Part shown: positions 1 through 64,000 of the stretch, one piece after another
Numbering within the stretch: position 1 is the first letter of the stretch
How the letters are laid out: every line of letters begins with the position of its first letter
Assembly: GCA_003599485.1 (NCBI GenBank)
Contig: QZKM01000006.1
Location: 2,922-66,921, forward strand
Length of the DNA: 64,000 nt
Direction: 5' to 3'
Origin: Gammaproteobacteria bacterium
GTDB taxonomy: Bacteria; Pseudomonadota; Gammaproteobacteria; SURF-13
Position numbers and translations under genes: made by a program
The notes under the pieces: generated by a model
The model's database searches: none
The model's input: only the letters and a program-made list of their open reading frames with translations
What the model was told of the DNA's origin: nothing

Positions 1-2
1 GC

Positions 3-206
3 GAAATCTATGCGCTCGCCCAGAGCCGGGGCATCAACCCCTATCGCTACGAAGAGCTGCCCGAGTTGATCCGCGCCATCCAGCGCGCGGAGGGCAACAG
101 CCCCTGTTTCGCCACGTTCACGGCCATTGAATGCTGCGAGCACGGTTGCCGCTGGCGCGCCGAATGCCTGATGCTGGCAGGCAAGTCGCCCCAAAACATT
201 CATTGA
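3..206 (+). CDS. 3' end of an upstream gene (partial): Cys-rich C-terminus (CF..ECCEHGCRWRAEC), product unknown
   Basis: Frame 3 is open from the window edge to TGA at 204-206. Translation ends ...NSPCFATFTAIECCEHGCRWRAECLMLAGKSPQNIH. I did not recognise a family. Confidence 0.3.
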   Translation, partial: EIYALAQSRGINPYRYEELPELIRAIQRAEGNSPCFATFTAIECCEHGCRWRAECLMLAGKSPQNIH

Positions 207-231
207 CCCATCACCGCGGAGGAGCACCATC

Positions 232-1221
232 ATGTGTAACCCTGTTATCACACCGCACCTTTACCGCACCGTGTTCGATGAAGCCACGAACGGTATCATG
301 ATCACCGATGCGCGCAACAACATCCTCTCCGTGAACCGTGCCTTTACGGAGATCACCGGCTATACCCAGGACGAGGTGGTGGGCAAGCATCCCCGCCTCT
401 TATCCGGCCGCGAGGGGACGGCGTTTTATCAAGAGCCATGGGAGGGTCCGGGTGTGAGCGGCCGCTGGCAGGGCGAGGTCTGGAACCGGCGCAAGGACGG
501 CGCGGTGTATGCGGAATGGCTGTCCATCAGCGCGGTGCGCGACGAGCAGGGTGACATCACGCACTATGTAGCTATTTTTTCCGAAATCAAGGAACATTTG
601 CCCGCTGCCGGTCAGGTGCGCCGCCTTGCGTATCACGACCCCTTGACCGGGCTGCCCAACCGCGCGCTGCTGTACGACCGCATCAACCGCTTGCTGTTGC
701 AGGCGCGCCGTGAACAGCGCCCGGTGGCGGTGCTGTTCGTTGATCTCGATTACTTCAAGGACGTGAATGATCTGTTCGGATACGCCGCGGGCGATTTGTT
801 GTTGCAGGCCGTGGCGGAGCGCCTGCAAAACTGCGTGCGCGAGACGGACACGGTGGCGCGTCTGGGCGGCGATGAGTTCGTGGTGGTGTCCGCCCTGCGG
901 CGCGCCGCGGATGCGCCGGAGGTGGCGCAGAAGATCGCCGCCGCGCTGGCGCGCCCCTTCCTCATCCATGAGCGTGAACTTTACTTGAGCGCCAGCGTGG
1001 GCGTGAGCCTGTCGCCTTGCGACGGCGAGGACGCGGAAACCCTGATCATCGCCGCCGATCTGACGATGTATCAAGCCAAGCAGGAAGGCGGCGGCTACCG
1101 CTTGCGCAGCGCCCGCGCCCTGGAGCAGGCGAGCGAGGAGGCGGTGTCCGTGGAACGGATCCCGGCGTTCCTCATTTCTGAGGACGGAGGACTGAAGACA
1201 GAGAAGCGATCCGTATACTGA
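232..1221 (+). CDS. PAS-domain diguanylate cyclase (PAS + GGDEF)
   Basis: The N-terminal PAS-like region reads ITDARNNILSVNRAFTEITGY. The C-terminal GGDEF domain has an intact RLGGDEFVV motif and a D-x-LTGL-NR region. Confidence 0.8.
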   Translation: MCNPVITPHLYRTVFDEATNGIMITDARNNILSVNRAFTEITGYTQDEVVGKHPRLLSGREGTAFYQEPWEGPGVSGRWQGEVWNRRKDGAVYAEWLSISAVRDEQGDITHYVAIFSEIKEHLPAAGQVRRLAYHDPLTGLPNRALLYDRINRLLLQARREQRPVAVLFVDLDYFKDVNDLFGYAAGDLLLQAVAERLQNCVRETDTVARLGGDEFVVVSALRRAADAPEVAQKIAAALARPFLIHERELYLSASVGVSLSPCDGEDAETLIIAADLTMYQAKQEGGGYRLRSARALEQASEEAVSVERIPAFLISEDGGLKTEKRSVY

Positions 1222-1235
1222 AGACAGTCTTCCAA

Positions 1236-1970
1236 TCAGCCCCTCAGCCTCTTCAAGGCGGCGGGGTCCTTGATTTCAACGTCCTTGTGCTGCACGCTGA
1301 TCAAGCCGTCTTTTTGAAACCTGGAGAACAGGCGGCTCACCGTTTCCAGGGTGAGCCCCAGATAGTTGCCGATTTCCTCGCGCGTCATGCGCAGATAAAA
1401 GTGGCTGGGTGAATAGCCGCGCTTGGCGAAGCGCTGCGACAGGCCAAGCAAAAAGGCCGCCAGGCGCTGCTCCGCCTTCATGCCGCCCAGCATGAGCATG
1501 TGCCGTTCTTCTTCCATGATCTCGCGGCTCATGAGGCGGTGGAAGTGATGCTGCAAAGCGGGGAGGCGGCTGGCGAGCTTTTCCAGATCGTTAAAGGGCA
1601 CCTCGCACACCGTGCTGTCCTCCAGCGCCACCGCGTGATACTGGTGCTGATCGGTGCTGATCGCATCCATGCCCATCAGCTCGCCCAGCATGTAAAAGCC
1701 GATGATCTTTTCCTCGCCCTCGGCGTTGGATTCCACGATCTTGAAGAAGCCGTTGCGGATCGCGTACAGGGATTGAAAGGGGTCGCCCGCGCGGTAAAGG
1801 TATTCGCCGCGCCGCAGGCGCTGGCGGCGGCCGTCCAGAAGGCTGTCCAGGCGCGCCGTATCATCCGCGCCCAGGCCCATGGGCAGGCACAGCTCATGCA
1901 GGCTGCAACTGGAACAGGTGGCCTTGAGGTTGGCGAGGCTGACCTTGATGGGTATGGATTGCAGCGGCAT
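1236..1970 (-). CDS. fnr: FNR/ANR-type oxygen-sensing Crp family transcriptional regulator
   Basis: 244 aa. The N-terminal Cys cluster C-x2-C-x5-C (CSSCSLHELC) plus the internal Cys in STVCEVPF match the FNR [4Fe-4S] ligand pattern. A cNMP-binding fold and a C-terminal HTH (REEIGNYLGLTLETVSR) are present. Confidence 0.85.
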   Translation of the reverse strand: MPLQSIPIKVSLANLKATCSSCSLHELCLPMGLGADDTARLDSLLDGRRQRLRRGEYLYRAGDPFQSLYAIRNGFFKIVESNAEGEEKIIGFYMLGELMGMDAISTDQHQYHAVALEDSTVCEVPFNDLEKLASRLPALQHHFHRLMSREIMEEERHMLMLGGMKAEQRLAAFLLGLSQRFAKRGYSPSHFYLRMTREEIGNYLGLTLETVSRLFSRFQKDGLISVQHKDVEIKDPAALKRLRG

Positions 1971-2050
1971 GGCGCCCCCTTTTGTTTAATGGTACTCCAC
2001 TACTGTGACAAGTTAAATCAATGAACGTCACGATTTAGACTCATTATAGA

Positions 2051-2671
2051 TCAGAATTCCTCAGCCGCGGTAAAACGGCCGCGCTTGAGGAAGGCGCAGA
2101 CGTAACGCGCCGCGCGTGCGGAAAACAGCAGCGCGGTGTGAGAGGCGCCCACCACCCGCGTATCGCCTGCGCCAGGCAGGTGCGTCTCGGCTACCGCCAC
2201 CGTGCCATCATTGGGGCGCGCGATGCCGGGAATCAGCCAGCCGAGGCCGAAGTTGAGATTGCCCGCAATCACCCCGGTCTCCCTGCCAGCGGGCGCGAGG
2301 GCCAGGCCGTGCGCCAGGGCGGGCAGCGCCGCGCCAAGCAACCGGCTCCCGATGCGCGTTCCGGCCAGCCGGCGCGCGGCAAAGCTGCCCTGATGGGGCG
2401 TGCCCAGCGTCACGATGCGCCCCGGCCGCTGCCCGGGATGCTCTTTAAACAATTGCAAAATCAACAAACCGCCCAGGCTGTGGCCGACGAAGTGCACCGT
2501 TTCGCCCGGCACGCGGCTTAAAAATTCCTGCAATTGCGCGGCGTTCCCGGCCAGGGTGCGCGCGCTGGAGGGATAGGAATAACACACACAGCGGTAACCA
2601 CAACGCCGCAGGCGCCGTTGCAGGCAGGCCATGGCCCAGGCTCCCAGCCACAGGCCGTGCACCAATACCAC
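2051..2671 (-). CDS. alpha/beta-hydrolase fold protein (GHSLGG serine hydrolase)
   Basis: Nucleophile elbow GHSLGG and VLVHGLW at the N-terminus. The ORF extends to 2767 but then overlaps the nadA 3' end by 70 nt. A GTG/TTG start at VVLV (around 2671) avoids the overlap; the exact start is uncertain. Confidence 0.55.
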   Translation of the reverse strand: MVLVHGLWLGAWAMACLQRRLRRCGYRCVCYSYPSSARTLAGNAAQLQEFLSRVPGETVHFVGHSLGGLLILQLFKEHPGQRPGRIVTLGTPHQGSFAARRLAGTRIGSRLLGAALPALAHGLALAPAGRETGVIAGNLNFGLGWLIPGIARPNDGTVAVAETHLPGAGDTRVVGASHTALLFSARAARYVCAFLKRGRFTAAEEF

Positions 2672-2696
2672 CGTTTCGGTTTCCCTGCCGATGGGG

Positions 2697-3812
2697 TCAG
2701 GCACGTAAGGATTTGAGCGGCGGGGGCTGACTGACGGCCAGCATGCGCTCGATGGCGCGGCGCGCACGCGGGATAAGTGCGGCGGGCACCTCGACCCGCG
2801 GGCTCAGGGTGCGCAGCGAGTCGAGTATCCTGGGCAGGGTAATCTTCTGCATATAGGGGCACAGCACGCACGGACGCACGAAATCCACTCCGGGGTTTTC
2901 CGCCGCCACGTTGTCCGCCATCGCGCACTCGGTGACCATGAGCACCTTGGCCGCGTGTGCGCTCTGCACGTCGGCGATCATCTTGGAGGTGGAGCCGACG
3001 AAGTCCGCCTCGGCGCACACCTCCGGCGGCGCCTCCGGATGCGCCAGCACGCGCACGCCGGGGAACTGCGCGCGCAGGGTGCGAATGTGCTCAGGGGTAA
3101 AGCGTTCGTGCACGATACAGGTTCCGTGCCAGGCGATGATTTTGATTTTAGTCTGTTGCGCGACGTTGGCGGCGAGGTAATGGTCGGGCAGGAAGATCAC
3201 GCGCTCGCTGCTGAACGAGCGCGCCGCTTCCTCCACGATGCGTGCGGCATTGCTGGAGGTGCAGCAGTAATCCGACTCGGCCTTGACCTCGGCCGAGGTA
3301 TTCACGTAGCTCACCACCGGCGCGCCGGGATAGCGTTCCTTTAACAGGCGCACGTCGGCGCCGGTAATGCTCTCGGCCAGCGAGCAGCCCGCTTCTTTAT
3401 CAGGGATCAGCACGGTGCGATCCGGCGCCAGCACCTTCACCGTCTCGGCCATGAAGTGCACGCCGCACATCACTACGATAGGCGCTTCATCGGGACCAAG
3501 CGCGGCGGCGCGCCGCGCCAGCTCCAGCGAATCGCCCACGTAATCGGCTACGCCGTAATAGATGTCCGGCGTCTGATAATTGTGCGCCAATATCAGCGCG
3601 CGCCTTTCTTTTTTAAGCCGGTTGATTTCATGCACCAGCGGCGCCTTGAGCAGCCAGTCCACGTCGCTGATCAGGCCGTGAATCTTTTCCCACACCGGCT
3701 GCGTGGCGCGCGCCACTTCATCGGTGTAGCGCTCGTCACGATAAGCCAGCACCGGCGCGCCGCCACGCCGGCCTGCGGTAACGCGCGTCACGACGGGATC
3801 GGTGATGCTCAT
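2697..3812 (-). CDS. nadA: quinolinate synthase NadA
   Basis: 371 aa with the conserved NadA blocks (MCGVHFMAE, FLPDHYL, three Cys ligands). Confidence 0.85.
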   Translation of the reverse strand: MSITDPVVTRVTAGRRGGAPVLAYRDERYTDEVARATQPVWEKIHGLISDVDWLLKAPLVHEINRLKKERRALILAHNYQTPDIYYGVADYVGDSLELARRAAALGPDEAPIVVMCGVHFMAETVKVLAPDRTVLIPDKEAGCSLAESITGADVRLLKERYPGAPVVSYVNTSAEVKAESDYCCTSSNAARIVEEAARSFSSERVIFLPDHYLAANVAQQTKIKIIAWHGTCIVHERFTPEHIRTLRAQFPGVRVLAHPEAPPEVCAEADFVGSTSKMIADVQSAHAAKVLMVTECAMADNVAAENPGVDFVRPCVLCPYMQKITLPRILDSLRTLSPRVEVPAALIPRARRAIERMLAVSQPPPLKSLRA

Positions 3813-3857
3813 AAAAATTAGACAATGCCTCCGCCGGGAAGTGGCTTGGCGGCTGAT

Positions 3858-5639
3858 TCAAGCCTTCCCTGGCTGGCGCAGGCGGATATGCAGTTCGCGC
3901 AGTTGCGCCTCGCCGGTCGGCGTGGGCGCGCCGGTGAGCGGGCAGGCGGCGGTTTGCGTCTTGGGGAAGGCGATCACCTCGCGGATGGACTGGCTGCCGG
4001 TCATCAGCATCACCAGGCGGTCCAGGCCGAAGGCGATGCCGCCGTGCGGCGGCGCGCCGTACTTCAACGCCTCCAGCAGGAAGCCGAATTTTTCCCCGGC
4101 CTCTTCCGCGCCGATGCCGAGTAATTTAAACACCGCGCTTTGCATTTCCGGTTTGTGGATGCGCACCGAGCCGCCGCCGAGCTCGGTGCCGTTCAGCACC
4201 ATGTCATAGGCGCGCGACAGGCAGGCGCCTGGGTTCTGCTCCAGCGCGGCGACGTCATCCGTCTTGGGCGCGGTGAACGGGTGATGCAGCGCCTGCCAGC
4301 GCTGATCGTCATCCGAGCGCTCGAACAGGGGGAAATCGGTGACCCAGAGCGGACGAAATCCGTGCTCGATCAGTCCACGGTCATGGCCGAGCTTCACGCG
4401 CAGCGCGCCGAGCGAGTCGTTGACGACCTTGGCGCTGTCCGCGCCGAAGAAGATGAGATCGCCGGTTTGCGCGCGCGTGCGCCGCATGATCTCCGCAATC
4501 ACTTCATCGGGCAGAAACTTGAGTATCGGCGACTGCAAGCCCTCCCGCCCAAGCGCCGCGTCATTCACCTTGATGTAAGCCAGCCCTTTCGCCCCGTGCG
4601 CGGCGACGAACTGGGTGTAGTCGTCTATCTCCTTGCGCGTGAGCGCGCCGCCGCCCGGGACGTTGAGCGCCGCGACGCGGCCCCTGGAGTCACTGGCGGG
4701 CGCGGCGAATACCTTGAACTCCACGTCGCGCATCAAATCGCCCACGTCCACCAGTTCCATCGGAACGCGCAGGTCGGGTTTGTCCACGCCGTAGCGGCGC
4801 ATGGCGTCAAAGTGGCTCATGCGCGGGAACGGGTTGGGCAGCGCGACTTCAAGAGTCTTGGCGAACAGTTCGCGCATCATCTGCTCCATCAGCGTCATGA
4901 TCTCGTTCTCATCCATGAACGAGGTCTCGATGTCGAGCTGGGTGAATTCCGGCTGGCGGTCGGCGCGCAGGTCTTCGTCGCGGAAGCAGCGCGCGAACTG
5001 ATAGTAACGTTCGAACCCCGACATCATCAGCAGTTGCTTGAACAACTGCGGCGACTGCGGCAGGGCGAAGAAGCTCCCTGAGTGGGTGCGGCTCGGCACC
5101 AGGTAATCGCGCGCGCCTTCCGGCGTGGCCTTGGTGAGGCACGGCGTTTCCATGTCGAGGAAGCCGTGCGCGTCGAGAAATTCGCGCAATTGACGGGTAA
5201 TGCGCGCGCGCAGGCGCAGGCGCGTGGCCATCTCCGGGCGGCGCAGGTCAATGTAGCGGAAGCGCAGGCGCGTCTCTTCGCCCACGCCGTCTTCATCAAG
5301 CTGGAACGGCAACGGCTGCGCGCCGTTCAGGATTTCCAGTTGTTCACACAGCACTTCCACCTCGCCGCTCGGCAGATTGGCGTTTTCCGTGCCGCCGGGC
5401 CGGCGGCGCACCTGGCCGGTGACGCGCAATACATATTCGTTGCGCACCCGTTCCGCGAGGTGAAAGGTGTCCGCGTTGGCCGGATCGAACACCGTCTGAG
5501 CGATGCCTTCGCGGTCGCGCAGGTCCACGAAGATCACGCCGCCGTGATCGCGGCGCCTGTTGGCCCAGCCGCACAGCGTCACCCGCTGTCCGATGTGCGC
5601 GGCATTGAGTGTTCCGCAGGGATGGGTGCGCATGCTCAT
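3858..5639 (-). CDS. aspS: aspartate--tRNA ligase
   Basis: 593 aa. N-terminal anticodon-binding OB fold ([26 protein letters not shown]) and class II aaRS motifs ([27 protein letters not shown]). Confidence 0.95.
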
Positions 5640-6283
5640 GATCCAAGGGAGTCCCGTTCAGGTTTAGGCGGCTCGGCCTGGCCGCGCCACGGCGGCACCA
5701 CCACGCCCAGCGAGATGACCATCTTGATGGCGTCGTCCACGCTCATGTCCATTTCAATCACGTCGCGGCGCGGCACCATAAGGATAAATCCTGAAGTCGG
5801 GTTGGGTGTGGTGGGGACGAATACGGGGATAAGGTCCTCACCGGTGCGGCTTTTCGCTTCAGCCGAACCCGCGGCGGTTTGAAACGCGATGCACCACAGT
5901 CCGCGGCGCGGATATTCGACCAGCAGCACCTTGCGGAACGCAAGGCCGCCGGGTTTAAACAGGGTCTCCGACACCTGCTTGGTGCCGGAGTAGATTGAGC
6001 GCACCAGCGGGATGCGCGCCAGCAAGCCTTCCCACATTTCCACCAGCCGGCGCCCGAAAAGATTGGCCGCCAGCATGCCGGTGCCGAGCACAATCACGAT
6101 GGACAGCAACACGCCCAGGCCCGGCAGGTGGAAGCCGAGCAGCGTGTCCGGGTGATAGGCGGCGGGCAGCACCAGCAGGATACCATCCAGCAAGTCCACC
6201 ACCATGTTGATGACCAGGATGGTGACTCCGAGCGGAATCCAGATCATCAGTCCGGCGATGAGATAACGGCGCGTGTGGGTCAT
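5636..6283 (-). CDS. DUF502-family membrane protein
   Basis: 215 aa with two N-terminal TM helices and a DUF502-like N-terminus ([21 protein letters not shown]). There is a 4-nt overlap with the aspS start. Confidence 0.55.
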
Positions 6284-6292
6284 GACCGGTTT

Positions 6293-6625
6293 TCAGGCGG
6301 CCCCGGAGGAGGGTTTGGCGGTATTTCCCGTCTGCGCGCCGGCGGTTGCGGCTTTGGCCTCGCCTGCGGGCTTGGCGGCGCCTGCTTTGTCAGCGCTGGC
6401 TGGTTTGGAGGTCTCGCCGCCGGCATCAGGCTTTTTCCTGCCCATGCCTTTAAAGTCGGTTTGATACCAGCCGCCGCCCTTCAATTGAAACGAGGGCGCG
6501 GAAATCATTTTTTGCAACGCGGATTTGCCGCACTCCGGGCAATCGGTGAGCGGCGCGTCGCTGAATTTCTGGATCACCTCCAGCCGGTGGCCGCAGGCGC
6601 TGCATTGGTATTCGTAAATGGGCAT
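6293..6625 (-). CDS. FmdB-family zinc-ribbon protein with low-complexity Ala/Lys/Pro C-terminal tail
   Basis: MPIYEYQCSACGHRLEV...CPECG is the classic FmdB CxxC...CxxC ribbon. Confidence 0.7.
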   Translation of the reverse strand: MPIYEYQCSACGHRLEVIQKFSDAPLTDCPECGKSALQKMISAPSFQLKGGGWYQTDFKGMGRKKPDAGGETSKPASADKAGAAKPAGEAKAATAGAQTGNTAKPSSGAA

Positions 6626-6686
6626 GATTCAACGTATGAAAATACAGATACAAAATCAACGTTCCATTATACGTTAAAATGGCCGC

Positions 6687-8516
6687 ATGCGTACCACCAC
6701 CGCCTCGCCTGCCGCCACGCGCTACGAGTGGCAGACCATCCGCACGCTGATCCCGTATCTGTGGGAGTTCCGCTCCCGCGTGGTGTTCGCCATGCTGCTG
6801 CTGGTGCTGGCCAAGCTCGCCACCGTCGCGGTGCCGCTGGCGCTCAAGCAGATCGTGGACGCCCTGGATGTGGCGCGCCAGCCGCTGCTGATTCTGCCGC
6901 TCGGCCTGCTCGCCGGTTACGGCCTGCTGCGTCTGGCCAGCGCCCTGTTCGGCGAACTGCGCGACGCGATATTCGCCAAGGTCACGCAACGCGCCATGCG
7001 CCGCGTGGCGCTGCAAGTGTTCCGCCACCTGCACGCGCTCGCGCTGCGCTTTCACCTGGAGCGCCAGACCGGCGGGCTGTCGCGCGACATCGAGCGCGGC
7101 ACGCGCGGCATCACGTTTCTGCTCTCATTCATGCTGTTCAACATCCTGCCCACGCTGTTGGAGATCGGGCTGGTCACCGGCATCCTGCTCATATATTACG
7201 ACGTGTGGTACGCGCTCATCACCTTCATCACTCTGATTGTTTATGCCGCGTTTACCTTTCTCATCACCGAGTGGCGCATGAACATCGTGCGCGAGAAAAA
7301 TGAGCTCGATTCCAGGGCCAACACCAGGGCGATAGACAGCCTGCTCAACTACGAAACCGTCAAGTATTTCGGCAATGAGGACTACGAGGCGCGCCGTTAC
7401 GACGAACAGATGGCGGTGCTGGAGCGCGCCTCGGTGCGCAACCAGACCTCGCTCGCCGCGCTCAACTTCGGCCAGAGCGCGATCATCGCCGTGGGCGTGA
7501 CCTTGCTCATGATCCTCGCCGCGCAGGGCGTGGTGCAGGGCAAGCTCACGCTGGGTGATCTGGTGCTGGTGAACGCCTTCCTGATCCAGTTGTTTCTGCC
7601 GCTCAATTTTCTCGGCTTCGTGTACCGCGAAATCAAGAACTCGCTCGCCGACATGGAGCGCATGTTCAGCCTGCTGCGCCGTGAAACCGACATCCAGGAC
7701 CCTCCCGGCGCGCCCGCCCTCAACGTGGGCGCGGGCGCGGTGCGTTTCGAGCGCGTGAACTTCGGCTACGACGCCGATCGCCAGATACTGTTTGACGTGG
7801 ACTTCGAGATTCCGCCCGGGCGCAAGGTAGCGGTGGTGGGGCCGAGCGGCGCGGGCAAATCCACGCTCTCGCGCCTGTTGTTCCGGTTTTACGACGTCAC
7901 GGGCGGGCGCATCCTCATCAACGGCCAGGACATCCGCGGCGTCACGCAGCAAAGCCTGCGCGCAGCCATCGGTATCGTGCCGCAGGACACGGTGCTGTTC
8001 AATGACACCATTTATTACAACATCGCCTACGCCAGGCCCGATGCGGCGCACGAAGAGATCGTGCGCGCCGCGCGGCTGGCGCACATCCATGATTTTATCG
8101 AGTCCCTGCCCAGGGGTTACGACACCGTGGTGGGCGAGCGCGGTCTGAAATTGTCCGGCGGCGAGAAGCAGCGCGTGGCGATAGCGCGCACCATTCTGAA
8201 AGCCCCGCGGATACTCATCTTCGACGAGGCCACCTCGGCGCTCGACACGCAATCCGAACAGGCGATTTTAAACGCGCTGGCCGAGGTCGCCGCCGACCAC
8301 ACCACGCTGGTCATCGCGCACCGTTTGTCCACGGTGATAGACGCCGATGAAATCCTGGTTTTGGAGCAGGGGCGCATCGTGGAGCGCGGCACGCACCGTG
8401 CATTGCTCGCGCAGAACGCGATCTACGCGCGCATGTGGGCCTTGCAGCAGGAGGAGCGGCGCCGTATCGAACAGATCCATCAGCCTGATACAGCCCTGGG
8501 GCATGCGCATGGCTAA
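6687..8516 (+). CDS. ABC transporter, fused permease/ATP-binding protein (ABCB/Atm1-like exporter)
   Basis: 609 aa with six predicted N-terminal TM helices. Walker A GPSGAGKST, ABC signature LSGGEKQRVAIAR, Walker B ILIFDEATSALD and H-loop are all present. Confidence 0.85.
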   Translation: MRTTTASPAATRYEWQTIRTLIPYLWEFRSRVVFAMLLLVLAKLATVAVPLALKQIVDALDVARQPLLILPLGLLAGYGLLRLASALFGELRDAIFAKVTQRAMRRVALQVFRHLHALALRFHLERQTGGLSRDIERGTRGITFLLSFMLFNILPTLLEIGLVTGILLIYYDVWYALITFITLIVYAAFTFLITEWRMNIVREKNELDSRANTRAIDSLLNYETVKYFGNEDYEARRYDEQMAVLERASVRNQTSLAALNFGQSAIIAVGVTLLMILAAQGVVQGKLTLGDLVLVNAFLIQLFLPLNFLGFVYREIKNSLADMERMFSLLRRETDIQDPPGAPALNVGAGAVRFERVNFGYDADRQILFDVDFEIPPGRKVAVVGPSGAGKSTLSRLLFRFYDVTGGRILINGQDIRGVTQQSLRAAIGIVPQDTVLFNDTIYYNIAYARPDAAHEEIVRAARLAHIHDFIESLPRGYDTVVGERGLKLSGGEKQRVAIARTILKAPRILIFDEATSALDTQSEQAILNALAEVAADHTTLVIAHRLSTVIDADEILVLEQGRIVERGTHRALLAQNAIYARMWALQQEERRRIEQIHQPDTALGHAHG

Positions 8517-9183
8517 CCTGCGCCTGCCTTTTTCCGGACGGGTGCTGCTGTTTATCTTTCTCGTCGCCTTTTTGCTGACTTTCGTCCAGATCGGTATTTT
8601 GACCATCGCCTTTGAGAAACTCGGTCTGTCACAGCGTTCGGCGTTTCTGTTGCTGCTCACGGCGCTCATGGGCAGCGCAATCAATCTGCCCCTGTTTCGC
8701 GTCAAGTCAGAGCCGCTGGACCCGGAAACTGTTCCAGAGCCGCTGCGCGAACTGGTGCGCCGCAGCATGCGCGACTTCAAGGGCGTCACCGTGATCGCGG
8801 TCAACGTGGGCGGCTGCCTCATCCCGCTCACGTTTTCTTTTTACCTCATGCGCCATAGCGCGCTTGCCGTCATGGACATGGTGCTTGCCACCCTTGTGGT
8901 GACGATACTATGCCGCGCATTGAGCCGTCCCATGCCGGGCGTGGGTATTGCGCTGCCGGTCTTTATCGCTCCGGTCGCAGCGGCGCTCGCCGCCCTGTTG
9001 CTGGATACGCAAAACAGCGCGCCGCTGGCCTACATCTCCGGCACGCTCGGCGTATTGATCGGCGCCGACCTGTTGCGCCTCGGCGATATAAGAAAAATGG
9101 GCACGCCCGTCGCCTCCATCGGCGGCGCGGGCAGTTTCGACGGCATCTTTCTCACCGGCCTGGTGGCGGTGCTGCTGGCGTGA
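8503..9183 (+). CDS. polytopic inner-membrane protein of unknown function (possibly DUF1614-like)
   Basis: About 226 aa and very hydrophobic. The ATG overlaps the ABC gene stop (ATGCGCATGGCTAA). The family assignment is tentative. Confidence 0.45.
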   Translation: MRMANLRLPFSGRVLLFIFLVAFLLTFVQIGILTIAFEKLGLSQRSAFLLLLTALMGSAINLPLFRVKSEPLDPETVPEPLRELVRRSMRDFKGVTVIAVNVGGCLIPLTFSFYLMRHSALAVMDMVLATLVVTILCRALSRPMPGVGIALPVFIAPVAAALAALLLDTQNSAPLAYISGTLGVLIGADLLRLGDIRKMGTPVASIGGAGSFDGIFLTGLVAVLLA

Positions 9184-10067
9184 ACAGCGTGCTCATCACC
9201 GGCTGTTCCAGCGGCATCGGTTTATGCCTGGCCGAGGGGCTGCATGCGCGCGGCTGGCGCGTGTTCGCCGCCGCGCGCAAGCCCAACGACGTGCAAAAGC
9301 TCATCGCGCAAGACATGGAAAGCCTGCGCCTCGATCTGGATGACTCCGAATCCATCCAGGACGCCGTGCGCGAAATCCTGCAACGCACGGGCGGACGGCT
9401 GGACGCGCTCATCAACAACGGCGCTTACGGCCAGCCGGGCGCGGTGGAAGATTTACGGCGCGACGTGATCCGCACGCAGTTTGAAACCAATCTGTTCGGT
9501 TTACTGGAACTGACCAACCTGATTATTCCCGTGATGCGCAAGCAGGGCAGCGGGCGCATCATTAATATCAGCTCGCTGCTCGGTTTTGTCGCGCTGCCGT
9601 ATCGCGGCGCGTACAACGCCAGCAAATACGCCCTGGAAGGGTTGACCGACACACTGCGCCTGGAACTGAACGGCAGCGGGATTTCCGTATCGCTGATCGA
9701 GTGCGGTCCCATCACCAGCCGATTCCGCGCCAACGCCTACGCCATGTACAAGAAAAACATCAATCCACAACACAGCGCGCACCGGAATATTTACGCCGCG
9801 CTGGAACGCCGCCTCACCAAACCCGGTCCCGCCGCCCCGTTCACCCTGCCGCCGCAGGCGGTGCTGAAAAAAGTCCTGCGCGCGCTGGAAACCCCGCACC
9901 CCAGAGCGCGTTACTTCGTCACCGCGCCCAGCCATTTTTTTGCGTTGCTGAAGCGCCTGCTGCCCGCCCGTGCACTGGACTGGGTGCTGCGCCGCGTGTC
10001 GCAGGGTGAACTGAACCAGCCTCGGAGAAAGAACCCTCCCCTTGGCGGGGAGGGAAAGCAGGAGTGA
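9180..10067 (+). CDS. short-chain dehydrogenase/reductase (SDR) family oxidoreductase
   Basis: The GTG start overlaps the previous stop (GTGA). TGxxxGIG cofactor motif (ITGCSSGIG), NNGA and YxxxK (YNASKYAL) are present. Confidence 0.8.
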   Translation: MNSVLITGCSSGIGLCLAEGLHARGWRVFAAARKPNDVQKLIAQDMESLRLDLDDSESIQDAVREILQRTGGRLDALINNGAYGQPGAVEDLRRDVIRTQFETNLFGLLELTNLIIPVMRKQGSGRIINISSLLGFVALPYRGAYNASKYALEGLTDTLRLELNGSGISVSLIECGPITSRFRANAYAMYKKNINPQHSAHRNIYAALERRLTKPGPAAPFTLPPQAVLKKVLRALETPHPRARYFVTAPSHFFALLKRLLPARALDWVLRRVSQGELNQPRRKNPPLGGEGKQE

Positions 10068-10070
10068 ATA

Positions 10071-10550
10071 TCAGTCGCGCAATTTGCTGAACACGTATTG
10101 GCTTTTTTCCTCCGGCTTGTGGCACGCAAAGCAGGATTGGCCGCCGTCCTTGGTCAGGCGCTCTGTTTTGCTGTTGCCGGCGAAGCCTTCGAAGCCCCAG
10201 CCGCCGGTGTCCTTGAAGCGTTTGGCGTCGCGCTGCATCACGCCGATGAGCTTGCGCTCGCCTTCCTGCAGGGCGTTGCCGCCTTCGTTGTACTTCAATA
10301 GATCAAACACGATTACCGCGCCGTCAGGGTAGTTGCCGGTCTTCAGGCCCTGCACGGCCTTTTTGTTGGCGTACACGTGGTGGATGCCGCCGAACGGATT
10401 TTCCAGCGGGTGGCCGGGCTGAATCACCATGCTTTTTACGTGATGCCAGTCGCGGTAGCCCTTGGGATAGGCCACCTCGGCGGCCAGCGCCGTGCCGGAG
10501 AAAGTCAGGCCGAGCAGGCCCAGGATAAATGCTTTAACGAGTTGGTTCAT
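10071..10550 (-). CDS. cytochrome P460 / cytochrome c'-beta family haem protein, periplasmic
   Basis: 159 aa with a signal peptide (LLGLTFSGTALAA). The single C-terminal CxxCH motif (CFACHK) and overall size and pattern are typical of P460-fold proteins. Confidence 0.7.
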   Translation of the reverse strand: MNQLVKAFILGLLGLTFSGTALAAEVAYPKGYRDWHHVKSMVIQPGHPLENPFGGIHHVYANKKAVQGLKTGNYPDGAVIVFDLLKYNEGGNALQEGERKLIGVMQRDAKRFKDTGGWGFEGFAGNSKTERLTKDGGQSCFACHKPEEKSQYVFSKLRD

Positions 10551-10571
10551 TGTGGCGTCCTCCGTTTATTG

Positions 10572-10586
10572 GTATCGAGACGATAC
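10572..10586. promoter_or_regulatory. perfect 6-3-6 inverted repeat GTATCGAGACGATAC (operator candidate, copy 1)
   Basis: Lies in the 91-bp divergent intergenic region between the P460 gene and marR, 22 bp upstream of the P460 start codon. An identical second copy is at 10618-10632. Confidence 0.45.
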
Positions 10587-10617
10587 TTTATGGCTGCGGC
10601 CGGGATTTGTCAATACC

Positions 10618-10632
10618 GTATCGAGACGATAC
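10618..10632. promoter_or_regulatory. perfect 6-3-6 inverted repeat GTATCGAGACGATAC (operator candidate, copy 2)
   Basis: Identical to the copy at 10572-10586 and 10 bp upstream of the marR ATG. The two copies are 46 bp apart centre to centre, as expected for MarR dimers. Confidence 0.45.
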
Positions 10633-10641
10633 TATAGAGCC

Positions 10642-11214
10642 ATGCAACGACACCAGGGTTATGAATTGCTGGAGCGTATCGGCAGCCTGCTGCGCGCCGA
10701 ACTGCGCAAGAGCGGGGCCGAATACGGCTTGCAGCCAGCGCATCTCCAGGCGCTCGGTTTCTTTGCCCAGGCCAACCGTTACAGCAATACCCCGGCGGCG
10801 CTCACCGAGTATCTGGGCGTGACCAAGGGCACGGCTTCGCAGACCTTGCTGGTGCTGGAAAACCTGGGTTTGGTGAAAAAAACCGAAGACATCTGTGACC
10901 GCCGCGTGGTGCGCGTGGAGCTGACGCGCAGGGGGCGTAGTATTCTCGCCGCGCTGGCGCCACCAGAACTGTGGGGCGCGACATGCGCAAAACTGGGCAA
11001 GCGTGATCTGGATGATCTGGCTGGGAGGCTGGAGCAAGTCTTGCGTGTGATGCAGCAGGTGAACGGGACGCGCACGTTCGGCGTATGCCGCACATGCAGA
11101 CACTTCCTGAGCGAGGGGGCGAGTAAATTCCGCTGCGGCCTGACACGTGAGCCGCTCAAGGCCGAAGAGTCACTCAAGATTTGCCGCGAACACGAAGCGG
11201 CGCCAGCCGCATAA
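10642..11214 (+). CDS. MarR-family transcriptional regulator with Cys-rich C-terminal extension
   Basis: The winged-HTH core (LTEYLGVTKGTASQTLLVLENLGLVKK...DRRVVRVELT) is MarR-like. An extra ~45-aa tail carries four Cys (CRTCRHF...FRCGL...ICREH). Confidence 0.7.
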   Translation: MQRHQGYELLERIGSLLRAELRKSGAEYGLQPAHLQALGFFAQANRYSNTPAALTEYLGVTKGTASQTLLVLENLGLVKKTEDICDRRVVRVELTRRGRSILAALAPPELWGATCAKLGKRDLDDLAGRLEQVLRVMQQVNGTRTFGVCRTCRHFLSEGASKFRCGLTREPLKAEESLKICREHEAAPAA

Positions 11215-11225
11215 AGGAAAGCCCG

Positions 11226-12050
11226 GTGGCCACTTACGCTGTTGGTGACGTCCAGGGTTGTTTTGATGAATTGCAGCAACTGCTGAGGAATCTCTCCTTT
11301 AAAGCCGACGATATCCTGTGGTTCACGGGCGACTTGGTCAATCGTGGCCCGAAGTCGCTGGAGACCTTGCGCTTCGTGAAAGGGTTGGGGACGCGCGCCG
11401 TCACGGTGCTGGGCAATCACGATTTGCACCTGCTGGCGGTGGCGCAAGGTTGCGAGCGTTATAAGTGTGGAGACACTTTCGAAGACGTATTGAATGCGCC
11501 GGATCGGGATGAGATACTGAACTGGCTGCGCGCGCGGCCGCTGCTGCACCATGACGAGGCGCTCAGTTTCACCTTGATCCACGCCGGGTTGCCGCCGCAG
11601 TGGGACCTGGCGCAGGCGCGTGCTTGCGCGCAGGAAGTGGAGGCGGCGTTGCGCGGGCCGCATTATGCGGAGTTTTTGCGCGAGATGTATGGCGGTGAGC
11701 CGCAACAATGGTCGGGTACGCTGGGCGGCTGGGACAGGCTGCGCTTCATCACCAATTGCCTGACGCGATTGCGTTACTGTGATGCGCACGGCAGGCTCGC
11801 ATTGCAGGAAAAGGGCGCGCCGGGCACGCAGCCCGAGGGTTATATGCCCTGGTTTGAGGCGCCGGGGCGGCGCAGCGCGAATTTAAAAATCATCTTTGGC
11901 CACTGGTCCACGCTGGGCGCCTGCCCCGTGGCCAAGGTATTTCCGCTCGACGGCGGCTGTGTGTGGGGCGGCGGTTTGCTCGCATTGCGCCTCGACGGCG
12001 CGCGGCGCGAGCACACGCGGCTGGAGTGCCGCGCGCATCAAAAGTATTAA
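11226..12050 (+). CDS. apaH: bis(5'-nucleosyl)-tetraphosphatase (symmetrical) ApaH
   Basis: Calcineurin-like phosphoesterase motifs (GDVQGC, GDLVNRGP, GNHD). Start placed at the GTG giving VATYAVGD; the upstream part of the ORF looks non-native. Confidence 0.8.
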   Translation: MATYAVGDVQGCFDELQQLLRNLSFKADDILWFTGDLVNRGPKSLETLRFVKGLGTRAVTVLGNHDLHLLAVAQGCERYKCGDTFEDVLNAPDRDEILNWLRARPLLHHDEALSFTLIHAGLPPQWDLAQARACAQEVEAALRGPHYAEFLREMYGGEPQQWSGTLGGWDRLRFITNCLTRLRYCDAHGRLALQEKGAPGTQPEGYMPWFEAPGRRSANLKIIFGHWSTLGACPVAKVFPLDGGCVWGGGLLALRLDGARREHTRLECRAHQKY

Positions 12051-13462
12051 ATGCGGCTGTTGACCCGATAGACCTTATTGTCCTTGATCGCAAAATACTG
12101 AATCTCGCTTGCAGAGAGGAAGGCGATCTCGGTCAAGATGAGGTCGTAGATTTTCTGCTCCTTTCCGTCCACCACCACCACGCTGCTGTCTCCCACCCGT
12201 GCACGATAGACGGCATGGCGCCCGTCCGGACTGAACAGCGGATTGCCCTTGCCGATGGCGGCATAGCGCTTGTGCGCCACGCCGTCCACGACTGCGAACA
12301 ACTCCTGGCCGCCCAGGGCGTAATAGGCCACGCGTTTGCCGTCGGGGCTGAAGAACGGCGACTGCGTGCCCACGCCATCATGGGGGGTCAGCTCCTTGCC
12401 GTCTACCACCAGAAACTGCTTGCCGTTTTGCCGCGCAACGTAGGCGTAGTGCGCGCCGTCGTTGCTGAAGGTGGCGTTGAAGCTGGCGATTTCGTCATAG
12501 CCTTTGCCGCGCGCGCCGTCCACCACCGCGAAGAACTTTCCATTCTCTTCCACGATATAGGCCACGTGTTTCCCGTCAAGACTGAACACGGGCGCAGGGC
12601 TGAAAATTTTCTGGTGCGGCGGGCCTTCCTTGCCATCCATCACCAGAAACTGCCGCGAATCACGTTCGGCGAAGTACGCCAGACGCCGGCTGTCCGGAGA
12701 AAACACGGGGATGATGGTGTTGACGCCTTCGTAGCGCCGCTGTTCTTTTCCGTCCAGCACCGCGTATTGCAGATCGTTGTCGAAGGCGCGATACGCCAAA
12801 TGTTGACCGTCTGGACTGAAGACCAGCGAGTTTTCGCCGATGAGTTCATGGCGCGCGCCTTCGACACCATCCACCACGACGAACATCACTCCATCGCCGT
12901 TTGGCGTTTCTTCCCTGGCGACAAAGGCCAGGTGATGGCTATCGGGACTGAACAGGATGGAGTGCGGGGTGACGCCATCGTAAACCTTCCCGCTCACGCC
13001 ATCCACTACTACCGTGACGCCCTGTTCCAGCAGTATGCTGTAGGCGATACGGCGGCTGTCGGGACTGAACACCGGCGCTTCCACCGCACGGTAGGGCCCG
13101 GCTTCCTTGTCATCCACCACCATATACCAGGCGCCGTTCTGCATGGCGCTGTAAGCCACGCGCCGGCTGTCCGGGCTGAAGAAGCTGGAGTGTGCGCCGA
13201 TGCCGTCGTAACGTTTGCCCTCTTTGCCGTCGAGCACGATGAACTGCTTGCCGTCCCGTTCCATTACATAGGCAAGCCGCCGCCCATCCGGGCTCGCATA
13301 GGTGGACGACACCATCCATCCGGCCGGATCAATCTCGCCGACCACGGTTTCCGTGGTGTGCTCAACCTGCGGCAGGGACGGCGCGGTGCAGGACGCCAGC
13401 GCCAGGATGGAGATGAGTGACAGCCAGTGATATCTCAACACAAACGATCCTCGCTGCCGCAT
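12047..13462 (-). CDS. periplasmic lipoprotein built from ~10 PD40/TolB-like beta-propeller repeats
   Basis: The lipobox ILALASC follows the signal peptide. About 10 tandem ~40-aa repeats follow, each ending in FSPDG/FSPDS-x3-AY after a YxxxDGKE-x4-YD core. Confidence 0.6.
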   Translation of the reverse strand: MRQRGSFVLRYHWLSLISILALASCTAPSLPQVEHTTETVVGEIDPAGWMVSSTYASPDGRRLAYVMERDGKQFIVLDGKEGKRYDGIGAHSSFFSPDSRRVAYSAMQNGAWYMVVDDKEAGPYRAVEAPVFSPDSRRIAYSILLEQGVTVVVDGVSGKVYDGVTPHSILFSPDSHHLAFVAREETPNGDGVMFVVVDGVEGARHELIGENSLVFSPDGQHLAYRAFDNDLQYAVLDGKEQRRYEGVNTIIPVFSPDSRRLAYFAERDSRQFLVMDGKEGPPHQKIFSPAPVFSLDGKHVAYIVEENGKFFAVVDGARGKGYDEIASFNATFSNDGAHYAYVARQNGKQFLVVDGKELTPHDGVGTQSPFFSPDGKRVAYYALGGQELFAVVDGVAHKRYAAIGKGNPLFSPDGRHAVYRARVGDSSVVVVDGKEQKIYDLILTEIAFLSASEIQYFAIKDNKVYRVNSRI

Positions 13463-13523
13463 TGACGGCATTGGAGTGCGGTAACTTCGCAGCGCCATCA
13501 GTTCATAACGGCGCAGAGTGCTT

Positions 13524-13733
13524 TTAGCCGGATCCCGCCCGTGTTGCGGGACACGTATTGATGCCGAGCAACGCCCAGACCGGGCACCAGCTTACCGCCG
13601 CCGTTACGATGGGAATGATGCCAATCAGGCCCAGATAGCGCATATTCCCTTCCAGTACAAACAGCAATGACAACAAGACAACTCCGATGATGACACGAAT
13701 AATCCTTTCGGTGTTTCCAACGTTGGGTTTCAT
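13524..13733 (-). CDS. DUF2892 (YgaP-like) small membrane protein
   Basis: 69 aa with two TM segments and a conserved CP...W...G..TCP C-terminus typical of DUF2892. Confidence 0.55.
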   Translation of the reverse strand: MKPNVGNTERIIRVIIGVVLLSLLFVLEGNMRYLGLIGIIPIVTAAVSWCPVWALLGINTCPATRAGSG

Positions 13734-13825
13734 GGGTCACCTCCGCGGCCAATCGTGTTTACGCCCACCCGCATACAGGAGCAGACCCTTCTAGCATAGG
13801 CGCAAAGGCCGTTGTGATGCAAGAC

Positions 13826-14320
13826 TCAAGGTTGCCGCCGCCTCTCCCAGGTTACAAAGCTGTAAGCATGGGGATTTTTTTCATCGGCAGCGTGATTACT
13901 GCGGTCAGTCTCCACCCATTCTCCCGTATCAAAAGCGGGAAACCAGGCGTCGCCGCTGAAACACGCATGGATTTCAGTTAAATACAGGCGCGCGGCGCGC
14001 AGCAGAAGCTGGGCGAACAAGTCTGCGCCGCCCAGCACCATCAGTTCCTCGCTATCCGCGGCGGCGGCCAGCGCCGCTTCGATCGTGTGCGCCACCTCAC
14101 ACCCCGGCGCATGGTAGTCCGTGTCGCGTGTCAGGATGATGTTGCGCCTGCCGGGCAGCGGCTTGCCGATAGACTCGAACGTCTTGCGTCCCATCAAAAG
14201 CGGCTTGCCCATGGTCACTTCACGAAAGTGGCGCATGTCGGCGGGCAGCCGCCACGGCAGGGCGTTGTTCCGGCCGATGACGCGGTTTTCATCCATGGCC
14301 GCGATCAGTGAAATGCGCAT
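13826..14320 (-). CDS. folA: dihydrofolate reductase
   Basis: MRISLIAAM..NRVIGR..LPW..PADMRHF...GRKTFESIG are classic DHFR motifs. Start taken at MRISL rather than the longer ORF start. Confidence 0.9.
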   Translation of the reverse strand: MRISLIAAMDENRVIGRNNALPWRLPADMRHFREVTMGKPLLMGRKTFESIGKPLPGRRNIILTRDTDYHAPGCEVAHTIEAALAAAADSEELMVLGGADLFAQLLLRAARLYLTEIHACFSGDAWFPAFDTGEWVETDRSNHAADEKNPHAYSFVTWERRRQP

Positions 14321-14363
14321 GTGTTTTGCGTGCAACTGGTAAATAGGGCGATAATACCATGTC

Positions 14364-15215
14364 ATGCGCCACTACAGATTGACGCTCTCCTGCCCCGACC
14401 GCCCCGGCATCATCGCCGCGGTGAGCGCGTTTATCGCCGCGCACGGGGGCACCATCGGCGAGAGCGCGAGCCACAGCGAGCCGGACACGCGCCACTTCTT
14501 CATGCGCCAGGAAATACTCGCCGCATCGCTGCCGTTCGGGGCGGACGGGTTCCGCGAGCGTTTTTCAGCCATCGCCTCCGGCTTCAACATGCAGTGGAAC
14601 ATCAGCGACTCCGCGCAGAAAAAGCGCATGGTGATGCTCGCAAGCAAGCAGGATCACTGCTTGGCGGATTTGCTGTACCGCTGGCGCAGCAAGGAGTTCG
14701 ATTTCGACATCCCGTGCGTGATTTCCAACCACGAGGATTTGCGCAGCCTGGCCGAATGGCATGGTATTCCTTATATACACGTGCCGCTGGGTCCGGAAAA
14801 TAAACCGGCGGGGCACGTGAAAATTTTAGACCTGTGCCGTCAGCACAAGGCGGACGCCATCGTGCTTGCGCGCTACATGCAAATACTGCCCGATGCCTTT
14901 TGCGCGGCCTACCCCAACCGCATCATCAATATCCACCACGGACTGCTGCCCGCCTTCGTGGGCGCGCGCCCTTATCATCAGGCGTTCGAGCGCGGCGTGA
15001 AACAGATCGGCGCGACCTGTCACTACGTCACCGCCGAGCTCGACGCCGGCCCCATCATCGAGCAGGACGTGATCCGGGTGGATCACAGCGAGGCCGTCGA
15101 GGATTTAATCCGCCTGGGGCGCGACGTGGAAAAGACTGTACTCTCGCGCGGCGTGCGCTATCATGTGGAAGACCGGGTGCTGGTGCACGGCGAGCGCACC
15201 GTGGTATTCAGGTGA
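14364..15215 (+). CDS. purU: formyltetrahydrofolate deformylase
   Basis: N-terminal ACT domain (LTLSCPDRPGIIAAVS) followed by a formyltransferase domain (HHGLLPAF, SNHEDL). Confidence 0.9.
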   Translation: MRHYRLTLSCPDRPGIIAAVSAFIAAHGGTIGESASHSEPDTRHFFMRQEILAASLPFGADGFRERFSAIASGFNMQWNISDSAQKKRMVMLASKQDHCLADLLYRWRSKEFDFDIPCVISNHEDLRSLAEWHGIPYIHVPLGPENKPAGHVKILDLCRQHKADAIVLARYMQILPDAFCAAYPNRIINIHHGLLPAFVGARPYHQAFERGVKQIGATCHYVTAELDAGPIIEQDVIRVDHSEAVEDLIRLGRDVEKTVLSRGVRYHVEDRVLVHGERTVVFR

Positions 15216-15767
15216 GTGAGCAACACTTATCCAATTGGAGTGAACATGACGATGAAACCATTGCAATACGGCCTGCGCACAATCCCGTTTTTATTGGCAG
15301 CCCTGCTCAGCGCCGCCTGCGCCGGCATGAGTGGCGGCGCGCATGGCTACAAAATAAACAGCATCTCCGGCGTTGGCGCCGGGCATAACTCGGTGCTGAT
15401 CGGCACCCATTGCGCGGATGACGTAACCATGATCAAGGTCGAGGTGGTCTCCGCCCAGGAGACAACCGTCGCCGACGTTTATGTGCGCGCCTATCTTTAC
15501 GACGCGGACAAAGAACTGCTCAAGGCCCACGACCGGCCGCCGACGTCGCCCTGCATGTTTGTGGGCGACGCCAAACCGCAATCCATGCCGATCATGTATG
15601 AGGCGGGAATGCCGCGCGTATTCCATTTCCCCACCCAGGGGCCGGATGATTTTCCCTGGAAAAGCATCGTGGTGGTGTTCGGCGATGATGATAAAGCGGT
15701 CGCCAGCGTATATCCCTCCGGCAACCCGCGCGATTTTGATTTCCCGGAAAGGGCGCTGCTTAAATAG
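15216..15767 (+). CDS. hypothetical secreted lipoprotein
   Basis: Signal peptide with lipobox LLSAAC. No recognisable domain. The start may be at the internal MTMKPL. Confidence 0.35.
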   Translation: MSNTYPIGVNMTMKPLQYGLRTIPFLLAALLSAACAGMSGGAHGYKINSISGVGAGHNSVLIGTHCADDVTMIKVEVVSAQETTVADVYVRAYLYDADKELLKAHDRPPTSPCMFVGDAKPQSMPIMYEAGMPRVFHFPTQGPDDFPWKSIVVVFGDDDKAVASVYPSGNPRDFDFPERALLK

Positions 15768-15775
15768 GGGCTGCG

Positions 15776-16720
15776 TCAGCCGAAACAGTCCGGCTCATCG
15801 TGCATGATTTTGAGCGTACCCACCAGTTGCGAGACATGATTTAACCGGTGGCGCTGCAGATAGTCCACGATGCCTGCGTTGATTTTCGGACATACCAGCG
15901 GATCGTAAAACAGCGCGGTGCCGATGCCCACGGCGGAGGCCCCGGCGATGATAAATTCCAGCGCATCCTGCGCCGTCATGATACCGCCCTGGCCGATGAT
16001 GGGAATGTTGTGCTGCTTCGCCACCTGATACACCTGGTGCACCTTGAGCAGCGCAATGGGTCTGATGGCCGGACCGGACAGCCCGCCCTGTCCGTTGCCC
16101 AGCACCGGCGTGCGCTGCTCGATGTCCACCGCCATGCCCATCAGGGTGTTGATGACGGCGAACCCATCGGTGCCCGCCTCGATGCAACGGCGCGCGTTCT
16201 CCACGATGTCGGTCTGATTGGGTGATAATTTAGTGATGAGCGGCTTTTTGGTCTGCGCGCGGCATGCCGCCACCACGCGCGCCGACATGTCCGGGTCGTT
16301 GCCGAACGCCACCCCGCCTTCCTTCACATTGGGGCAGGAGATATTGATCTCCATCGCGTCTATCGGCGAGTCGTCGAACAGGCGCGTGATCTCGGCGTAT
16401 TCCTCCACCGTGGAGCCGGACAGATTGGCGATGAAGCGCGTCTCGCTGAAATCCAGCGCGGGGAGGATATTTTTGATGACGTATTCCGTGCCCGGATTCT
16501 GCAAACCGATGGCGTTCAACATCCCCATCGGCGTTTCCCACACCCGGTGCGGCGCGTTGCCGAGACGCGGCGCGAGGGTGGCGCCCTTCAGGCACACTGC
16601 GCCCGCGTCGCGATTGGAAAATCCGCTCACGCGCGTGTATTCTTCACCAAACCCCACGCAACCGGAAAGCAGCACCAGCGGCGTGTTGAAGCGCATGCCG
16701 CAGAACTCCATCGCCAGCAT
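15776..16720 (-). CDS. class 1 dihydroorotate dehydrogenase-like flavoprotein (PyrD family 1 catalytic subunit)
   Basis: TIM-barrel FMN motifs, with active-site Cys in NISCPN (class 1) rather than Ser (class 2). Start moved to MLAMEF to avoid overlapping the divergent trmL. Confidence 0.65.
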   Translation of the reverse strand: MLAMEFCGMRFNTPLVLLSGCVGFGEEYTRVSGFSNRDAGAVCLKGATLAPRLGNAPHRVWETPMGMLNAIGLQNPGTEYVIKNILPALDFSETRFIANLSGSTVEEYAEITRLFDDSPIDAMEINISCPNVKEGGVAFGNDPDMSARVVAACRAQTKKPLITKLSPNQTDIVENARRCIEAGTDGFAVINTLMGMAVDIEQRTPVLGNGQGGLSGPAIRPIALLKVHQVYQVAKQHNIPIIGQGGIMTAQDALEFIIAGASAVGIGTALFYDPLVCPKINAGIVDYLQRHRLNHVSQLVGTLKIMHDEPDCFG

Positions 16721-16748
16721 GTCCTGACTGCCGCCGTTAATATCTTTC

Positions 16749-17213
16749 ATGTTTCATGTCGTGTTATTCGAGCCTGAGATTCCCCCCAACACCGGCAACA
16801 TTATACGCCTGTGCGCGAACAGCGGCGCGCAATTGCATTTAATCCAGCCCCTCGGCTTCAGCCCCACCGACAGCAAACTCAAACGCGCCGGCCTCGACTA
16901 CCACGACTGGGCCAGCGTGCATCAGCACGAAAATCTGGAGACCTTCCAGCAAACCGTGCAGCCTCCACGTCTGTTCGCCATCTCCACCCGCGGCACGCGC
17001 AATTACGCGGATGTTTCTTATCAACCAGGCGACGCCCTCCTGTTCGGCCCCGAAACCCGCGGCCTGCCCCAGACATTACTCGATGGTTTACCCAGCGAAC
17101 ACACCCTGCGCATCCCCATGCAACCCCACAACCGCAGCCTCAACCTCTCCAACGCGGTGGCGATAGTACTGTACGAAGCCTGGCGGCAGCAGGGGTTTGC
17201 CGGGGCGGATTAA
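16749..17213 (+). CDS. trmL: tRNA (cytidine/uridine-2'-O)-methyltransferase TrmL (SpoU family)
   Basis: 154 aa with the SPOUT knot motifs (EPEIPPNTGNIIRLC, LLFGPETRGLP). Confidence 0.85.
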   Translation: MFHVVLFEPEIPPNTGNIIRLCANSGAQLHLIQPLGFSPTDSKLKRAGLDYHDWASVHQHENLETFQQTVQPPRLFAISTRGTRNYADVSYQPGDALLFGPETRGLPQTLLDGLPSEHTLRIPMQPHNRSLNLSNAVAIVLYEAWRQQGFAGAD

Positions 17214-17340
17214 ACGATTTGCGTCTTTGCGGAATGGATAAATTCGGGGTACAGTACAGACTGTGGGTTTGGATATCGAAGGTGCATAGAAGCAGGCGTT
17301 AATGTGTTATTGCAAGACTTGATTCTGGTGCGTTCTGCGC

Positions 17341-17652
17341 GTGACCGCGAAGATCGTCTATGATTTTGAATGGGACGCTGCCAAAGCGCTCGCCAATGTG
17401 GCGAAACACGGCGTCACGTTCGACCGGGCGGCGACGGTGTTTCGGGATGCGCTGGCGCTCACGGTCTTCGATTCGGCCCACAGCCAATCTGAGGAGCGCT
17501 GGTTCACGATCGGGTACGACGCCGCAGGTATGCTTTTGGCGGTGGCGCATACCTACCAGACCACCGGGCCGGCTGGCGCCCGGGTGCGCATCATCTCAGC
17601 GCGCGAAGCCAGCAAACGTGAACGACGTTTTTATGAGGACGAACCTCGATAG
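17341..17652 (+). CDS. brnT: BrnT-family toxin (DUF497)
   Basis: F-x-WD-x2-KA-x2-N-x2-KHGV-x-F-x-A-x2-VF matches the BrnT signature. Confidence 0.75.
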   Translation: MTAKIVYDFEWDAAKALANVAKHGVTFDRAATVFRDALALTVFDSAHSQSEERWFTIGYDAAGMLLAVAHTYQTTGPAGARVRIISAREASKRERRFYEDEPR

Positions 17653-17660
17653 GTGACACT

Positions 17661-17900
17661 ATGAATGCAACGAGCAACTCATCCAACGACGACATGCCTG
17701 CCGAGATCGACTTCTCGGGGGGTGTGCGCGGCAAGTTCTACCAGCCGGACGCCATGTTCAATGTGCCGGTGTATCTTGATGCGGACGTACAGGCGTATCT
17801 GTCCGTAATTGCCTCCAAGAAGGGTGTGCCGCTCTCCGATCTCACCAACGAACTGCTCAAGAAGGAAATCGCAATTCTTGAGGCGATGAAGCAAGCATAG
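17661..17900 (+). CDS. brnA: BrnA-family antitoxin
   Basis: 79 aa lying 8 bp downstream of brnT. The conserved IDFSGGVRGKFY motif and a C-terminal helix match BrnA. Confidence 0.65.
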   Translation: MNATSNSSNDDMPAEIDFSGGVRGKFYQPDAMFNVPVYLDADVQAYLSVIASKKGVPLSDLTNELLKKEIAILEAMKQA

Positions 17901-17933
17901 CTCGGATTAGCGCAGCGTAATCCGGGAGTGGGG

Positions 17934-18956
17934 TTAAATCGTCTCCGCCTTCTGTTCGCGTGCGAGCAGCGCCTGCACCGCGGCGCGCGGGTTTTTGTTT
18001 TCGTGCAGCACGCAGTATACCTGCTCGCTGATGGGCATTTCTATTTTGTGCGCTTTCGCCAAACGCATGACTTCGCGCGCGGTGGGGACGCCTTCCACGA
18101 TTTGGCCGATGTCGCGCAGTGCATCCGCGAGCGCTGTGCCGCGCGCCAGGGCGAGCCCCAGGCGGCGGTTGCGGGACTGGTCGTCGGTGCAGGTGAGCAC
18201 GAGGTCGCCCAATCCGGCGAGGCCCATGAAGGTCTCGCGCTTGCCGCCGAGCGCGACGCCGAGGCGCATCATTTCCGCCAGGCCGCGGGTGACGAGCGCG
18301 GCGCGGGTGTTGGCGCCAAAGCCCAGGCCGTCAGCGATGCCGGCGGCGATGGCGAGTACGTTTTTGATCGCGCCACCCAGCTCCACACCGATGACGTCGT
18401 CCGAGGTGTAGGCACGAAACGTATCGTTGTGCAGGCGCGCGGCGAGATCGGCGGCAAATTGCGCCGTGGCGGAAGCGACGGTGAGCGCGGTGGGCGAGCC
18501 TGCCGCCACTTCGCGCGCGAAGGTGGGGCCGGAGATCACCGCCGTGGCGCGCGCGCCTATCAATTCTTGCGCCACTTCGTGCAGCAGCTTTCCCGATTCC
18601 GGCTCCAGCCCTTTGGTGGCCCAGGCGACACGCATGTGCGGTTTCAAGTGAGGTGCAAGGCGCGACAGGGTTTCGCGGAAGGCGTGGCTGGGTACGGCGA
18701 TCAGACAGTCATGCGCCACGCCCAGTACATGTGTTAAATCGGCGCTGACCTGCAGGCTGTTGGGGAAGGCCACGCCTGGTAAAAAACGCTCATTGCCGCG
18801 CTCTTTTGCGAGTCGCGTCATGTGCTCTGCGTTGTGGCCCCACAATAGAACGGGCGCGTTATTGTGCGCGAGCAGCACCGCGAGCGCCGTGCCCCAGGCG
18901 CCCGCACCGAGGATACAGAGCGGGGGAGGCGATACGTTAGCCGGGCGTGGACGCAA
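17934..18956 (-). CDS. gpsA: NAD(P)H-dependent glycerol-3-phosphate dehydrogenase
   Basis: GAGAWGTALA Rossmann motif. Conserved synteny gpsA-secB-grxC-yibN. Confidence 0.9.
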   Translation of the reverse strand: MRPRPANVSPPPLCILGAGAWGTALAVLLAHNNAPVLLWGHNAEHMTRLAKERGNERFLPGVAFPNSLQVSADLTHVLGVAHDCLIAVPSHAFRETLSRLAPHLKPHMRVAWATKGLEPESGKLLHEVAQELIGARATAVISGPTFAREVAAGSPTALTVASATAQFAADLAARLHNDTFRAYTSDDVIGVELGGAIKNVLAIAAGIADGLGFGANTRAALVTRGLAEMMRLGVALGGKRETFMGLAGLGDLVLTCTDDQSRNRRLGLALARGTALADALRDIGQIVEGVPTAREVMRLAKAHKIEMPISEQVYCVLHENKNPRAAVQALLAREQKAETI

Positions 18957-18965
18957 GGCGCAGTA

Positions 18966-19433
18966 TTAATGCGAGGCCGGCTGCTCGGCGCGTTGTTTCT
19001 GCGCGTGGGCGTAGATGGCTTCGAAATTGACCGGGGCGAGCAGCAATTGCGGAAAGCCGCCTTTGGTGACCAGGTCGGAAACCACCTCGCGCGCGAATGG
19101 GAACAACACGTTGGGGCAGAAGCTGCCCAGGGTGCGCGCCAACTCTTCTTTTTCCAGTCCCTTGATGGTGAACAGTCCGGCCTGCTGCACTTCCGCCAGG
19201 AAAGCGGTCTTGTCGCCGAGCTTGGCGGTGACGGTCACGCTGAGCACCACCTCATGCGTGTGATCGCTTTGGTGCGTGGCGTGGCTTTGCAGGTGCAGGT
19301 TGATCTCCGGTGTCCATTGCTGGATGAAAATCTGCGGCGAGCCCGGCGTTTCAAAGGACAGGTCCTTGACGTACACCTTCTGGATGAAAAACTGTACGTC
19401 GTTGCCCGTCTTGGGTGTGGCGGTGTCAGTCAT
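18966..19433 (-). CDS. secB: protein-export chaperone SecB
   Basis: 155 aa; [14 protein letters not shown] is the SecB signature. Confidence 0.9.
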
Positions 19434-19464
19434 AGATATCCCTTAAATTTGGTGGTGTGACGCA

Positions 19465-19734
19465 TCAGGCGCATTTGAGCAGCACATCCAGTTCACCGCG
19501 ATGTTCCATGCGCGCCATCTCCTCGAAGCCGCCCACGTGCGTCTCGCCGATGAAGATTTGCGGCACGCTGCGGCGGCGGCTGCGCTGTTCCATCTCCGCG
19601 CGACGCACGGGTTCCTGGTCCACGCGCACTTCGGTGTAGCGCACGCCTTTCTTTTGCAGCAACTGGCGCGCCATCACGCAATACGGACACACACCGGTGC
19701 TGTAGATTACAACTTCTTTATGTGACTGCGTCAT
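19465..19734 (-). CDS. grxC: glutaredoxin 3
   Basis: 89 aa with the CPYC active site. Confidence 0.9.
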   Translation of the reverse strand: MTQSHKEVVIYSTGVCPYCVMARQLLQKKGVRYTEVRVDQEPVRRAEMEQRSRRRSVPQIFIGETHVGGFEEMARMEHRGELDVLLKCA

Positions 19735-19743
19735 GACCGCGGC

Positions 19744-20172
19744 TTACCTGGTGCTGAGCGGGAACTTGGCGTCCTTCCAGGCGAGCAGGCCGCCCGCCAG
19801 TTTGTAAACCTGCGGAAAGCCCTGTTTGCGCAGAATCGTGGCGGCGCGCGCCGAGAACTGGCCGTTCTGGCAGCTTACGATAATGGGCTTGTTTTTGAGC
19901 CTTTCCAGTTCCGCCGTGCGTCCTTCGAGGTGCACCAGCGGGATGGATACGGCGTTCACGATATGGCCCTGCTTGAAATCCGACGCCTCGCGCACGTCCA
20001 GCACGGCGGCGTCTTCGCGGTTGATGAGACGCGCGGCCTCCTGCGGCGAGACTTCCTTGAAGCCCAGCACTTTCTGCGCCAGGCCGTCGGACAAGATCAG
20101 AACCACGATCACCAGCAGCGCCGTGAACAGTATCCAGTGATTGATAATAAATTGACCGATCTGCTCCATCAT
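19744..20172 (-). CDS. rhodanese-domain inner-membrane protein (YibN-like)
   Basis: N-terminal TM helix plus a rhodanese domain with active-site Cys in CQNG. The start at MMEQIGQF matches E. coli YibN. The longer ORF extension only translates the antisense of the hairpin repeat. Confidence 0.7.
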   Translation of the reverse strand: MMEQIGQFIINHWILFTALLVIVVLILSDGLAQKVLGFKEVSPQEAARLINREDAAVLDVREASDFKQGHIVNAVSIPLVHLEGRTAELERLKNKPIIVSCQNGQFSARAATILRKQGFPQVYKLAGGLLAWKDAKFPLSTR

Positions 20173-20268
20173 TCTCCTGCCCACGTATGCGTCCAGCGGC
20201 GGACGCCCCCGCTGCAACGGATAAATAAAATGGTATATAATACAGCGGTTTTGGCTCATGCCGCTATA

Positions 20269-20417
20269 GCAGGCTGTTGAGAAACAGCCTGCGTGCGGTG
20301 CAAGGTCGCACCGCCATTTTTCAAGCACGCTTTATGTGCTTGAAAAATGAAGCAAAGCAAAAATCACATTTTTTGCTTTGCGGATTGGAAAAGGCCATGG
20401 ATGGCCTTTTTCAATAA
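20269..20417. repeat. ~150-bp multi-hairpin intergenic repeat element, copy A (five consecutive stem-loops)
   Basis: It reads as five consecutive stem-loops. Examples are gcaggctgttgagaaacagcctgc, catttttcaagcac..gtgcttgaaaaatg, aagcaaagcaaaaa..ttttttgctttgc and ggccatggatggcc. The reverse complement reappears at ~85-90% identity at 36292-36440. Confidence 0.55.
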
Positions 20418-20497
20418 TTTAATTGGCGCGGTCATGATCTTGAAAACACGTCTGCGTCACCCGAACTATAACCAGATATATAGCTTAAAACCTAGTC

Positions 20498-22066
20498 ATG
20501 CCAGAGAAACCAAGTCCGCTGCTGCTCGTTGTTCTTGACGGCTGGGGTTACAGTGAAAGCACCCGGGGCAACGCCGTGCACGGCGCGCGCAAGCCGGTGT
20601 GGGACGGGCTTTGGAAAAATTACCCGCATACCCTGATCCGCACCTCCGGCACGGACGTAGGCCTGCCCGCCGACCAGATGGGCAACTCCGAGGTGGGGCA
20701 CCTGAATCTCGGCGCTGGGCGCGTGGTGTATCAGGAATTCTCGCGCATCAGCCGCGCCATCAAGACCGGCGCGTTTTACGACAATCCCACCCTCACCGGC
20801 GCGGTGGACAAGGCGCGCTCGCACGGCAAGGCGGTGCACATCCTGGGGCTGCTCTCGCCCGGCGGCGTGCACAGTCATGAAGACCATATTCTCGCCATGG
20901 CCGAACTGGCGGTGAAGCGCGGCGCGAAGAAGGTGTACATGCACGCGTTTCTCGACGGGCGCGATACCGCGCCGAAGAGCGCGCACGGCTCGCTCAAGGC
21001 GCTGCAGGATAAACTCGATGCGCTGGGCTCCGGGTGTATCGCCTCCATCATCGGCCGCTACTACGCCATGGACCGCGACCATCGCTGGCCGCGCATCCAG
21101 CAGGCGTATGACCTCATCACCCAGGGCAAGGCGGAATTTCAGGCCGCCGATGCGTTAAGCGCGCTCGATCTGGCCTACGCGCGCGGCGAGTCGGACGAAT
21201 TCGTCAAGGCCACCGCCATCGTGCCCGCGCGCGCCAAGCCGGTGCGGATGGAGGACGGCGACGTGGTGGTGTTCATGAATTTCCGTTCCGACCGCGCGCG
21301 CCAGATCACGCGTCCGTTCATCGAACCGGATTTCGACGGCTTTCAGCGCGAGGTCAAACCCAGGCTCGGCGCGTTTGTGAGTCTCACTGAGTACAGCGAT
21401 GATTTCGACATTCCGGTGGCGTTCCCAGCGGAGCGATTGAACAACGTATTCGGCGCCTATGTTGCGCAGCGCGGCCTGCATCAACTGCGCATCGCGGAGA
21501 CCGAAAAATACGCGCATGTCACGTTCTTTTTCAACGGCGGCGAGGAGCAGCCGTTCGAGGGCGAAGACCGCATCCTGGTGCCGTCGCCGCTGGTGGCCAC
21601 CTACGATCTAAAGCCGGAGATGAGCGCGCCGGAAGTGACCGGGCGTCTGGTGCAGGCCATCGAAAGCGGCAAATACGACGTGATTATCTGCAACTTCGCC
21701 AACCCGGACATGGTGGGGCACACCGGCAGCCTCGATGCCGCGGTCAAGGCTATCGAGGCGGTAGATGCCGCGCTGGGGAAAATTCACCAAGCTCTGCAGC
21801 GCACCGGCGGCGAGATGCTCATCACCGCCGACCACGGCAACGCCGAGCAGATGATCGGCGAAGGCACCGGCCAGGCGCACACCGCGCACACCACCAATCC
21901 GGTGCCGTTTATTTACGTGGGGCGTCCGGCGCTGATCGCCAAGGGCGGTGTGTTGTCCGATGTCGCGCCCACGCTGTTGTACCTGATGGGGCTGCCCATA
22001 CCCGCCGAGATGACAGGCCGCCCGCTGGTGACGCTGGTTGAGGAAGGCCGCGCTTACGCTGGTTAG
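20498..22066 (+). CDS. gpmI: 2,3-bisphosphoglycerate-independent phosphoglycerate mutase
   Basis: 522 aa with iPGM motifs (LLVVLDGWG, catalytic Ser region, GDHGNAEQM). Confidence 0.95.
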
Positions 22067-23204
22067 CGCAGGGTTGTGCGGCGCGAGCCTCTTGGCCGCC
22101 GGCGCGCCGGGCAAGGCGACGCAGGCCGATCTTGACCAGTTGCGCTCCCGTATCGAATCCCTGCGCGAGAACCTGACGCGCTCCGAAGGCGAACGCAGCG
22201 CGGTGCGCATCGAGCTGCGCGACATGGAGCAGAAGATCGCGCTGTCCGGCAAGCGGCTGCATCAGATCGCCCGCGAACTGCAATCGCGCGAACGTAAACT
22301 GGACGAGTTGCGGCGCGAGCAGGCGCGCGAGCAGGAGAAGTTGGGCGCGCAGCGCAACGCGCTGGCGGCGCAAATGCGCGCCGCGTACATCATGGGCCGC
22401 GAGCCTTACCTGAAGCTGCTGCTGAATCAACAAGACCCTTCCGCCCTGGGCCGCAGCCTCGCGTACTACGGCTATTTCAACCGCCTGCGCAGCGCACGCA
22501 TGACCGAGGCGGCCGCGCGGCTGTCCAGCCTGGCCAGGCTGGAGCAGGGCATCCGCGAGGAAACCGCGCAACGCCTGATATTGCGCGAGCGGGAGCAGGC
22601 GGAGCGCAAGGCCTACCTGGCGAACCGCGCGGCGCGCACGGAGGTGCTGGCCAAACTCAACAGCGAAATCCGCACCCGCGGTGATGAGCTGGAACGCGCG
22701 GTACAGGATGAGAAGCGGCTTGCGGAACTGTTGCGCAAACTGGAACCCGCGCTGGCGCGTATTCCGCGTGAGACGGGCGGGCCGCCGGATACACCGTTTG
22801 CCGCGCTCAAGGGCAAGCTGCATTGGCCGGTGCAGGGGCAAATCAGCGCGCCGTACGGCAGCGAGCGCCTGGAGGGCCGGCTGAGATGGCAGGGGGTGCT
22901 GATCGAGGCGCCGGAAGGAAACGAGGTGCACGCCGTGTCGCGCGGACGCGTGGCCTTCAGCGGCTGGCTGCGCGGGTTGGGCCAGCTTGTGATCGTGGAT
23001 CACGGCGGCGGCTACTTGACGCTGTACGGTCACAACCAGGCGCTTTATAAGGAGGCCGGCGACTGGGTGGAGGCGGGCGAGGCGATAGCCAGCGTGGGCG
23101 CAAGCGGCGGACGCGACAAACCCGCCCTGTATTTTGAAGTGCGCGAACAGGGTGAGCCGCGCGATCCGGCGCTGTGGTGCGCGCGCGATAGTCAAATGTT
23201 ATAA
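22038..23204 (+). CDS. envC: murein hydrolase activator EnvC-like (coiled-coil + M23/LytM domain)
   Basis: Long N-terminal coiled coil followed by a C-terminal LytM domain. Synteny gpmI-envC-ctpA is conserved. The start is uncertain because of overlap with the gpmI end. Confidence 0.7.
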
Positions 23205-23269
23205 ACCCGGTTAATATAGGAACATAATGCTGGCGTTTAAACTTCACCGCTTTATCCAGCCGTTTTATC

Positions 23270-24601
23270 ATGGAGTTGTTAATGAAATTCACGCCCCGTA
23301 ATTTGCTGGTCTTGCTGCTCGGCGCCGCGCTGGGTGTTTCCATCAGCCTTGGCGCCAGCGTGTTCGCGCAGCGCGAGGAGGCGCGTTCCGGTCTGCCGCT
23401 CGATGAACTGCGCACCTTCACCGATATCTTCGGCAAGATCAAAAGCGATTACGTGGAGCCGGTGGAAGACAAGATGCTGCTGGTGAACGCCATCCGCGGC
23501 ATGCTGTCCGGCTTGGATCCGCATTCCAGCTATCTCGACGCCGAGGAGTTCAAGGACCTGCAAGCCGGAACCACCGGCGAGTTCGGCGGCCTGGGGCTGG
23601 AGGTCGGCATGGAAGACGGCTTCGTCAAGGTCATCGCGCCAATAGACGATACCCCCGCCAGCCGCGGCGGGATACTGGCTGGCGACCTCATCATCCGCCT
23701 CGACGACACCCCGGTACAGGGTATGCCTCTCAACGAGGCGGTGAAACTGATGCGCGGCCCGGCGGGCAGCAGCATCACTCTCACCATTATCCGCAAGGGC
23801 GAGGAAAAACCGCTCAAGATCACGCTTACGCGCGCGGTCATCAAGGTGAAGAGCGTCAAGTCGCAAACCCTGGAACCGGGATTCGGCTACCTGCGCGTCT
23901 CGCAGTTCCAGTCGCAGACCGGCGATAACCTGATTGAAGCGGTGAAAAAACTCAAGCAGGAGAACGGCGGCAAGCTCAAGGGCATGGTGCTGGACCTGCG
24001 CAATAATCCGGGCGGCGTGTTGAACGCCGCCGTCGCGGTGAGCGATGCGTTTCTGGAGAGCGGGCTGATCGTCTACACCGAAGGCCGCATCAAGGACTCG
24101 CAACTCAAATACAGCGCTACCTCCGAAGACGTATTGAAGGGCGCGCCGCTGGTGGTGCTGGTGAACGGCGGCTCGGCCTCGGCTTCGGAGATCGTGGCGG
24201 GCGCACTGCAGGATCACAAGCGCGCGGTGGTGATGGGCGGCAAAACCTTCGGCAAGGGCTCGGTGCAAACCATCCTGCCCATGACCAATGACACCGCGCT
24301 CAAACTCACCACGGCGCGCTACTTCACGCCGAACGGACGCTCCATTCAGGCGGAAGGCATCGTGCCCGACATCGTGCTCGCCGATGTCAAGCTCACGCTG
24401 ACGGAAAAGTCCGACGTGGAACCGCTCAAGGAGGCCGACCTGAAGCGCCACTTGACCAACGGCAAGCCCTCCAACGGCGACAAGCCCAGCGCCGCGCCGG
24501 GCGCAGATAGCACCAGGGAATCGCTTATCAGCACCGACTACCAGCTTTATGAAGCGCTCAACCTGCTCAAGGGTTTGACCACCTTGCAGGGGCGTAACTG
24601 A
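23270..24601 (+). CDS. ctpA: carboxy-terminal processing protease (S41A, CtpA/Prc-like)
   Basis: Signal anchor, PDZ domain and S41 catalytic region (GGSASASEIVAGALQDHKRAVVMGGKTFGKG). Confidence 0.9.
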   Translation: MELLMKFTPRNLLVLLLGAALGVSISLGASVFAQREEARSGLPLDELRTFTDIFGKIKSDYVEPVEDKMLLVNAIRGMLSGLDPHSSYLDAEEFKDLQAGTTGEFGGLGLEVGMEDGFVKVIAPIDDTPASRGGILAGDLIIRLDDTPVQGMPLNEAVKLMRGPAGSSITLTIIRKGEEKPLKITLTRAVIKVKSVKSQTLEPGFGYLRVSQFQSQTGDNLIEAVKKLKQENGGKLKGMVLDLRNNPGGVLNAAVAVSDAFLESGLIVYTEGRIKDSQLKYSATSEDVLKGAPLVVLVNGGSASASEIVAGALQDHKRAVVMGGKTFGKGSVQTILPMTNDTALKLTTARYFTPNGRSIQAEGIVPDIVLADVKLTLTEKSDVEPLKEADLKRHLTNGKPSNGDKPSAAPGADSTRESLISTDYQLYEALNLLKGLTTLQGRN

Positions 24602-24613
24602 TAAGATTTCGCA

Positions 24614-24672
24614 CCACGCGAGATGAACTCGCGTGGGCGACTAAAGGGGAGAACTGCGTCTCTCCCCTTTAG
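24614..24672 (+). terminator. two tandem GC-rich hairpins downstream of ctpA (terminator candidate, no U-tract)
   Basis: The two hairpins are ccacgcgag-atgaa-ctcgcgtgg and ctaaaggggaga-actgcg-tctcccctttag, 13 bp after the ctpA stop. Confidence 0.4.
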
Positions 24673-24726
24673 AAACCCCATTGCCTGTAAAAGCAAGCAC
24701 AGATTATTTCTTAGGCAGGAGGTGCG

Positions 24727-25281
24727 GTGAGTAAAAAAGTGCTCGTGCCTTTGGCGCAAGGGTGTGAAGAACTGGAAGCGGTCACCATCATAGACCTGTT
24801 GCGCCGCGCGGAAATTACGGTGGTGACGGCCGGACTCGACGCCGGGCCGGTGCGCGCCAGCCGCGGCACGCGCCTGTTGCCCGACGCTACACTGGATGAA
24901 GCGCTCAAGCAGGATTACGACATGGTGGTGCTGCCGGGCGGCCAGCCGGGCAGCGACAATCTCAACCGCGATCCGCGCGTCCACGCCTTACTCAGGAAAA
25001 TGGCCGACAACGGCAAGTTCACCGCCGCGATCTGCGCCGCCCCCTCTGTGCTCGCCCACGCGGGTGTATTGAAAGGGAAGCGCGCCACCAGCTTTCCCGG
25101 CGTGCTGGAAAAGCTCGGTCACACCGGCGTCGTGCTCCAGGATCAACCCGTGGTGAGGGACGGCAAGGTCATCACCTCCAGAGGCCCCGGTACGGCGATG
25201 GATTTTGCGCTGGAGTTGATCGAAACGCTGGCCGGGAAGGAAAAGCGCGCGCAGGTGGAGGCGGGACTGCAGCGCGCTTGA
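24727..25281 (+). CDS. DJ-1/PfpI family protein (YajL-like)
   Basis: Class I glutamine amidotransferase-like fold with nucleophile Cys in AAICAAP. Confidence 0.8.
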   Translation: MSKKVLVPLAQGCEELEAVTIIDLLRRAEITVVTAGLDAGPVRASRGTRLLPDATLDEALKQDYDMVVLPGGQPGSDNLNRDPRVHALLRKMADNGKFTAAICAAPSVLAHAGVLKGKRATSFPGVLEKLGHTGVVLQDQPVVRDGKVITSRGPGTAMDFALELIETLAGKEKRAQVEAGLQRA

Positions 25282-25286
25282 TCTGT

Positions 25287-26945
25287 TCAGTCGCGGTTGC
25301 CAAACCAGAGGCGGATGAGTATCAGCGCGCCCGCACCGCCCAGCAGCCAGGCTAACACGGGCACGTTCCAGAGCGTAAGCGGCTCGAAGACGCTCGCGCC
25401 CTTGATGATGGCCGCGCTCACCAGCAGGGCCGCGCCCACTATGGCGTAATAGTTGCGCTGCGCGTTCCGCTTCATTTCGCGGCGCAGCTTTTCCAGTTCG
25501 GTGGACTTCCATTCGGCTTGCAGCTTGCCGTCGCGCGACTGTTGCAAAAACTCATACAGCAGCAGGGGCAGGTGCGGGAGTTTTTCAGCCACCAGCGGGG
25601 CGTTGGCGCGCAAGGTTTTGAACATGGCGCGCAAGCCCACCTGTTCGCTCATCCAGCGCTCCAGAAACGGTTTGGCGGTGGTCCACAGATCCAAGTCGGG
25701 ATACAGCTCGCGCCCCAGGCCTTCGATGGCGAGCAGCGTCTTTTGCAGCAGCACCAGTTGCGGCTGCACCTCCATGTTGAAGCGGCGCGCGGTTTGGAAC
25801 AGGCGCAGCAGCAACTGGCCGAAGGAGATTTCGCTCAGCGGGCGCTCGAAGATCGGCTCGCACACGCTGCGGATGGCCGACTCGAATTCGTCCACGCGCG
25901 TGCCGTGCGGCACCCAGCCCGCCTCCACGTGCGCCTGCGCCACGCGCTTGTAGTCGCGGTTGAAGAAGGCCATGAAGTTTTCCGCCAGATAACGCTGGTC
26001 GCGCTCGTCCAGCGTGCCCATGATGCCGAAGTCCACCGCCATGTAACGGCCGTCCCTGGCGACGAAGATGTTGCCGGGGTGCATGTCGGCGTGAAAGAAA
26101 TTGTGGCGGAATACCTGGGTAAAAAAGATTTCCACGCCGCGCTCGGAGAGCGTTTTAAGGTTGACGCCCTGCGCGATGAGCGCATCCACGTTGCTGATGG
26201 GCGTGGCGAAGATGCGCTCCATCACCATCACATTGCGGTGGGTGAGCGGCCAGATGATCTCCGGCACGTAGAGCAGATCAGACCCGGCGAAATTACGCCG
26301 CAACTGGCTGGCGTTGCCCGCCTCGCGCAGCAGGTCCAGTTCATCGTGCAGGGTCTTGTCAAACTCCGCCACCACCTCACGCGGGCGCAGACGTCTGGCC
26401 TCCGCCCAGTAACGCCCGGCGAGTCCGGCGATAAAATAAAGCAGGTCCAGATCGCGCTCAATGTCCTTTTCCACGCCGGGGCGCAGCACCTTGATGATGA
26501 CCTGCCGGCCGTCAAACAGGCGCGCCGTGTGCACCTGGGCGATGGAGGCGGCGGCGAGCGGCGCCGGATCGAATTCCTGGAATACCTCCGCCACGGGTTT
26601 GCCGTACGCCTGCTCGATGATGCGCTGCGCCTGCTCGCCGGGGAACGGCGTGACGCGATCCTGCAGCAGGGCCAGCTCGGCGGCGATGTCTTCCGGCAGC
26701 AGGTCGGGGCGGGTGGAGAGCAGTTGGCCGAACTTGACGAAGATCGGCCCCAGTTCCTCCAGCGCCAGACGGATCCGTTCCCCGCGTGGCGCGCGTTTGC
26801 CGCGCAGCCAGTACCAGGGCAGGAAATACACCAGATAACGCAGCGGACGGAATAAATGCGTGGCCAGTATCAGCTCGTCCAGTCCATGCTTGACCAGCAC
26901 GAAGTTGATGTGCAGCAGGCGCAGCACCTGGCGCGGCGCTTTCAT
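25287..26945 (-). CDS. ubiB: ubiquinone biosynthesis regulatory protein kinase UbiB (ABC1 family)
   Basis: 552 aa with an ABC1 atypical-kinase core and C-terminal TM helices. Lies in a ubiE-ubiJ-ubiB operon arrangement. Confidence 0.9.
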   Translation of the reverse strand: MKAPRQVLRLLHINFVLVKHGLDELILATHLFRPLRYLVYFLPWYWLRGKRAPRGERIRLALEELGPIFVKFGQLLSTRPDLLPEDIAAELALLQDRVTPFPGEQAQRIIEQAYGKPVAEVFQEFDPAPLAAASIAQVHTARLFDGRQVIIKVLRPGVEKDIERDLDLLYFIAGLAGRYWAEARRLRPREVVAEFDKTLHDELDLLREAGNASQLRRNFAGSDLLYVPEIIWPLTHRNVMVMERIFATPISNVDALIAQGVNLKTLSERGVEIFFTQVFRHNFFHADMHPGNIFVARDGRYMAVDFGIMGTLDERDQRYLAENFMAFFNRDYKRVAQAHVEAGWVPHGTRVDEFESAIRSVCEPIFERPLSEISFGQLLLRLFQTARRFNMEVQPQLVLLQKTLLAIEGLGRELYPDLDLWTTAKPFLERWMSEQVGLRAMFKTLRANAPLVAEKLPHLPLLLYEFLQQSRDGKLQAEWKSTELEKLRREMKRNAQRNYYAIVGAALLVSAAIIKGASVFEPLTLWNVPVLAWLLGGAGALILIRLWFGNRD

Positions 26946-27562
26946 TTAACGCCATCCTTCGCGGCCAATCGGGTTTGCAGGCGCGCGATGCGCGCTTCCA
27001 GGCGCGCCGTGCCGTCGCGCAGGGTGTCCACTGCGGTTAAGAATTCCGCTACTTCCGTTGCGGCCGGCAGGCTGCGCGCGTCGAACTGCTGATACTCGGC
27101 GAAATTCAGGCCCAGGGTGTACAGCGTGTCTGTGCCGAAGGCATGCGCCGCGCGCACACTGCGGCCGATCTGGTGCGCGATCACGTCGCCGGTCAGCCGG
27201 GAGAGATGCTCTTCCCAGTCTATGTCCATGTTGTCGAGCAGTTCCTTGAAGCGCCGTCCCACTTCTGCGTCGCCGCTGATCTCCACCGCGCCGGAATTGA
27301 ACGCCTCACGCCCCTGGCCGGGCAGCGCCATGCGCAGCATGGCCCACGGCGTGCCGCGAACAGTGGCGTCGGGTGCGCCGTCAATGCTGTCCCGTACTTC
27401 GATGCCGCCGGCGCCCGGTTTTAAATAGAACCGGAGCCCACTCATCTCAAACGCAATCACCTTGCCGGACAGCGCGCTCACGCGCGAAAGCGCATCGGGG
27501 TCGAGGCGCAGATAACGATTCAACGCGCTTTCAAACAGCCGGGTGAGCACGTGCGTGTTCAA
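26942..27562 (-). CDS. ubiJ: ubiquinone biosynthesis accessory factor UbiJ (SCP2-like)
   Basis: Sits between ubiE and ubiB as in E. coli. The TTG start at 27562 overlaps the ubiE TGA (TTGA). The longer 261-aa ORF would overlap ubiE by 170 nt and is rejected. Confidence 0.65.
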
Positions 27563-28302
27563 AACTTGTAACCCCGGTGCAGGGCGACGATGCCGCCGCT
27601 CAGGTTTAAATAATCGCAGCGCTCGAAGCCCGCAGCCATCATCATGGTTTTCAGCGTCTCCTGGTCGGGATGCATGCGGATGGACTCGGCGAGGTAACGG
27701 TAGCTCGCCTCGTCTTTGGCGATCCATTTGCCGAACCGCGGCAGGATGCTGAACGAGTACCAGTCATACAGGCTTTGCAGCACGGGCACGCGCGTGCGGG
27801 AGAACTCCAGTATCAGTGCGCGTCCGCCCGGTTTTAATACGCGGTGCATGGCGGCCAGCGCCTTGTCCTTGCGCGTGACGTTGCGCAGGCCGAAGGCGAT
27901 GGTGACGCAGTCAAAGTAATCGTCCGGGAACGGCAGGTGTTCGGCATCGGCCTGCACATACAGGATGTTGCCCGTTACTCCCTCATTGAGGAGACGGTCG
28001 CGCCCCGCGCTCAGCATGGCGTGGTTGATGTCGGCGACAATCAACCTGCCTTGCGCATTGATGCGCGCGGCAAGCCGGGCCGCCATGTCGCCCGTGCCGC
28101 CGGCGAGATCGAGCACGCGGCTGCTGGCGCGCACGCCGGCGAGGTGCGCGGCAACGTGCTTCCACCAGCGGTGGACGCCGAACGACATGACATCGTTCAT
28201 GAGATCGTAGTTGGGCGCGACCGAGTCAAACACCTCGCCGACCTTGCGCGCCTTTTCCGCTTCGCTGACCGTTTGAAAACCAAAGTGGGTGTTTTTTTTC
28301 AT
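27559..28302 (-). CDS. ubiE: demethylmenaquinone/ubiquinone C-methyltransferase UbiE
   Basis: Class I SAM methyltransferase ([10 protein letters not shown]) with a UbiE-type N-terminus (HFGFQTV). Confidence 0.9.
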
Positions 28303-28308
28303 GGCGTT

Positions 28309-28671
28309 TTACAATGCGGCGCGCTGTATGCCCGCTTTTTTCAGGCGCTCCAGATAGCCGCGCCATTTTTCTTCATGGTGCGCGCCCAGCTCGTAGAGCA
28401 GATTCCAGGAATAAAGTCCGCTGTCGTGGCCGTCATCGAAACACAGGCGCACGGCGTAGCTCCCTACCGGCTCGATGGCGCTGATGGCGACGTTTTCCTT
28501 GCCGGTCTGCAACACCTCCTGCCCCGGCCCGTGGCCGCGCACCTCGGCCGAGGGCGAGTACACGCGCAGGTACTCGCACGGCAGTTGAAAGCGCGCGCCG
28601 TCATCGAAGCTGATTTCGAGCAGGCGCGACTTCTGGTGCAAGATGATGCCGGTGGGGCGGGGCTGGCTCAT
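28309..28671 (-). CDS. DUF971 (gamma-butyrobetaine hydroxylase-like N-terminal domain) protein
   Basis: 120 aa matching the DUF971 pattern. Confidence 0.65.
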   Translation of the reverse strand: MSQPRPTGIILHQKSRLLEISFDDGARFQLPCEYLRVYSPSAEVRGHGPGQEVLQTGKENVAISAIEPVGSYAVRLCFDDGHDSGLYSWNLLYELGAHHEEKWRGYLERLKKAGIQRAAL

Positions 28672-28674
28672 GGA

Positions 28675-29994
28675 TTACAGGATATAGCGCGACAAATCTT
28701 CATCCTTGACCAGCTCGCCGAGCTGTTGGTCCACGTAGGCTGCGTTGATTTCCACCGTCCCGCCCGCCCGGCCGGGGGCGTCAAAGGAAACGGCCTCCAG
28801 CAGGCGCTCCAGCACGGTGTGCAGGCGGCGCGCACCGATGTTCTCGGTGCGCTCATTGATGTGACAAGCGATCTCGGCGATGCGCGCGATGCCGTCCCCG
28901 GTGAAGCGCAGATCAACGCTTTCGGTGGCGAGCAGGGCGCTGTACTGTTTAGCGAGCGAGGCGTCCGGCTCGGTGAGAATGCGCACGAAGTCTTCCACGC
29001 GCAGTGCGTCCAGCTCCACGCGGATCGGCAAACGGCCTTGCAGTTCCGGTATCAGGTCGGACGGCTTGGCGAGGTGAAACGCGCCGGAGGCGATGAACAG
29101 GATATGGTCGGTCTTGACGATGCCGAACTTGGTGGATACCGTGCTGCCCTCCACCAGCGGCAGCAGGTCGCGCTGCACGCCTTCGCGCGAGACATCCGCG
29201 CCCGCATATTCGGAGCGGCGGGCGATTTTGTCTATCTCATCCAGGAACACGATGCCGTTTTGCTCCACATTGCGCAGCGCGCGCGCCCGCAATGCTTCCT
29301 CGTCTATCATCCTGGCGGCGGCTTCATCGGTGAGAAGTTTCAGCGCTTCTTTCACGCTGAGCTTGCGCGTGCGCGTGCGGCCTGTGGCCAGGCTCTGAAA
29401 CATGCTCTGCAACTGACTGGTCATCTCCTCCATGCCGGGCGGGCCCATGATCTCCACCCCCAGTGGCGCTGCGCTGACTTCTACCTCGATCTCGCGCTCA
29501 TCGAGCGCGCCCTCACGCAGTTTTTTGCGGAACACCTGGCGCGTGGCGGGTTCCTCTTCCGCGGGCGCGGGCGCCGCGCCGCGCGCGGGGCGCAACAAAA
29601 TATCCAGGATGCGCTCCTCGGCGTTGTCCACGGCGCGCTCGCGCACCTTGGCCATTTCCTCTTCACGCGCCATCTTGATCGCGCCGTCCACCAGGTCGCG
29701 GATGATGGTTTCCACGTCGCGCCCGACGTAACCCACTTCGGTGAACTTGGTCGCCTCGACCTTGATGAACGGCGCGTTGGCGAGCCGCGCCAGGCGACGC
29801 GCGATTTCAGTCTTGCCCACGCCGGTGGGGCCGATCATGAGGATATTCTTGGGCGTGATCTCGCTTTGCAGCGGCTCGGCGACCTGCGCGCGGCGCCAGC
29901 GGTTGCGCAAGGCGATGGCCACCGCGCGTTTGGCGGCGGCCTGGCCGACGATGTGCTTGTCCAGCTCGTGGACGATTTCATCAGGGGTCAACAT
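28675..29994 (-). CDS. hslU: ATP-dependent protease ATPase subunit HslU
   Basis: AAA+ Walker A GPTGVGKT plus the intermediate domain. Adjacent to hslV. Confidence 0.95.
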
Positions 29995-30024
29995 GGCGTT
30001 AAGGCGGCGGCGGACAGCCGGTTT

Positions 30025-30558
30025 TTACAGTTCTTCCAGGGTAAGCGCGCGGTTGGTGTAAACGCAAATATCCGCCGCGATGGCGAGCGCCTTTTCCACG
30101 ATGGCGCGCGCGTCGAGCCCGGTGTTTTCCAGCAGCGCGCGCGCCGCGGCCTGGGCATACGGTCCGCCGGAACCGATGGCCATGACGCCCTGTTCCGGCT
30201 CGATCACGTCGCCGTTGCCGGAGAGGATAAGCGAGGTGGATTTGTCGGCCACTGCGAGCAACGCCTCCAGGCGGCGCAGGATGCGGTCGGTGCGCCAGTC
30301 CTTGGCCAGTTCCACCGCGGCGCGCGTGAGGTTGCCCTGATGCTTTTCCAGTTTGCCCTCGAAGCGCTCGAACAGGGTGAAGGCGTCCGCCGTGCCGCCG
30401 GCGAAGCCCGCGATCACCTGATCGTGATACAGGCGGCGCACCTTGCGCGCGTTGGACTTCAGCACGGTATTGCCGAGCGACACCTGGCCGTCGCCGCCGA
30501 TCGCCACCTTGCCGTTGCGGCGTACCGATACTATTGTGGTTCCGTGATATTGTTCCAC
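30025..30558 (-). CDS. hslV: ATP-dependent protease subunit HslV
   Basis: Ntn-hydrolase with Thr at position 2 (TTIVSVRR). Confidence 0.95.
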
Positions 30559-30633
30559 TGACAGGTTTCCTGAAGAGGGACGCCCTTACATTATAAGGGC
30601 ATATCCTGCGGCAGGGGAGGCTTAAGGGCACCC

Positions 30634-31884
30634 TCAAAGTAACAGGCGCTCGGCGGCGAATAGCGCGCTGATCTGTTCGCGTTCGCGCACCAGGTGCATC
30701 TTCGCGCCGTCCACCATGACTTCCGCCGGGCGCGCGCGGGTGTTGTAATTGGAAGCCATGCTCATGCCATACGCGCCCGCGTCCATGATGGCGAGCAGAT
30801 CGCCCTCGGCGATATACAATGCGCGCTCGTGACCGAGAAAATCACTGGTTTCGCACACCGGGCCGACGACTTCATACACTTCGGTTGCGCCGCGTTGCTG
30901 ATGCACCGGCTGTATCGCGTGGTAGGCGTCGTACAACGCCGGGCGCAGCAAGTCATTCATGGCCGCGTCCACCACGGCGAAACGCCTGGCGCCGGTTTGC
31001 TTTAAATATTCCACTTTGGTCAACAATGCGCCCGCATCGCCCGCAATGGCGCGCCCCGGTTCGATCAGCAGCTTGAGCGTTTGCCCGCGCCGTTGCATCA
31101 GTTCCAGCAGCGCCGAGGCATAGCGCGCGGGCGCGGGCGGTTGCTCGCCCTGGTAGGCGATGCCCAGCCCGCCGCCGGTGTCAATGTGGCGCAGAACAAT
31201 GCCTTGCTTGCTCAATTCGTCCACCAGATCGAGCACGCGGTTTAATGCGTCCACAAACGGCCCAACCTCGGTAATCTGCGAGCCGATGTGACAATCCACT
31301 CCCGTGATCTCGATGTGCGCCATGGTCTTCGCCTCGGCGTACAGGCGCGGCGCATCCGCGATGGGAATGCCGAACTTGCTGCTGGAGAGGCCTGTGGAGA
31401 TATACGGATGGGTGCGCGCGTCCACGTCGGGGTTGACCCGTAGCGCCACCGGCGCGCGCCGCCGCATGCCGCCCTCGACCCGGTTCAGACGCTGCAATTC
31501 GGCCTCCGACTCGACGTTGAAACACAAAATGCCCACTTCGAGCGCGCGCTGCATTTCGTCTTCGCGCTTGCCCACGCCGGAGAACACCACCTTGCGCGCC
31601 TCGCCCCCGGCGGCGAGCACGCGCTCCAGTTCGCCCCCCGACACCACGTCAAACCCGGATCCAAGGCGCGCCAGCAGATTCAGCACTGCCAGATTGGAGT
31701 TGGCCTTGACCGCGAAACAGACCAGATGATCGTGCCCGGCAAAGGCTTGATCGAAGGCGCGCCAGTTGGCCTCCAGAGCGGCGCGCGAGTACACGTAGCA
31801 CGGCGTGCCGTGCGCGCGCGCGACGTCTTGCAGCGCCACGTCTTCGGCGTACAACTGCCCGTTGCGGTAAGTAAAGCAAGTCAT
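30634..31884 (-). CDS. lysA: diaminopimelate decarboxylase
   Basis: PLP fold III decarboxylase with conserved Lys in CFAVKAN and the GGG motif. Confidence 0.9.
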   Translation of the reverse strand: MTCFTYRNGQLYAEDVALQDVARAHGTPCYVYSRAALEANWRAFDQAFAGHDHLVCFAVKANSNLAVLNLLARLGSGFDVVSGGELERVLAAGGEARKVVFSGVGKREDEMQRALEVGILCFNVESEAELQRLNRVEGGMRRRAPVALRVNPDVDARTHPYISTGLSSSKFGIPIADAPRLYAEAKTMAHIEITGVDCHIGSQITEVGPFVDALNRVLDLVDELSKQGIVLRHIDTGGGLGIAYQGEQPPAPARYASALLELMQRRGQTLKLLIEPGRAIAGDAGALLTKVEYLKQTGARRFAVVDAAMNDLLRPALYDAYHAIQPVHQQRGATEVYEVVGPVCETSDFLGHERALYIAEGDLLAIMDAGAYGMSMASNYNTRARPAEVMVDGAKMHLVREREQISALFAAERLLL

Positions 31885-31928
31885 GGGAAGTAAAACACGG
31901 CCCGCGCGGTCAGGCAGGCGCGGTAAAT

Positions 31929-32057
31929 TTAATACGGCTGCTTTTGTTCGCCCGCGCGGTTGTCCGGCAGATACAGATCACCTTTCTGCCCGCAGCCGCT
32001 CAGTGCGACGCATAGCACGAGGCTCAACAGCCAATACAGGTGTCTGGATAGCGTCAT
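31929..32057 (-). CDS. lptM: small lipoprotein LptM/LppL-like (42 aa), not in ORF track
   Basis: Translates to MTLSRHLYWLLSLVLCVALSGCGQKGDLYLPDNRAGEQKQPY. Lipobox LSGC followed by the CGQKGDLYLP motif characteristic of the LptM/YifL lipopeptide. Lies just upstream of lysA, as lppL does in Pseudomonas. Confidence 0.55.
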   Translation of the reverse strand: MTLSRHLYWLLSLVLCVALSGCGQKGDLYLPDNRAGEQKQPY

Positions 32058-32214
32058 ATTCACTCCGCCGGAAATTAGGTACTGGTTATTATACGTCAGC
32101 CTGGCTGCGCTGGATTAACGAACCCGCGTCAACCAACAGCAAGCCGCGCGCCTATCGCGCGTCGTGCTGTAATCCCCGATTCAGAGGCCTCTTCGCCAGA
32201 GGCCGGTACTGCGG

Positions 32215-32415
32215 TCAGGCGGGCTTGACGTTCGCCGCTTGCAGGCCCTTGGGCCCTTTGGTGGTTTCAAATTCCACCTTCTGCCCTTCGTTGAGGGTTT
32301 TGAAACCACTTGCCGCGATGGCCGAGTAATGTACAAATACGTCGGGACTGCCATCGCTGGGTGTAATAAAACCAAAACCTTTACTTTCGTTGAACCACTT
32401 TACCGTACCAATCAT
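32215..32415 (-). CDS. cspA: cold-shock protein (CspA family)
   Basis: 66 aa; RNP1 KGFGFI and RNP2 VFVHY motifs. Confidence 0.9.
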
Positions 32416-32505
32416 GCTTGCAACCTCGTTATGTGTGATTTATTCCGGCCGCTGCGTGCACCAGCGTCCGCTCGGGCGTATCCGTTGGATACGCACAGCC
32501 TGAGT

Positions 32506-33255
32506 TTACCTCTTTTCCGGTTTCTGTCCAGCATATTTTGTATCGGCGCTGGGTTGCAGGAGCGGCGCCAACCAGCGCGAATATAAAATGCGCGCAACGC
32601 GCTGCAAGGCGTCCGCCTTGGCGCGCACGTCGCGCAGCATCTCGCTCGCGCCCTGCACGCCGGGCGCTGGATGACGCACCGTCTCCGGTTCCTCCTCACA
32701 CCAGGTCTGCACCATGGCGGCGGTCATCTCGATATGACATTGCAGCGCCAGCATGTTGCCGAGCACAAAGGCCTGGTTGGGGCAATACGCGCTCGATAAA
32801 ATCAGTGTGGCCCCCGGCGGCAGGGAAAATGTTTCGCCGTGCCAGTGAAACACCTCAATCTCCGCGGGGAGGTCGTCCAGCCAGTCGCGCGCCGCCGCGT
32901 TTTCAATACGACGCACCGTGCCCCAGCCGATCTCCTTGACCGGATTTTTAGTCACCCGTCCGCCCAGGGCCTTGCTGATGAGCTGACCGCCCAGGCAGTG
33001 TCCCAGCACCGGCATGGTGTTTGCAGCGGCCAGGCGGATGAGCGCCAGTTCCTTCTCAATCCAGGGCAGCGTATCATTAACGCTCATCGGGCCGCCCATG
33101 AATACCAGGGCGGAGGTGGCGTCGAGCCGCTCCGGCACCGGATCGCCTTGATCTATGCGGATAACTTCATAGGGTATGCGCCGTTCGTCCAGAAACCCGG
33201 CGAAGTGCCCCGGTCCCTCGTGCGGGGCGTGGCGGAAGATGGTGATGGGCTTCAT
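32506..33255 (-). CDS. class I glutamine amidotransferase-like protein (GMP synthase-type GATase domain)
   Basis: Catalytic triad Cys in GHCLGGQ, with His/Glu near the C-terminus. Start taken at MKPITIF. Confidence 0.7.
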   Translation of the reverse strand: MKPITIFRHAPHEGPGHFAGFLDERRIPYEVIRIDQGDPVPERLDATSALVFMGGPMSVNDTLPWIEKELALIRLAAANTMPVLGHCLGGQLISKALGGRVTKNPVKEIGWGTVRRIENAAARDWLDDLPAEIEVFHWHGETFSLPPGATLILSSAYCPNQAFVLGNMLALQCHIEMTAAMVQTWCEEEPETVRHPAPGVQGASEMLRDVRAKADALQRVARILYSRWLAPLLQPSADTKYAGQKPEKR

Positions 33256-33291
33256 GGCGTTATTATGGAACAAATTGTGTGGGTGCTGCAC

Positions 33292-33930
33292 ATGAGATGG
33301 CTGCTGATTGCGTGCGGTTTATTTTTAAGCATGCCCGCCTGGGCGGTGAAAAACGTGACCGTGGTGGGACTGTTCAAGGATCGCGTGGTGCTGTTGATAG
33401 ACGGCAGGCAGCAGGCGCTTGGCGTCGGTCAAACCAGCCAGGAAGGGGTGCGGCTGATCTCCGCTACCAGCAAGGAGGCGGTGCTGGAGGTGAACGGCAA
33501 ACCCGCCCTGTATCGCTTGAGCAACCAGGTCGGCACAAATTACGCCAGGCGCAAGGAGAGCAGCGTACAGATCGCGCGCAACCCGCAAGGCATGTACATG
33601 GTGGACGGCAACATCAACGCCTTTGCGGTGCGCTTTCTGGTGGATACCGGCGCCACCAATGTCGCCATGAACGCGGCGGAGGCGAAGCGCCTGGGGATAG
33701 ACTACCGCCTCAACGGCCGGCCGCTTACGGTGTCCACCGCCTCCGGCAACGCGCCGGCCTATCAGGTCAGGTTGGGCAAGGTGAAAGTCGGCGACATCGA
33801 GCTGCGCGACGTGGAAGGCGTGGTGGTGGAAGGGGGGTTTCCGACCGAGGTGCTGCTCGGCATGTCGTTTCTGGGACGCCTGGAAATGCAGAATACCGGC
33901 CAGACGCTGGTGTTAAAGCAGACGCATTAG
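33292..33930 (+). CDS. retropepsin-like (clan AA) aspartic protease, membrane-anchored (TIGR02281-type)
   Basis: N-terminal signal anchor and active site VDTGATNVAM. Confidence 0.65.
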   Translation: MRWLLIACGLFLSMPAWAVKNVTVVGLFKDRVVLLIDGRQQALGVGQTSQEGVRLISATSKEAVLEVNGKPALYRLSNQVGTNYARRKESSVQIARNPQGMYMVDGNINAFAVRFLVDTGATNVAMNAAEAKRLGIDYRLNGRPLTVSTASGNAPAYQVRLGKVKVGDIELRDVEGVVVEGGFPTEVLLGMSFLGRLEMQNTGQTLVLKQTH

Positions 33931-33947
33931 GGGTAGTGCTTTCAAAG

Positions 33948-34328
33948 TCAGCCTTCGGAATAGCGTGCGCACGCGCGCTCGGTTTCCCAAAGCGTCACGC
34001 TGCTCACGCGCAGATGCGGAGTGTTGAGTGCCCTGGACAGGCCCTGATAAAAAAACGCGGCGAGGTTTTCCGCGGTGGGGTTCACCTTGTCAAACGGCTC
34101 GATGTCGTTCAAATAGCGATGATCGAGTTGCCTGGCGAGCGAGCGCGTCGCCTGCTTGATGACCTTGAAGTCCACGCCCATGCCGGCGGCATCCAGTCGC
34201 TGCGCCACCACTTCCACCTCGATCTTCCAGTTGTGGCCGTGCATGCGGTTGCAGTCGCCGGGATAATCGCGCAGCGTGTGCGCCGAGGCGAAGTCCTCGA
34301 CGATTTTTAATGTGTAGCGCGCCGGCAT
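33948..34328 (-). CDS. queD: 6-carboxy-5,6,7,8-tetrahydropterin synthase QueD
   Basis: CxxHGH motif (CNRMHGHNW). Start taken at MPARY; the longer ORF would run into dxs. Confidence 0.8.
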   Translation of the reverse strand: MPARYTLKIVEDFASAHTLRDYPGDCNRMHGHNWKIEVEVVAQRLDAAGMGVDFKVIKQATRSLARQLDHRYLNDIEPFDKVNPTAENLAAFFYQGLSRALNTPHLRVSSVTLWETERACARYSEG

Positions 34329-34329
34329 A

Positions 34330-36210
34330 TTATTGTGTCGCCTGAGCGGCGCGCTGCGTTTCAAAATGCGCGCGCACCGCACGCAGGACGCCCTCGGTAT
34401 CCAGGCCGCAATCCGCCAGCAGTTCTTCACGCGCGCCGTGCTCGACAAAGCGGTCGGGCAGACCGAGGTTTATCAGCGCGGTTCGTACCCTCGCTTGCGT
34501 CAGACATTCGGCGACCGCGCTCCCCGCGCCGCCCATGACCGAGTTGTCCTCCAGCGTAACCAGCAGTTCATGCGTGGCCGCGATCTGTAATACGAGATTC
34601 ACATCCAGCGGCTTGACGAAGCGCATGTTGATGACCGTGGCGTTGAGTTCGTCCGCCGCCGCGAGCGCTGGCTGCAGCAGGGCGCCGAAGGCGAGCAGCG
34701 CTATTTTCTTACCCTTGCGCCGCAGTTCCGCCTTGCCGATGGGGAGTGTGGCGAGACCGGGTTTGACGGCGGCGCCCGGGCCGCCGCCGCGCGGATAGCG
34801 CACCGCCGCCGGGCCGCTGTGCAGAAAGCCGGTGCTGAGCATGGCGCGGCTTTCATTTTCGTCGCCCGGTGTCATGATGACCAGATTCGGCACGCAGCGC
34901 AGAAAGCTCAAATCGAACGCGCCTGCGTGCGTCGGGCCGTCGGGGCCGACCAGACCGGCGCGGTCTATGGCGAACAGCACCGGCAGGTTTTGCAGCGCCA
35001 CGTCGTGGATCACCTGATCGTAGGCGCGTTGCAGAAAGCTGGAGTAGATCGCCACCACCGGCTTGCGGCCCTCGCACGCCAAGCCCGCGGCCAGCGTCAC
35101 GGCATGTTGTTCGGCGATGCCGACGTCGAGATAGCGTTCGGGATAGGCTTCGGAAAACTTCACCAGCCCGGAACCCTCGCGCATCGCGGGCGTGATGGCG
35201 ACGAGGCGTGAATCACGCGCGGCCATGTCACACAGCCAGTCGCCAAACACCTGCGTGTAGCTCGGTTTGGCGCCGGCCTTGGACAGCGGCTCGCCGCTTT
35301 CGATGTCGAACGCGGCGACGCCGTGATAGGCGCACGGGTCGTTCTCGGCGGGCTGGTAGCCCTTGCCTTTTTGCGTCACGATGTGCAAAAACTGCGGGCC
35401 TTTGAGCGCGCGCATGTTGCGCAGCGTGGTGAGCAGCGTGGGCAGGTCGTGGCCGTCTATCGGCCCGATATAATTAAAACCGATTTCCTCGAACAGCGTG
35501 CCGGGCGTCACCATGCCCTTCATGTGCTCCTCGGCGCGCCGCGCCCAGTCCTGCACCGGCGGCACGGCGGCAAGAATGCGTTTGCCGCGTTCGCGCACGG
35601 TGGAGTAAATCTTGCCTGACAGCACGCGCGCCAGATAATTGGACATGCCGCCCACGTTGGGCGAGATGGACATGTCGTTGTCGTTCAGTATCACCAGCAG
35701 GTTCGCGTTCAGATCGCCCGCGTGATTCAGCGCCTCGAACGACAAACCCGCGGTGAGCGCGCCATCGCCCAGCACCGCAATGACCTTGCGCTCATCCCCG
35801 TGACCGCTTTCCAGAGATTGCGCCAGCGCCATGCCCAGCGCGGCGGACACCGCGGTGCCCGCGTGGCCGGCGCCGAAGGCGTCATACGGACTTTCGTCGC
35901 GCCTGGGGAAACCGGCCAGACCGTTTTTTCGGCGCAGGTTTTTCATCTGCTCGCGCCGGCCGGTGAGGATTTTGTGCGGGTAGCTTTGATGGCCCGTGTC
36001 CCACACCAGGCGGTCGTGCGGCGTGTCAAACACGTAATGCAGCGCGATGGTCAACTCCACCGTGCCGAGGCCCGCCGCCAGATGGCCGCCGGTGCGGCCG
36101 ACGGACTCAATGAGGAACGCGCGCAGCTCGGCGGCGAGCCGGGCGAGCTGCGCTTCATCCAGCCGGCGTAAATCATCCGGCGTGCGTACTGTCTCTAGCA
36201 GAGGATACAT
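34330..36210 (-). CDS. dxs: 1-deoxy-D-xylulose-5-phosphate synthase
   Basis: 626 aa with a TPP-binding GDG-x25-N motif. Operon xseB-ispA-dxs. Confidence 0.95.
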
Positions 36211-36291
36211 GAGGCGGCGTTGGGCGAATGGTGAGGCTGACTGCGTAGTGTCACTTTAACACATTGTCAAATGCCGGGGTATCCTAACAGG

Positions 36292-36440
36292 TTGTTGAAA
36301 AAGCCCTTCCATGGGCTTTTTCAACTCGCAAAGCGAAAAGTGTCATTTTCGCTTTGCTACATTTTTCAAGCACATAAAGCGTGCTTGAAAAATGGCGGTG
36401 CGTCCCTGCACCGCACGCAGGCTGTTTCTCAACAGCCTGC
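36292..36440. repeat. ~150-bp multi-hairpin repeat element, copy B (inverted relative to copy A)
   Basis: Reverse-complement homologue of 20269-20417 at ~85-90% identity, filling the ispA-dxs intergenic region. Its last hairpin overlaps the ispA stop codon. Confidence 0.55.
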
Positions 36441-37327
36441 TAGCTTGTCCTGGCCACGATATAGTGCGCGAGCTGGCGCAATGCCTCGGCGCGGCCGTCC
36501 AGGCCGGCCAGACTGTCCAGGGCCGCGTCACGCAGGTCATTGGCGATTTGCCTGGCCTGGCTGAGGCCGAGCAGGGCGGGATAGGTGGGCTTGTTGCGCG
36601 CACGGTCCGCGCCTTGGGTTTTACCCAGGGTTTGCGTGTCGCCGGTTTCATCCAGGATGTCATCCTGAATCTGAAACGCCAGCCCGATGCGTTTGGCGTA
36701 GCGGTCAAGCTGGCTTAATACAGCTTGATCCAGGTTCGGGCCGCAGTAAGCGCCGAGCAGTACGCTGGCGCGGATCAGCGCGCCGGTTTTCTGTACATGC
36801 ATCAGTTCCAGTTCGGCCAGGCTTAAGGTTTTGCCGGCCGCCGCGAGGTCCAGCGCCTGGCCGCCCGCCATGCCGTGTGAACCGCTCGCCTGCGCCAGTG
36901 TTTCAATCATCTTGACGCGCATCGAGTCAGTGACCGGCGGTGCAGCGCGGGCAAGCAACTGAAACGCGAGCGCGATCAGCGCATCGCCCGCCAGAATGGC
37001 GGTGGCCTCGCCGAACGCCTTGTGACAGGTTGGTTTGCCGCGGCGCAGGTCATCGTCGTCCATCGCGGGCAGGTCGTCATGCACCAGCGAATAGGCGTGA
37101 ATCATCTCCACCGCGCAGGCGGGCGCATCGAGTAGCGCCGGCTCCGCGCCCGTGACGCATCCGGCGGCGTACACCAGGGCGGGGCGGATGCGCTTGCCGC
37201 CGTCCAGCACCGCGTAACGCATCGCGCGATGCAACTCCGCGGGGGCGGAGCCGGCCGGCGGCAGGCAGGCGTTCAACGCGCGCTCAACGCGCGCCTGATA
37301 CTCGTTGAGCAGCGCTTCGGCTGACAT
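36440..37327 (-). CDS. ispA: (2E,6E)-farnesyl diphosphate synthase
   Basis: First DDxxD motif (LVHDDLPAMDDDDLRRGK) and second DD motif (FQIQDDILD). Start taken at MSAEALL. Confidence 0.9.
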   Translation of the reverse strand: MSAEALLNEYQARVERALNACLPPAGSAPAELHRAMRYAVLDGGKRIRPALVYAAGCVTGAEPALLDAPACAVEMIHAYSLVHDDLPAMDDDDLRRGKPTCHKAFGEATAILAGDALIALAFQLLARAAPPVTDSMRVKMIETLAQASGSHGMAGGQALDLAAAGKTLSLAELELMHVQKTGALIRASVLLGAYCGPNLDQAVLSQLDRYAKRIGLAFQIQDDILDETGDTQTLGKTQGADRARNKPTYPALLGLSQARQIANDLRDAALDSLAGLDGRAEALRQLAHYIVARTS

Positions 37328-37349
37328 GGAAATGGAAAGCGGGAGGCGC

Positions 37350-37586
37350 TTACTCTTCTTCCGGCTCAAAAGGTTCGACGCGCAACGCGCCGTCCTTTTC
37401 CATGAGGATGTGCACCTTCTGCTCCGCGTCGCGCAGGGCCTTCTGACAGGCGCGCGTGAGTTCGATGCCGCGCTCGAAGTGTTTGAGCGAGTCCTCCAGG
37501 CTGATCTCGCCTTGTTCCATGCGCTCGACCAGCGCCTCCAGCTCCTTCAGGGCTTTTTCAAAATCCAGCGGCGTTTTCTTGGACAT
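37350..37586 (-). CDS. xseB: exodeoxyribonuclease VII small subunit
   Basis: 78 aa; LEELE..LE.G...LE.SL..FE.G consensus. Confidence 0.9.
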
Positions 37587-37719
37587 GGGCGCGGTAGCGG
37601 CGCAAGTAAGGGCTTATTTTCCGCATGGTAGCTTACTTAGGGCGGGCGCGGCAACGGCATGGCGGCGCGGGCTGACTTTAGCTATGCTGTGTGTGGGGTC
37701 AGGCGGGTTGGGGGCGTAC

Positions 37720-38772
37720 ATGTCGCTGACGGAAAACTGGGCCGAGGAGATGCGCTCGGCGTATCTTTACCGTGTTCTGGCGCAGGTGGAGCGCGATCCG
37801 GTAAAGAGCGCGCTGTTCCATAAGCTGGCCGAGGCCGCTGAAGCGCAGGCGCACATCTGGGCGCGGCAGGCGCGCGAGGCCGCCACCCCCGTTCCTGCCG
37901 GATTTCATCCCTCTCCGCGCGTGCGCCTGGTGGCGCGGCTGCTGCGCTGGTTCGGCCCGCGCGCGCTGCGCCCGGTGCTCGCCGCGGCCAAGGTGCGCGG
38001 CCTGTCCCTATACAGCGCCGGTTACAGCTCCGGGTACGGCGCCGGGCATCCCATGCCCGCTTCGCTGCAGGATTTCGGTCAGCGGCATCGAGGCGTGAAC
38101 AGCGGCGGCACGCTGCGCGCCGCCGTGTTCGGCGTCAACGACGGCCTGGTCTCCAATACCAGCCTCATCATGGGCGTGGCGGGCGCGGCGGCGGACGCCG
38201 GGATTATCCTGTTGACCGGCGCGGCGGGTCTGCTGGCGGGTGCATTGTCCATGGCGGCGGGCGAGTATGTCTCCATGCGCTCGCAGCGTGAAATGTATGA
38301 GTACCAGATCGGGCTGGAGCGTGAGGAACTGGAACAATATCCTGACGCAGAGGCCGAGGAACTGGCGCTGATCTATCAGGCGCGCGGCGCGGACATGGAG
38401 CGGGCGCGTGAGTTCGCGCGCGGTTTGCTGAAACATCCGCAGCATGCGCTGGACACGCTGGCGCGCGAAGAGCTGGGGTTGAATCCGGCCGAACTCGGTT
38501 CGCCCTGGGGCGCGGCGCTGTCTTCGTTTCTTGCCTTCGCGGCGGGTGCGTTGATTCCACTTGCGCCGTTCGTTCTAAACGTGAACGTAACCAACGCCGT
38601 GCCGCTCAGCGCCGGGCTTGCCGCCTTGAGCCTGTTTGCGGTAGGCGCGGTGCTCAGCCTGTTCACCGGCCGCCGCGCCTTCTGGGGCGGCGCGCGCATG
38701 GTGTTGATCGGCGCGGGCGCGGGCGTGGTCTCGTATTTAATAGGCAGCGCGATCGGGGCGGGGCTGGCCTGA
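37720..38772 (+). CDS. VIT1/CCC1-family iron/manganese transporter with N-terminal ferritin-like domain (MbfA-like)
   Basis: C-terminal VIT1 domain (AAVFGVNDGLVSNTSLIMGVAGA...) preceded by a ~110-aa helical, ferritin-like N-terminal region. Start (37720 or 37684) is uncertain. Confidence 0.55.
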   Translation: MSLTENWAEEMRSAYLYRVLAQVERDPVKSALFHKLAEAAEAQAHIWARQAREAATPVPAGFHPSPRVRLVARLLRWFGPRALRPVLAAAKVRGLSLYSAGYSSGYGAGHPMPASLQDFGQRHRGVNSGGTLRAAVFGVNDGLVSNTSLIMGVAGAAADAGIILLTGAAGLLAGALSMAAGEYVSMRSQREMYEYQIGLEREELEQYPDAEAEELALIYQARGADMERAREFARGLLKHPQHALDTLAREELGLNPAELGSPWGAALSSFLAFAAGALIPLAPFVLNVNVTNAVPLSAGLAALSLFAVGAVLSLFTGRRAFWGGARMVLIGAGAGVVSYLIGSAIGAGLA

Positions 38773-38926
38773 AAACGCCGCGCTTGACGCCAGTCCGGGG
38801 GGACGGAATGATGAACGGCTATGGGCAGGACGGCCGGCGTTTGGCGAGGCAGCGGGGCGATGCAAGGCGCGGTTTGCGTCAACTTTAAAGTTCATTACCT
38901 GGCGTTTGACAACTGAGGGGGGCGTT

Positions 38927-40138
38927 ATGAACCTGGTCTATAAACACGAAAAACCGCTGTTCTATATTCTGGTGGTTATCTCACTGTTGATTTGGATTGG
39001 TGTAATTGCCGTTACCTCCGGCATCGCGCTGATTTACGTGGCAGTGGCTTTTATCTTTTATCTGTTTTTCCAGTCGGCCTTTATTTCTTATTTGAAGGGT
39101 ACGGCGGTCAAAATCACCGTGCAACAGTTTCCCGATCTCCATGAGCGCGTTACAGCGTGCTGCGCCAGGCTTGGTATCAGTAAAATTCCCGATGCCTATT
39201 TGCTGCGTTCCGACGGAGCATTCAATGCCTTCGCCACGCGCTTCCTGGGGCGTAATTTCATCGCCCTGTATTCCGAGCTCGCCGACGCGCTGGAGGCGCA
39301 ACCGGGCGCCCTCGACTTTTATATTGGCCATGAGTTGGGCCACATTCATCGCGGCCATCTCAAGTGGCATGTATTCACCTGGCCCGCGAGCATTCTGCCG
39401 TTGCTCGGCGCGGGCTATTCCAGGGCGTGTGAATATACCTGTGATCGCTATGGCCTTGCCTGTGTCACCGATCCGAACGATGCAAAAGCGGGGATGGCGG
39501 CGCTGGCGGCGGGCGCCAAACGCTGGCGCACGCTCAGTCATCAGCACTATGCCGCCCAGGACACGCGTGGTTTCTGGATGTCCTTTCATGAGTTGACCGG
39601 CGACTATCCCTGGCTCACCAAGCGTATGGCCACGCTGGATGCCTTGATCGCCAGGCAGCCCGTGCGCCTGCCGCGGCGCAACATTTTCGCCTGGCTGCTC
39701 GCGCTGTTTGTCCCGCGCCTGGGGCTGGGTAAAGGGGCGGCGGGCGGGATGATTGTCCTGCTGGTCATCGTCGGCGTACTCGCCGCGATTTCCTTTCCGG
39801 CGTATCAAGAGTTTCAGATGCGTGCCAACGTGGCGGGCGTCTTTGCCGAAATCGGCCATGTGAAGACCGCCATTGACACCTACCGTTTGGATAATAACGC
39901 CCTGCCCAACAGCAATGAGGAACTCAACCTGCCGGTAACGGGCGACTATGGTAAAAATATCCAATCCATTGCAGTGAGCGAGGGCGGGATCATCACCGTC
40001 ACGTTGACGGGGGCGCTGGAGGATAAGTCAGTGGTGCTGGGCTATATTGAAGGGAGCGAAGGGGAGGTATGGGCGTGTGAAAGCGATACCCTCGACAAAA
40101 AATATCTGGAGCGATATTGCCAGGTGGTAGGCCAATAG
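38927..40138 (+). CDS. M48-family zinc metallopeptidase fused to a C-terminal leaderless type IV pilin-like domain
   Basis: HExxH motif HELGHIHRGH within a membrane-embedded M48 core. The last ~140 aa resemble a mature type IVa pilin: hydrophobic alpha1 (MIVLLVIVGVLAAISFPAYQEFQMRANVAGVFAEIG) and a C-terminal Cys pair (WACESD...YC). It lacks the G|FTLIE prepilin cleavage motif. An RBS (gaggggg) precedes the ATG. Confidence 0.6.
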   Translation: MNLVYKHEKPLFYILVVISLLIWIGVIAVTSGIALIYVAVAFIFYLFFQSAFISYLKGTAVKITVQQFPDLHERVTACCARLGISKIPDAYLLRSDGAFNAFATRFLGRNFIALYSELADALEAQPGALDFYIGHELGHIHRGHLKWHVFTWPASILPLLGAGYSRACEYTCDRYGLACVTDPNDAKAGMAALAAGAKRWRTLSHQHYAAQDTRGFWMSFHELTGDYPWLTKRMATLDALIARQPVRLPRRNIFAWLLALFVPRLGLGKGAAGGMIVLLVIVGVLAAISFPAYQEFQMRANVAGVFAEIGHVKTAIDTYRLDNNALPNSNEELNLPVTGDYGKNIQSIAVSEGGIITVTLTGALEDKSVVLGYIEGSEGEVWACESDTLDKKYLERYCQVVGQ

Positions 40139-40176
40139 CCCGATTGAAAACCGGAATATCACAGGGGACCCTGTTC

Positions 40177-41121
40177 ATGAAATGTGATTTGCATGGAATC
40201 ATCAAAGCGCTGTGGATAGTCATGAGCCTGATGGCTGCGGGCAGCGCCGCGTTCGCGGCGGAGCCGGCGCCGGATTATCTTGCCCAGGGGCAGCAGAAAT
40301 ACCAGGCCAAGGACTATCAGGGCGCGCTGGCGGACTTTGATCTCGCGGTGAACGCCGCGCCTAGGCGCGCCGAGGCCTATTATTGGCGCGGGGTGACCAA
40401 GATTGATCTCAAGCTTGCCAAATCCGCCATCACCGATTTTGACCAGGCCATCCGCCTGAAGAAAAATTACGCCGATGCCTATTACGAGCGCGCGTACGCC
40501 AAAAGCGAGATCGGCGATTATCAGGGCGCGCTCAAGGATTTGGACAAGGTAGTCGCGCTCAAGCCCGATCACGTCAATGCCTACAACGAGCGCGGCTGGG
40601 TCAAGACGCAGCTTGGCGACCACCGCGGCGCGATCAAGGATTCGGACAAGGCCATTGCGCTCAAGCCCGATTGGGCGACGCCCTACCGCGTGCGCGGCGA
40701 CGCCAAAAACAAACTGCAAGACCTGGGCGGAGCCATCGCGGACTGGCAAAGGGCGATCCAGCTTGACGCCAGTTTTGCCCAGATATTGAATCCGGAGATA
40801 GACAAGGCCCAGGCCGCGCTCAAGACCCAGGCCCACGCCGGAAAGTGCGCTGGCGAATTGATTACGACCAGTGGTTATGTCATCAACTGGACCGAGTGGG
40901 GCGAGCGCTATGGCATCGCCAATCCGTTTCTCATCATCAGCGGTCCGGAATATCAGGGCGAGGATGGCAAGACCCCGTACTATGGTTTGTATAATTTTCC
41001 CCATCTCAAGGACGCTGGGAACATAAGCCTTACCGGCTGCGTGCCGCAGCAGCGCTCGCCATACCGGGGCCTCAAGTACTTCAGCGAGGTGTATGAGGTG
41101 CAGTCGGTGGCGCCGCACTAG
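40177..41121 (+). CDS. TPR-repeat protein, secreted
   Basis: Signal peptide (LMAAGSAAFAA) followed by ~5 TPR units (AEAYYWRG.., ADAYYERA.., VNAYNERG.., ATPYRVRG..) and a C-terminal domain of unknown function. Confidence 0.7.
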   Translation: MKCDLHGIIKALWIVMSLMAAGSAAFAAEPAPDYLAQGQQKYQAKDYQGALADFDLAVNAAPRRAEAYYWRGVTKIDLKLAKSAITDFDQAIRLKKNYADAYYERAYAKSEIGDYQGALKDLDKVVALKPDHVNAYNERGWVKTQLGDHRGAIKDSDKAIALKPDWATPYRVRGDAKNKLQDLGGAIADWQRAIQLDASFAQILNPEIDKAQAALKTQAHAGKCAGELITTSGYVINWTEWGERYGIANPFLIISGPEYQGEDGKTPYYGLYNFPHLKDAGNISLTGCVPQQRSPYRGLKYFSEVYEVQSVAPH

Positions 41122-41277
41122 CAGTTCGTTGAAAAACGAACTGCTAGGCGCCACAAGGATGTGTCGCATCGAAAATCGAACACGCCAGTGTTTGATTTTC
41201 GATGCGAGCCGCGGGCGTGTACCGCGGCGAGCGAGTTGAAAAACGCCAGGGACGGCGTTTTTCAACAAACTGCTAGT
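41118..41277. repeat. 160-bp multi-hairpin element bounded by 9-bp inverted repeats CTAGCAGTT / AACTGCTAG
   Basis: Contains four stem-loops (gcagttcg-ttgaaaaa-cgaactgc, gcatcgaaaatcgaa..ttgattttcgatgc, ccgcgg..ccgcgg, ttgaaaaacgcc..ggcgtttttcaa). The first hairpin shares the GCAG-N4-GTTGARAAAC-N4-CTGC design of the A/B repeats. It begins at the TPR gene stop codon. Confidence 0.4.
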
Positions 41278-41441
41278 CCCGCCGCCGGCTATTTCTAAAG
41301 TGTGAACGGCGCCAGGCCCCGTACCGCGGCCTGTCCGCACGCTTCTTCATGCGTCAATTTTGCCCGCTTTAACAGGCGTTTTTCATCCAGAGGCCGCATT
41401 TTTACTGTATAATGGGCGGTTTGGTTTCCCGGATGTTTCCC

Positions 41442-43262
41442 ATGCTGGATAAATTACGCAATATCGCCATCATCGCCCACGTGGATCACGGCAAGACCAC
41501 GCTGGTGGACAAGCTGTTGCAGCAATCGGGCGCCTTTGGCGAACGCGCGGCGCTGACCGAACGGGTGATGGACTCCAACGATCTGGAGCGCGAGCGCGGC
41601 ATCACCATCCTGGCCAAGAACACCGCGCTGCGCTGGAACGATTACCGCATCAACATCGTGGACACCCCCGGCCACGCCGACTTCGGCGGCGAGGTGGAGC
41701 GCGTGCTCTCGATGGTGGATTCGGTGCTGCTGCTGGTGGATGCGGTGGACGGCCCCATGCCGCAGACCCGTTTCGTGACGCAGAAGGCGTTTGCGCTGGG
41801 TTTGAAGCCCATCGTGGTCATCAACAAGGTGGATCGCCCCGGCGCGCGCCCGCACTGGGTGCTGGACCAGACCTTCGATTTGTTCGACAATCTCGGCGCC
41901 ACCGATGAGCAACTGGACTTTCCGGTGGTATACGCCTCGGCGCTGCACGGCTATGCCGGTCTGGATGAAACGGTGCGCTCGGGCGACATGACGCCGCTGT
42001 TCGAGACCATCGTCAAGCACGTCAAGCCGCCGCAGGTGGACCCGGCGGGGCCGTTCCAGATGCAGGTGAGCTCGCTGTCTTATTCCAGCTACGTCGGCGT
42101 GATTGGCATCGGGCGCATCACGCGCGGGCGCATCAAGACCAATACGCCGGTGGTGGTGGTGAACCGCCAGGGCGAAAAGCGCAACGCGCGCGTGCTGCAA
42201 CTGTTCAACATGCTCGGCCTGGAGCGCATCGAAATTCCCGAAGCCGAGGCGGGCGACATCATCGCCTTCACCGGCATCGAAGGGCTGGGGATTTCCGACA
42301 CGCTGTGCGACCCCACCGCCGTCGAGGCCCTGCCCGCGCTGGTGGTGGACGAGCCGACGGTGAGCATGACGTTTCAGGTCAACACCTCGCCGCTCGCGGG
42401 CAAGGATGGCAAGTACATTACCAGCCGCCAGATCCGCGAGCGCCTGCAACGCGAACTGATACACAATGTCGCGCTGCGCGTGGACGAAACCGACGACCCG
42501 GACAAGTTCCGCGTCTCCGGGCGCGGTGAACTGCACCTCTCCATCCTGATTGAAAACATGCGCCGCGAAGGCTATGAGCTGGCCGTGGGCCGCCCGCAGG
42601 TGATTTTGAAACAAGTGAACGGCGTGTTATGCGAGCCGTATGAAAACCTGGTGGTGGACGTCGAGGAGCAGCATCAAGGCGCGGTGATGGAGCGCCTGGG
42701 CGCGCGCAAGGGCGACCTTGCCAATATGCAGTCCGACGGCAAGGGGCGGGTGCGTCTCGACTACATGATTCCCACGCGCGGGCTGATCGGCTTTCGCAAC
42801 GAATTCCTGACCCTTACCTCCGGCACCGGCCTGCTGCACAGCGTTTACCATCACCACGGCGAGCAGAAAAAGGGCGGCATCGGCCAGCGCGTGAACGGCG
42901 CCCTGATCAGCAACGGCGCGGGCAAGAGCGTGGCCTACGCGCTGTTCAGCCTGCAGGAGCGCGGCCGGTTGTTTATCGGCCCGGGCGAGGAGTTGTACGA
43001 AGGCATGGTGATCGGCATCCACTCGCGCGATAACGATCTGGTGGTGAACCCGCTGCGTGGCAAGCAGCTTACCAACATCCGTTCCGCCGGGGCGGACGAA
43101 AATATCATCCTGACGCCGCCAATACGCATGACGCTGGAACAGGCGCTGGAATTCATAGACGACGATGAACTGGTTGAAGTCACCCCGCACTACACCCGCA
43201 TCCGCAAGCGGTTGTTGCTGGAACACGAGCGCAAAAGAGCTTCGCGCGCGGCGGCGGGCTAA
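41442..43262 (+). CDS. typA: translational GTPase TypA/BipA
   Basis: G1 [10 protein letters not shown]3 DTPGH and EF-G-like domains. A TATAAT at ~41408 precedes it. Confidence 0.95.
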
Positions 43263-43277
43263 GGTTTTCCTTGAGCC

Positions 43278-43985
43278 TCAGCCCGTGCGCGATTGCGCCG
43301 CGGGCGCGAAGAAGCGGTAGCCTGAGCCGCGCACGGTTTCTATCAAGTGATCGTGGCCGTATTTTTTCAGCGCCAGGCGCAGACGCCGGATGTGAACGTC
43401 CACGGTGCGCTCGCCGATGTAGACGTTCCTGCCCCACACCAGATCGAGCAACTGACTGCGGCTGTACACGCGCCCGGCATGGGTCATGAAAAAGTGCAGC
43501 AGGCGGAATTCCGTGGGGCCCATCTCCACCGCGTGCCCGCGTGAACTGACGCGGTGGCTGACGGGATCAAGATGCAGGTGGGCGATTTCAATGGCGTCGT
43601 CGGTGGCCTGCGGCGCGGTGCGGCGCAATACCGCGCGGATGCGCGCCATCAGTTCGTTGGGCGAAAACGGCTTGGTGATGTAATCGTCGGCGCCGGTTTC
43701 CAGGCCCTTGATCTTGTCGGCCTCTTCGCCGCGCGCGGTGAGCATGATGATCGGTATCCCGCGCGTCGCCTCTTCACGCTTCAGGCGCCGCGCAAAATCT
43801 ATGCCGCTCAGCCCCGGCAGCATCCAGTCCAACAGTATCAGCACCGGAGGTTCGGCGATGATTTTCGCCTGCGCCTGTTCGGCATTGTGCGTCTCGCTGT
43901 AGTCGTAGCCCGCGCGCGCAAGCGCGAAACCGATCATCTCACAGATGGCCGGCTCGTCATCTACGATCAGTATCGTGTTGGCCAT
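43278..43985 (-). CDS. phoB: phosphate regulon response regulator PhoB (OmpR family)
   Basis: Receiver domain (ILIVDDE...D at [10 protein letters not shown]) plus a PhoB-like winged helix. A canonical Pho box lies upstream. No phoR is adjacent. Confidence 0.75.
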
Positions 43986-44040
43986 GGCTGGCTTGTTGGT
44001 CTTTAATATTCATGTTGAATGACTATTAAAGTGTAAAATT

Positions 44041-44058
44041 ATTACAGTTATATTACAG
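44041..44058 (-). promoter_or_regulatory. Pho box (CTGTAAT-ATAA-CTGTAAT) upstream of phoB
   Basis: On the minus strand it reads CTGTAATATAACTGTAAT, a 7-4-7 direct repeat matching the PhoB-binding consensus CTGTCAT-N4-CTGTCAT. It sits ~56 bp upstream of the phoB ATG. Confidence 0.5.
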
Positions 44059-44068
44059 GGCCGGGATT

Positions 44069-45913
44069 TTAGTTCAGGAGCGGCAATTGGTCGGCGGAAT
44101 GGTCCGCCGTACGGCGGTCTATGAACAGGCTGTTGCCGCTCATGCTCTTGGCCTGGTGCTTGATCTCACCGGCGCGCACGGAAATCTCATGATGGGTCGA
44201 GAAGCGCCCTGACGGCGCCTCCACGGCGGCGATGGAGAGGCTCATGACCGGATAAAACAATTCATGGCCGCGCCGGTCCTTGGCCCACATGCCCCCCGCC
44301 GCGCGATGTCCGGCGTCATAGAGATGCAGGATTTCGCGCTCGAAACGTTGCAGGATGGAGCGGCAACGCTGTTGCCAGTCCTGGCTCAAAAACACCACGA
44401 TAAAGTCATCGCCGCCGATATGCCCCACAAAGTCATGCCTGTCATGCGCATGCTCGGCCAGAATGCCGGCCAGCAGTTTAATCGCTTCGTCGCCGCGGGC
44501 GTAGCCGTAGACGTCATTGAACGGCTTGAAATTGTCCAGGTCGCAGTAACACATGACAAAGGCCCAGCGTTTCTGCAGCAGGTCGTCCAGACATTCGTTG
44601 ATGGGCACGCTGCCGGGCAACAGGGTGAGCGGATTGGCGTAACGGGCGTTGCGCACCTGCAGGTCGGTGATCTTGCGCAGCAGGTCGGTGAGCGTGCCTA
44701 CCCCGGCATAGTGGCCGCGCGCGGTGATGATGAATTCATCGCTCATCTGCAACCCCGATTCGCTGGTAACGAGCTTGCTCAGTTTTTCCAGAGGCAGGTT
44801 CTGGTCCACGATCAGGGGTTTTTTGTCCATGAAGCGCGCGACGGGTTTTTTGCTGTGCAACTCGCGCCCGTAACGGCTGGCGAACACGTTCATGAACTGG
44901 TTGCGCCGCACCAGGCCGACCGGCACGTTGTCCTCGCGCACCACGGGCAGGGAGCTTAAGTGCGGCGCGCCGCAAAACAACTCGCCTACTTCGTGGAATG
45001 TCAGGCTTGGGCGTATGGACGCGCGTTCCATGATGAGCGCCGCCGTGGTGCTGAAACGCTGTGAACTGCGCAGATGAAACTGCGAGCTGCGCATGCGCCC
45101 GGCCATCATCACGGCCTGCGGCAGCATCCGGAGCGCGATGGCGTGAGGACGGGAAAAATAGTAACCCTGCCCCATCGGGATACCGAGATCCCGAATCGCC
45201 AGATACTCCTCTTTTGTTTCTATGCCCTCCGCGATCACTTTGCAATTCAGCGTCAGCGCGATTTCATGGATGGATTGCACGAACTTGCGCTTGACCACGT
45301 CTTCGTGGATACCCTGCACGAAGTGCATGTCTATTTTCACGTAGTCGGGACGCAGTTCCGACCACAGGCGCAACCCGGAATAACCCGCGCCCAGGTCGTC
45401 AATGGCCACCTCCAGCCCCATGGTTTTATAGTGCAGCGCCGCATTGTGCAATACCGTGTGGTCGTGTATCGGAGTATGTTCGGTGATCTCCATGACCACT
45501 TGCTCCGGGTCCATGCCCAAGGCCGCCATGTGCTGCAGGGTGAGCCCCGGTTTGAAGTCCGGCTGCAAAAGGCAGGCGGGGTTGATATTAAGAAACAGCT
45601 TGCCGGTCAGGCGTTGCTCTTTATAAGACTGCAGGGCCGCCTGCCGGCACAGCAGATCGAGTTCCAGCAGCCGTCCGGCGCGCAGCGCGGTGTCGAATAA
45701 ATTATCCGGCGTATGCAGTACGCTGTCCGAGGGGCCGCGGATCAGCGCCTCATAGCCGTAAATCGTGTTGTCCGAAAGCAACACGACGGGCTGAAATAAA
45801 GGGGTAAGCAACCGCTGTTCCATGATGTCATGGAGGGTCCTGGCCTGTGTCCAGTGTGCTTCCGCCTGATCGGCGGAAGGAGGGGCGTGCTGCTCAGCAC
45901 GGTAAGTAACCAT
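44069..45913 (-). CDS. c-di-GMP phosphodiesterase: EAL domain - CBS pair - degenerate GGDEF (GGDDF)
   Basis: The N-terminal EAL domain has all catalytic motifs (EALIR, EITE, DDLGAGYS, KIDMHF, AEGIET, QGYYFSRP). The central region is CBS-like. The C-terminal GGDEF fold has HIGGDDF in place of GG(D/E)EF. Confidence 0.75.
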   Translation of the reverse strand: MVTYRAEQHAPPSADQAEAHWTQARTLHDIMEQRLLTPLFQPVVLLSDNTIYGYEALIRGPSDSVLHTPDNLFDTALRAGRLLELDLLCRQAALQSYKEQRLTGKLFLNINPACLLQPDFKPGLTLQHMAALGMDPEQVVMEITEHTPIHDHTVLHNAALHYKTMGLEVAIDDLGAGYSGLRLWSELRPDYVKIDMHFVQGIHEDVVKRKFVQSIHEIALTLNCKVIAEGIETKEEYLAIRDLGIPMGQGYYFSRPHAIALRMLPQAVMMAGRMRSSQFHLRSSQRFSTTAALIMERASIRPSLTFHEVGELFCGAPHLSSLPVVREDNVPVGLVRRNQFMNVFASRYGRELHSKKPVARFMDKKPLIVDQNLPLEKLSKLVTSESGLQMSDEFIITARGHYAGVGTLTDLLRKITDLQVRNARYANPLTLLPGSVPINECLDDLLQKRWAFVMCYCDLDNFKPFNDVYGYARGDEAIKLLAGILAEHAHDRHDFVGHIGGDDFIVVFLSQDWQQRCRSILQRFEREILHLYDAGHRAAGGMWAKDRRGHELFYPVMSLSIAAVEAPSGRFSTHHEISVRAGEIKHQAKSMSGNSLFIDRRTADHSADQLPLLN

Positions 45914-45986
45914 GTATGCGCCTTATCATAGGTGAAGTTCAGCGTTGAAACAATTCCAGCCGCCGGGCCAAAGCCCGGCGCCGGAA

Positions 45987-46301
45987 TTACACCGTGCCGG
46001 CGCCATGAAGCCGGGTTATAGTGTCCATGTCTTCTATATAGACGCGCGGGATGCGCTGCACGGCCCCGTCGCCTGTATCCAGCATCGGGTCCGTGAACGC
46101 CAGTAGATGGCCCTGCCAGCAGGCATCGTTCAAGCGCTCGTCCAAGGGCGCCATCTCCACATACACGCCACTTTCGCCACCCGGCCTCAGGATTTTTGTC
46201 ACCTTGAGTTCAATGCCCTGCTCGTTGATATAAATATCGCCCAGCTTGATAATGTTGCCGTTGGGCGTGGACAGTTCCAGAAACAAACGGTCTTTGCTCA
46301 T
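45987..46301 (-). CDS. hypothetical ~104-aa protein upstream of the EAL gene
   Basis: An RBS (ggagagg) precedes MSKDRLFLELS. No recognised domain. Co-oriented with the EAL-CBS-GGDEF gene. Confidence 0.35.
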   Translation of the reverse strand: MSKDRLFLELSTPNGNIIKLGDIYINEQGIELKVTKILRPGGESGVYVEMAPLDERLNDACWQGHLLAFTDPMLDTGDGAVQRIPRVYIEDMDTITRLHGAGTV

Positions 46302-46433
46302 TAACGCCTCTCCATAAATAGCAGCGCGCATCATGCGGCAGATGCGTGACAGGATAATGACACCGGGGGCGAAAGCGCGGCTCGTCCCGGGCTTTCATGC
46401 CGCGAACTGCCGGGAGGCGCAAATTTATTTATC

Positions 46434-46462
46434 CTGTAACAACTTGTTCATTTTTCTGTAAC
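46434..46462 (+). promoter_or_regulatory. Pho-box-like triple 7-mer array (CTGTAAC-N4-TGTTCAT-N4-CTGTAAC) upstream of porin gene
   Basis: Three CTGTNAY-like heptamers at 11-bp periodicity, ~118 bp upstream of the porin ATG and ~2.4 kb from phoB. Confidence 0.4.
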
Positions 46463-46579
46463 ATGACACCGGCAAGCTACGCCCACGGTTTTGAGATTGC
46501 TGGCCGGTTGACGGTTTGGCACAGCGGATTACTTCAGGATTAATCAACAAATTCATAATGTTACTTTAAAAAGGAGAGT

Positions 46580-47644
46580 ATGGCCATGAAGCAGCACCCA
46601 CATAAAAAACTCTACGCGGCGCTTGTCACGGCGCTGTGCGCAGCGTCCTTTGCGGCACAGGCGGACGAAACCTACAAGATTTACGGCAAGGCGCGCGCCT
46701 CCGTGGATTTCACGGACGACGGCTCAGATAACGTCACCAACGTCTCCAGCAACAGCTCGCGTTTGGGCTTCAAGGGCAGCGAGGACCTGGGCAATGGGTT
46801 GAGGGCCCTCTTTCAATTCGAGACGCTGGTCAGTCTCGATGGCGAGGAAAGCACGCTGTTCGCCTCGGCCCGCAACAGCTACGTGGGCCTTGCGGGCGGC
46901 TTCGGCACCCTGGTCTTGGGCGTCACGGACAATCCCTACAAGCTCGCCACCGGCAAGCTCGACAACTGGGGCGACAGCATGGGTGATTTCAACGCCATCA
47001 TTGGCAGTATCAGCACAACGAAAACGCCGTTCAACGAACGCGACCCCAACAGCATCAACTACTGGAGTCCGAAGATGAGCGGCTTCCAACTGTTAGCCGC
47101 CTTCCGTCCTGATGAAACCGGCGGCGTGAAACGGGACAGATACAGCGTGAACGCTACCTATGAAAACGGTCCCTATTACGCCAGTGTTGCCTACGAAAAG
47201 CATGATAATGATACCACGGACGGTGCGGGTGGTAATGACACCGACGGCCTGACAGTCGGCTTGAGCTACCTCTTCAACCAGGACAAAACCAAGCTGGGCT
47301 TGGTATATGAGTCGCTGTCGGAGGATAAGATAGCAAGCGCGTTCGACCGCGACGCATGGTATCTGGCCTTGTCGCACAAGATGGGCAGCAACACCCTCAA
47401 GATTGCCTACGCCCAGGCCGATGACAATGACTCGGCAAGTAACACCGGCGCGGATTGGTTTGTGGCCGGTCTTGCGCACAAGATGGGCAAACGCACCGAA
47501 CTCTATGCCCTGTACGCCAACACCAACAACGACAGCGGTGCGAAGTATGGCTTGGGCACGGGCGGCTCCAGCGGTGCGGCCACAAATGCTACTGCCGGGA
47601 AAGACCTGTCCACCTTCTCCATCGGCATCAACCACAACTTCTGA
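46580..47644 (+). CDS. outer-membrane general/phosphate-starvation porin (Gram-negative porin family)
   Basis: Signal peptide (ALCAASFAAQA), amphipathic beta-strand periodicity and a C-terminal aromatic residue (...INHNF). The upstream Pho-box-like repeats suggest Pho-regulon membership. Confidence 0.7.
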   Translation: MAMKQHPHKKLYAALVTALCAASFAAQADETYKIYGKARASVDFTDDGSDNVTNVSSNSSRLGFKGSEDLGNGLRALFQFETLVSLDGEESTLFASARNSYVGLAGGFGTLVLGVTDNPYKLATGKLDNWGDSMGDFNAIIGSISTTKTPFNERDPNSINYWSPKMSGFQLLAAFRPDETGGVKRDRYSVNATYENGPYYASVAYEKHDNDTTDGAGGNDTDGLTVGLSYLFNQDKTKLGLVYESLSEDKIASAFDRDAWYLALSHKMGSNTLKIAYAQADDNDSASNTGADWFVAGLAHKMGKRTELYALYANTNNDSGAKYGLGTGGSSGAATNATAGKDLSTFSIGINHNF

Positions 47645-47664
47645 TTTTCTCCTAGAGTTGTAAC

Positions 47665-47703
47665 CAGCCGTTTGACGGCCACCCGCGGGTGGCCGTTTTT
47701 TTT
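47665..47703. terminator. bidirectional rho-independent terminator between convergent porin and sixA genes
   Basis: Hairpin ggccacccgcgggtggcc with a T-run (gttttttt) on one side and an A-rich stretch on the other. Confidence 0.6.
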
Positions 47704-47713
47704 AGGGGGTTAT

Positions 47714-48208
47714 TCAGACCAAACGCAGCAGGTCCTGCGGGCGGTAAAAGTACAGCAGCGTGCCTGCGCCGCGCGCCGCGCGGCGGTTGAACGCTATGCC
47801 CATGACGGCGCTTTTGCCGAACTTTATTGGGAAGTCCGCGCCCAGCAGCGCCTGGGCCAGCTCACTCAGGTCCGGCTCATGGCCGACGCACAGCACGGTC
47901 TCATCAGGTTTACAGCGTGTGAGCAGGGTAAGCGCGGTTTTGAGCGAATAGCGGCCGCCGAGCGCTTCGTCTTCGCTCACCGTGTTCGCCAGCCCCAAAA
48001 TCCTGGCCGTGATCCCGGCCGTGTGGCGCGCGCGCAGGCGCGGGCTGGTGAGAATGCGATCAGGCTTGATCCTCATGCGCTTGAGCGCCTTGGCCATGGC
48101 GCGCTGGGTTTTTTTGCCGGTTGAGTTGAGCGGGCGCAGATCGTCGTCAGGATAACGGCGCAGGCTGGCTTTTCCGGCCTCGGCGTGACGCATTAAAATG
48201 AGCAGCAT
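47714..48208 (-). CDS. sixA: phosphohistidine phosphatase SixA
   Basis: Histidine phosphatase RHAEA motif (LILMRHAEAG). Confidence 0.8.
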   Translation of the reverse strand: MLLILMRHAEAGKASLRRYPDDDLRPLNSTGKKTQRAMAKALKRMRIKPDRILTSPRLRARHTAGITARILGLANTVSEDEALGGRYSLKTALTLLTRCKPDETVLCVGHEPDLSELAQALLGADFPIKFGKSAVMGIAFNRRAARGAGTLLYFYRPQDLLRLV

Positions 48209-48210
48209 GG

Positions 48211-49029
48211 TTATACGGCGCCGTCCGTGTCTTTCTTGAAACTGTATTGCCCGATCTTGCCGCGCAGCGGCAGCAGTAACAGGTCAAGCAAGCCCAGCCG
48301 CGCGCGGTATTCCTTCAAGCCGATTTCAAAGCCCACTTGTCCCAGTGCCGGCTGCGCGCGGTAAGTGCCGCACAGCCGGTCCCACAGCGAAATGGAAAAT
48401 CCGAAGTTGGAGTTGGTTTCGTTGACCACGCTGGAGTGATGCACGCGGTGCATATCCGGCGTGACGATGACGAGGCGCAGCCAGCGGTCTATTTTTTCCG
48501 GGATGTGCACGTTGCCGTGATTGAACACCGAGGCGCCGTTCAGTATCAGCTCGAACGCCAGCACCGCCCAGGGCGGCGCGCCCAGGGCGGCGACGGCGGC
48601 CATTTTGTACAGCATGGAGATGACGATTTCAACCGGATGAAAGCGCACGCCGGTGGTGAGATCGAAGTCCAGATCGCTGTGGTGCACGCGGTGAAGACGC
48701 CAGAACACGGGTAGCGCGTGCGAGATTACATGCTGCAGATACAGTGCAAAATCAAGCAGCAGCCAGGCGAGCAGGAATTCCGTCCACATGGGCCAGGCGG
48801 TGAGATTGAACAGCCCCCAGCCGTGCTGCTGCGCATACAGCGCCGTGGCGTAGGCCCCGGCGCCCAGCAGCAGGCGCACCAGCAGCGCGTCCACGGCGAG
48901 CAGCGAGAGGTTGGTGCGCCAGTGCCGGCTGCGCGGCCCGGTGGGCGCACGGCGCGGACGCTGCGTTTCCCACAGCGCCATCACGATCGACAGGACGATA
49001 AAGCTGCCAAGGCGGATCAGGGTTTCCAT
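48211..49029 (-). CDS. fatty acid hydroxylase/sterol desaturase superfamily membrane protein
   Basis: His boxes HRVHHSD and HRVHHS with multiple TM segments. Confidence 0.75.
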   Translation of the reverse strand: METLIRLGSFIVLSIVMALWETQRPRRAPTGPRSRHWRTNLSLLAVDALLVRLLLGAGAYATALYAQQHGWGLFNLTAWPMWTEFLLAWLLLDFALYLQHVISHALPVFWRLHRVHHSDLDFDLTTGVRFHPVEIVISMLYKMAAVAALGAPPWAVLAFELILNGASVFNHGNVHIPEKIDRWLRLVIVTPDMHRVHHSSVVNETNSNFGFSISLWDRLCGTYRAQPALGQVGFEIGLKEYRARLGLLDLLLLPLRGKIGQYSFKKDTDGAV

Positions 49030-49030
49030 A

Positions 49031-49183
49031 TTATTGACATTTACCTAATTGGTTGACACGTATGTTTCCAGAGATCGTCATTCCCGCGCAAGCGGGAATC
49101 CAGCAGTGTGGCGGCTTTGGCCTTGGGTCCCCGCTTTCGCGGGGACGACGAATTTTGTCATCCATTTAGGTAATCTTCAATAA
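49031..49183. mobile_element. MITE-like element: 18-bp imperfect terminal inverted repeats (TTATTGACATTTACCTAA / TTAGGTAATCTTCAATAA) enclosing two REP-like GC hairpins
   Basis: The terminal repeats match at 16 of 18 positions. The interior carries attcccgcgcaagcgggaat and tccccgctttcgcgggga hairpins. The left repeat abuts the start codon of the desaturase-like gene. Confidence 0.35.
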
Positions 49184-49185
49184 AT

Positions 49186-49255
49186 ACAGTGGCGAGTGGC
49201 TAGTCGCTAGCAACAGAAATGTTCTTGTCACTTGTCACTAGCCACTCGCCACTGT
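49186..49255. repeat. 19-bp perfect inverted repeat (ACAGTGGCGAGTGGCTAGT ... ACTAGCCACTCGCCACTGT) immediately 3' of tRNA-Gly
   Basis: Arms at 49186-49204 and 49237-49255 with a 32-bp spacer. It ends 7 bp from the tRNA 3' end. It shares the AGTGGCGAGTRGCTAGT motif with the thiG 3' end. Confidence 0.45.
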
Positions 49256-49262
49256 TGTAATT

Positions 49263-49336
49263 TGGAGCGGGTGATGGGAATCGAACCCACGTTATCAGCT
49301 TGGGAAGCTGAAGTTCTACCATTGAACTACACCCGC
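49263..49336 (-). tRNA. tRNA-Gly (anticodon CCC)
   Basis: 74-nt cloverleaf folded by hand. Acceptor GCGGGUG/CACCCGC, U8, D-stem GUUC/GAAC, anticodon stem UCAGC/GCUGA with loop UUCCCAA, T-loop UUCGAUU, discriminator U73 and an encoded CCA. Confidence 0.85.
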
Positions 49337-49464
49337 GCGTTTTTAGCTTAGCATAACAGTCAGGATACCGAGAAAGCCTTTGCTTATTATTCATTGGCCT
49401 CCCTCGCACCGATGCCTTAAAATAGCCGCTTGAAGTGCCCCCGAAGGGGTGAGAGTTGTATTTT

Positions 49465-49665
49465 ATGCAAATTTTCGTGAACGGACAGGCGCGCGACGTC
49501 TCCGAAGGCTGTAACGTCACGCAGCTCCTCATGCAACTGGATATGGCCGGCAGGCGCTGCGCCCTGGAGATCAACCGCGAGATCGTGCCGCGCAGCGCCT
49601 ACGCCACTCGCAGGCTGCGCAGCGCCGATCAGGTGGAAATCATCCATGCCGTCGGAGGGGGTTAA
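49465..49665 (+). CDS. thiS: thiamine biosynthesis sulfur-carrier protein ThiS
   Basis: 66 aa starting MQIFVNG and ending in the GG C-terminus. Confidence 0.8.
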
Positions 49666-49666
49666 T

Positions 49667-50485
49667 ATGAGCGCTCTGCCGTCAACCCAGCCTCAGCACG
49701 CCGATCCGCTCATCATCGCGGGCAAACGCTATACGTCACGCCTGCTGGTCGGCACCGGCAAGTACCGCGATCTGGATGAGACGCGCCGTGCCGTCGAGGC
49801 GAGCGGGGCCGAGATCGTCACCGTCGCCATCCGCCGCACCAACATCGGCCAGCATGCGAACGAGCCCAATCTGCTCGACGTGCTGCCGCCGCAGCGTTAC
49901 ACGATACTGCCCAACACCGCGGGCTGTTACACGGCCGAGGACGCGATACGCACCTGCCGCCTCGCGCGCGAGCTGCTGGACGGCCATGATCTGGTGAAGC
50001 TTGAAGTGCTGGGCGATCAGAAGACCTTGTTCCCTGATATTCCCGCGACCCTCAAGGCCGCGGAAATCCTGGTTAAAGAGGGCTTCAAGGTGATGGTGTA
50101 CACCAGCGACGACCCGCTCATCGCCAAGCGCCTGGAGGAGATGGGTTGCGTGGCGGTGATGCCGCTCGCCGCGCCCATCGGGTCGGGCCTTGGCATACGC
50201 AACCCTTACAACATCCGTTTGATCGTGGAAAACGCCAAGGCGCCGATACTGGTGGACGCCGGCGTGGGCACCGCCTCCGACGCCGCCATCGCCATGGAGC
50301 TGGGCTGCGACGGCGTACTCATGAACACCGCCATCGCCGCGGCGAAAAATCCGGTGTTGATGGCCACTGCCATGAACAAGGCGGTGCAGGCCGGGCGCGA
50401 GGCGTATCTGGCCGGGCGCATGCCGCGTAAGCTCTATGCGAACGCATCGTCGCCCATTGACGGAATGTTCTTTAGTGGCGAGTAG
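49667..50485 (+). CDS. thiG: thiazole synthase ThiG
   Basis: [19 protein letters not shown] followed by a TIM barrel with conserved Lys. Start taken at MSALP. Confidence 0.9.
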
Positions 50486-50552
50486 CTAGTGGCGAGTAGC
50501 CAAGAAAAGAATTGATACCTCGCCACTGGCCACCCGCAACTCGCTACTGCCT
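50473..50552. repeat. tandem 14-bp duplication TAGTGGCGAGTAGC x2 spanning the thiG stop codon, followed by inverted partial copies (large dyad)
   Basis: The 14-mers at 50473-50486 and 50487-50500 are identical. Inverted partial copies lie at 50519-50532 (cctcgccactggcc) and 50537-50552 (gcaactcgctactgcc). It shares its motif with 49186-49204. Confidence 0.4.
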
Positions 50553-50554
50553 TT

Positions 50555-51217
50555 ATGCGCCCCATCCGCAGTTACGTGTTGCGCCAGGGGCGCATGACGC
50601 GCGCTCAGCAGCATGCGCTTGATACACTATGGCGGCGCTATGGGGTAGGGTTTCAGGATGCTCCGTTTGATTTCGATGCGCTGTTTGGCCGCCGCGCGCC
50701 GCGTGTGCTGGAAATAGGCTTCGGCGCGGGCGATGCGCTGCTCGCCGAGGCGGGCGCGCATCCGGAAAACGACTATCTCGGCGTCGAGGTGCACCGCCCC
50801 GGCGTGGGGAACTTGCTGCGGCGTCTCGACGCGCAAGGCCTGGTCAACGTGCGCGTCATCTGCCGCGACGCGGTGGAGGTCTTGCAGCGCTCGATCCCCG
50901 ACGCGAGCCTGAGCGCAGTGTACGTATTTTTCCCCGACCCCTGGCCCAAACGCCGCCATCACAAGCGCCGCCTGGTGCAGCCGTCTTTTGCTGATCTCGT
51001 TGCCCGGAAGCTCACGCCGGGCGGGCGGCTCCATCTCGCCACGGATGACGAAGACTACGCGCGACAGGGTATGCACGTGCTAACCCGCTGTTCAAAGTTA
51101 AAAAATATTCATGGTCCGGGAGTGTTTGGCGGCGCCTTGCTGCGCGCGCCCAGCCGCTTCGAGCAGCGCGCCCTGAGGGAGGAGCGGCCGGTATGGGATA
51201 TGGTATTTGAGGGGTAG
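50555..51217 (+). CDS. trmB: tRNA (guanine46-N7)-methyltransferase TrmB
   Basis: SAM-binding motif (LEIGFGAGD) and a DPWPKRRHHKRR block. Confidence 0.9.
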   Translation: MRPIRSYVLRQGRMTRAQQHALDTLWRRYGVGFQDAPFDFDALFGRRAPRVLEIGFGAGDALLAEAGAHPENDYLGVEVHRPGVGNLLRRLDAQGLVNVRVICRDAVEVLQRSIPDASLSAVYVFFPDPWPKRRHHKRRLVQPSFADLVARKLTPGGRLHLATDDEDYARQGMHVLTRCSKLKNIHGPGVFGGALLRAPSRFEQRALREERPVWDMVFEG

Positions 51218-51326
51218 GATATTTGTCAGTTTATTATATTTACAACAATAACTTACTATGATAAGTTGGAGTGAAGCCTGACGAGGTTTGGCTTTAAGGG
51301 TTGTAAAATAAAGGCAAAAACAAGCA

Positions 51327-52316
51327 ATGGCCGGCGCCATGAAAAATGTACTGTTAAAATTGTTCCATAAACCTGCGCACAGCGAAGGGGTGGCCGGTAT
51401 CGCCCTTGCACCCGGCGGCGTCAGCCTGGCGCGCATTGTGCGAACCGAAGGCGGGCGGCCGCGTGTCACGCTGTGCGTGCATCACGCGCTGCCGGACGAG
51501 CGCGGTGAGTCATTCGCCGCGCTGGTCAGGCAGCATGGGCTGGCCGATGCCCGATGTGTTGAGTTGCTGGAAGTGAACAGCTACCAGTTGCTGCTGGTGG
51601 AAGCGCCCAACGTTACCCCCGCGGAGCTCAAGGCTGCGGTGCGCTGGCGCATCAAGGACCTCATCAACTTTCATATTGACGACGCGGTGATTGATGTATT
51701 CGACATTCCCGCGCAGAATCTTTCCGGTCAGAGCAGGATGATGTATGTGGTGGTGACGCGCGCCGCCCTGGTGCAGGAGCATATCGCGCTGGTCAAAAAC
51801 GCCGGCCTGGATTTGGCGGTGATAGATATTCCGGAGATGGCGCTGCGCAACATCACCGCGCTGTTTCCCGAAGACAGCGCGGGCGTGGTGCTGGTGCATC
51901 TGACGCCGCAGGGCGGGCATATCATCCTGACGCGCGCGGGCACGCTGTATCTGGCGCGCAAAATCGAGCTCAATTTCGCCCGGCTGTTCAGCGGGCTGGA
52001 GGCGGCGCGCCCGGACGAGGCGCTGCCCGACGACGTGCAACGCCTGCTGGACAACATCGTGCTGGAAGTGCAGCGCTCCCTGGATTACTGCGAGAGCCAC
52101 TATTCTCAGCCGTCCATTACCCACCTGCTGTTTGCCCCCCTGGAGCGGGAGCTGCCCGGCGCGGTGAACCACGTCGCCAACAGCCTGGGTTTAAAAGTCA
52201 GACAGATAGACTTGAACGAGGTGCTGCAGTGTGAGGCGCCGCTCAGCCGGACACTGCAAGCGCAGTGCCTGCTCGCCGTGGGCGCGGCGCTGCGCGATGC
52301 CGCCTCGCTGCAATGA
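51327..52316 (+). CDS. mshI: MSHA biogenesis protein MshI, N-terminal PilM-like (actin-like ATPase fold) part
   Basis: First gene of an MSHA-type cluster (I-J-K-L-M-N-E-G-F...pilins). PilM-like fold. Start possibly at MKNVL (51339). Confidence 0.6.
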   Translation: MAGAMKNVLLKLFHKPAHSEGVAGIALAPGGVSLARIVRTEGGRPRVTLCVHHALPDERGESFAALVRQHGLADARCVELLEVNSYQLLLVEAPNVTPAELKAAVRWRIKDLINFHIDDAVIDVFDIPAQNLSGQSRMMYVVVTRAALVQEHIALVKNAGLDLAVIDIPEMALRNITALFPEDSAGVVLVHLTPQGGHIILTRAGTLYLARKIELNFARLFSGLEAARPDEALPDDVQRLLDNIVLEVQRSLDYCESHYSQPSITHLLFAPLERELPGAVNHVANSLGLKVRQIDLNEVLQCEAPLSRTLQAQCLLAVGAALRDAASLQ

Positions 52317-52323
52317 GACCGGC

Positions 52324-52962
52324 ATGATAGGCCAGCAGATCAATCTGTATCTCCCCATCTTCCGCGGCGAGCGGCAACCGTTTTCCGCGCAGACCCTGTT
52401 GTATGCCCTGGCGGGCGTAGCGGTCGTGCTGATGCTTTACTACGGTTATGCCTTGTGGAGTCTGGGGCCGGTGAAGAAAGAGCTGGCGAGCGCGCAGCAG
52501 CGGCACGGCATGGCGCTTAAACGCCTGGAGGAACTGGGTCAGCAGGCGCAGGCCAATCAGAAAGACGCGGCTCTTGAACAGGAGGTAGCGCGGCTCGATG
52601 CCGAGCGCGGCGCGAAACAGCAGGCGCTCGCCAATATTACCGGCGGCGGTTTGGGCAACACCAGGGGATTTTCGGCCCAGATTGAAGGGTTGGCGCGGCA
52701 GCGCGTGGAAGGAGTGTGGCTGACCAATATCGTCATCAGCCAGGGCGGCGCCGACTTTGCGCTGAACGGCGGCGCCCTGGCTCCTGAACTGGTGCCGGTG
52801 CTGTTGCAGGCGCTTGGAAAAGAACCGGTGTTCAAAGGCATGGAGTTCAAGACCCTGTTGCTGGAGCGCTCCGAACAGCAGCCGGCCTGGATTAATTTCA
52901 CCTTGCGCACCGGCAACACGGCGTCCGCCGGGCAAGCTGCGCTCACCGCAGGCGCCGGATGA
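52324..52962 (+). CDS. MshI C-terminal / PilN-like bitopic assembly protein
   Basis: MIGQQINLYLPIF resembles the PilN INLLP motif, followed by a single TM helix and a periplasmic coiled coil. It is a separate ORF in another frame, 7 nt after the upstream stop. Confidence 0.5.
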   Translation: MIGQQINLYLPIFRGERQPFSAQTLLYALAGVAVVLMLYYGYALWSLGPVKKELASAQQRHGMALKRLEELGQQAQANQKDAALEQEVARLDAERGAKQQALANITGGGLGNTRGFSAQIEGLARQRVEGVWLTNIVISQGGADFALNGGALAPELVPVLLQALGKEPVFKGMEFKTLLLERSEQQPAWINFTLRTGNTASAGQAALTAGAG

Positions 52963-53606
52963 AGGAGAAGCTGCGGCAACTGCTGGCGCGCGTAGATGCG
53001 TTCGCGTTGCGCGAGCGCATCCTGCTGTTCGTGACGCTGGGGGTTGTCCTGGTTATTGTCTGGAACGGTGTTCTGCTCGGCCCGGTCAACGTGGAAAAGA
53101 AACGCATCACGGCCGAGCTTTCCGGCTTGAAGCAACAAATCGTCACCGCCGAACAGCAAATACAGGACGCCACCGCCGGAATTGTGGTGGACGTAAACAA
53201 GGAAAACCGCGAACGCGCGGCCACGCTCAGGCAGGAGTTGGCCGATCTCGACCGGCGCATCGGTCAGCTCGCGTTGGGGGGTGAGGAGCTGACCAAGGTG
53301 CTGGCGGAGATGCTGACCAAAGAGCCGGAACTCAAGCTGATTCGGATCAGAAACCTGGAGCGCGTGCCGCTGGAGGTTTCCATCGCGCCGCAGGCGGGTG
53401 GCGCGGGCAGGCTGTACAGGCACGGGCTGGTGATAGAGATGGAGGGCGGCTATTTCAGCGCGCTGCGCTACCTGAAGGCCCTGGAGGGGTTGCCCTGGCA
53501 GTTGTCGTGGAGCAGTTTCAATTACAAGGTGAACGCGTACCCGCTCGCGCATATCACCCTTACCCTCTACACCCTGGGGCTGACGGAGGGCGCGGTGGGT
53601 GTGTGA
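52959..53606 (+). CDS. mshJ: MSHA biogenesis protein MshJ (PilO-like)
   Basis: N-terminal TM helix and coiled coil at the PilO position. Overlaps the upstream gene by 4 nt. Confidence 0.55.
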   Translation: MKEKLRQLLARVDAFALRERILLFVTLGVVLVIVWNGVLLGPVNVEKKRITAELSGLKQQIVTAEQQIQDATAGIVVDVNKENRERAATLRQELADLDRRIGQLALGGEELTKVLAEMLTKEPELKLIRIRNLERVPLEVSIAPQAGGAGRLYRHGLVIEMEGGYFSALRYLKALEGLPWQLSWSSFNYKVNAYPLAHITLTLYTLGLTEGAVGV

Positions 53607-54024
53607 AATACAGAGAAAAGGGGAAAGGGCAAAGGGCAAAGGGAACAGAATTAGGATTTTTCCCTTTGTCCTTTCCCCTTTTCTCTTTGCCCTGTTCTCG
53701 GTTCAAGCCGGATTGCCACAGGTGGAAGGAGAGCTTTCCGATCCCACCAGGCCCCCGGACTATCGGGCGGCCGCCGCCGGGATCGCCGATGCCGTGGCCG
53801 CGCCGCAGTGGGTGCTGAAATCCATACTGATTTCACCCGGCCGGCGCAGCGCTGTTTTGAATGGACGCGCAATCAAAAAGGGCGAACAATTGGACAACCA
53901 GGTGACGGTGCTGGACATCCTGCCCGGCTCGGTATTATTGAAAGGCGCGGAGGGCGAATTTTCTGTGAATTTATTACCCACAACGGTCAAGATGCCGGTC
54001 AATTCCGGGAGCCCGGTCCAATGA
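53599..54024 (+). CDS. mshK: MSHA biogenesis protein MshK (PilP-like lipoprotein/periplasmic)
   Basis: The GTG start overlaps the mshJ end. Lys/Arg-rich n-region then hydrophobic FVLSPFLFALFSVQAG. Overlaps mshL as caATGa. The start assignment is uncertain (ATT/CTG alternatives). Confidence 0.45.
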   Translation: MCEIQRKGERAKGKGNRIRIFPFVLSPFLFALFSVQAGLPQVEGELSDPTRPPDYRAAAAGIADAVAAPQWVLKSILISPGRRSAVLNGRAIKKGEQLDNQVTVLDILPGSVLLKGAEGEFSVNLLPTTVKMPVNSGSPVQ

Positions 54025-55745
54025 CGGACGTTACCATCTCGCGGGTGTGGCGGAGATTGGCGCCGGCGCTGATAATGGCCATCGCGCTGGCGGGCTGCAC
54101 CGCGCCGCCGCAAAATGACAGCGCCGCGCGAAACATTGAAAAAACCCTGGAACACGCCGCGCGCGAGTCCGAGGCGCAGGCGCGCGCCAAGGATCAACCG
54201 CCACGCGAGGTGCTGGACGCCCTGTTGCCGCCGCTCGACGCCGGCAGCCTGCGCGGCCCGGCGGCCGAACCGGTGTTCGATATCGCGGTGAACAATCTCA
54301 ACGCCCAGGAATTTTTCCTCAGCCTGGTGGAAGGGACTCCCTATAATGTCGTGGTGCATCCCGAGGTGACCGGCGCAATCTCGCTCAACCTGAAGGGAAT
54401 GACCATCCCGCGCGTCATGGAGAGCGTGCGCGACGTGTACGGCTATGACTTCCAGCGCACTGGCGCCACCTTCCGCATATTGCCCGCCACGCTACAGACG
54501 CGCCTGTTCAAGGTGGATTATCTGCGCGTGAACCGCACCGGCCAGTCCCAGACGCGCATCAGCTCCGGACAGCTTTCGCAGCAGGTGGGCAGCACCAGCG
54601 GCACGACCACCGGCACGACCACCGGCACAACAGGCAGCGCCACGGGCGTCACCTCGAATGAGGTGAAGACCGAGTCCAAATCAGACTTCTGGACTGAACT
54701 GGAGGCCTCGCTTACGGCGTTGGTGGGTTCGGGGGAGGGCAGAAGCGTGGTGGTGAGCCAGCAGTCGGGCGTGGTGGTGGTGCGCGCCCTGCCCAGCGAA
54801 CTGCGCAATGTGGAACTGTTTCTTAACTCCACGCAAACCTCCATCGAACGCCAGGTGATACTGGAGGCCAAGATTCTGGAAGTGGAATTGAGCGATGGTT
54901 TCCAGTCCGGCATCAACTGGACCGCGTTGGTCGAGCCCGGCAACAATAAAAGCATCACCGTTGGCCAGACAGGCGTCAGAACCAGCGCCACCGGAGCGGT
55001 AAGCGGCGTTCTGGCCGCCACCGGCGTTGCCGCCGGGGGGGCGTTCTCGGCCGCCAACGGAGTATTCTCGCTGGCCTTGGCGCTCAATGACTTCAATGTC
55101 TTTATTGATTTGCTGAAGCAACAGGGCAATGTGCACGTGTTGTCCAGTCCGCGCGTCTCCACGGTCAATAATCAGAAGGCGCTCATCAAGGTGGGCTCGG
55201 ATGAGTTTTTCGTCACCAGCGCCACGGCCACCACCACCACCACCACCGGCACGACGACGACCACGCCCAGCGTCACACTCACGCCCTTCTTTTCCGGCAT
55301 CGCACTGGAAGTGATTCCGCAGATCAACGAGGCCGGCGAGGTTATTTTGTACATCCATCCGTCCGTAAGCGAGGTGCGGGATCAACAAAAGTCCATTACT
55401 TTCGGCGGCGTCACTCAAACCCTGCCGCTCGCCTTGAGCAATGTGCGCGAATCCGACAGCATTGTGCGCGCCGCCAACAATCAAGTGGTGGTGATCGGCG
55501 GCCTGATGCAGGATAGCTCGCGCAACGACAGGGCCAGTGTGCCGGGCGCGGACGGGCCGGTGCTGGGCAAGCTGCTGGGCCACAAACGCGGCTCCTCGCG
55601 CAAGAGCGAGCTGGTGATTCTGCTGCGCCCCACCGTGGTCGAGAGTGATTACCAATGGGCGGAGTCGCTGCGCACTACCGCCGACTCCTTCAAGAGCATC
55701 AAGCGGGCCGCCCCGGAAAGCGCCCGCGCTGATGAAATCCGCTGA
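54021..55745 (+). CDS. mshL: MSHA secretin MshL (GspD/PilQ secretin family lipoprotein)
   Basis: Lipobox LAGC. C-terminal secretin domain (VVVIGGLMQD...ELVILLRPTVV). Thr/Gly-rich linkers (TSGTTTGTTTGTTGSATG; TATTTTTTGTTTTTPS). Confidence 0.8.
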   Translation: MTDVTISRVWRRLAPALIMAIALAGCTAPPQNDSAARNIEKTLEHAARESEAQARAKDQPPREVLDALLPPLDAGSLRGPAAEPVFDIAVNNLNAQEFFLSLVEGTPYNVVVHPEVTGAISLNLKGMTIPRVMESVRDVYGYDFQRTGATFRILPATLQTRLFKVDYLRVNRTGQSQTRISSGQLSQQVGSTSGTTTGTTTGTTGSATGVTSNEVKTESKSDFWTELEASLTALVGSGEGRSVVVSQQSGVVVVRALPSELRNVELFLNSTQTSIERQVILEAKILEVELSDGFQSGINWTALVEPGNNKSITVGQTGVRTSATGAVSGVLAATGVAAGGAFSAANGVFSLALALNDFNVFIDLLKQQGNVHVLSSPRVSTVNNQKALIKVGSDEFFVTSATATTTTTTGTTTTTPSVTLTPFFSGIALEVIPQINEAGEVILYIHPSVSEVRDQQKSITFGGVTQTLPLALSNVRESDSIVRAANNQVVVIGGLMQDSSRNDRASVPGADGPVLGKLLGHKRGSSRKSELVILLRPTVVESDYQWAESLRTTADSFKSIKRAAPESARADEIR

Positions 55746-55768
55746 GAACAGAATGAGAGGACACCGTC

Positions 55769-56698
55769 ATGTACCTTGAACACTTCGGTTTGCGTGAGAC
55801 GCCCTTCACCCTCACGCCGGATACCAGTTTTTTCTACGCCTATGATTCGCACGTGGCCACGCTCAACACCCTGCTGGTGGCGCTGCGCAGCGGAGACGGG
55901 TTTATCATGGTGACGGGCGAGGTGGGCACCGGCAAGACCTTGCTGTGCCGCAAGCTGCTTTCTTCACTGCGCAACGAGGAATTCGTCACCGCCTATATCT
56001 ACAACCCTTATCTGGAGCCGATGACCTTGCTGTACGCCGTGGCGGACGAATTGCGCGTCCAATACAAGGATAAGCTGAATCAACACCAGTTGTTGAAAGT
56101 TATCACCAAGGCGCTGATTGATTTCTACGCCGCGGGCAAGCGCGTGGCGCTGTGTCTGGACGAGGTGCAGGCGATGCCGGTGGAAACGCTGGAAACGCTG
56201 CGCCTGCTCACCAACCTGGAAACGGAAAAGCGCAAATTGCTGCAAGTGGTGTTGTTTGGCCAGCCTGAATTGCACCAGGTGCTGGACCAGCCGTCGGTCA
56301 GGCAGCTCAAACAACGCATCGTGTTTTCCCACAGCCTGTTGCCTCTGGACAGGGACGGCACGGAAGGCTACGTGATGCACCGCTTGACCGTCGCGGGCTA
56401 TAACGGCAAGCGGCTGTTTACCGGCGATGCGCTGCGCGATTTATATCGGGCGAGCGGCGGCATCCCGCGCCTGGTGAATGTCATCTGCCATAAGGCGCTG
56501 ATGGCCGCCTACGGCCAGGGTAAGCGCAGCGTCGAGCGTCGGCACATGCGCCTGGCGGTGCAGGACACGCTCGGCGGCGACGTGGTCCCGCCCGCCGCCT
56601 CGCACCGCTGGGCCTATTCGCTGCTCGGCGCCGGAGGTCTGCTGCTGCTCGCCGCCGGCGGTTACTATTACTACGGAGCCAACTTGTTCCCGGCATGA
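55769..56698 (+). CDS. mshM: MSHA biogenesis protein MshM (ExeA-like AAA ATPase)
   Basis: Walker A GEVGTGKT and Walker B LCLDEVQ; ExeA/MshM family. Confidence 0.8.
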   Translation: MYLEHFGLRETPFTLTPDTSFFYAYDSHVATLNTLLVALRSGDGFIMVTGEVGTGKTLLCRKLLSSLRNEEFVTAYIYNPYLEPMTLLYAVADELRVQYKDKLNQHQLLKVITKALIDFYAAGKRVALCLDEVQAMPVETLETLRLLTNLETEKRKLLQVVLFGQPELHQVLDQPSVRQLKQRIVFSHSLLPLDRDGTEGYVMHRLTVAGYNGKRLFTGDALRDLYRASGGIPRLVNVICHKALMAAYGQGKRSVERRHMRLAVQDTLGGDVVPPAASHRWAYSLLGAGGLLLLAAGGYYYYGANLFPA

Positions 56699-57902
56699 GT
56701 CTGATTAATCAAGTGCTGCGTGACCTGGAGAGCGGACGCCCTCGGGGCCCGGCGGCCAATGCGCTGGGTGATTTACGCCCGGCCCAGTCACCGTCCCCGT
56801 CTTCCATGCTGCGGCAAGTCAACTGGCGGCGGCTCGCGGCGATAGTGTCCGGGTTCGCCCTGCTGCTCGGAGGCTATCTCTGGTATGCGCGCATGAACCC
56901 GGCGCCGCCGCCGCTGACCTTCAGCGTGGCGCCCGCGGTAACACCCGCCGTTGCGCCGCAGACCGGCGGAGGCGGGACCCCGGAAGCGCCGCCGGCGCAA
57001 ACCGGGGTGGCGGCAAGCGTTGCTACTCAGGGCGCGCAAGCGCCGTCCATGGATACCCCGCCCCCCGTCCCGGAGGCGGTCACGTCCGAGGTTCCTGTTT
57101 CTGCGCCCGGCGCCGCGCCGCCGGTGGAGGCGCTCCCCCCGCAGCAGGATGCCGGGCAGCAGGATGCCGGTAAAAAGACCGATGCGGATGTTGCCGCGCA
57201 GACGGCGGGCAATGAACAGGCGCAACGCGCACCCACGCCGCCCGCTGCCCAGCCGCCCGCACGCGTGCAGGACAGCACCCCGGCCGGCCGCCCGCCGCGT
57301 ATCAAAAAGCCCAGCGTCCAGGGACCCTCCCAGTTGGCTGAGCGCAACTATCAAGAGGCCGTCGAGGCGCTGCAAAACGGCAAAGTTGCGGACGCCCGGC
57401 AAAGACTGCGTGAGGCCCTGGCGCAACAGCCGCGCCATCACCAAAGCCGCGAGCTGCTGGCCGAGATTTATCTGCGCGGCGGCCAGACCGGTGAGGCGGA
57501 AAGCCTGCTCGCGGCGGGCGCGGCGCTGGATCCGGGCCATACCCTGTTCAGCAAACTGCACGCGCGCCTGTTGGCGCAGCGCGGCGATATTTCCGGCGCG
57601 CTGCGGGTTTTAGAGCGGTATCCGGCGGACGCCGCCGGCGACCCCGAACACCACGCCCTGCTCGGCGCGCTTTATCAGCGCGCCGGGAATCACGCGCAGG
57701 CAATTTCCGCTTACCGGGCCGCGCTGCGCCTGCAATCGAACCAGGGCCAGTGGTGGATGGGGCTCGCCATTTCCCTGGAGGCGGAGCAAAATCCAGGCGA
57801 GGCGCTGAGCGCCTACCGGCGCGCGCAGAGCTCCGGCGCCCTCACCGGGGCCGCGCTGGACTTCGTGCAACGCAAGATCACGCGCCTGGAGGCGTCCGCG
57901 TC

Positions 57903-57906
<4 letters not shown>
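56695..57906 (+). CDS. mshN: MSHA biogenesis protein MshN (TPR repeats, Pro/Ala-rich linker)
   Basis: TM anchor, a ~130-aa Pro/Ala-rich low-complexity segment, then C-terminal TPR repeats. Confidence 0.6.
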
Positions 57907-59678
<1,772 letters not shown>

Positions 59679-59731
59679 TATCTCGTAACGTCTGAAATTT
59701 CCAGATCAGAAAAGATGATTATTCTTTCGCC

Positions 59732-59974
59732 GTGAAAGGATACAAGTTCACACCGTATTTCGAAAATGAGGTATTACGTAAACGTCCTTATCTGAGCAAA
59801 GAGTGGTGTATTCGAGTTCTTGAAAGCCCTATTAAGGTTGAAACTCAGGAGGGTAACCGCTTCCGTTTTTGGGGCACAATTGCCGAACTAAATGGTAAGA
59901 TATTACGAGTCATTACCCTGGAAGATAAGGTTACCATCCATAACGCCTTTCCGGACAGAGGGTTTAAACCATGA
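59732..59974 (+). CDS. DUF4258-family toxin-like protein
   Basis: 80 aa within a sharply AT-rich segment (~59690-60200). Paired with a DUF2283 gene by a 4-nt overlap. Confidence 0.6.
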   Translation: MKGYKFTPYFENEVLRKRPYLSKEWCIRVLESPIKVETQEGNRFRFWGTIAELNGKILRVITLEDKVTIHNAFPDRGFKP

Positions 59975-60189
59975 GACTTAAATACTATCCTGAAACTGAT
60001 TCGCTCTATATTGATCTTTCAGAAAAGCCCAGCACCGAGAGCAAGGAGATTTCTGAGGGGGTGGTGCTGGATTATGATGACAGCGGGAATCTGGTGGGTA
60101 TTGATATTGACAATGCCAGTAAAAAGATAGAACTCAAAGAATTGACATTAAGTCATCTCCCCTCCATTGTCCACACAGTCGCTGCTTGA
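59971..60189 (+). CDS. DUF2283-family antitoxin-like protein
   Basis: 72 aa. Y-x-PE-D-LYI-L...G-LVGIDI pattern typical of DUF2283. Start overlaps the DUF4258 stop (ATGA). Confidence 0.6.
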   Translation: MRLKYYPETDSLYIDLSEKPSTESKEISEGVVLDYDDSGNLVGIDIDNASKKIELKELTLSHLPSIVHTVAA

Positions 60190-60266
60190 TACTACGTTTG
60201 AAGGAGATTGGAGGGAGGCGGGGTTTTTCTTGATCCCATAAACCTCGTCCCGCGAGCGAACCCGTC

Positions 60267-61496
60267 ATGCCGCTGTTCAACTACCAAGGCCGCAGTGCGC
60301 GCGGAGAGCTCATCAAGGGCTCCGTGGACGGGATGAGCGCCGACGCGGTCGCCAGCCAGTTGTTCAACAGCGGCATCACCCCGATAGACATCGTCGAGGC
60401 GCGGCCGGAGACGGACGTGCTGGTATTGCTGAAGCGCCATCTTGCTCAAGGCAAGGCGGAGTTGTCGGATCTGATTCTGTTCAGTCACCAGATGTACACC
60501 CTTACCAAGGCCGGCGTGCCCATTACCCAGGCGCTCGCCGGTCTCGCCGAGTCCACGCGCAAGCACGACTTCAAGGAGGTGCTCAAGGACGTCGCGGACA
60601 GCCTGCAAAGCGGACGCGATCTGGCGAGCTCGCTCAACCGCCACCCGCGGGTCTTCAACCGCTTGATTGTGAGCATCGTCCAGGTGGGCGAGAGCAGCGG
60701 CAACCTGGATCAGGCGTTTGTGCAACTTTCAAAATATCTGGAAACGGAAAAAGATACGCGCGACCGCATCAAGTCGGCGCTGCGCTACCCCGTCATCGTG
60801 ATGATTGCGATTGCCGTGGCCGTGGCCATCATCAATATTTTCGTGATCCCGGCCTTCGCCAAGCTCTTCGCCAGCTTCAAGGCCGAACTGCCGTGGGCCA
60901 CCAAGCTGCTCATCGGTACGTCGGATTTTTTTGTCGCCTACGGACCTTATATACTGGCCGCGCTGCTGATCGGTGGCATCGGCCTGCGCGCATGGATCAA
61001 GACCGACGAGGGGCGTTATGCCTGGGACCGCTTCAAGCTGAGAATACCCCTGCTCGGCGACATCCTCAACCGCGCCACTCTGGCGCGCTTCGCGCGCTCC
61101 TTCGCCATGGCGCAGCGCGCCGGCGTGCCGCTGGTGCAGGGGCTCACGGTGGTGGCCAACGCGGTGGACAACCGCTACATCGGCGACCACATCCTGGCCA
61201 TGCGCAACGGCATCGAGCGCGGCGAGAGCATGACCCGCACCGCCGCCCTCTCCGGCATGTTCACCCCCATGGTGTTGCAGATGATGGGCGTGGGCGAGGA
61301 AACCGGCGCGCTGGACGACATGATGCAGCAGGTGGCGGAGTTCTACGAGCGCGAGGTGGACTACGACATCAAGAACCTGAGCGCCAACATAGAACCGGTC
61401 CTGATCGTGGCCATCGGCATCATGGTGTTGATTCTGGCGCTGGGCGTATTCCTGCCCATGTGGGACCTGGCCCAGGCCGCGCGCCGCGGGGGATAA
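60267..61496 (+). CDS. mshG: MSHA biogenesis inner-membrane platform protein MshG (GspF family)
   Basis: 409 aa with two GspF repeats and three TM helices. Confidence 0.85.
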   Translation: MPLFNYQGRSARGELIKGSVDGMSADAVASQLFNSGITPIDIVEARPETDVLVLLKRHLAQGKAELSDLILFSHQMYTLTKAGVPITQALAGLAESTRKHDFKEVLKDVADSLQSGRDLASSLNRHPRVFNRLIVSIVQVGESSGNLDQAFVQLSKYLETEKDTRDRIKSALRYPVIVMIAIAVAVAIINIFVIPAFAKLFASFKAELPWATKLLIGTSDFFVAYGPYILAALLIGGIGLRAWIKTDEGRYAWDRFKLRIPLLGDILNRATLARFARSFAMAQRAGVPLVQGLTVVANAVDNRYIGDHILAMRNGIERGESMTRTAALSGMFTPMVLQMMGVGEETGALDDMMQQVAEFYEREVDYDIKNLSANIEPVLIVAIGIMVLILALGVFLPMWDLAQAARRGG

Positions 61497-62020
61497 TGGA
61501 TAAGGCACGCGGATTCTCGCTGATCGAGATGGTGATCGCGGTCATCCTGGTGGGCATACTCTACGTCATCGCCATTGATAAACTTCTGGAGATGCGCGTG
61601 GACGCCGAGCGCGTGGCCATGGAAAACGTGGTGGGCGCCCTGAAGAGCGCGCTCAGCATCGAGGTCGCCGCGCATATCGTGCGCGATGACATCAAGGGTC
61701 TGTACACCCTGGAAGGAACCAACCCCATGCGGCGTCTGAGTGAAAAACCCAGGAACTATCTGGGCGAGCTGGCCGCTCCGGATCCGGCCGCTATTGAGGG
61801 CGGCAACTGGTACTTCGATACGCGCGAGGCGGCGTTGATCTACCGCGTCCAATACGGCGACTTTTTTAAGACAACCCTGCTCGGCCCGCCGCGCGCGCGC
61901 TTTGCGGTAAGGCTGGATTACGATGACCTGAACGGCAACCGCGTCTTCGACCAGGGCGTGGAAGAAGTGCACGGTCTGCGCCTTGAGGCTTTGGAGAGCT
62001 ATGCGTGGAACCTGAGTTAG
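61496..62020 (+). CDS. mshF: MshF-like minor (pseudo)pilin with class III prepilin leader
   Basis: MDKARG|FSLIEMVIAVILVGIL prepilin peptidase site. Start overlaps the mshG stop (TAATG). The larger 60893-62020 ORF is an out-of-frame artefact across mshG. Confidence 0.5.
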   Translation: MDKARGFSLIEMVIAVILVGILYVIAIDKLLEMRVDAERVAMENVVGALKSALSIEVAAHIVRDDIKGLYTLEGTNPMRRLSEKPRNYLGELAAPDPAAIEGGNWYFDTREAALIYRVQYGDFFKTTLLGPPRARFAVRLDYDDLNGNRVFDQGVEEVHGLRLEALESYAWNLS

Positions 62021-62064
62021 CAGCAGGTATGGGAATTTCCCTCACAGTATGAGACTATTTCATC

Positions 62065-62712
62065 ATGCAAATACACCTCCTGAATGAGATTCTGCTGGAA
62101 ACGCTGCTTGCCCTGCTGCTGGGCGGGGCGGCGTTAAGTTTGATCGTCGGCGTGTGGTTGTACTTCCACCCTGAGCGGCTGTTTTCGCTCGGTCAGCGGC
62201 TCAATCAATGGTTTTCCACGCAGTCGCTCACCCGGGCCATGGACGCCACCTTCCACATCGAGCGCCCCGTGTACCGCCGGCACCGTTGGATCGGCGCGCT
62301 GCTGGCCGTAAGCGCGCTCTACATACTGTACCAGTTGAGTTTCCGCTACGACAAAAGCGCCACCTTGCGCATGCTGGAGAATCACAACCTCCAGCTTGCC
62401 GGCTGGCTGCTGGATTCGGCCGCTTTTTTAATCGCGCTCACCAGCGTACTGACGCTGGCGATCGGCATTTGCCTGCTGATCAGGCCCAGCCTGCTGCGGG
62501 CGTTTGAAACATGGAGCAACCGCTGGTACCGCGGTGGCGACAAGGTGGCGCAGCTTCTGGACGACATGCATCATCACCCCGACCGCCTGGCCGTTCGCCA
62601 CTCACGTTTTATTGCGGTTTTGATCGTGCTGGGCAGCCTGTACGTGTTGACCAACCTGGGCTTTGTCGCGTTCACGCACGGCTGGGGTGTATTGTCGGTG
62701 CTCTACCGGTAG
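62065..62712 (+). CDS. hypothetical 4-TM inner-membrane protein inside the msh cluster
   Basis: 215 aa with four hydrophobic helices. No recognised family. Confidence 0.4.
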   Translation: MQIHLLNEILLETLLALLLGGAALSLIVGVWLYFHPERLFSLGQRLNQWFSTQSLTRAMDATFHIERPVYRRHRWIGALLAVSALYILYQLSFRYDKSATLRMLENHNLQLAGWLLDSAAFLIALTSVLTLAIGICLLIRPSLLRAFETWSNRWYRGGDKVAQLLDDMHHHPDRLAVRHSRFIAVLIVLGSLYVLTNLGFVAFTHGWGVLSVLYR

Positions 62713-63005
62713 CCGGATGCACTATATATCCTACCTTTACAGTAGGTTAAAAAGGTGAAGACGGGCAGGGACACTTGTTATGAAACAGCCAGTGCATTAT
62801 AGTAAACCTGTTTTTTATGGGGAAATAATATTGAAATAGTATTACTTTAAGCTTGGTTCCGCACGGAGGGCGTTCAAGCGCGCGCTGCGGCGCACGCGCG
62901 GACCGGAACTTGAGCATGGCGGATAGAAATCCGCGCAGTAGATTTATGGTGCTAGGGTAAGACAATGGGCTGCGGCCCCTTATACTTGACATTCTGGAGA
63001 AAAAT

Positions 63006-63464
63006 ATGGATATCAGAAAACAACCCGGCTTCACCCTCATCGAACTGGTGCTGGTCATCACCATCCTCGGTATCCTCGCCGCCTTCGCGGTGCCGCGCTT
63101 TATCAGCATAAGCGCAGACGCCCGCCTGGCGACGGTGAACAGCCTGGCCGGCAGCCTGCGCAGCGCCGCGGCGCTGGCGCATAGCGTCGCCCTGGTGCAG
63201 GCCGCGGGGGCAAGCTCCTCCATCAGCGTGGACGGAGCGACAGTAACCATGGTGCAACACTATCCCGCGGGCACCGCCGATGGTATCGTTGCCGCACTTC
63301 AGGATTTGACAGGATTCACCTCCTCCGCTTCAGCCGGCATCGTCACTTTCCAGGTCAAAGGCGTAGCCACGCCGGCTTCGTGTCAGGTGCAGTACACACA
63401 GGCAAGCGGGACAGGAGGGGCGCCCACGATCACCGTGACGGCGAGCACTTCGGGTTGTAGTTAA
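63006..63464 (+). CDS. mshB: MSHA-type type IV pilin (MshB-like), class III prepilin
   Basis: MDIRKQPG|FTLIELVLVITILGILAAFAVPRF leader and alpha1 helix. Confidence 0.75.
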   Translation: MDIRKQPGFTLIELVLVITILGILAAFAVPRFISISADARLATVNSLAGSLRSAAALAHSVALVQAAGASSSISVDGATVTMVQHYPAGTADGIVAALQDLTGFTSSASAGIVTFQVKGVATPASCQVQYTQASGTGGAPTITVTASTSGCS

Positions 63465-63526
63465 GCACGCGACGGTTACAGATTACGGTATGGGCTGCGG
63501 CCCTTGACTTTGAAAGGAGAACAAAC

Positions 63527-63976
63527 ATGAAAAAGCAAACCGGCTTCACCCTCATTGAGCTTGTATTGGTCATCACCATCCTCGGCATCCTCGCCGCCTT
63601 CGCGGTGCCGCGTTTTATCAACATCACCGGAGACGCCCGCCTGGCGACGGTGAATGCCTTGGCCGGCAGCATGCGCAGCGCCGCGGCGCTGGCGCACAGC
63701 ATGGCGCTGGCCACCGCTGCGGGCGCTGCTTCTTCAATCAGCATGGAAGGGGCCACCGTCACCATGGCGTTCCACTATCCTACCGGCGACGCAGCCGGGA
63801 TAGGGACGGCGCTGCAGGATACGGGCGGCTTTTTTTCAAACGCGTCGGGGAGCACCATCACTTTCAGCCCTGGTGCGGCTATTGATAGCGACTGTCAGGT
63901 GACCTACACCTCCTCCACCGGCACGGGGCTGTCTCCGACCATCACAGTAACCGCCAGCGCGGCAAACTGCGCCTAA
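63527..63976 (+). CDS. mshA: MSHA-type major pilin (MshA-like), class III prepilin; paralogue of upstream pilin
   Basis: MKKQTG|FTLIELVLVITILGILAAFAVPRF. The first ~60 aa are nearly identical to the upstream pilin; the C-terminal halves diverge. Confidence 0.75.
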   Translation: MKKQTGFTLIELVLVITILGILAAFAVPRFINITGDARLATVNALAGSMRSAAALAHSMALATAAGAASSISMEGATVTMAFHYPTGDAAGIGTALQDTGGFFSNASGSTITFSPGAAIDSDCQVTYTSSTGTGLSPTITVTASAANCA

Positions 63977-64000
63977 GCCTGAACGGGGCTCCGCCCTCCG

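Follow-up and report, generated by a model that had tools for sequence, protein, structure and literature searches.

The window (the whole 64,000-nt stretch of DNA analysed here) contains two inverted look-alike loci, which a first-pass annotation had described as ~150-bp intergenic units, each made of five consecutive near-perfect stem-loops. Both loci are real and so are their stem-loops. Copy A lies between a minus-strand rhodanese-domain (yibN-like) gene and gpmI, and copy B lies between ispA and dxs, in agreement with the gene context first proposed. The overlap of copy B with the end of ispA also held: the ispA TAG makes up the first three bases that had been assigned to the repeat. A partial match to hairpin 5 at 41231–41276 led to a full third element, copy C, and the window therefore holds three copies rather than two. 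The features are listed below, with hairpins abbreviated as HP, terminal inverted repeats as TIR, and scores in bits from a covariance model (R1) run with its filters off.

19744–20170, − strand: rhodanese-domain (yibN-like) gene, left of copy A; start ATG at 20170 read from the sequence; orthologues PF00581, 141–142 aa
20266–20425, + strand: copy A, full element with flanking 4-mers ATAG...ATTG; R1 166 bits, model positions 1–158; absent from loci L086–L088; right terminal repeat degenerate, CAATAATTTA in place of CAACAACCTG
20270–20284, + strand: left TIR of copy A, CAGGCTGTTGAGAAA; exact TIR-pattern match
20269–20292, + strand: HP1 of copy A, left TIR paired with its own internal complement; MFE fold
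20295–20314, + strand: HP2 of copy A, G+C-rich stem followed by CATTTTT, terminator-like on the + strand; fold and terminator scan
20315–20349, + strand: HP3 of copy A, CATTTTTCAAGCAC ... GTGCTTGAAAAATG, which served as search pattern; fold
20352–20381, + strand: HP4 of copy A, terminator-like on the − strand; fold and terminator scan
20384–20415, + strand: HP5 of copy A, holding the inner part of the right TIR; fold and terminator scan
20498–22066, + strand: gpmI, right of copy A; 100% match named 2,3-bisphosphoglycerate-independent phosphoglycerate mutase
34330–36210, − strand: dxs, downstream of copy B; 100% match named DXP synthase
36284–36443, − strand: copy B, full element with 4-mers CTAG...TTAG on the − strand; R1 178 bits
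36440–36417, 36414–36395, 36394–36360, 36357–36328 and 36325–36294, − strand: HP1 to HP5 of copy B; fold
36439–36425 and 36302–36288, − strand: TIRs of copy B; TIR-pattern matches
36440–36442, − strand: TAG stop of ispA, within the left target-site duplication of copy B; ORF 36440–37369 (−), orthologues annotated polyprenyl_synt
41118–41276, + strand: copy C, full element with CTAG on both sides; fold; R1 123 bits; no element there in L085
41122–41136 and 41258–41272 (− strand): TIRs of copy C, CAGTTCGTTGAAAAA and CAGTTTGTTGAAAAA, respectively
41118–41147, 41152–41163, 41164–41207, 41208–41228 and 41235–41266, + strand: HP1 to HP5 of copy C; fold
41119–41121, + strand: TAG stop of ORF 40117–41121, within the left duplication of copy C; 346 open codons upstream

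The segments 20267–20417 and 36292–36442 form the longest inverted pair returned by a repeat search of the window (151 nt, 91% complementary), and A and B match each other with an E value of 2e-47 (blastn). The length first given for the unit was too short, however, and the true unit comes to ~160 bp once the right terminal repeat and the flanking 4-mers are counted. Because the right end of A is degenerate, the similarity between A and B had appeared to stop ~10 nt early. Over the full element the two copies are 91% identical. The copies in the window measure 159–160 bp, variants of the family range from 138 to 292 bp, and the only open reading frames across the elements are spurious read-through.

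Most differences between A and B fall in loops, and their stems carry two compensatory double changes (A-T to G-C in hairpin 4 and G-C to C-G in hairpin 5) as well as one G.U to A-U change. Copy C represents a diverged subfamily that has five hairpins with stem sequences unlike those of A and B, and each of the three copies belongs to a different subfamily. No fourth copy was found in the window by the covariance model with filters off, which is the informative result of that scan because A, B and C are all in the seed of the model. Weak model matches at 24562–24703, 50479–50622 and 18458–18567 correspond to other hairpins and not to family members. Two strong hairpins at 24600–24680, directly 3' of the stop of ORF 23270–24601 (region z = −5.1), likewise give weak matches on both strands and do not belong to the family.

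The window is syntenic with contig 19 of the metagenome-assembled genome (MAG) JBGFRC01 (locus L010) at 87–90% nucleotide identity. Synteny is lost around copy C, where ~4 kb of the window (40142–44079) faces ~1.3 kb of L010 (1506–2774). The window part contains a 334-aa ORF (40117–41121), copy C and a 616-aa ORF (41412–43262). The first of these ORFs is possibly VIT1-like, as judged solely from the VIT1 genes in L084 and L085, and the second is probably BipA by synteny. A weak family match lies at 2528–2700 in the L010 counterpart.

The predicted folds are exceptionally stable. Copies A and B fold at −92.9 kcal/mol (z = −11.6) and −94.6 kcal/mol (z = −11.2), values equalled by 0/200 shuffles in either case, and copy C folds at −101.1 kcal/mol (z = −10.1). 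Hairpin 1 arises from pairing of the left TIR with its own complement, and the right TIR forms half of hairpin 5, so that the ends of the element are sequestered locally and do not pair with each other.

We searched 185,579 species-representative genomes for hairpin 3, using the pattern TTTCAAGCAC N5–9 GTGCTTGAAA, and obtained 81 loci. About 65 of them are true copies in ~10 uncultured gammaproteobacterial MAGs and ~13 others are chance matches in unrelated genomes; JBGFRC01 alone accounts for ~25 pattern loci. Hairpin 3 looks universal in this set because it was the probe, and the hairpin 3 of copy C differs. In 0.54 Mb of fetched loci, the covariance model found ~90 forward-strand copies, many of which lack the probe sequence. 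More than 30 of the copies in the fetched loci are in those of JBGFRC01, and three lie within 5.5 kb of L082. These secondary copies, together with three copies per 64 kb in the window, suggest a density of roughly one copy per 15–20 kb and probably 150–250 copies per genome (~1% of the DNA), figures that are extrapolations, since repeats interrupt MAG assemblies. Contig ends carry many of the copies, and the family thus explains contig breaks in the MAGs of this clade.

The family is modular, with 160-, 177- and 241-nt forms and forms that lack HP1 or HP5. Insertions of 17 and 81 nt concentrate in the hairpin-2 loop, and the 81-nt one, which is structured, occurs at L010 6386–6466 and at ~10 other JBGFRC01 loci, where it produces the 241-nt variant. 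Comparison of the whole window with Rfam 15 at gathering thresholds returned tRNA only, and permissive scans of A and C gave unrelated miRNA and antisense models at 18–25 bits against thresholds of 61–90, the best E-values (0.005–0.4) being to unrelated miRNA models. PLSDB plasmids yielded no match (blastn, distant mode), and a scan of IMG/VR with the hairpin-3 pattern gave one match, a coincidence within coding sequence. Full-text literature searches with the terminal and hairpin sequences, and on the themes of MITEs, stop codons and CTAG, returned nothing relevant.

The element is bounded by 15-nt TIRs, CAGGYTGTTGARAAA, with a 3–4-bp direct repeat, NTAG, at either side. The left TIR, CAGGCTGTTGAGAAA, and the right TIR, (complement of) CAGGTTGTTGAAAAA, are identical at 13/15 positions, and TIRs are present at both ends of B, C and ~40 copies elsewhere, the degenerate right end being that of A. 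The flanking 4-mers are ATAG...ATTG for A, CTAG...TTAG for B and CTAG...CTAG for C. Across 60 full-length copies, oriented by the covariance model, we counted perfect 4-bp direct repeats in 31 (TTAG 15, CTAG 11, ATAG 3 and TCAG 2), and the left and right 4-mers agree at their four positions in 53, 51, 51 and 49 copies. The agreement of the variable first base, in 53/60 copies, extends to near-identical copies inside one MAG, which carry differing 4-mers and yet have left equal to right. The repeat therefore derives from the target and not from the element.

CTAG and TTAG thus dominate the duplications, with ATAG and TCAG seen less often. For some copies a duplication of 3 bp (NTA) fits better, G then being the element's first base: the right side ends in NTAA in four copies, and left position 4 is T in the JAKPSH01 subfamily. 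The duplications are strictly oriented: among the asymmetric perfect pairs, 0/20 are in the opposite orientation (no CTAA, CTAT or CTGA), and the sequence is always NTAG when read in the orientation of the element. A duplication of TA only (IS630/mariner-like; mariner ends also start NCAGGT) was rejected, because the bases beside TA agree between left and right and TCAG/TCAG pairs exist. An IS200/IS605-like insertion 3' of its target with no duplication was rejected on the same agreement of flanking bases and the same TCAG/TCAG pairs. At two places, L051 1383–1552/1549–1790 and L026 at about 4155/4160, two abutting elements have one TTAG in common, as if the second had entered the duplication of the first.

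All three sites in the window are empty in at least one relative. At the site of copy B, L083 (dxs 88% identical) reads ...aaagTTAGgatacc..., with a single TTAG, where the window reads ...aagCTAG[element]TTAGgatacc..., and L084 and L085 likewise have no element between ispA and dxs. The interval between the rhodanese gene and gpmI that holds copy A is empty in L086–L088 (gpmI 78–93% identical), with both flanks aligning, and L085 lacks an element in the intergenic position of copy C. The ispA–dxs insertion is common to the window, L082 and L010 (three species; dxs 87–92% identical), and these copies are set apart only by extra sequence in the loop of hairpin 2, their lengths being 160 nt (window), 177 nt (L082) and 241 nt (L010). 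In L082, a diverged member at 2489–2647 lies inside the last codons of dxs and gives the gene a new short tail, with a TAA supplied by the loop of the first hairpin; this end of dxs is free of any element in the window, L083 and L084.

The elements are thus non-coding, shorter than 500 bp, bounded by TIRs and a target duplication, dispersed in many copies across several genomes, and polymorphic for presence and absence, which are the attributes that identify a MITE. It is highly probable that A, B and C are copies of a previously undescribed ~160-bp MITE family in an uncultured gammaproteobacterial clade. The "MITE/REP-type mobile repeat" of the first-pass annotation was therefore right in its first half; the second half fails on the presence of TIRs and a duplication.

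The most likely source of mobility for such a family is a DDE transposase acting in trans and generating YTAR-type duplications (IS5/IS701-like), an assignment of low confidence that is guessed from the length and sequence of the duplication. YTAR is the target of the IS5 group, and a 3–4-bp staggered cut at a YTAR-like site is a hallmark of the IS5 group and IS701. A DDE-type transposase encoded elsewhere would bind both ends, make a 3–4-bp staggered cut at a YTAR-like site and insert the element. Where the target included TAG or TAA, its duplication would rebuild the stop codon, which would account for most surviving copies being on stops. For its spread or tolerance, the element would probably require the palindromes as DNA or in transcripts of both orientations; they would encode no specific RNA. 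In 0.5 Mb of related loci (8-kb pieces from fragmented MAGs), we found neither an autonomous partner, sought as TIR pairs 0.4–3.5 kb apart with matching repeats, nor a multi-copy transposase-like ORF. ATAG and TCAG targets and strict target orientation are not known features of the IS5 and IS701 families, and a strictly oriented NTAG is at odds with a simple symmetric DDE complex, which would give both orientations.

The flanking repeat provides the stop codon of a neighbouring gene in 35/60 copies (58%; 20 left, 17 right and 2 both), counting open frames of at least 100 codons, with the right-side cases on the opposite strand, and B (ispA) and C (ORF 40117–41121) belong to this group. By comparison, gene stops make up ~8% of the TAG sites that lie outside predicted coding interiors in these loci, a background that comes from a rough gene model and would roughly double if opposite-strand TAA were added. 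Because the duplication rebuilds the stop codon, insertion at such a site leaves the gene intact. At L082 3038–3197, the element lies between convergent genes and its flanking 4-mers give both stops (open frames of 179 and 229 codons).

The excess of stop codons (58% versus about 8–15%) could reflect target choice as an alternative to selective survival. In the version of this idea that we considered, an asymmetric transposase reads the folded hairpins at the ends, aims at stop codons and places hairpin or terminator modules behind genes. The absence of opposite orientations in 20 asymmetric pairs and the enrichment for stop codons leave room for stop-codon-seeking transposition of this kind, although we regard it as improbable.

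A slightly less probable alternative, which we also consider unlikely, is that the repeat is a host-beneficial, domesticated cassette, a bidirectional terminator, insulator or mRNA-stabilising module placed behind stop codons, whose function keeps the hairpins. The majority of copies that abut stop codons would fit such a role, as would the retention of the ispA–dxs copy in three species. So would the sequence of the main subfamily, in which CATTTTT follows HP2 on the forward strand and HP4 on the reverse strand and HP5 is an A5-stem-T5 palindrome; terminator-like sites number 5 in A and 3 in B, versus ~0.6–0.7 expected. This arrangement of T-tracts is missing, however, in copy C and in the Chromatiaceae-MAG subfamily, both of which keep five hairpins, and a terminator is therefore not a conserved property of the family. 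Copy A lies between divergent genes, where no terminator is needed, and copy B lies inside the ispA–dxs operon, where termination would cut off dxs. Close relatives also do without the element at the same sites.

Conservation of the stems bears on the same question. In an alignment of 31 elements from at least 9 genomes, standard pairs occupy 91.6% of cells, compared with 38–46% when the partners are slid by 1–3 columns. Changes on both sides were observed in 31/57 pairs, all five stems co-vary, and 0/500 shuffles match the observed values. Stem columns are 2.5 times less variable than unpaired columns (0.089 versus 0.222 in 41 main-family copies), as a cassette with a function would predict. 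In the subfamilies of the MAGs JAKPSH01 and JBGSTR01, nearly every stem sequence differs while the order of the five hairpins is kept. The compensatory differences are common to whole subfamilies across genomes, indicating that they arose in spreading source copies and not locus by locus, which argues against maintenance as a cassette. For the MITE family that we favour, this suggests that the palindromes matter for the propagation or tolerance of the element.

The terminator-like modules of the main subfamily may nevertheless have effects as a by-product of insertion, which is what survives of the earlier proposal of a transcription-attenuating RNA element; as a primary identity that proposal is not supported. 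The putative terminator stems (HP2 plus T5 forward, HP4 plus T5 reverse, and HP5) may attenuate or insulate transcription, for example in the leader of gpmI or at ispA/dxs. The orientation of copy B is that of ispA and dxs, and copy A has a conserved TATATAAT box on one side and the gpmI start on the other. This box, at 20233–20241 upstream of A, is kept in 4/4 orthologous intergenic regions between the rhodanese gene and gpmI. If it is the gpmI promoter, copy A falls in the gpmI 5' leader, and attenuation of dxs or gpmI transcription is conceivable.

The extreme folding z-scores and abundant covariation, and the shared orientation of A and B with respect to the gene downstream, might instead point to a family of small structured RNA genes, or to a cis-regulatory leader RNA, read from one strand. 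A small-RNA gene family was among the identities first proposed, and we now consider it very unlikely as the primary one. Over 79 copies, G.U pairs occupy 58 cells and A.C pairs 53 (28 versus 28 positions), so that neither strand is favoured and the structural constraint is strand-symmetric. An apparent strand bias in the 21-sequence seed (G.U 33 versus A.C 5 cells) vanished with 79 copies. Orientation relative to the adjoining gene is random (20 versus 17), and no consensus promoter was found in or beside A or C. The symmetry of the wobbles, the random orientation and the lack of an Rfam family match all argue against a strand-specific RNA gene or leader, and inverted ends, flanking duplications and empty sites are foreign to RNA genes.

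Strand-symmetric conservation is expected of DNA hairpins, and it would also suit REP/BIME- or REPIN-type palindromes spread by a RAYT (Y1/HUH) transposase that acts on single-stranded hairpins. Those elements resemble the present family in grouping short palindromes into clusters that lie mainly at gene 3' ends, and its modular length variants fit as well. However, REPs, REPINs and IS200/IS605-type elements have neither target duplications nor TIRs, and the left–right agreement of the variable first base of the 4-mer, even between near-identical copies in one genome, leaves this explanation with a very small probability; nor was a RAYT gene noticed close to any copy. The explanation that the pair is a local duplication arising by chance, or a set of convergent terminators that belong to no family, can be dismissed: A and B match with E = 2e-47, and dozens of copies were found in other genomes. 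The first-pass annotation would have taken a lack of both further copies and compensatory changes as refutation, and both are clearly present.

The window also contains other repeats. Palindromic arrays at 49188–49253 and 50474–50541 constitute a second, unrelated repeat with a 7-nt-periodic motif, AGTGGCGAGTRGCTAGT (8 matches versus 0.14 expected), and one of them adjoins a tRNA gene at 49266–49336 (−). An isolated long hairpin at 53612–53686 has 29-nt purine-rich and pyrimidine-rich arms that are 93% complementary and 17 nt apart (AGAGAAAAGGGGAAAGGGCAAAGGGCAAA ...). A 300-nt direct repeat (63012–63311 and 63527–63826; 77% identity, 515 nt apart) may have arisen by tandem duplication of a gene or domain, and runs of CACCAC/CGGCAC-type repeats with 12–15-nt spacing at 54593–54634 and 55214–55270 are probably a low-complexity coding repeat.

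The MITE family has practical consequences for annotation, since these ~160-bp units should be masked as mobile repeats and not called sRNAs, terminators or riboswitches. It also illustrates how a transposon can persist in nature when it lands on a stop codon and restores it. Insertion brings hairpins into operons such as ispA–dxs and into leaders such as that of gpmI, and can alter the end of a gene, as with the dxs tail in L082; the element may therefore modulate the expression of core metabolic genes. The transposase, if found, could show how an asymmetric 4-bp target is read.

Among known systems, the closest general parallel is with the bacterial MITEs reviewed in PMC10969869 (Correia/NEMIS of Neisseria, ERIC, RUP and the QMITEs of Coxiella). 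Like these, the present elements are shorter than 500 bp, non-coding, multi-copy, mostly intergenic and strongly folding, have TIRs and direct repeats, and sometimes alter gene ends; they are also richer in A+T than their host (43–53% versus 62% G+C). Correia and RUP duplicate TA and QMITE2 duplicates 7–9 bp, whereas the present family duplicates NTAG. Ordinary MITEs usually form a single long hairpin by folding end to end. The present family, unlike Correia, ERIC, RUP and QMITE, has five independent hairpins with locally paired ends and lies mostly on a stop codon. With the IS5 group and IS701 it has in common a 4-bp YTAR-type duplication (CTAG, and TTAG = CTAA), but it lacks a transposase gene. 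IS701 makes exactly 4-bp duplications (PMC2266710), and the term YTAR occurs in PMC5009759. The ends of the present element are unlike the IS701 end consensus as printed in PMC2266710 (---YACT-Y--YR-), the comparison being with that consensus only. REP/BIME and REPIN–RAYT systems (PMC2817692) are similar in being extragenic palindromes in mosaics at gene 3' ends that can affect mRNA stability, but REPs are tied to a RAYT gene and lack the TIRs and target duplications, the latter being present here. Finally, BOX and SPRITE of Streptococcus pneumoniae are also modular, multi-hairpin, non-coding dispersed repeats, and SPRITE resembles a Rho-independent terminator (PMC10969869), although they come from another phylum and have other sequences. 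BOX consists of repeated boxA, boxB and boxC modules with no defined 4-bp duplication, whereas the present family has five different hairpins in a fixed order between inverted ends.

Follow-up and report, generated by a model that had tools for sequence, protein, structure and literature searches.

A predicted M48 membrane protease with an internal copy of a host-type pilin, possibly steered by it to type IV pilus subunits

The window analysed here, a stretch of 64,000 nucleotides from a gammaproteobacterial genome, contains a gene that combines an M48 zinc metallopeptidase with a module derived from a type IV pilin (Table 1). The identical protein of 403 residues is found in the databases as a hypothetical protein from a gammaproteobacterial MAG, and its start methionine is the one that its homologues share in the alignment. 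An earlier note on this DNA had let the residue range run to about 410, which overshoots the end of the protein. The gene stands alone among housekeeping genes (dxs, ispA, xseB, VIT1 and typA); its neighbours in the window are VIT1, a TPR protein and TypA.

Table 1. Features of the M48-pilin gene and its product (coordinates of the window)
Feature	Coordinates	Strand	Basis or remark
Shine-Dalgarno-like GAGGGGGG	38915..38922	+	read from sequence, 4 nt before ATG
Whole gene, M48 zinc metallopeptidase plus pilin-derived module	38927..40138	+	ATG start, 403 aa plus stop
N-terminal hairpin of two transmembrane helices (residues 8-59)	38948..39103	+	AF2 helices 8-29 and 33-59
M48 catalytic domain (residues 60-250), predicted cytoplasmic	39104..39676	+	
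HELGHIHRGH zinc-binding motif (residues 135-144)	39329..39358	+	read from sequence
Glu169 in R-x-x-E-Y-T-C-D motif, presumed third zinc ligand	39431..39433	+	analogy with M48 enzymes
Basic juxtamembrane stretch (residues 251-274): amphipathic helix RRNIFAWLLALFVPR, then Gly-rich linker	39677..39748	+	
Pilin alpha1-N helix (residues 275-296, about pilin positions 6-27), third transmembrane helix	39749..39814	+	consensus, PilE alignment
Pilin alpha1-C helix and globular head (residues 297-403), predicted periplasmic	39815..40135	+	
D-region-like Cys pair, Cys384 to Cys398	40076..40120	+	both invariant in 50 homologues

That a peptidase is here fused to a pilin-like domain had been proposed in the earlier note, and the fusion proved to be genuine and conserved. 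Pfam detects Peptidase_M48 (PF01435; E 2.8e-16, 60.3 bits, cut-off 20.3) in the N-terminal half and Pilin (PF00114; E 1.8e-10, 42.2 bits, cut-off 22) in the C-terminal half. The same architecture is present in 293 species-level genomes, mostly of beta- and gammaproteobacteria, and in 2233 database proteins. The AlphaFold model of the fusion is confident; its halves match solved pilins and solved M48 proteases, respectively. Of course, a sequencing or assembly frameshift could have joined an M48 gene to a neighbouring pilin gene, yet the unusual architecture is all that speaks for such an artefact. A single ORF of 395-416 residues recurs in hundreds of independent genomes and metagenomes, the M48-pilin junction is conserved, and both halves are under purifying selection, which acts on the pilin head as strongly as on the protease (dN/dS 0.14-0.17 versus 0.12-0.17). 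The artefact can, for all practical purposes, be ruled out. As the earlier note had surmised, the literature does not seem to know such a protein: our full-text search yielded no description of an M48-pilin or HtpX-pilin fusion, and co-mentions of the terms were unrelated.

The protease half begins with a hydrophobic block that is devoid of charged residues (residues 8-56). Its fold resembles that of solved M48 enzymes, and the Peptidase_M48 model is matched by 50 of 50 homologues. In these, H135, E136, H139, H144 and E169 are invariant. Glu169, which presumably is the third zinc ligand, lies in a motif of which R166, E169, Y170 and D173 are likewise invariant, while T171 and C172 are conserved to at least 90%. 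With its catalytic residues intact and invariant, the protein is predicted to be a zinc endopeptidase. The zinc motif had been described as intact and embedded in transmembrane helices; the first holds, but the motif belongs to a domain of 190 residues between the hairpin (8-59) and the pilin helix.

The C-terminal half is indeed pilin-like. The family profile aligns with gonococcal PilE from pilin residue 5 onwards (E 1.6e-23), and Foldseek superimposes the module on a type IVa major pilin with a TM-score of 0.65 on the target. The model displays the hallmark of the pilin fold, a long N-terminal helix packed on a beta-sheet. This hydrophobic alpha1-N helix also serves as a membrane helix, as had been supposed. 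Its family consensus is VAIIGILAA(I/V)AIPAYQDY, represented here by PAYQEFQ at residues 291-297, and the canonical pilin consensus is kept at pilin positions 10-30, with G14 conserved to 99%, P22 to 100%, A23 to 92%, Y24 to 96%, Q25 to 87% and Y27 to 89%. The pilin-specific residues of alpha1 are thus retained far beyond the needs of a plain anchor. In the head, W382 is invariant among the 50 homologues, as are the two cysteines, for which a D-region disulfide (C384-C398) is predicted; otherwise, few positions on its surface are conserved.

The similarity to type IVa major pilins such as Neisseria PilE and Pseudomonas PilA comprises G14, P22 and AYQ(D/E)(Y/F) in alpha1, the alpha-beta head and the C-terminal Cys pair. 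It ends at the N-terminus. In the fusion the pilin module is internal, beginning at residue 270 or later, and a Gly-rich linker stands where a prepilin would have its leader and pilin residues 1-5. The earlier note had stated that there is no G|FTLIE site, and rightly so. A class III signal peptide, i.e., a basic N-terminal leader, Gly(-1), Phe or Met at +1 and Glu5, is not seen: pilin position 1 is Gly in 89% of the members and never Phe, position 5 is Ser, Gly or Ala, and Glu5 occurs in 0/178 members and in 0/50 members across pilin types. Nor did the model of prepilin N-terminal cleavage and methylation match the query or any of 50 + 113 relatives. Because the module is internal and lacks the signal peptide, the Gly|Phe site, Glu5 and a free N-terminus, it cannot be expected to be a standard substrate of prepilin peptidase or a filament subunit.

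The junction nevertheless invites another interpretation. Pilin position -1 is strongly conserved as Gly or Ala, and positions +1 and +2 as Gly; it is chiefly Gly(-1) on which prepilin peptidases depend. In the AF2 model the junction is flexible (pLDDT 60-67), and in sequence it is near the catalytic domain. Prepilin peptidase or the protein's own M48 domain might therefore cut there and free a pilin-like protein with a short N-terminus into the membrane or periplasm. This precursor or polyprotein would, however, lack Phe/Met at +1 and Glu5 and escapes the cleavage/methylation model, whereas the host's own prepilins in the window carry classical GF(T/S)LIE sites. Its product would be unable to polymerise, and the variants that consist of the helix alone would release a bare transmembrane helix. 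We regard such processing as quite improbable.

A likely topology can be deduced, which the earlier note had not considered. The fusion has three hydrophobic spans only, the stretch before the pilin helix is basic (5 K+R and no D+E in residues 244-274), and the head is acidic and has its Cys pair; for these reasons the protease is predicted to be cytoplasmic and the head periplasmic, with the membrane between them. From a cytoplasmic N-terminus, the chain would pass through two transmembrane helices to the M48 domain at the cytoplasmic face, then continue via the basic amphipathic stretch and the Gly-rich linker into alpha1-N, which would cross the membrane and end in the disulfide-bonded head.

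Among the known systems closest to the protease is HtpX, the M48B inner-membrane quality-control zinc protease of E. coli, the catalytic domain of which is on the cytoplasmic side. Shared features are the N-terminal pair of transmembrane helices, the HExxHxxxxH motif with a downstream Glu ligand and, most likely, the cytoplasmic orientation; also, weak NCBIfam HtpX matches cover residues 10-151. Yet the best HtpX equivalog match reaches 33.6 bits where the cut-off is 341, and all HtpX equivalog cut-offs of NCBIfam are missed by far; the fusion is therefore not an HtpX orthologue. Only 30 residues lie between H139 and E169, and the fusion has no counterpart of hydrophobic regions 3 and 4 of HtpX; it does have a family-specific GFWMSFHEL..DYPWL.KR motif and, of course, the pilin module.

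The M48 module defines a larger family, new here, which extends over beta- and gammaproteobacteria, Myxococcota, Omnitrophota and PVC (Planctomycetes-type) bacteria. The pilin part follows the pilin type of the host lineage, be it the Neisseria/Pseudomonas type, the Myxococcus PilA type or the Thermus PilA4 type. Modules of the beta/gamma group are closest to Neisseria PilE (the above E of 1.6e-23), that of the fusion P0241 to Myxococcus PilA (E 2e-19, 70% identity over pilin positions 7-54) and those of Omnitrophota to Thermus PilA4. Each pilin module is nearer to the free pilin of its own type than to the modules of other fusions, while the M48 modules of fusions with different pilin types are orthologous (37-41% identity). 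In some family members ankyrin, Sel1 or TPR repeats replace the pilin head, others have no pilin head, and several lineages keep the helix alone. In the wider M48 family, a substantial share of the members ends in non-pilin tails or has a degenerate helix; the protease core therefore does not strictly need the pilin.

What, then, is a pilin doing in a protease? The last membrane helix and the periplasmic domain are a copy of a host-type pilus subunit that is unfit for processing and polymerisation. Most consistent with this is an HtpX-like protease at the cytoplasmic face that a decoy pilin directs to membrane pilins or to the type IV pilus machinery, a reading to which we assign a probability of roughly 40%. 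The module would go back to a type IVa major pilin of the same type as that of the host and have lost the Gly(-1)/Phe1 site, Glu5 and the free N-terminus. As the features for cleavage and polymerisation are gone, it should stay in the membrane like a permanently unassembled subunit. Via alpha1-N, and perhaps the head, it might pair with (pre)pilins in the membrane or with pilin-binding parts of the machinery; PilD, PilC, PilN/O and PilS are candidates. Only about 25 residues separate the M48 active site from the decoy helix downstream, and such pairing would bring the cytoplasm-proximal segments of the partners close to this site, where the protease could trim or degrade them. The pilin pool or the machine would thereby be subject to quality control or turnover. 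In short, the pilin module probably serves to bring the protease to pilus subunits or their machinery.

There are precedents for the parts of this proposal. In Caulobacter, PleC is bound by the membrane-embedded N-terminal helix of the pilin, a specific intramembrane module (PMC7196804). PilS in Pseudomonas is likewise bound by the pilin N-terminal helix, according to the accounts of Kilmury and Burrows 2016 in PMC6058289 and PMC7196804. Like PilA-PilS and PilA-PleC sensing of the pilin pool, the proposed pairing would use alpha1-N as an intramembrane interaction surface (PMC7196804, PMC6058289); there, however, free pilin binds a kinase, whereas the pilin helix of the fusion is covalently part of the enzyme.

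An M48 protease with a docking module is also known. BepA docks on the BAM machine with its C-terminal TPR domain. The fusion would resemble it in joining an M48 domain to a C-terminal protein-protein interaction module for targeting to an envelope machine, and the ankyrin, Sel1 or TPR repeats of some relatives strengthen the likeness; replacement of the head by such repeats fits a targeting role. BepA, in contrast, is wholly periplasmic and soluble or peripheral, whereas protease and head of the fusion are predicted to be on opposite sides of the inner membrane.

The same layout may be read differently. BlaR1 and MecR1, the beta-lactam sensor-transducers of family M56, are membrane gluzincins that face the cytoplasm and continue into a transmembrane helix and an extracytoplasmic C-terminal domain. 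By analogy, the fusion could be a one-component sensor: its periplasmic pilin-like domain or helix would perceive a signal, e.g., the size of the pilin pool in the membrane, and thereby activate the zinc protease at the cytoplasmic face, which would cleave a cytoplasmic regulator. Weak Pfam matches to Peptidase_M56 in 1/50 and 5/113 family members, the exchangeability of the periplasmic module within the family and the known role of membrane pilin pools as signals for PleC and PilS (PMC7196804, PMC6058289) are in line with this idea. The query itself, however, has no M56 match, the peptidase family is another one, and the sensor of BlaR1/MecR1 is a penicillin-binding fold and not a pilin. Further, the BlaR1 gene adjoins the gene of its repressor substrate, whereas the fusion gene has neither a BlaI/MecI-type repressor nor another conserved partner beside it. 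The sparse conservation on the surface of the head and the lineages with helix but no head also fit a sensor poorly. We consider this function unlikely.

When all ORFs of 80 genome loci and the window were clustered (81 loci), no conserved neighbour emerged; none was common to more than 12/81 loci, and such sharing stayed within a genus. Synteny of VIT1, the TPR protein and TypA is limited to the two closest relatives. Pilus genes adjoin the fusion gene in none of the 80 genome loci and in none of four distant ones (Polyangiales, Omnitrophota and two others). Upstream of the gene, consensus sites of sigma-54 (pilA-type), sigma-32, CpxR and sigma-E were absent in 77 loci, and sigma-70-like and terminator-like matches were not above chance. 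A role in anti-phage defence, which was also considered, was rejected, as PADLOC gave no match.

These data on neighbours and promoters weigh against the decoy reading, as do the few conserved surface positions on the head and the non-pilin tails in the wider M48 family. The earlier note had thought of a pilus-associated or pilin-mimicking protease. Mimicry is supported by the match to host-lineage pilin types across phyla, but a pilus link finds no backing in the loci. A simpler explanation would be a generic quality-control protease for membrane proteins, an HtpX paralogue that has exapted an ancestral pilin gene as third anchor and stabilising periplasmic knob, with no connection to pili. 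The view that the pilin part is merely a built-in anchor remains a live rival: the gene stands alone among housekeeping genes, away from pilus genes in every locus examined, its product is weakly similar to HtpX, and some relatives have non-pilin or very short tails. A plain anchor, however, needs neither near-invariant G14, P22 and AYQDY nor a head under purifying selection, and it would give no reason why, in at least three phylum-level groups, the module agrees in type with the pilins of the host lineage. On balance, we find the generic protease rather unlikely.

If the decoy reading is extended to the whole family, a class of pilus regulators across several phyla may tentatively be envisaged: M48 membrane proteases that carry a decoy of the host's major pilin, with the signals for cleavage and polymerisation erased, and that keep watch, by proteolysis from the cytoplasmic side, over the pilin pool in the inner membrane or over the type IV pilus assembly platform. 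The decoy would have been re-matched repeatedly to the host type, probably by recombination in the conserved coding segment of alpha1-N.

N-terminal processing is what defines a type IV pilin, and a pilin module behind 270 residues of an enzyme defies this usual definition. It is only partly understood how cells regulate the size of the pilin pool in the inner membrane and its quality; the known examples, PilS and PleC, are kinase-based. Should pilin mimicry bring this protease to pilins or to the pilus machine, the control of pili would gain a proteolytic layer. Hundreds of bacteria, environmental as well as host-associated, would possess it: beta- and gammaproteobacteria, Myxococcota, Omnitrophota and PVC bacteria. 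The fusion would also be a clear natural case of substrate or partner mimicry via domain capture, and carriers such as Marinobacter, Massilia and Duganella, being culturable, would offer a simple experimental handle. If the pilin is only an exapted anchor, the fusion would be no more than a modest curiosity in the evolution of domains.

The fusion gene is one uninterrupted frame. A GAGGGGGG run lies 4 nt before its ATG; an alternative TTG start at 38906 is mechanically possible and would yield a longer product, and in all homologues the Met of MNLVYK is the start. Both domains are called in Pfam, each above its curated cut-off, and what the earlier note had read from the sequence, i.e., the HELGHIHRGH motif, the pilin-like AYQEFQ and the C-terminal Cys pair, proved correct, since all were found in their places. 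Model match, motif and fold all place the protein in peptidase family M48. It is not an orthologue of HtpX, because its score is far under the equivalog cut-offs; in NCBIfam its N-terminal half shows a weak, sub-threshold likeness to HtpX equivalogs only, its C-terminal half a weak one to PpdD and GspG. With BlaR1 it shares the layout only.

Coordinates of the M48-pilin fusion and of its surroundings (residues of the 403-aa protein; nucleotides of the window)
Feature	Position	Strand	Remarks
Long N-terminal helices	residues 8-29, 33-59		AlphaFold2
Mostly helical domain with small sheet	residues 60-241		AlphaFold2
Peptidase_M48, best stretch	residues 66-145		Pfam, E 2.8e-16, 60.3 bits (cut-off 20.3)
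HELGHIHRGH	residues 135-144
Short helix	residues 253-259		AlphaFold2
38-residue helix	residues 271-308		AlphaFold2; runs on into 310-323
PAYQEFQ	residues 291-297
Pilin PF00114	residues 299-398		Pfam, E 1.8e-10, 42.2 bits (cut-off 22)
Four strands and C-terminal helix	after the helix ending at residue 323		AlphaFold2
Two C-terminal cysteines	residues 384, 398
xseB, ispA, dxs	upstream of fusion
VIT1-family ORF	37456-38772	+	flanks fusion
Fusion ORF	38927-40138	+	403 codons
Pilin part	39749-40135	+	used as separate query
Secreted TPR-repeat protein	40177-41121	+	flanks fusion
TypA/BipA	downstream of fusion
Type IV pilus or MSHA-like cluster	53808-64000	+
Secretin	53808-55745	+	in cluster
ATPase with MshEN domain	57750-59678	+	in cluster
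Platform protein	60267-61496	+	in cluster
Three classical prepilins	~61511; 63006-63464; 63527-63976	+	in cluster; GFSLIEM or GFTLIEL

The fusion is a real and conserved architecture. An identical database entry, from a Gammaproteobacteria MAG, is named hypothetical protein, and 2233 database proteins match; nearly all of the best 120 of these are 395-416 aa long and contain both Pfam domains. When one genome per GTDB species was scanned, relatives were encoded at 293 loci. Cultured representatives among the best 80 of these are Marinobacter, Massilia, Duganella, Rugamonas, Thalassolituus, Marinobacterium, Gilvimarinus, Paraglaciecola and Caldimonas; many MAGs come from Methylococcaceae, Cellvibrionaceae, Burkholderiales and Sulfurifustis. 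An alignment of 50 members with 47-57% identity reveals H135, E136, H139, H144, R166, E169, D173, W382, C384 and C398 as invariant. Against the two closest relatives (~90% identity), dN/dS is 0.12-0.17 in the M48 part and 0.14-0.17 in the pilin head; therefore, selection maintains both halves. A frameshift or assembly artefact joining two genes, which the earlier note had considered fatal to its proposal, is excluded by this conservation and selection, and its probability is practically nil. That we deal with a real, widespread oddity is well supported. Relatives are auto-annotated as 'M48 family metalloprotease' or 'Zn-dependent protease.../Tfp pilus assembly major pilin PilA'; the architecture is, therefore, already visible in databases. 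Full-text literature searches yielded no study or discussion of an M48-pilin fusion. With the pilin part alone as query, 0 homologues were found, as opposed to 2233 with the full-length protein, a difference that seems to come from the limited word index and not from biology. Four MAGs labelled Bacteroidota, Helicobacteraceae, Cyclobacteriaceae and Desulfatitalea (loci L003, L071, L075, L076) contain a fusion of the beta/gamma group, i.e., of Neisseria/Pseudomonas pilin type, with 41-54% identity; this is due to either binning contamination or horizontal transfer.

The C-terminal module shares its ancestry with type IVa major pilins. The family profile matches gonococcal and meningococcal PilE with E ~2e-23 and Pseudomonas PilA with ~1e-12, the alignment beginning at pilin residue 5. 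The AlphaFold2 model, built on the family alignment, is confident (mean pLDDT 88.4, pTM 0.71), with low values only at residues 100-110 and 261-280. As had been anticipated, pilin folds were matched: in Foldseek against the PDB, full-length type IV pilins were the only significant matches (best 5vxx, E 1.2e-5), with target TM-scores of ~0.6-0.66.

In the membrane, pilins have their N-terminus on the cytoplasmic side and their head in the periplasm. At a Kyte-Doolittle mean > 1.6, only two hydrophobic blocks are called in the fusion: residues 8-56, a two-helix hairpin with an uncharged four-residue loop, and residues 264-296, the pilin helix. The 31 residues preceding this helix comprise five Lys/Arg and zero acidic residues; the pilin head is acidic and contains the conserved Cys pair. 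With three membrane spans, the M48 domain most likely faces the cytoplasm, as in HtpX, and the Gly-rich linker, which takes the place of the prepilin leader, would be cytoplasmic too. In consequence of this topology, only ~25 residues, a basic amphipathic helix plus a flexible linker, would separate the active site from the cytoplasmic end of the pilin helix.

At the junction of 178 non-redundant members, numbered as pilins and anchored on the invariant Pro22, position 1 is Gly in 89% and position 2 in 83%; positions 3-4 are Ala or Gly. Glu never occurs at position 5, which is Ser in 66%, Gly in 16% and Ala in 7%. Positions 10-30 follow the consensus V-A-I-I-G-I-L-A-A-(I/V)-A-I-P-A-Y-Q-D-Y-T-x-R, with G14 in 99%, A18 and P22 in 100% and Y24 in 96%. 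Neither the query nor any of 50 homologues and 113 wider-family proteins matches the prepilin N-terminal cleavage/methylation model, and across pilin types the junction looks alike, with small Gly, Ala and Ser at -3 to +5 and Glu5 in 0/50. The three ordinary prepilins of the window possess classical sites; the host's prepilin peptidase, therefore, sees such sites, and the fusion is without them, as the earlier note had stated. The fused module thus retains all that a membrane-inserted, folded subunit needs; the features for cleavability and polymerisability are all lost. 'Pilin-derived' is the proper term for it and 'pilin' is not, because a class III signal peptide including Glu5 at the protein N-terminus, by which type IV pilins are defined, is missing. 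The conserved glycines might also mark the fusion as a precursor cleaved at the Gly-rich junction, yet it has neither a hydrophobic residue at +1 nor Glu5 nor any match to the prepilin model, which makes this quite improbable.

The M48 module alone (residues 1-262), searched against 1.84 billion cluster representatives, yielded 369 proteins at E <= 1e-30 and 1083 at E <= 1e-10; 117 of the best 150 matches cover the whole module. Classified by models built from the beta/gamma group, 26 of these 117 have a recognisable pilin helix plus head, 29 the helix with a head unrecognised by these models, 14 a degenerate helix followed by a pilin-like head, and 48 neither. Pfam, applied to 113 of them, called Pilin in 32, Pilin_GH in 2, and Pilin_PilA, ComP_DUS, DUF1559, ankyrin repeats, Sel1 and TPR in 1 each. 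Where the pilin head is replaced (P0213, P0151, P0248, P0226, P0144/P0150, P0171, P0184), we find either pilin alpha1 plus ankyrin repeats, or Sel1 repeats, or TPR repeats, or a Planctomycete H-X9-DG/DUF1559 pilin-like module, or unannotated Cys-containing domains. In other relatives (P0056, P0069, P0087, P0111, P0155, P0156), the chain ends headless 20-35 residues past Pro22, a natural truncation seen, e.g., in Acidiferrobacterales. Helix-only lineages and heads swapped for protein-binding repeats suggest that the helix is indispensable and that the head serves for targeting or binding. BepA, also an M48 protease, docks on an envelope machine through a C-terminal TPR domain.

The pilin helices of the wider family are of lineage-specific style: ...AIPAYQDY in the beta/gamma type, ...AIPNF.KFQAR in the Myxococcus type, a Thermus-like ...AIPNLLRAK in Omnitrophota and, as further styles, ...AIPSLLRARVAANEA and a Planctomycete-type H-X9-DG/DUF1559 module. 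The Polyangiales, Omnitrophota and H-X9-DG annotations are borne out by named cluster members. The tail of one protein (P0241) matches Myxococcus xanthus PilA through residue 78 with E 2e-19; that of another (P0224) has Thermus PilA4 as best match. Over pilin positions 7-54, each fused module resembles a free pilin of the matching type more than it does the fused modules from the remaining types, except that P0231 gives a tie: 70% and 54% versus 27-39% identity for the Myxococcus type, 35-56% versus 20-39% for the beta/gamma type, and 41-43% versus 20-37% for the Omnitrophota type. The M48 modules of the compared fusions are orthologous (37-41% identity to the query). The simplest reading would be one ancestral junction, with the pilin part past about residue 6 repeatedly re-matched to the host pilin; this could have occurred by recombination within the highly conserved segment encoding alpha1-N, the N-terminal pilin helix. 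Alternatively, the fusion may have arisen several times. In both cases, modules that resemble the major pilin of the host itself appear to be favoured by selection, a preference that a plain membrane anchor would hardly explain. In evolutionary terms, a decoy pilin that matches its lineage is no trivial signal.

We tentatively consider the fusion a pilin-guided protease of the HtpX type (probability roughly 0.4). The decoy would reside among unassembled pilins of the inner membrane, would pair with them or with pilin-binding machine components, and might thereby offer the cytoplasm-proximal ends of its partners to the neighbouring M48 site. The domain identities, the intact catalytic residues, the lost signature of processing and assembly, the conservation under purifying selection and the host-type match of the pilin module are established, whereas topology, binding partner, substrate and physiological role are inferred. 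Among inner-membrane proteins, PleC specifically binds the membrane-embedded helix of a pilin (PMC7196804) and, according to work cited in PMC6058289, so does PilS.

When all ORFs of 80 loci and the window were clustered, no conserved neighbour emerged and no neighbouring gene was common to >12 loci; pilus genes were absent near the fusion in four loci of distant lineages, and no sigma-54, sigma-32, CpxR or sigma-E consensus was detected upstream in 77 loci. Therefore, genomic context gives no functional clue, and this is where any pilus-linked model is weakest. The context agrees with a generic quality-control protease having an exapted anchor, a reading that is at odds with the pilin-specific conservation and host-type matching, and appears rather unlikely.

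In the window, a type IV pilus or MSHA-like cluster begins ~13.7 kb downstream of the fusion, a nearness not conserved in other genomes. The secreted TPR protein has a signal-peptide-like N-terminus and starts 38 bp past the fusion's stop codon; both genes may be co-transcribed, since no terminator-like site was found in between. Of the two closest relatives, L001 has this TPR gene downstream of the fusion and L002 does not; it is absent from more distant loci, too. In the VIT1-family (iron/manganese transporter-like) ORF, ~219 residues without Pfam match precede the VIT1 domain, and its listed start is uncertain. In a Polyangiales MAG (L081), a paralogous 598-aa protein (8180-9976) combining Peptidase_M48 with a dienelactone hydrolase/S9 domain is encoded directly upstream of the M48-pilin gene: tandem M48 proteases with different C-terminal modules.

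Follow-up and report, generated by a model that had tools for sequence, protein, structure and literature searches.

A phoB gene without an adjacent phoR in a candidate Pho-regulon island that includes a predicted RapA-like phosphodiesterase gene, in an uncultured gammaproteobacterium

The phoB gene of this uncultured gammaproteobacterium lies beside a predicted c-di-GMP phosphodiesterase gene instead of phoR, which raises the question of where its kinase is encoded and whether the surrounding genes belong to the Pho regulon. We examined 64 kb of DNA (the window), in which the phoB cluster spans 2.4 kb (Table 1). A porin gene is divergent from a series consisting of a small ORF, a rapA-like gene and phoB, and this series converges on typA. 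The gene order is kept in relatives whose PhoB identity ranges from 75% to 99%. Every part of the cluster is of a known kind and its sole unusual feature is that PhoR is not encoded beside phoB. The cluster is probably a small island of the Pho regulon in which three promoters depend on PhoB and which a distal PhoR-type kinase serves.

Table 1. Genes and predicted regulatory sites of the phoB cluster, with positions in the window
Feature	Position	Strand	Details
typA/bipA, translational GTPase	41412..43262	+	TIGR01394, 943.8 bits; convergent with phoB
phoB, phosphate-regulon response regulator	43278..43985	-	TIGR02154, 351.3 bits (cutoff 296.2)
Predicted -10 hexamer TTTAAT of the phoB promoter	44025..44030	-	10 nt 3' of box A; predicted from sequence
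Pho box A, predicted phoB autoregulatory site	44041..44058	-	CTGTAAT, ATAA, CTGTAAT; 0 mismatches
rapA-like EAL-CBS-GGDEF gene, predicted c-di-GMP phosphodiesterase	44069..45913	-	Pfam EAL, CBS, GGDEF; variant GGDDF
Small ORF, 104 aa, lineage-restricted	45987..46301	-	first gene after Pho box B
Predicted -10 CATGAT	46330..46335	-	10 nt 3' of box B; predicted from an invariant block
Pho box B	46346..46363	-	GTGTCAT, TATC, CTGTCAC; 1 mismatch; PWM 15.7 bits, rank 2
Porin array, Pho-box-like	46434..46462	+	CTGTAAC, aact, TGTTCAT, tttt, CTGTAAC; 118 nt before ATG 46580
Porin_4 general porin	46580..47644	+	PF13609, 174 bits; signal peptide, C-terminal Phe
Intrinsic terminator after the porin gene	47674..47697	+	10-bp stem, 7 GC pairs, then T run

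Family models and conserved residues identify the phoB product as a true PhoB. It scored far under the cutoffs of other families (MtrA, CreB and others) and did not reach the threshold of the narrower enterobacterial model NF007546 (313.6 against 471). The phospho-acceptor pocket of the receiver retains D9/D10, D53, T83 and K105. In all relatives aligned the DNA-recognition helix is the same, and it is presumably identical to that of E. coli PhoB. Pho box A (CTGTAATATAACTGTAAT) lies 55 nt 5' of the phoB ATG and is the window's only match to CTGTMAYN4CTGTMAY without a mismatch. With 24.6 bits it is also the best match of our position weight matrix (PWM), which confirms the textbook Pho box reported in the initial annotation. 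The shuffle maximum of this upstream region was 20.5 bits and 0 of 5000 local shuffles reached the score of box A. In E. coli Pho promoters, the Pho box takes the place of the -35 element and lies 10 nt before the -10 element. Box A and its predicted -10 hexamer are kept 5' of phoB in the related loci L001, L003, L164 and L165; in the first two of these the hexamer reads TTGAAT or TTTAAT. This conservation supports the proposed autoregulation of phoB, and phoBR-containing relatives have analogous boxes 5' of phoB.

The PWM was built on seven E. coli boxes that do not come from a curated table, and was scanned over about 128,000 window positions. Ranks 1 to 3 all fell in the two intergenic regions of the cluster, each pointing at its downstream gene, and the consensus at no more than one mismatch had two matches in the window against 0.15 expected. 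In shuffled 64-kb windows the best chance match averaged 14.8 bits. The PWM scan that had been suggested with the initial annotation ranked boxes A and B first and second, but each 18-mer of the porin array alone scored below this average.

The porin gene probably starts at 46586, since the first ATG is missing in L001. The nearest solved structures of its product are Neisseria PorB and Omp32; Porin_1 gave only a partial match (53.5 bits) and the OprP/OprO family gave no Pfam match. Three CTGTNAY-like heptamers at 11-bp phasing had been described upstream of this gene. The outer two are indeed exact CTGTNAY copies, 22 bp apart, but the middle one fits at positions 4-7 only (4/7), so that the array amounts to a good site at either end, separated by two helical turns, and a weak one in the middle. 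At 14.4 and 13.0 bits, its two overlapping 18-mers take ranks 3 and 6 in the window. Among 5000 dinucleotide shuffles of the 278-bp intergenic region, tandems of boxes spaced by 11 bp, with each box at 13 bits or more, had a frequency of 0.0002. Alignment with L001 and L003 showed two conserved blocks, box B and the porin array, in a spacer that otherwise varies and is rich in indels, and both loci keep the outer porin heptamers. On the porin side of L164 and L165, 11-bp-phased heptamers can be seen by eye; these are more degenerate and none was at the 11-bit PWM listing threshold. The porin and EAL genes of L014 have no detectable Pho boxes, and no convincing -10 element follows the array in the window. 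Ten phoB-linked Porin_4 homologues in distant Proteobacteria have Pho boxes that score 12-19.5 bits and lie 53-109 bp before the gene. The footprint, the local P of 0.0002 and the boxes of these ten relatives support a PhoB-controlled porin, as was initially proposed.

Porin genes are also classic targets of OmpR, and the repeats could be the site of another OmpR-family regulator, such as an OmpR/EnvZ-type osmoregulator. OmpR half-sites have the form GTTACAT or GAAACAT, which the repeated TGTAACA(T/A) resembles, and such a site would suit the poor match of the middle heptamer to a Pho half-site and the lack of window-wide significance of single 18-mers. Still, this seems unlikely. CTGTAAY is also the heptamer of the organism's own phoB box, and perfect copies 22 bp apart agree with the 11-bp phasing of PhoB and not with the 10-bp phasing of OmpR. 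Moreover, the porin gene lies within the Pho island and beside phoX in sister genomes, and the canonical Pho boxes of the ten phoB-linked homologues end in CTGTAAC-AT.

The gene that follows phoB is convergent typA and not phoR, as the initial annotation stated, with 15 bp between the two stop codons and no terminator-like site in the gap. The suggested check for phoR, phoU and pstSCAB was run on the 64-kb window and found none of them. A tblastn search of the window with six PhoR proteins from relatives gave nothing credible even at E <= 10, and Pfam scans that covered essentially every gene of the window detected no HisKA/HATPase_c, PstSCAB or PhoU; pst, phoU and phoR are thus absent within 43 kb of phoB on one side and 20 kb on the other. 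A kinase gene was likewise absent from the 16-22 kb loci of L001, L003, L004, L164 and L165. By comparison, among 36 other loci of Gamma- and Betaproteobacteria, about 33 have phoR directly 3' of phoB. The description of an unusual orphan phoB is therefore correct, but only for this class, since phoB and phoR are normally unlinked in Alphaproteobacteria (SAR11 loci were among those compared). Adjacency to phoR is typical in Gammaproteobacteria, yet it is no defining feature of the PhoB protein family. Within a class that has phoBR almost throughout, the locus is an example of a stable arrangement of phoB without phoR.

One explanation is that phoR was lost from the lineage and that a non-cognate histidine kinase or acetyl phosphate phosphorylates PhoB, so that the island responds to a signal that replaces or supplements the Pst/PhoU/PhoR phosphate sensor. 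The absence of a kinase from the window and from the five related loci is consistent with this, as is the persistence of the phoR-less layout across the range of PhoB identities given above. Such cross-phosphorylation is possible, as CreC and acetyl phosphate phosphorylate PhoB in phoR mutants of E. coli. We nevertheless regard this loss as quite improbable. Absence from the window says nothing on the remaining genome, and Alphaproteobacteria routinely have an unlinked phoR. In addition, the alpha-1 motif 'EPAICEM' and the beta5-alpha5 region of PhoB match those of phoR-linked relatives, which argues against re-wiring to another kinase. PhoB seems to be a normal regulator that depends on phosphorylation, so its most likely partner is a PhoR-type kinase whose gene lies elsewhere in the genome.

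The initial annotation considered a phosphodiesterase gene an odd neighbour of phoB, which does not hold, as the gene belongs by sequence to the RapA/PA3258 EAL-CBS-GGDEF family, which has a Pho-regulon member. The protein has 44% identity over residues 23-598 to P. aeruginosa AAG06646.1/Q9HYY2, which we take to be the product of locus PA3258 from the architecture described for PA3258, and 43% full-length identity to a P. fluorescens-group homologue. The catalytic motifs established for EAL enzymes (EALxR, N109, ExxE at 142-145, DD at 172-173, K193, E229 and Q249) are invariant in five homologues. PA3258 is an EAL-CBS-GGDEF homologue of RapA (PMC12900916, PMC3032545), and RapA of P. fluorescens is a Pho-regulated phosphodiesterase with a Pho box upstream of its gene (PMC3032545, PMC12900916). 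LapD and LapG were not seen in the window. For 75 metagenomic homologues of the EAL-CBS-GGDEF gene the median best upstream Pho-box score was 11.8 bits on the gene strand, while the reverse strand gave 5.1 bits, control ORFs 3.9 and shuffles 3.7. These loci suggest that Pho-box control of the family reaches well beyond Pseudomonas. Only 1 of 80 metagenomic homologues adjoins phoB. Read as a RapA-type enzyme, the supposedly odd neighbour would link phosphate starvation to the lowering of c-di-GMP in one uncultured sediment lineage of Gammaproteobacteria. There is no Pho box directly before the EAL start, where a TATGAT sequence is kept.

A second strong Pho box, box B (GTGTCATTATCCTGTCAC), was overlooked in the initial annotation. 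Together with a weak third heptamer, CTGCCGC, it spans 46335..46363 on the minus strand, and its local shuffle P is 0.008. It is followed by the small ORF, the EAL-CBS-GGDEF gene and phoB, in that order. The block that provides the predicted -10 element (GCGCGCATCATGC) is invariant between the window and the aligned phoX promoters from L001 and L003, and a homologous box precedes phoX (PF05787) in both loci. L083 has phoX at the same position with no Pho box visible upstream of it. The locus examined here lacks phoX, as do L081 and L082 of the same species. The predicted box B promoter was inherited from a lost phoX gene. With phoX missing in this species, the small ORF now abuts the promoter; box B, the 10-nt spacer, the -10 element, a GGAGAGG ribosome-binding site and the ATG all lie inside 62 nt and the hairpin found in relatives is gone. 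The locus is thus a clear example of promoter capture, in which the phoX Pho-box promoter faces another gene after phoX loss.

The small ORF shows signs of coding, with substitutions mainly at third codon positions and one in-frame indel. Its identity is 87% to L001, 80% to L003, 41% to L164 and 42% to L004, and it always lies directly 5' of the EAL gene. It had neither a Pfam nor an NCBIfam match, and the databases contained only 6 such proteins, each at least 80% identical. In L003 and L004 separate Pho arrays immediately precede the pair of small ORF and EAL gene, whereas L164 and L165 have no clear Pho box before either gene.

Box B might also be a mere leftover of the deleted phoX promoter, with the small ORF and the EAL gene on their own Pho-independent promoters. 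This view fits the terminator, a hairpin with a T run, that lies between phoX and the small ORF in L001 and L083, as well as the situation in L164 and L165 and the conserved TATGAT 5' of the EAL start. We give it little credence, since the compact 62-nt arrangement without a hairpin, the independent Pho arrays of L003 and L004 and the enrichment of upstream Pho boxes in the RapA family as a whole all argue against it.

Under the favoured reading of a PhoB-dependent island, phosphorylated PhoB would bind all three sites during phosphate limitation. Firstly, binding at box A would activate phoB in classic positive autoregulation. Secondly, binding at box B would drive a leftward transcript for the 104-aa protein and the RapA-type phosphodiesterase. 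This transcript probably reads through into phoB, since no strong terminator separates the small ORF from the EAL gene or the EAL gene from phoB, although the TATGAT before the EAL start could be an independent promoter and makes co-transcription uncertain. Lastly, binding at the three-repeat array would raise expression of the divergent Porin_4 gene, and, as with PhoE, the outer membrane would become more permeable to phosphate or other anions. The expected output is more PhoB, less c-di-GMP and more porin, and lower c-di-GMP would mean a shift from attachment, as with RapA in Pseudomonas fluorescens. The value of this reading is mainly in annotation, and it does not overturn the current understanding of the Pho regulon. 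It seems highly improbable that the locus instead marks a family-level clade in which phoB is permanently split from a PhoR-type kinase, shares one Pho-box transcript with the phosphodiesterase and the 104-aa protein, and is activated outside Pst-PhoU-PhoR, which would make phosphate signalling and c-di-GMP turnover one feedback module in which PhoB would take its input from, say, another kinase, or through the nucleotide-binding CBS domains or the small protein.

The predicted phoB promoter resembles the E. coli phoBR promoter, in which the two heptamers are CTGTCAT-like, the 4-bp spacer between them is A/T-rich, the box lies 10 bp before the -10 element and there is no -35 element. The 18-bp Pho box is defined in PMC4447250, and the E. 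coli phoBR promoter is positively autoregulated (PMC3812086). The heptamer is CTGTAAT here and CTGTCAT in E. coli. Unlike E. coli phoBR, no phoR follows phoB, so that the transcript would end after phoB, and phoB may also receive read-through from the upstream Pho-box promoter. The alphaproteobacterial phoR-pstSCAB-phoU-phoB arrangement likewise has phoB without phoR next to it, with the kinase kilobases away or elsewhere. There, phoB stays with pst and phoU, whereas none of these is nearby in the window, and the host class differs, as the organism studied here is a gammaproteobacterium. With PhoE of E. coli and KpnO of Klebsiella (PMC3405095) the locus shares a gene of the general trimeric porins with Pho-box-like repeats upstream in a Pho cluster. 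PhoE belongs to Porin_1, whereas the porin here belongs to Porin_4 (PorB/Omp32-like) and its array has three repeats with a weak centre; it may work like PhoE but falls outside the PhoE family. PhoX alkaline phosphatase genes occupy the place of the small ORF in relatives: L003 and L083 carry a TAT-signal PhoX there and L001 a divergent PhoX-like gene. With RapA of Pf0-1 and PA3258, the EAL-CBS-GGDEF gene shares domain order, 43-44% identity over nearly the whole length, the GGDDF variant, all EAL catalytic motifs and perhaps upstream Pho-box control, by way of box B ahead of the small ORF, and it is expected to share the role of lowering c-di-GMP under phosphate starvation. Unlike these two, it is joined to the phoB locus, behind a lineage-specific 104-aa ORF.

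The region around phoB is best explained as an island of three Pho promoters with the kinase for PhoB encoded elsewhere, rather than by a lineage without PhoR, an OmpR-type regulator at the porin or a second Pho box left over from a phoX promoter. PhoB would regulate its own gene, a RapA-type protein would lower c-di-GMP and a porin would be induced; binding, transcripts, enzyme activity and the identity of the kinase are what we infer from the sequence. The initial annotation, which described a Pho-boxed phoB without phoR and Pho-like repeats at a porin gene, was confirmed in its observation and supported in its interpretation.

The PhoB protein scored 351 bits in the family-model search against a cutoff of 296 for TIGR02154 and is therefore a genuine PhoB. 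Its phospho-acceptor pocket is intact and its recognition helix is the same as that of E. coli PhoB, which justifies an E. coli-type Pho-box model for site scoring. In the sigma-70 contact loop (residues 184-193) it has a glycine, as do the close relatives L001 and L003, at a position where an acidic residue is kept in all other aligned relatives (VY[IV]E[ED]R) and in E. coli (VYVEDR). Judged by this alignment, the glycine is a clade-specific change.

As initially annotated, no phoR adjoins phoB. The next gene is convergent typA, and the 15 bp between the two stop codons (43263-43277) hold no terminator-like structure, so that the transcripts probably overlap. With PhoR proteins of six relatives as queries, tblastn gave no credible match to the window at a threshold as loose as E <= 10. 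Pfam scans, which covered essentially every window gene, revealed no histidine kinase, PstSCAB or PhoU, and regular expressions for the kinase H-box and G2-box together with lenient tblastn over the window found nothing. A pst-phoU operon was suspected at 25-31 kb because DNA resembling the window lies immediately upstream of phoB in two relatives (L006 and L024); it was ruled out, the window genes in that interval being ubiB-ubiJ-ubiE, a DUF971-like ORF, hslU and lysA.

A PhoB scan of the genome collection gave 80 loci. The closest relatives (L001-L003; uncultured Gammaproteobacteria MAGs, PhoB 94-95% identity) have the synteny of the window, likewise without phoR, and L081 and L082 belong to the same species as the window. 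Two further loci found via the EAL protein (L164 and L165; PhoB 75%, EAL 60-64% identity) both retain a divergent porin gene, (the small ORF,) the EAL gene, phoB and convergent typA, with no kinase within 21.8 kb. Among 36 gamma- and betaproteobacterial loci at 53-66% identity, by contrast, phoR lies directly downstream of phoB in about 33. The separation of phoB from phoR is thus real and old, going back to the family level, and it departs from the norm of the class. The kinase-facing alpha-1 helix of PhoB is the same as in phoR-linked relatives in the alignment, so that a distal PhoR is more likely than re-wiring to a different kinase.

A hairpin-rich REP/MITE-like repeat of ~160 nt is dispersed in the clade. 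In L004 (PhoB 67%) a 115-bp piece sits exactly between the phoB stop and a convergent EAL gene, the place of phoR in L014, and in L003 another piece lies directly 3' of phoB, where typA is absent. These sites may be a rearrangement hot spot tied to phoR loss.

Features of the phoB region and its relatives (window positions unless a locus is named)
Feature	Position	Strand	Remark
PAS-GGDEF gene and Crp/Fnr-family regulator gene	232-1970		start of window
Cytochrome P460 gene	10071-10550		
Peptidase_M48/pilin ORF	38906-40138		L003 11135-12415
typA	41412-43262	+	convergent with phoB
phoB	43278-43985	-	
Box A, CTGTAATATAACTGTAAT	44041-44058	-	55 nt ahead of phoB ATG; TTTAAT 10 nt downstream
EAL-CBS-GGDEF gene	44069-45913	-	upstream neighbour of phoB
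Small ORF	45987-46301	-	precedes EAL gene
phoX equivalent	~46302-46345		phoX or PhoX-like gene in L001 5238-6737, L003 4965-7019, L083 7938-9896
Box B, GTGTCATTATCCTGTCAC	46346-46363	-	second match at <= 1 mismatch
Divergent promoter region			278 bp between small ORF and porin gene
Porin array, CTGTAAC-aact-TGTTCAT-tttt-CTGTAAC	46434-46462		upstream of porin
Porin_4 porin gene	46580/46586-47644	+	two candidate starts
Strong terminator	47674-47697		after porin gene
Fatty-acid hydroxylase and His_Phos_1 genes	47714-49029	-	
Pilus cluster	51327-61496		MSHA-type or type IV
T2SSE ATPase gene	57750-59678		MshEN domain
REP/MITE-like repeat	20259-20417, 36282-36445		fragment 41231-41276
REP/MITE-like repeat, L003	3525-3703, 7014-7070, 10963-11028, 14688-14959		
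REP/MITE-like repeat, L164	14503-14632, 16734-16893		
REP/MITE-like repeat, L004	777-891		115-bp piece

In E. coli Pho promoters, a box at the distance that box A has from its -10 element replaces the -35 element. Box A is the sole perfect CTGTMAYN4CTGTMAY match within the window and has its best PWM score (24.6 bits; shuffles of the upstream region all <= 20.5 bits), which upholds the Pho box initially assigned to phoB. With at most one mismatch the consensus matches twice in the window against 0.15 expected, and the second match, box B, was absent from the initial account. Pho boxes were defined according to PMC4447250. The PWM was made from seven E. coli boxes and cross-checked with nine predicted phoB-upstream boxes of relatives.

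The triple repeat claimed for the porin stands in its two outer heptamers, which are perfect and lie 22 bp (two helical turns) apart, but the middle one is weak. By PWM the two overlapping 18-mers of the array come 3rd and 6th in the window, and each alone is no better than the top chance match in shuffled 64-kb sequence. When the porin intergenic region was dinucleotide-shuffled 5000 times, a pair of boxes in 11-bp register with >= 13 bits each arose at a frequency of 0.0002, so the tandem does not score below background. On the porin side of L164 and L165 an 11-bp-phased, more degenerate array is seen by eye, with no site at or above the 11-bit listing threshold. Porin_4 homologues adjoin phoB(R) in many distant relatives, and in ten of these a canonical Pho box lies 53-109 bp ahead of the gene and, as in the window, often ends in CTGTAAC-AT. 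An OmpR-type regulator could act at the array instead of PhoB, but PhoB is favoured by the spacing of the outer heptamers, by the heptamer shared with box A (CTGTAAY) and by the genomic context. The nearest solved structures of the porin are Neisseria PorB and Omp32, and Rfam matched only a tRNA-Gly in the window, leaving the porin leader without an RNA element. The fatty-acid hydroxylase and His_Phos_1 (histidine-phosphatase) genes are constant porin neighbours in the clade (L081, L083, L164, L165); they have no convincing Pho box, the PWM matches at 48231 and 48626 falling within coding sequence.

Box B has a history of its own. In L003 and L083 the porin gene and the small ORF are separated by a gene for an alkaline phosphatase, a PhoX with a TAT signal, and a divergent PhoX-like gene (499 aa) has the same place in L001; phoX is absent at this junction in the window species (window, L081, L082). 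When the divergent promoter regions are aligned (window, L001, L003), indels are frequent in the spacer except in two conserved blocks. One is the porin array; the other, GTGTCAT-N4-YTGTCAC-N10-CAT(G/T)AT, lies ahead of phoX in L001 and L003 and, in the window, ahead of the small ORF. No Pho box is visible upstream of phoX in L083, where the adjacent porin gene encodes a truncated product of 112 aa, which indicates a locus in flux. CATnATGCGCG occurs twice: one copy lies at the -10 region of phoX, the other in the hairpin terminator that follows phoX (in L001 and L083), and the window junction resembles a fusion of these two copies. Deletion of phoX by recombination between the short repeats is a plausible route. 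The Pho-box promoter now lies 44 nt upstream of the small-ORF ATG, with a GGAGAGG ribosome-binding site in between. In L003 a box of its own (CTGCAATAAATATTTCAC) precedes the small ORF, with TATACT after a 10-nt gap, and L004 has a four-heptamer array before a small ORF and EAL pair that is flanked by 5'-nucleotidase and GDPD/phytase-like genes. Both independently support a Pho-box promoter ahead of the small ORF.

The small ORF is coding, with substitutions chiefly at third codon positions and one in-frame indel. It lies directly upstream of the EAL gene in L001, L003, L164 and L004 (87, 80, 41 and 42% identity). It is lineage-restricted (6 database proteins only), family-model searches gave no assignment, and AlphaFold2 with the 6-sequence alignment reached a pLDDT of 45.

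The remaining window genes are ordinary chromosome (aspS, nadA, folA, pyrD, secB, gpmI, ubiEJB, hslU, lysA, dxs, ispA, thiG) with an MSHA-type pilus cluster (PilM, PilN, secretin, T2SSF). MshEN domains of the type in its T2SSE ATPase bind c-di-GMP, and this ATPase may lie downstream of the Pho-controlled phosphodiesterase as one of its targets. A diguanylate cyclase gene adjoins a regulator gene at the window start, and a cytochrome P460 gene is also present. The ORF that joins an N-terminal Peptidase_M48 match to a C-terminal pilin domain, kept in L003, represents an unusual fusion, unless ORF calling wrongly merged two genes.

The phosphodiesterase gene had been called an unusual neighbour of phoB. 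A phoR-less phoB is indeed atypical for the class, and general linkage of EAL-CBS-GGDEF genes to phoB was ruled out, with phoBR adjacent in 1 of 80 homologues from widely differing metagenomes (L084-L163), but the gene itself is of a known Pho-regulon kind. This is a large family, as >7800 database proteins reach E <= 1e-50. One of the metagenomic homologues groups with P. aeruginosa AAG06646.1/Q9HYY2 in a 90% cluster, and a P. fluorescens-group cluster contains a second. Upstream of 75 metagenomic homologues the median best Pho-box score is 11.8 bits on the gene strand (32% at >= 13 bits), against 5.1 bits on the reverse strand (7%), 3.9 bits before control ORFs of the same loci (7%) and 3.7 bits in shuffles (0%). 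This strong, strand-specific enrichment of Pho-box-like direct repeats (e.g., CTGTCATCAAATAGTCATGAAGCTGTCGT in L157) points to Pho control throughout the family.

Every component thus belongs to a known kind. P. fluorescens RapA, a homologue of PA3258, is described as having a Pho box upstream and lowering c-di-GMP under phosphate starvation (PMC12900916, PMC3032545). The window EAL protein (residues 23-598) is 44% identical to P. aeruginosa AAG06646.1/Q9HYY2, probably PA3258, and 43% to the P. fluorescens-group protein, all EAL catalytic motifs are invariant among five homologues and the GGDEF motif reads GGDDF. Since this homology goes together with the upstream Pho-box enrichment, the supposed oddity represents a known type of Pho-regulon gene that here has come to be physically joined to phoB. 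The unlinked phoB also has precedent in Proteobacteria, as SAR11 and other alphaproteobacterial loci likewise have phoB without adjoining phoR, the latter lying ~7 kb upstream or not within 10 kb.

Follow-up and report, generated by a model that had tools for sequence, protein, structure and literature searches.

Genes and hairpins of the locus

The stretch of DNA analysed here (64,000 nt, hereafter the window) carries a gene for tRNA-Gly(CCC) on the minus strand (49263..49336; ARAGORN; Rfam RF00005, 73.3 bits) and, on the plus strand, thiS (49465..49665), thiG (49667..50485) and trmB of the tRNA m7G46 methyltransferase family (50555..51217). The thiS ORF encodes 66 aa from an ATG at 49465, with 66-aa ThiS orthologues carrying Pfam PF02597 in the related loci L001 and L211 (loci fetched from other genomes are given L numbers), while thiG encodes 272 aa and the trmB assignment is supported by an orthologue with Pfam PF02390 in L001. 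Judging by orthology with the annotated loci L001 and L207, the flanking region holds FA_hydroxylase, His_Phos_1 and a porin to one side, with trmB and pilM/N-like genes to the other. The tRNA was the sole match to Rfam 15 above the gathering score within the window, with nothing else credible at E ≤ 1 in 49000–50600, and the Rfam search upstream of thiS returned no TPP riboswitch. Three palindromic elements, referred to as hairpins A, B and C and not assigned to a strand, are found at gene ends in this region.

Hairpin A (49186..49255) was delimited by inverted-repeat, period-7 and RNA-fold analyses. Its outer stem, ACAGTGGCGAGTGGCTAGT (49186–49204) paired with 49237–49255, is the perfect 19-bp inverted repeat that the original prediction had placed near tRNA-Gly, and it ends 7 nt from the 3′ end of the tRNA, so that, read along the minus strand, hairpin A is the first structure past the tRNA. 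The 5′ arm reads ACAG TGGCGAG TGGCTAG TCGCTAG CAACAG and the 3′ arm CTTGTCA CTTGTCA CTAGCCA CTCGCCA CTGT, with an A-rich 5′ flank (AATAAATA) and a T-rich 3′ flank (TTGTAATTT). The predicted RNA fold has an energy of −47.7 kcal/mol (z −8.5) on the minus strand and −48.1 kcal/mol (z −7.5) on the plus strand. The motif AGTGGCGAGTRGCTAGT was detected at three exact occurrences within the window and at eight with up to three mismatches, where 0.14 were expected from shuffles and none of 100 shuffles reached eight.

Hairpin B (50473..50549) was identified by inverted-repeat, tandem-repeat and RNA-fold analyses and begins within thiG. A 14-bp tandem duplication encoding the end and stop of thiG had been noticed before, and it was confirmed as a perfect repeat of 2.0 copies at 50473–50500, with the ORF ending at 50485; the first units of the hairpin thereby provide the final three codons of thiG (AGT GGC GAG, encoding SGE) and its TAG stop. 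The inverted partial copies reported to follow the duplication and form a large dyad were also found, with arms at 50474–50496 and 50519–50541 that are 83% complementary, in an RNA stem spanning 50473–50549 whose predicted folds reach −38.5 and −41.4 kcal/mol (z −3.7 and −4.4) on the two strands. The 5′ arm (AGTGGCG AGTAGCT AGTGGCG AGTAGCC) is followed by the loop AAGAAAAGAATTGATAC and the 3′ arm (CTCGCCA CTGGCCA CCCGCAA CTCGCTA CTG), then by CCTTT and the ATG of trmB, so that the gap between thiG and trmB is filled entirely by the hairpin and trmB starts 5 nt past the stem. Its TAG-bearing units place stops in all three frames within 26 nt, the final stop codon ending at nt 26.

The ThiG C-terminus was compared with those of 120 relatives to see whether an ending in FSGE is native. 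Approximately 110 of the 120 end in G-x-F-F and none in SGE, whereas the ThiG of the window ends in FFSGE. The SGE tail derives from the repeat, one copy of which has overwritten the thiG stop codon.

Hairpin C (53610..53697; stem at 53612–53686 by RNA fold) was recognised by its period-7 arrays. It lies approximately 3 kb downstream of B, starts 4 nt past the stop of a pilO-like ORF (52959–53606) and has the same architecture as A and B with a different unit, of AAAGGGC type. Its 5′ arm reads ACAG AGAAAAG GGGAAAG GGCAAAG GGCAAAG GGAACAG and its 3′ arm is made of CTTTGTC, CTTTCCC, CTTTTCT and CTTTGCC units terminating in CTGT, with a predicted RNA fold of −47 to −49 kcal/mol (z −5.3).

Heptamer architecture

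In A, B and C alike, each arm is a tandem array with a period of 7 nt. The heptamers of A and B (AGTGGCG, AGTGGCT and AGTAGCT) were absent from the original description, in which they had appeared as a 17-mer, here resolved into two and a half units (AGTGGCG AGTGGCT AGT...), and as the 14-bp duplication, which is two pairs of heptamers. Across the family the 5′ arm is built as (AGTGGCK)n and the 3′ arm as the complement of that array, typically with three to five units and a modal array length of four. In 242 units not covered by the search pattern, positions 1–3 kept A, G and T in 93–99% of cases, with variation at positions 4 and 7. The arms also have a polarity, with the purine-rich arm 5′ (convergent) in 59 of 61 pairs and the divergent arrangement in the other 2; a further 128 arrays are solo arms without a partner. 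The longest example, in L111, has 41 units. The feet of the palindromes are ACAG/CTGT or CAGT/ACTG, with GTAG occurring only within some units or some flanks, and other palindromic elements were found nested in, or adjoining, the heptamer hairpins. Comparison of the loops of A, B and C with all fetched loci gave no significant match, so neither A nor B is a recent whole-element copy of the other. Both belong to a dispersed family of small heptamer-array palindromes, of which C is the third copy here, built from another unit.

Turnover of the hairpins in related genomes

The order tRNA-Gly(CCC)–thiS–thiG–trmB is kept in all 11 close loci, whether hairpins are present or not; among 40 metagenome loci from further afield, 23 have tRNA-Gly(CCC) upstream of thiG. 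Sites A and B are without a hairpin in L001–L004, where the thiG–trmB gap is 15–27 nt (L001/L004; 15 nt in L001), and are occupied in L207–L212. Those of L207–L211 have hairpins of CAAGAGA type at A, at B and also between tRNA-Gly and thiS, with the same loop at site A and on the 5′ side of the tRNA in L207, while L212 has hairpins of AAGTAGC type at A and B with nearly identical loops; in the window both sites are occupied by the AGTGGCG type. In relative L005 the thiG–trmB gap holds a REP of GTAG type. At site C, hairpins are present in L001 and L210 with a unit number and sequence differing from those of the window, the one in L001 having other elements nested within its loop and the one in L210 having unequal arms of two and six units. 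The elements are thus gained, lost or exchanged between close relatives, and their unit number shifts in the manner of a microsatellite.

The filled sites A and B have not kept the spacer seen in the empty alleles (L001, L004), which is replaced there, and no direct repeats indicative of a target-site duplication were seen flanking A or B. Simple transposition is therefore not demonstrated. The clade represents a natural allelic series at two gene junctions, each being either empty or filled by any of three unrelated heptamer flavours. Together with the rewritten ThiG C-terminus and the cultured carriers described below, this series makes function (RNA stability or termination) and origin (mobility as opposed to slippage) directly testable.

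Dispersal across genomes and phyla

A 23-nt pattern of the family was found at 118 loci at least, in 93 assemblies and at least 11 phyla, where about 2–3 matches would be expected by chance according to our own calculation. The genome-wide count proposed in the original prediction was approximated from relatives. In JBGFRC01, the assembly of the closest relative available (that of L001), the pattern is present at two other loci (L032 and L097), and in the gammaproteobacterial MAG JAQBXX01 it is present at seven. These occurrences bear out in substance the alternative offered in the original prediction, namely that the motif belongs to a dispersed palindromic repeat with a possible terminator role. 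At distances above 400 nt from the triggering match, a further 25 arrays of the family were detected in 820 kb, compared to one in shuffled sequence. Record titles place cultured strains among the carriers of the AGTGGCK unit, for example Brevundimonas viscosa, B. denitrificans and Flavisolibacter longurius. Within Brevundimonas, a conserved core of approximately 65 nt lies between the arrays, and no match was found for it in Rfam. The family was absent from 541 kb of thiG loci from more distant relatives. A scan of viral contigs with the exact pattern gave only three matches and so no sign of phages as a vehicle. BLAST comparison of an idealised array with plasmid and phage collections produced no matches, although the low-complexity filter strips out queries of this kind. 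Nothing relevant to the repeat sequence itself was found in the literature, and on heptamer repeats only PMC4692102 and PMC4679880 proved pertinent.

Position at gene ends and proposed role

The hairpins start at 7 nt (A), −12 nt (B) and 4 nt (C) relative to the gene end, and the elements fill the space from there to the next start codon. Among the loci selected by the pattern, many hairpins lie within 10 nt of both flanking ORFs, a crude ORF-based result that is indicative only, as gene calling was improvised. Upstream flanks are enriched in A (0.28 versus 0.19) and downstream flanks in T (0.26 versus 0.19). The 3′ tails are short, being TATTTATT for A on the minus strand, CCTTT for B and TGTTCTC for C. 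A scan for consensus terminators left all three hairpins uncalled, since each loop is longer than 8 nt and no tail reaches five T in eight.

It is considered likely that these are dispersed heptamer hairpins at gene ends that probably act as leaky bidirectional terminators and/or protectors of 3′ ends. A and B are not an att pair. Whichever strand is transcribed, the RNA of the element would form a stem of 20–30 bp and then a short U-rich tail, which would probably serve as a leaky two-way terminator and/or as a block to 3′–5′ exonucleases. Hairpin A would thus end the tRNA-Gly transcript and hairpin B would punctuate the thiS–thiG/trmB message, with the TAG-bearing units ensuring a stop codon in every frame. 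Unit number would change through slippage, and whole or partial elements may be copied between sites by template switching, gene conversion or an enzyme acting in trans. It should also be noted that thiS–thiG–trmB is probably an operon in relatives, with the site of hairpin B inside it (15-nt gap in L001). A strong terminator at B would silence trmB, which counts against a terminator role, and the strict polarity of the arms (59/61) is not predicted by such a role.

Alternative explanations

The original prediction favoured att-site remnants, in which a site-specific recombinase inserted tRNA-Gly–thiS–thiG, or DNA adjacent to the tRNA, and left the copies of the motif as attL/attR scars. Two direct copies of the 17-mer do lie 1286 bp apart, one of them adjoining the 3′ end of the tRNA, but the tRNA–thiS–thiG–trmB order is constant while the hairpin sites are empty, differently filled or identically placed, and the motif starts 7 nt outside the tRNA, with which it has no sequence in common. 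The motif is moreover a heptamer array present at many unrelated loci and phyla, with a third hairpin of like build 3 kb further on. No integrase gene was called in the syntenic loci of relatives, and no recombinase or integrase was found beside the tRNA or between A and B, where the segment consists of tRNA-Gly, thiS and thiG only. The proposed check of thiSG composition for foreign origin gave a G+C content of 0.64, close to the window mean of 0.6175. An att origin is accordingly regarded as extremely improbable; the locus has no island and no att sites and is an ordinary thiamine/tRNA neighbourhood punctuated by repeats. A neutral or selfish by-product deserves more weight, while still being unlikely. 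According to this explanation, heptamer microsatellites born by slippage were made palindromic by strand switching and persist harmlessly in intergenic space with no role in RNA. The variation of orthologous sites in unit number and sequence, the unequal arms at site C of L210 (2 versus 6 units), the 41-unit array of L111 and the 128 solo arms are all consistent with it, and slippage has been put forward for heptamers elsewhere (PMC4692102). On the other hand, the sites repeatedly hold stable hairpins made of unrelated units, so that structure is kept while sequence changes; the modal length of four units shows no broad decay; and the elements are placed against gene ends with A/T-rich flanks. 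Slippage alone also leaves unexplained the identical loops at two sites (A and B in L212; A and the tRNA 5′ side in L207) and the occurrence of one unit in at least 11 phyla.

A non-autonomous mobile element of REP/MITE type, moved by an enzyme encoded elsewhere (e.g., a RAYT-like HUH transposase) and affecting RNA only secondarily, would account for loops that are identical at different sites. The presence/absence polymorphism of the sites and the genome-specific flavours of the unit agree with such an element, as does the fixed polarity, which is expected if one founder gave rise to all copies. The Brevundimonas arrays, flanking their conserved core of ~65 nt, resemble the terminal repeats of a MITE, and other palindromic elements nest in and beside the hairpins. 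Against this, there is no target-site duplication, the original spacer is replaced and not split, no conserved 5′ tetranucleotide of GTAG type is present, and the loops are unrelated among copies within gammaproteobacterial MAGs. In other genomes, the genes between neighbouring hairpins (EF-P-, GatB-, SecD- and carboxylase-like from their translations) look to be housekeeping genes with no evident transposase, as judged from translations; small Pirellulaceae ORFs also lie there, and no mobilising enzyme was identified. A mobile element is rated improbable. A function at the DNA level, with the arms as recognition arrays for a protein or enzyme, seems very improbable. The example considered was that of the Chi-like octamers GCTAGTGG and GCGAGTGG, compared to GCTGGTGG of Escherichia coli. 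RecBCD starting from a break at the centre of the dyad would meet such octamers at once, and the palindrome would protect itself. Chi is read in the orientation in which the G-rich strand ends 3′ at the break, and the polarity of the arms (59 versus 2) places the G-rich strand with its 3′ end at the dyad centre on both sides. The unit junction GCTAGTGG is one base off GCTGGTGG, which occurs 14 times in the window compared to ~4.4 expected, but this excess can stem from codon usage and the E. coli Chi may not be that of this organism. Furthermore, the other flavours (CAAGAGA, AAGTAGC and AAAGGGC) are unlike Chi and have the same polarity. Finally, it is quite doubtful, though conceivable, that the (AGTGGCK)n arrays are the footprint of an unrecognised process common to bacteria rather than independent microsatellites selected for hairpins. 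This suggestion would draw on the near-invariant AGT, the mode of four units, the purine-arm-first polarity, the spread over at least 11 phyla and the exchange of flavours at fixed gene-end sites. One candidate would be a micro-element that travels horizontally and has a mobilising enzyme of its own; another would be a break whose 3′ ends receive 7-nt repeats by templated addition before they are rejoined, which would produce exactly the convergent polarity seen. The near-absolute polarity of the arms constrains any mechanism that may be proposed. HutP/TRAP-like binding of NAG repeats, CCA-like unit ends, primase initiation triplets and footprints of 7-bp target-site duplications were also considered but are unsupported, and each leaves the other unit flavours unaccounted for.

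Comparison with known repeat systems

REP/BIME elements of enterobacteria and pseudomonads are extragenic palindromes mobilised by RAYT transposases; they often lie at gene 3′ ends or in the gaps within operons, where they stabilise upstream mRNA and attenuate transcription. The heptamer hairpins resemble them in these locations and as short imperfect palindromes that are dispersed, extragenic and grouped into genome-specific sequence families. They differ in the 7-nt periodicity of their arms, in a unit number that behaves like that of a microsatellite, in having no conserved GTAG foot and in the purine-rich arm being almost always 5′ (59/61), and no RAYT gene was identified for them. Unlike a MITE, A and B have no target-site duplication and the empty site is not simply interrupted. 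In Rho-independent terminators, too, a stable stem-loop comes immediately behind a gene or tRNA, and the A-rich 5′ flank and U-rich 3′ tail of the hairpins correspond to a bidirectional design. However, the stems of 20–30 bp and loops of 13–35 nt are far larger than those of such terminators, and the U-tracts are short or interrupted.

Direct repeats of the heptamer TAACTGA have been described in Beggiatoaceae, cyanobacteria and Bacteroidetes, nearly all of them direct (1 of 170 inverted) and located immediately ahead of start codons; a role in regulating translation was proposed for them (MacGregor, 2015; PMC4679880). These too are intergenic heptamer arrays (2–6 units) with stop codons within the unit and a patchy distribution over distant phyla with no evident transfer mechanism. 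In the AGTGGCK family, by contrast, the prevailing form is an inverted pair immediately past a gene end.

Knowledge of heptameric intergenic repeats goes back to the cyanobacterial STRRs, and such repeats were later described again in Xanthomonas. The unit of the cyanobacterial STRR1, attributed to Mazel and colleagues in 1990, is reportedly CCCCAGT, and the GGGGAYT repeat of Nostoc is said to be its complement. The Xanthomonas (GGGAATC) and Nostoc (GGGGAYT) heptamers have a mode of four units, lie near the upstream ORF, often form convergent inverted pairs and vary between close species (Rehm et al., 2015; PMC4692102). The AGTGGCK family shares with them the tandem 7-nt units with few invariant positions, the mode of four, the intergenic location near an upstream ORF, the convergent pairs able to form stem-loops, and differences in length and sequence between close relatives. 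It departs from them in that its unit has no G-tract, and thus no quadruplex potential, and in the spread of the unit over at least 11 phyla, compared to a single genus. In addition, unrelated flavours swap at the same orthologous sites and one copy re-creates a stop codon. By analogy with these systems, the elements of the window are probably best read as heptamer-repeat palindromes akin to the cyanobacterial STRR and Xanthomonas GGGAATC repeats.

Organization of the locus and anatomy of the hairpins

In the window (61.75% G+C), a gene of the FA_hydroxylase (sterol-desaturase) family on the minus strand (48211–49029) is followed by a nested palindrome of 153 bp (49031–49183), hairpin A (49186–49255), tRNA-Gly(CCC) on the minus strand (49263–49336), thiS (49465–49665), thiG (49667–50485), hairpin B (50473–50549) and trmB (50555–51217). 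A pilM/N/O-like cluster lies 3' of trmB; the Pfam labels in this region were assigned by orthology. Both arms of hairpin A (ACAG TGGCGAG TGGCTAG TCGCTAG CAACAG ... CTTGTCA CTTGTCA CTAGCCA CTCGCCA CTGT) and of hairpin B (AGTGGCG AGTAGCT AGTGGCG AGTAGCC ... CTCGCCA CTGGCCA CCCGCAA CTCGCTA CTG) consist of tandem heptamers, a point that the original prediction had missed. Its other anatomical claims were confirmed, namely a perfect 19-bp stem 7 nt from the tRNA end, a perfect 14-bp tandem duplication over the thiG stop followed by an imperfect dyad, and a repeated 17-mer, which occurs far above chance (8 matches at ≤3 mismatches versus 0.14 expected). Scanning the entire window for a period of 7 detected hairpins A and B and one more, hairpin C (53610–53697), which starts 4 nt past the stop of a pilO-like ORF, has units of AGAAAAG/GGGAAAG/GGCAAAG and, as A does, extends from ACAG to CTGT. 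All three are predicted to fold into long stems on either strand (−38 to −49 kcal/mol, z −3.7 to −8.5).

In the nested palindrome, which lies between hairpin A and the FA_hydroxylase start, a 28-nt inverted repeat (TTATTGACATTTACCTAATTGGTTGACA and its complement) forms the outer part and encloses a pair of REP-like hairpins, ATTCCCGCGCAAGCGGGAAT and GTCCCCGCTTTCGCGGGGAC. The palindrome occurs once in the window and is absent from the related loci L001 and L207–L212; on the minus strand it has a sigma-70-like −35/−10 pair (49059–49030) directed into the FA_hydroxylase gene. Another hairpin family, CATTTTTCAAGCAC...GTGCTTGAAAAATG, is represented by two copies in the window (20312–20352 and 36357–36397; 4 arm matches versus 0.48 expected). 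Only 128 nt (49337–49464) separate the tRNA from thiS, and a search of this spacer for a TPP riboswitch was negative both at the gathering score of Rfam and at E ≤ 1.

Comparison with related loci

The closest relatives by ThiG are a set of MAGs (94–95% identity), of which eleven loci were fetched. Three sites were compared: site A, from FA_hydroxylase to the tRNA-Gly 3' end; site B, the thiG–trmB gap; and site C, after the pilO-like gene. The site-by-site differences in unit type are the most informative result of this study. In the window, A and B are of the AGTGGCG type, the tRNA-Gly–thiS interval is empty and C is of the AGAGAAA/GGGCAAA type. L207–L211 carry the CAAGAGA/AAGAGGC type at A and the CAAGAGA type in the tRNA-Gly–thiS interval, at B and at C (C scored in L210 only). 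L212 has the AAGTAGC/AAGTGGC type at A, CAAGAGA in the interval and AAGTAGC at B, with C beyond the locus end. In L001–L003, A, the interval and B are empty, and the gaps at A and B measure 15 nt each, one separating the tRNA end from the FA_hydroxylase start region and the other thiG from trmB; C is of the AGAGAAA type in L001, and the L002 and L003 loci end before it. L004 and L005 have no heptamer hairpin at A and are not syntenic at C; B is empty in L004, and in L005 a GTAG-type REP-like palindrome (GTAGCCCGGATGGAAATCCGGG...CATCCAGGCTAC, 10810–10890) takes the place of the heptamer hairpin. Small palindromes have evidently landed at the thiG–trmB junction more than once.

From this pattern it follows that A resembles B because each genome fills its junctions with its current unit type. 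The loops at A and B of L212 are near-identical (GGGATGTTTTCTTGCTACTT), and a 30-nt loop is common to the hairpins on both sides of the tRNA in L207. At site C, the window, L001 and L210 have related units in different numbers with unequal arms, and the L001 loop has further hairpin elements nested within it, among them a relative of the CATTTTTCAAGCAC...GTGCTTGAAAAATG hairpin (13953–14017). In all filled alleles the gap is fully taken up by the element, in the order stop or tRNA end, 0–9 nt, hairpin, CTG(T/C) with 4–8 mostly T bases, and the next ATG. Comparison of alleles across relatives revealed no target duplication at filled sites, and the spacer of the empty alleles is not kept.

ThiG ends in G-x-F-F followed by a stop in about 110 of 120 relatives; the window protein ends in GMFFSGE. 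After TTC TTT the native stop has been lost, and the first array units (AGT GGC GAG TAG) contribute three codons together with a replacement stop, so that the end of the gene has been invaded by the repeat. As the units carry TAG, none of the three reading frames stays open for more than 26 nt into the hairpin B arm, nt 26 being the end of the last stop codon. Short C-terminal extensions of ThiG are tolerated in this clade. In L001, the closest syntenic relative, ThiG (P0003) ends in FFYP, two residues longer, because the stop codon TAA reads TAT (10801–10816).

Distribution and origin of the repeat family

A 23-nt pattern (AGTGGCGAGTRGCTAGTNNCNAG) that matches each of the three good window copies was searched in one genome per species. 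With about 2–3 matches expected by chance in 596 Gb on both strands (calculated from base composition), at least 118 loci were found, the matches listed coming from 93 assemblies, and most carriers were MAGs. Among the matches listed, 45 loci were in Acidobacteriota, 27 in Gamma/Beta-proteobacteria and unclassified Pseudomonadota, 14 in Alphaproteobacteria (mostly Brevundimonas), 8 in Bacteroidota, 7 in Planctomycetota, 4 in Gemmatimonadota, 3 each in Verrucomicrobiota and Chloroflexota, 2 each in Desulfobacterota/"Delta" and unclassified bacteria, and one each in Bacillota, Eremiobacterota and Elusimicrobiota. Three of the matches listed are in strain-titled records (Brevundimonas viscosa, B. 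denitrificans and Flavisolibacter longurius), which makes an assembly artefact unlikely. Viral contigs matched only 3 times. The match loci contain 25 more family arrays over 400 nt from the trigger, versus 1 in shuffles; the modal array has 4 units, and in units outside the search pattern A (96%), G (99%) and T (93%) are kept, position 4 varies and position 7 alternates between G and T. The distribution is patchy, family arrays being absent from 541 kb of thiG loci of more distant relatives. That set does include, in L173, a convergent GGGAATC pair of the Xanthomonas type and, in L204, an (AGTGATT)12 array.

Very long pure arrays occur in L111 (2133–2419), L017, L036 and L052, with up to 41 consecutive AGTGGCG units, so the unit is capable of expansion in the manner of a true microsatellite. 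In Brevundimonas/Caulobacteraceae (L027, L066, L082, L086, L089, L098, L103 and L109), (AGTGGCT)n arms surround a core that is conserved over about 65 nt, includes GCGGAAGGGCGGCGCAGG and has no Rfam match; the element as a whole is reminiscent of a MITE whose terminal repeats are heptamer arrays.

The original prediction had favored att-site remnants of an integration, with a dispersed palindromic repeat or terminator as the alternative. The order tRNA-Gly(CCC)–thiS–thiG–trmB is identical in all eleven close loci, L001–L003 are empty at sites A and B, and the tRNA is upstream of thiG in 23 of 40 metagenome loci with ThiG at 77–86% identity and enough upstream flank (within about 600 nt in 8 of the 23). 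The G+C content of thiSG (0.64) is close to that of the window (0.6175), no integrase gene was called in the syntenic loci of relatives, and the repeated motif lies outside the tRNA gene. At least one tested feature of att sites is lacking, and the integration reading was rejected. The FA_hydroxylase gene is intact in the window and L207–L212; L001 keeps its two ends only (9519–9650, internal deletion), so the gene is ancestral and not cargo. The dispersed repeat is borne out by the loci found: in the L001 assembly, whose sites A and B are empty, two other loci among the matches listed (L032 and L097) have the pattern, one adjoining a putative guaA start (read from the translated N-terminus) through the same ...ACTGCCTTTATG junction as in hairpin B, and the MAG JAQBXX01 has seven. 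In L020 (JAQBXX01) and L100 (Elusimicrobia) the hairpin lies just after putative tRNA 3' ends, as read from flanking sequence. It is therefore very probable that A and B are a dispersed heptamer palindrome and not att sites.

Arm polarity

Among arm pairs within 150 nt, the AGTNNCN arm lies 5' of its complement in 59 and the reverse holds in 2; since the element is a palindrome, this polarity holds on both strands. The purine-rich arm is also first in the other unit types at sites A, B and C and in the L173 pair. The same is reported for Xanthomonas heptamer pairs, which are said to be "always" convergent (Rehm et al., PMC4692102). This polarity is not predicted by a terminator role. It would follow from descent of all copies from one founder, from a process extending 3' ends towards the central junction, or, as in the Chi orientation, from a need for the strands that end 3' at a central break to be G-rich. 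It should also be noted that the E. coli Chi octamer GCTGGTGG occurs 14 times in the whole window (about 4.4 expected from base composition), and that the heptamer junction GCTAGTGG differs from it by one base.

Possible role and comparison with known systems

The heptamer-built palindromes lodge at gene ends, vary in microsatellite fashion, are gained, lost or exchanged among close relatives, and can rewrite a stop codon; the statistics on their gene context rest on improvised gene calls. Their flanks are enriched in A upstream (0.28) and in T downstream (0.26) compared with 0.19. As RNA, they would form stems of 20–30 bp with a short U-rich tail. Hairpin A would terminate the tRNA-Gly transcript or shield it. 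Hairpin B would protect the thiS–thiG mRNA, with read-through into trmB attenuated and not abolished; trmB begins 15 nt past thiG in relatives and is therefore probably co-transcribed. With the seven-nucleotide periodicity the arms could pair in several registers, and the hairpin would outlast the gain or loss of units. A role at RNA ends, as terminator or protector, is only somewhat favored, because a canonical terminator scan of the window did not call A, B or C.

In enterobacterial operons, REP/BIME elements protect upstream mRNA and attenuate read-through. The role proposed for hairpin B is the same, and a true GTAG-type REP lies in the same gap in L005. The hairpins themselves lack at least one tested feature of REPs, and A and B at least one of MITEs, and membership of either class was rejected. 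The closest described class is that of the heptameric intergenic repeats of Xanthomonas and Nostoc/STRR (PMC4692102), whose defining features, as far as tested, are present here, followed by the TAACTGA repeats (PMC4679880). The AGTGGCK array sequence was in no paper found by the literature search. The breadth across phyla and the turnover of unit types at fixed junctions, of which the searchable literature seems to offer no description, merit a specialist's attention.
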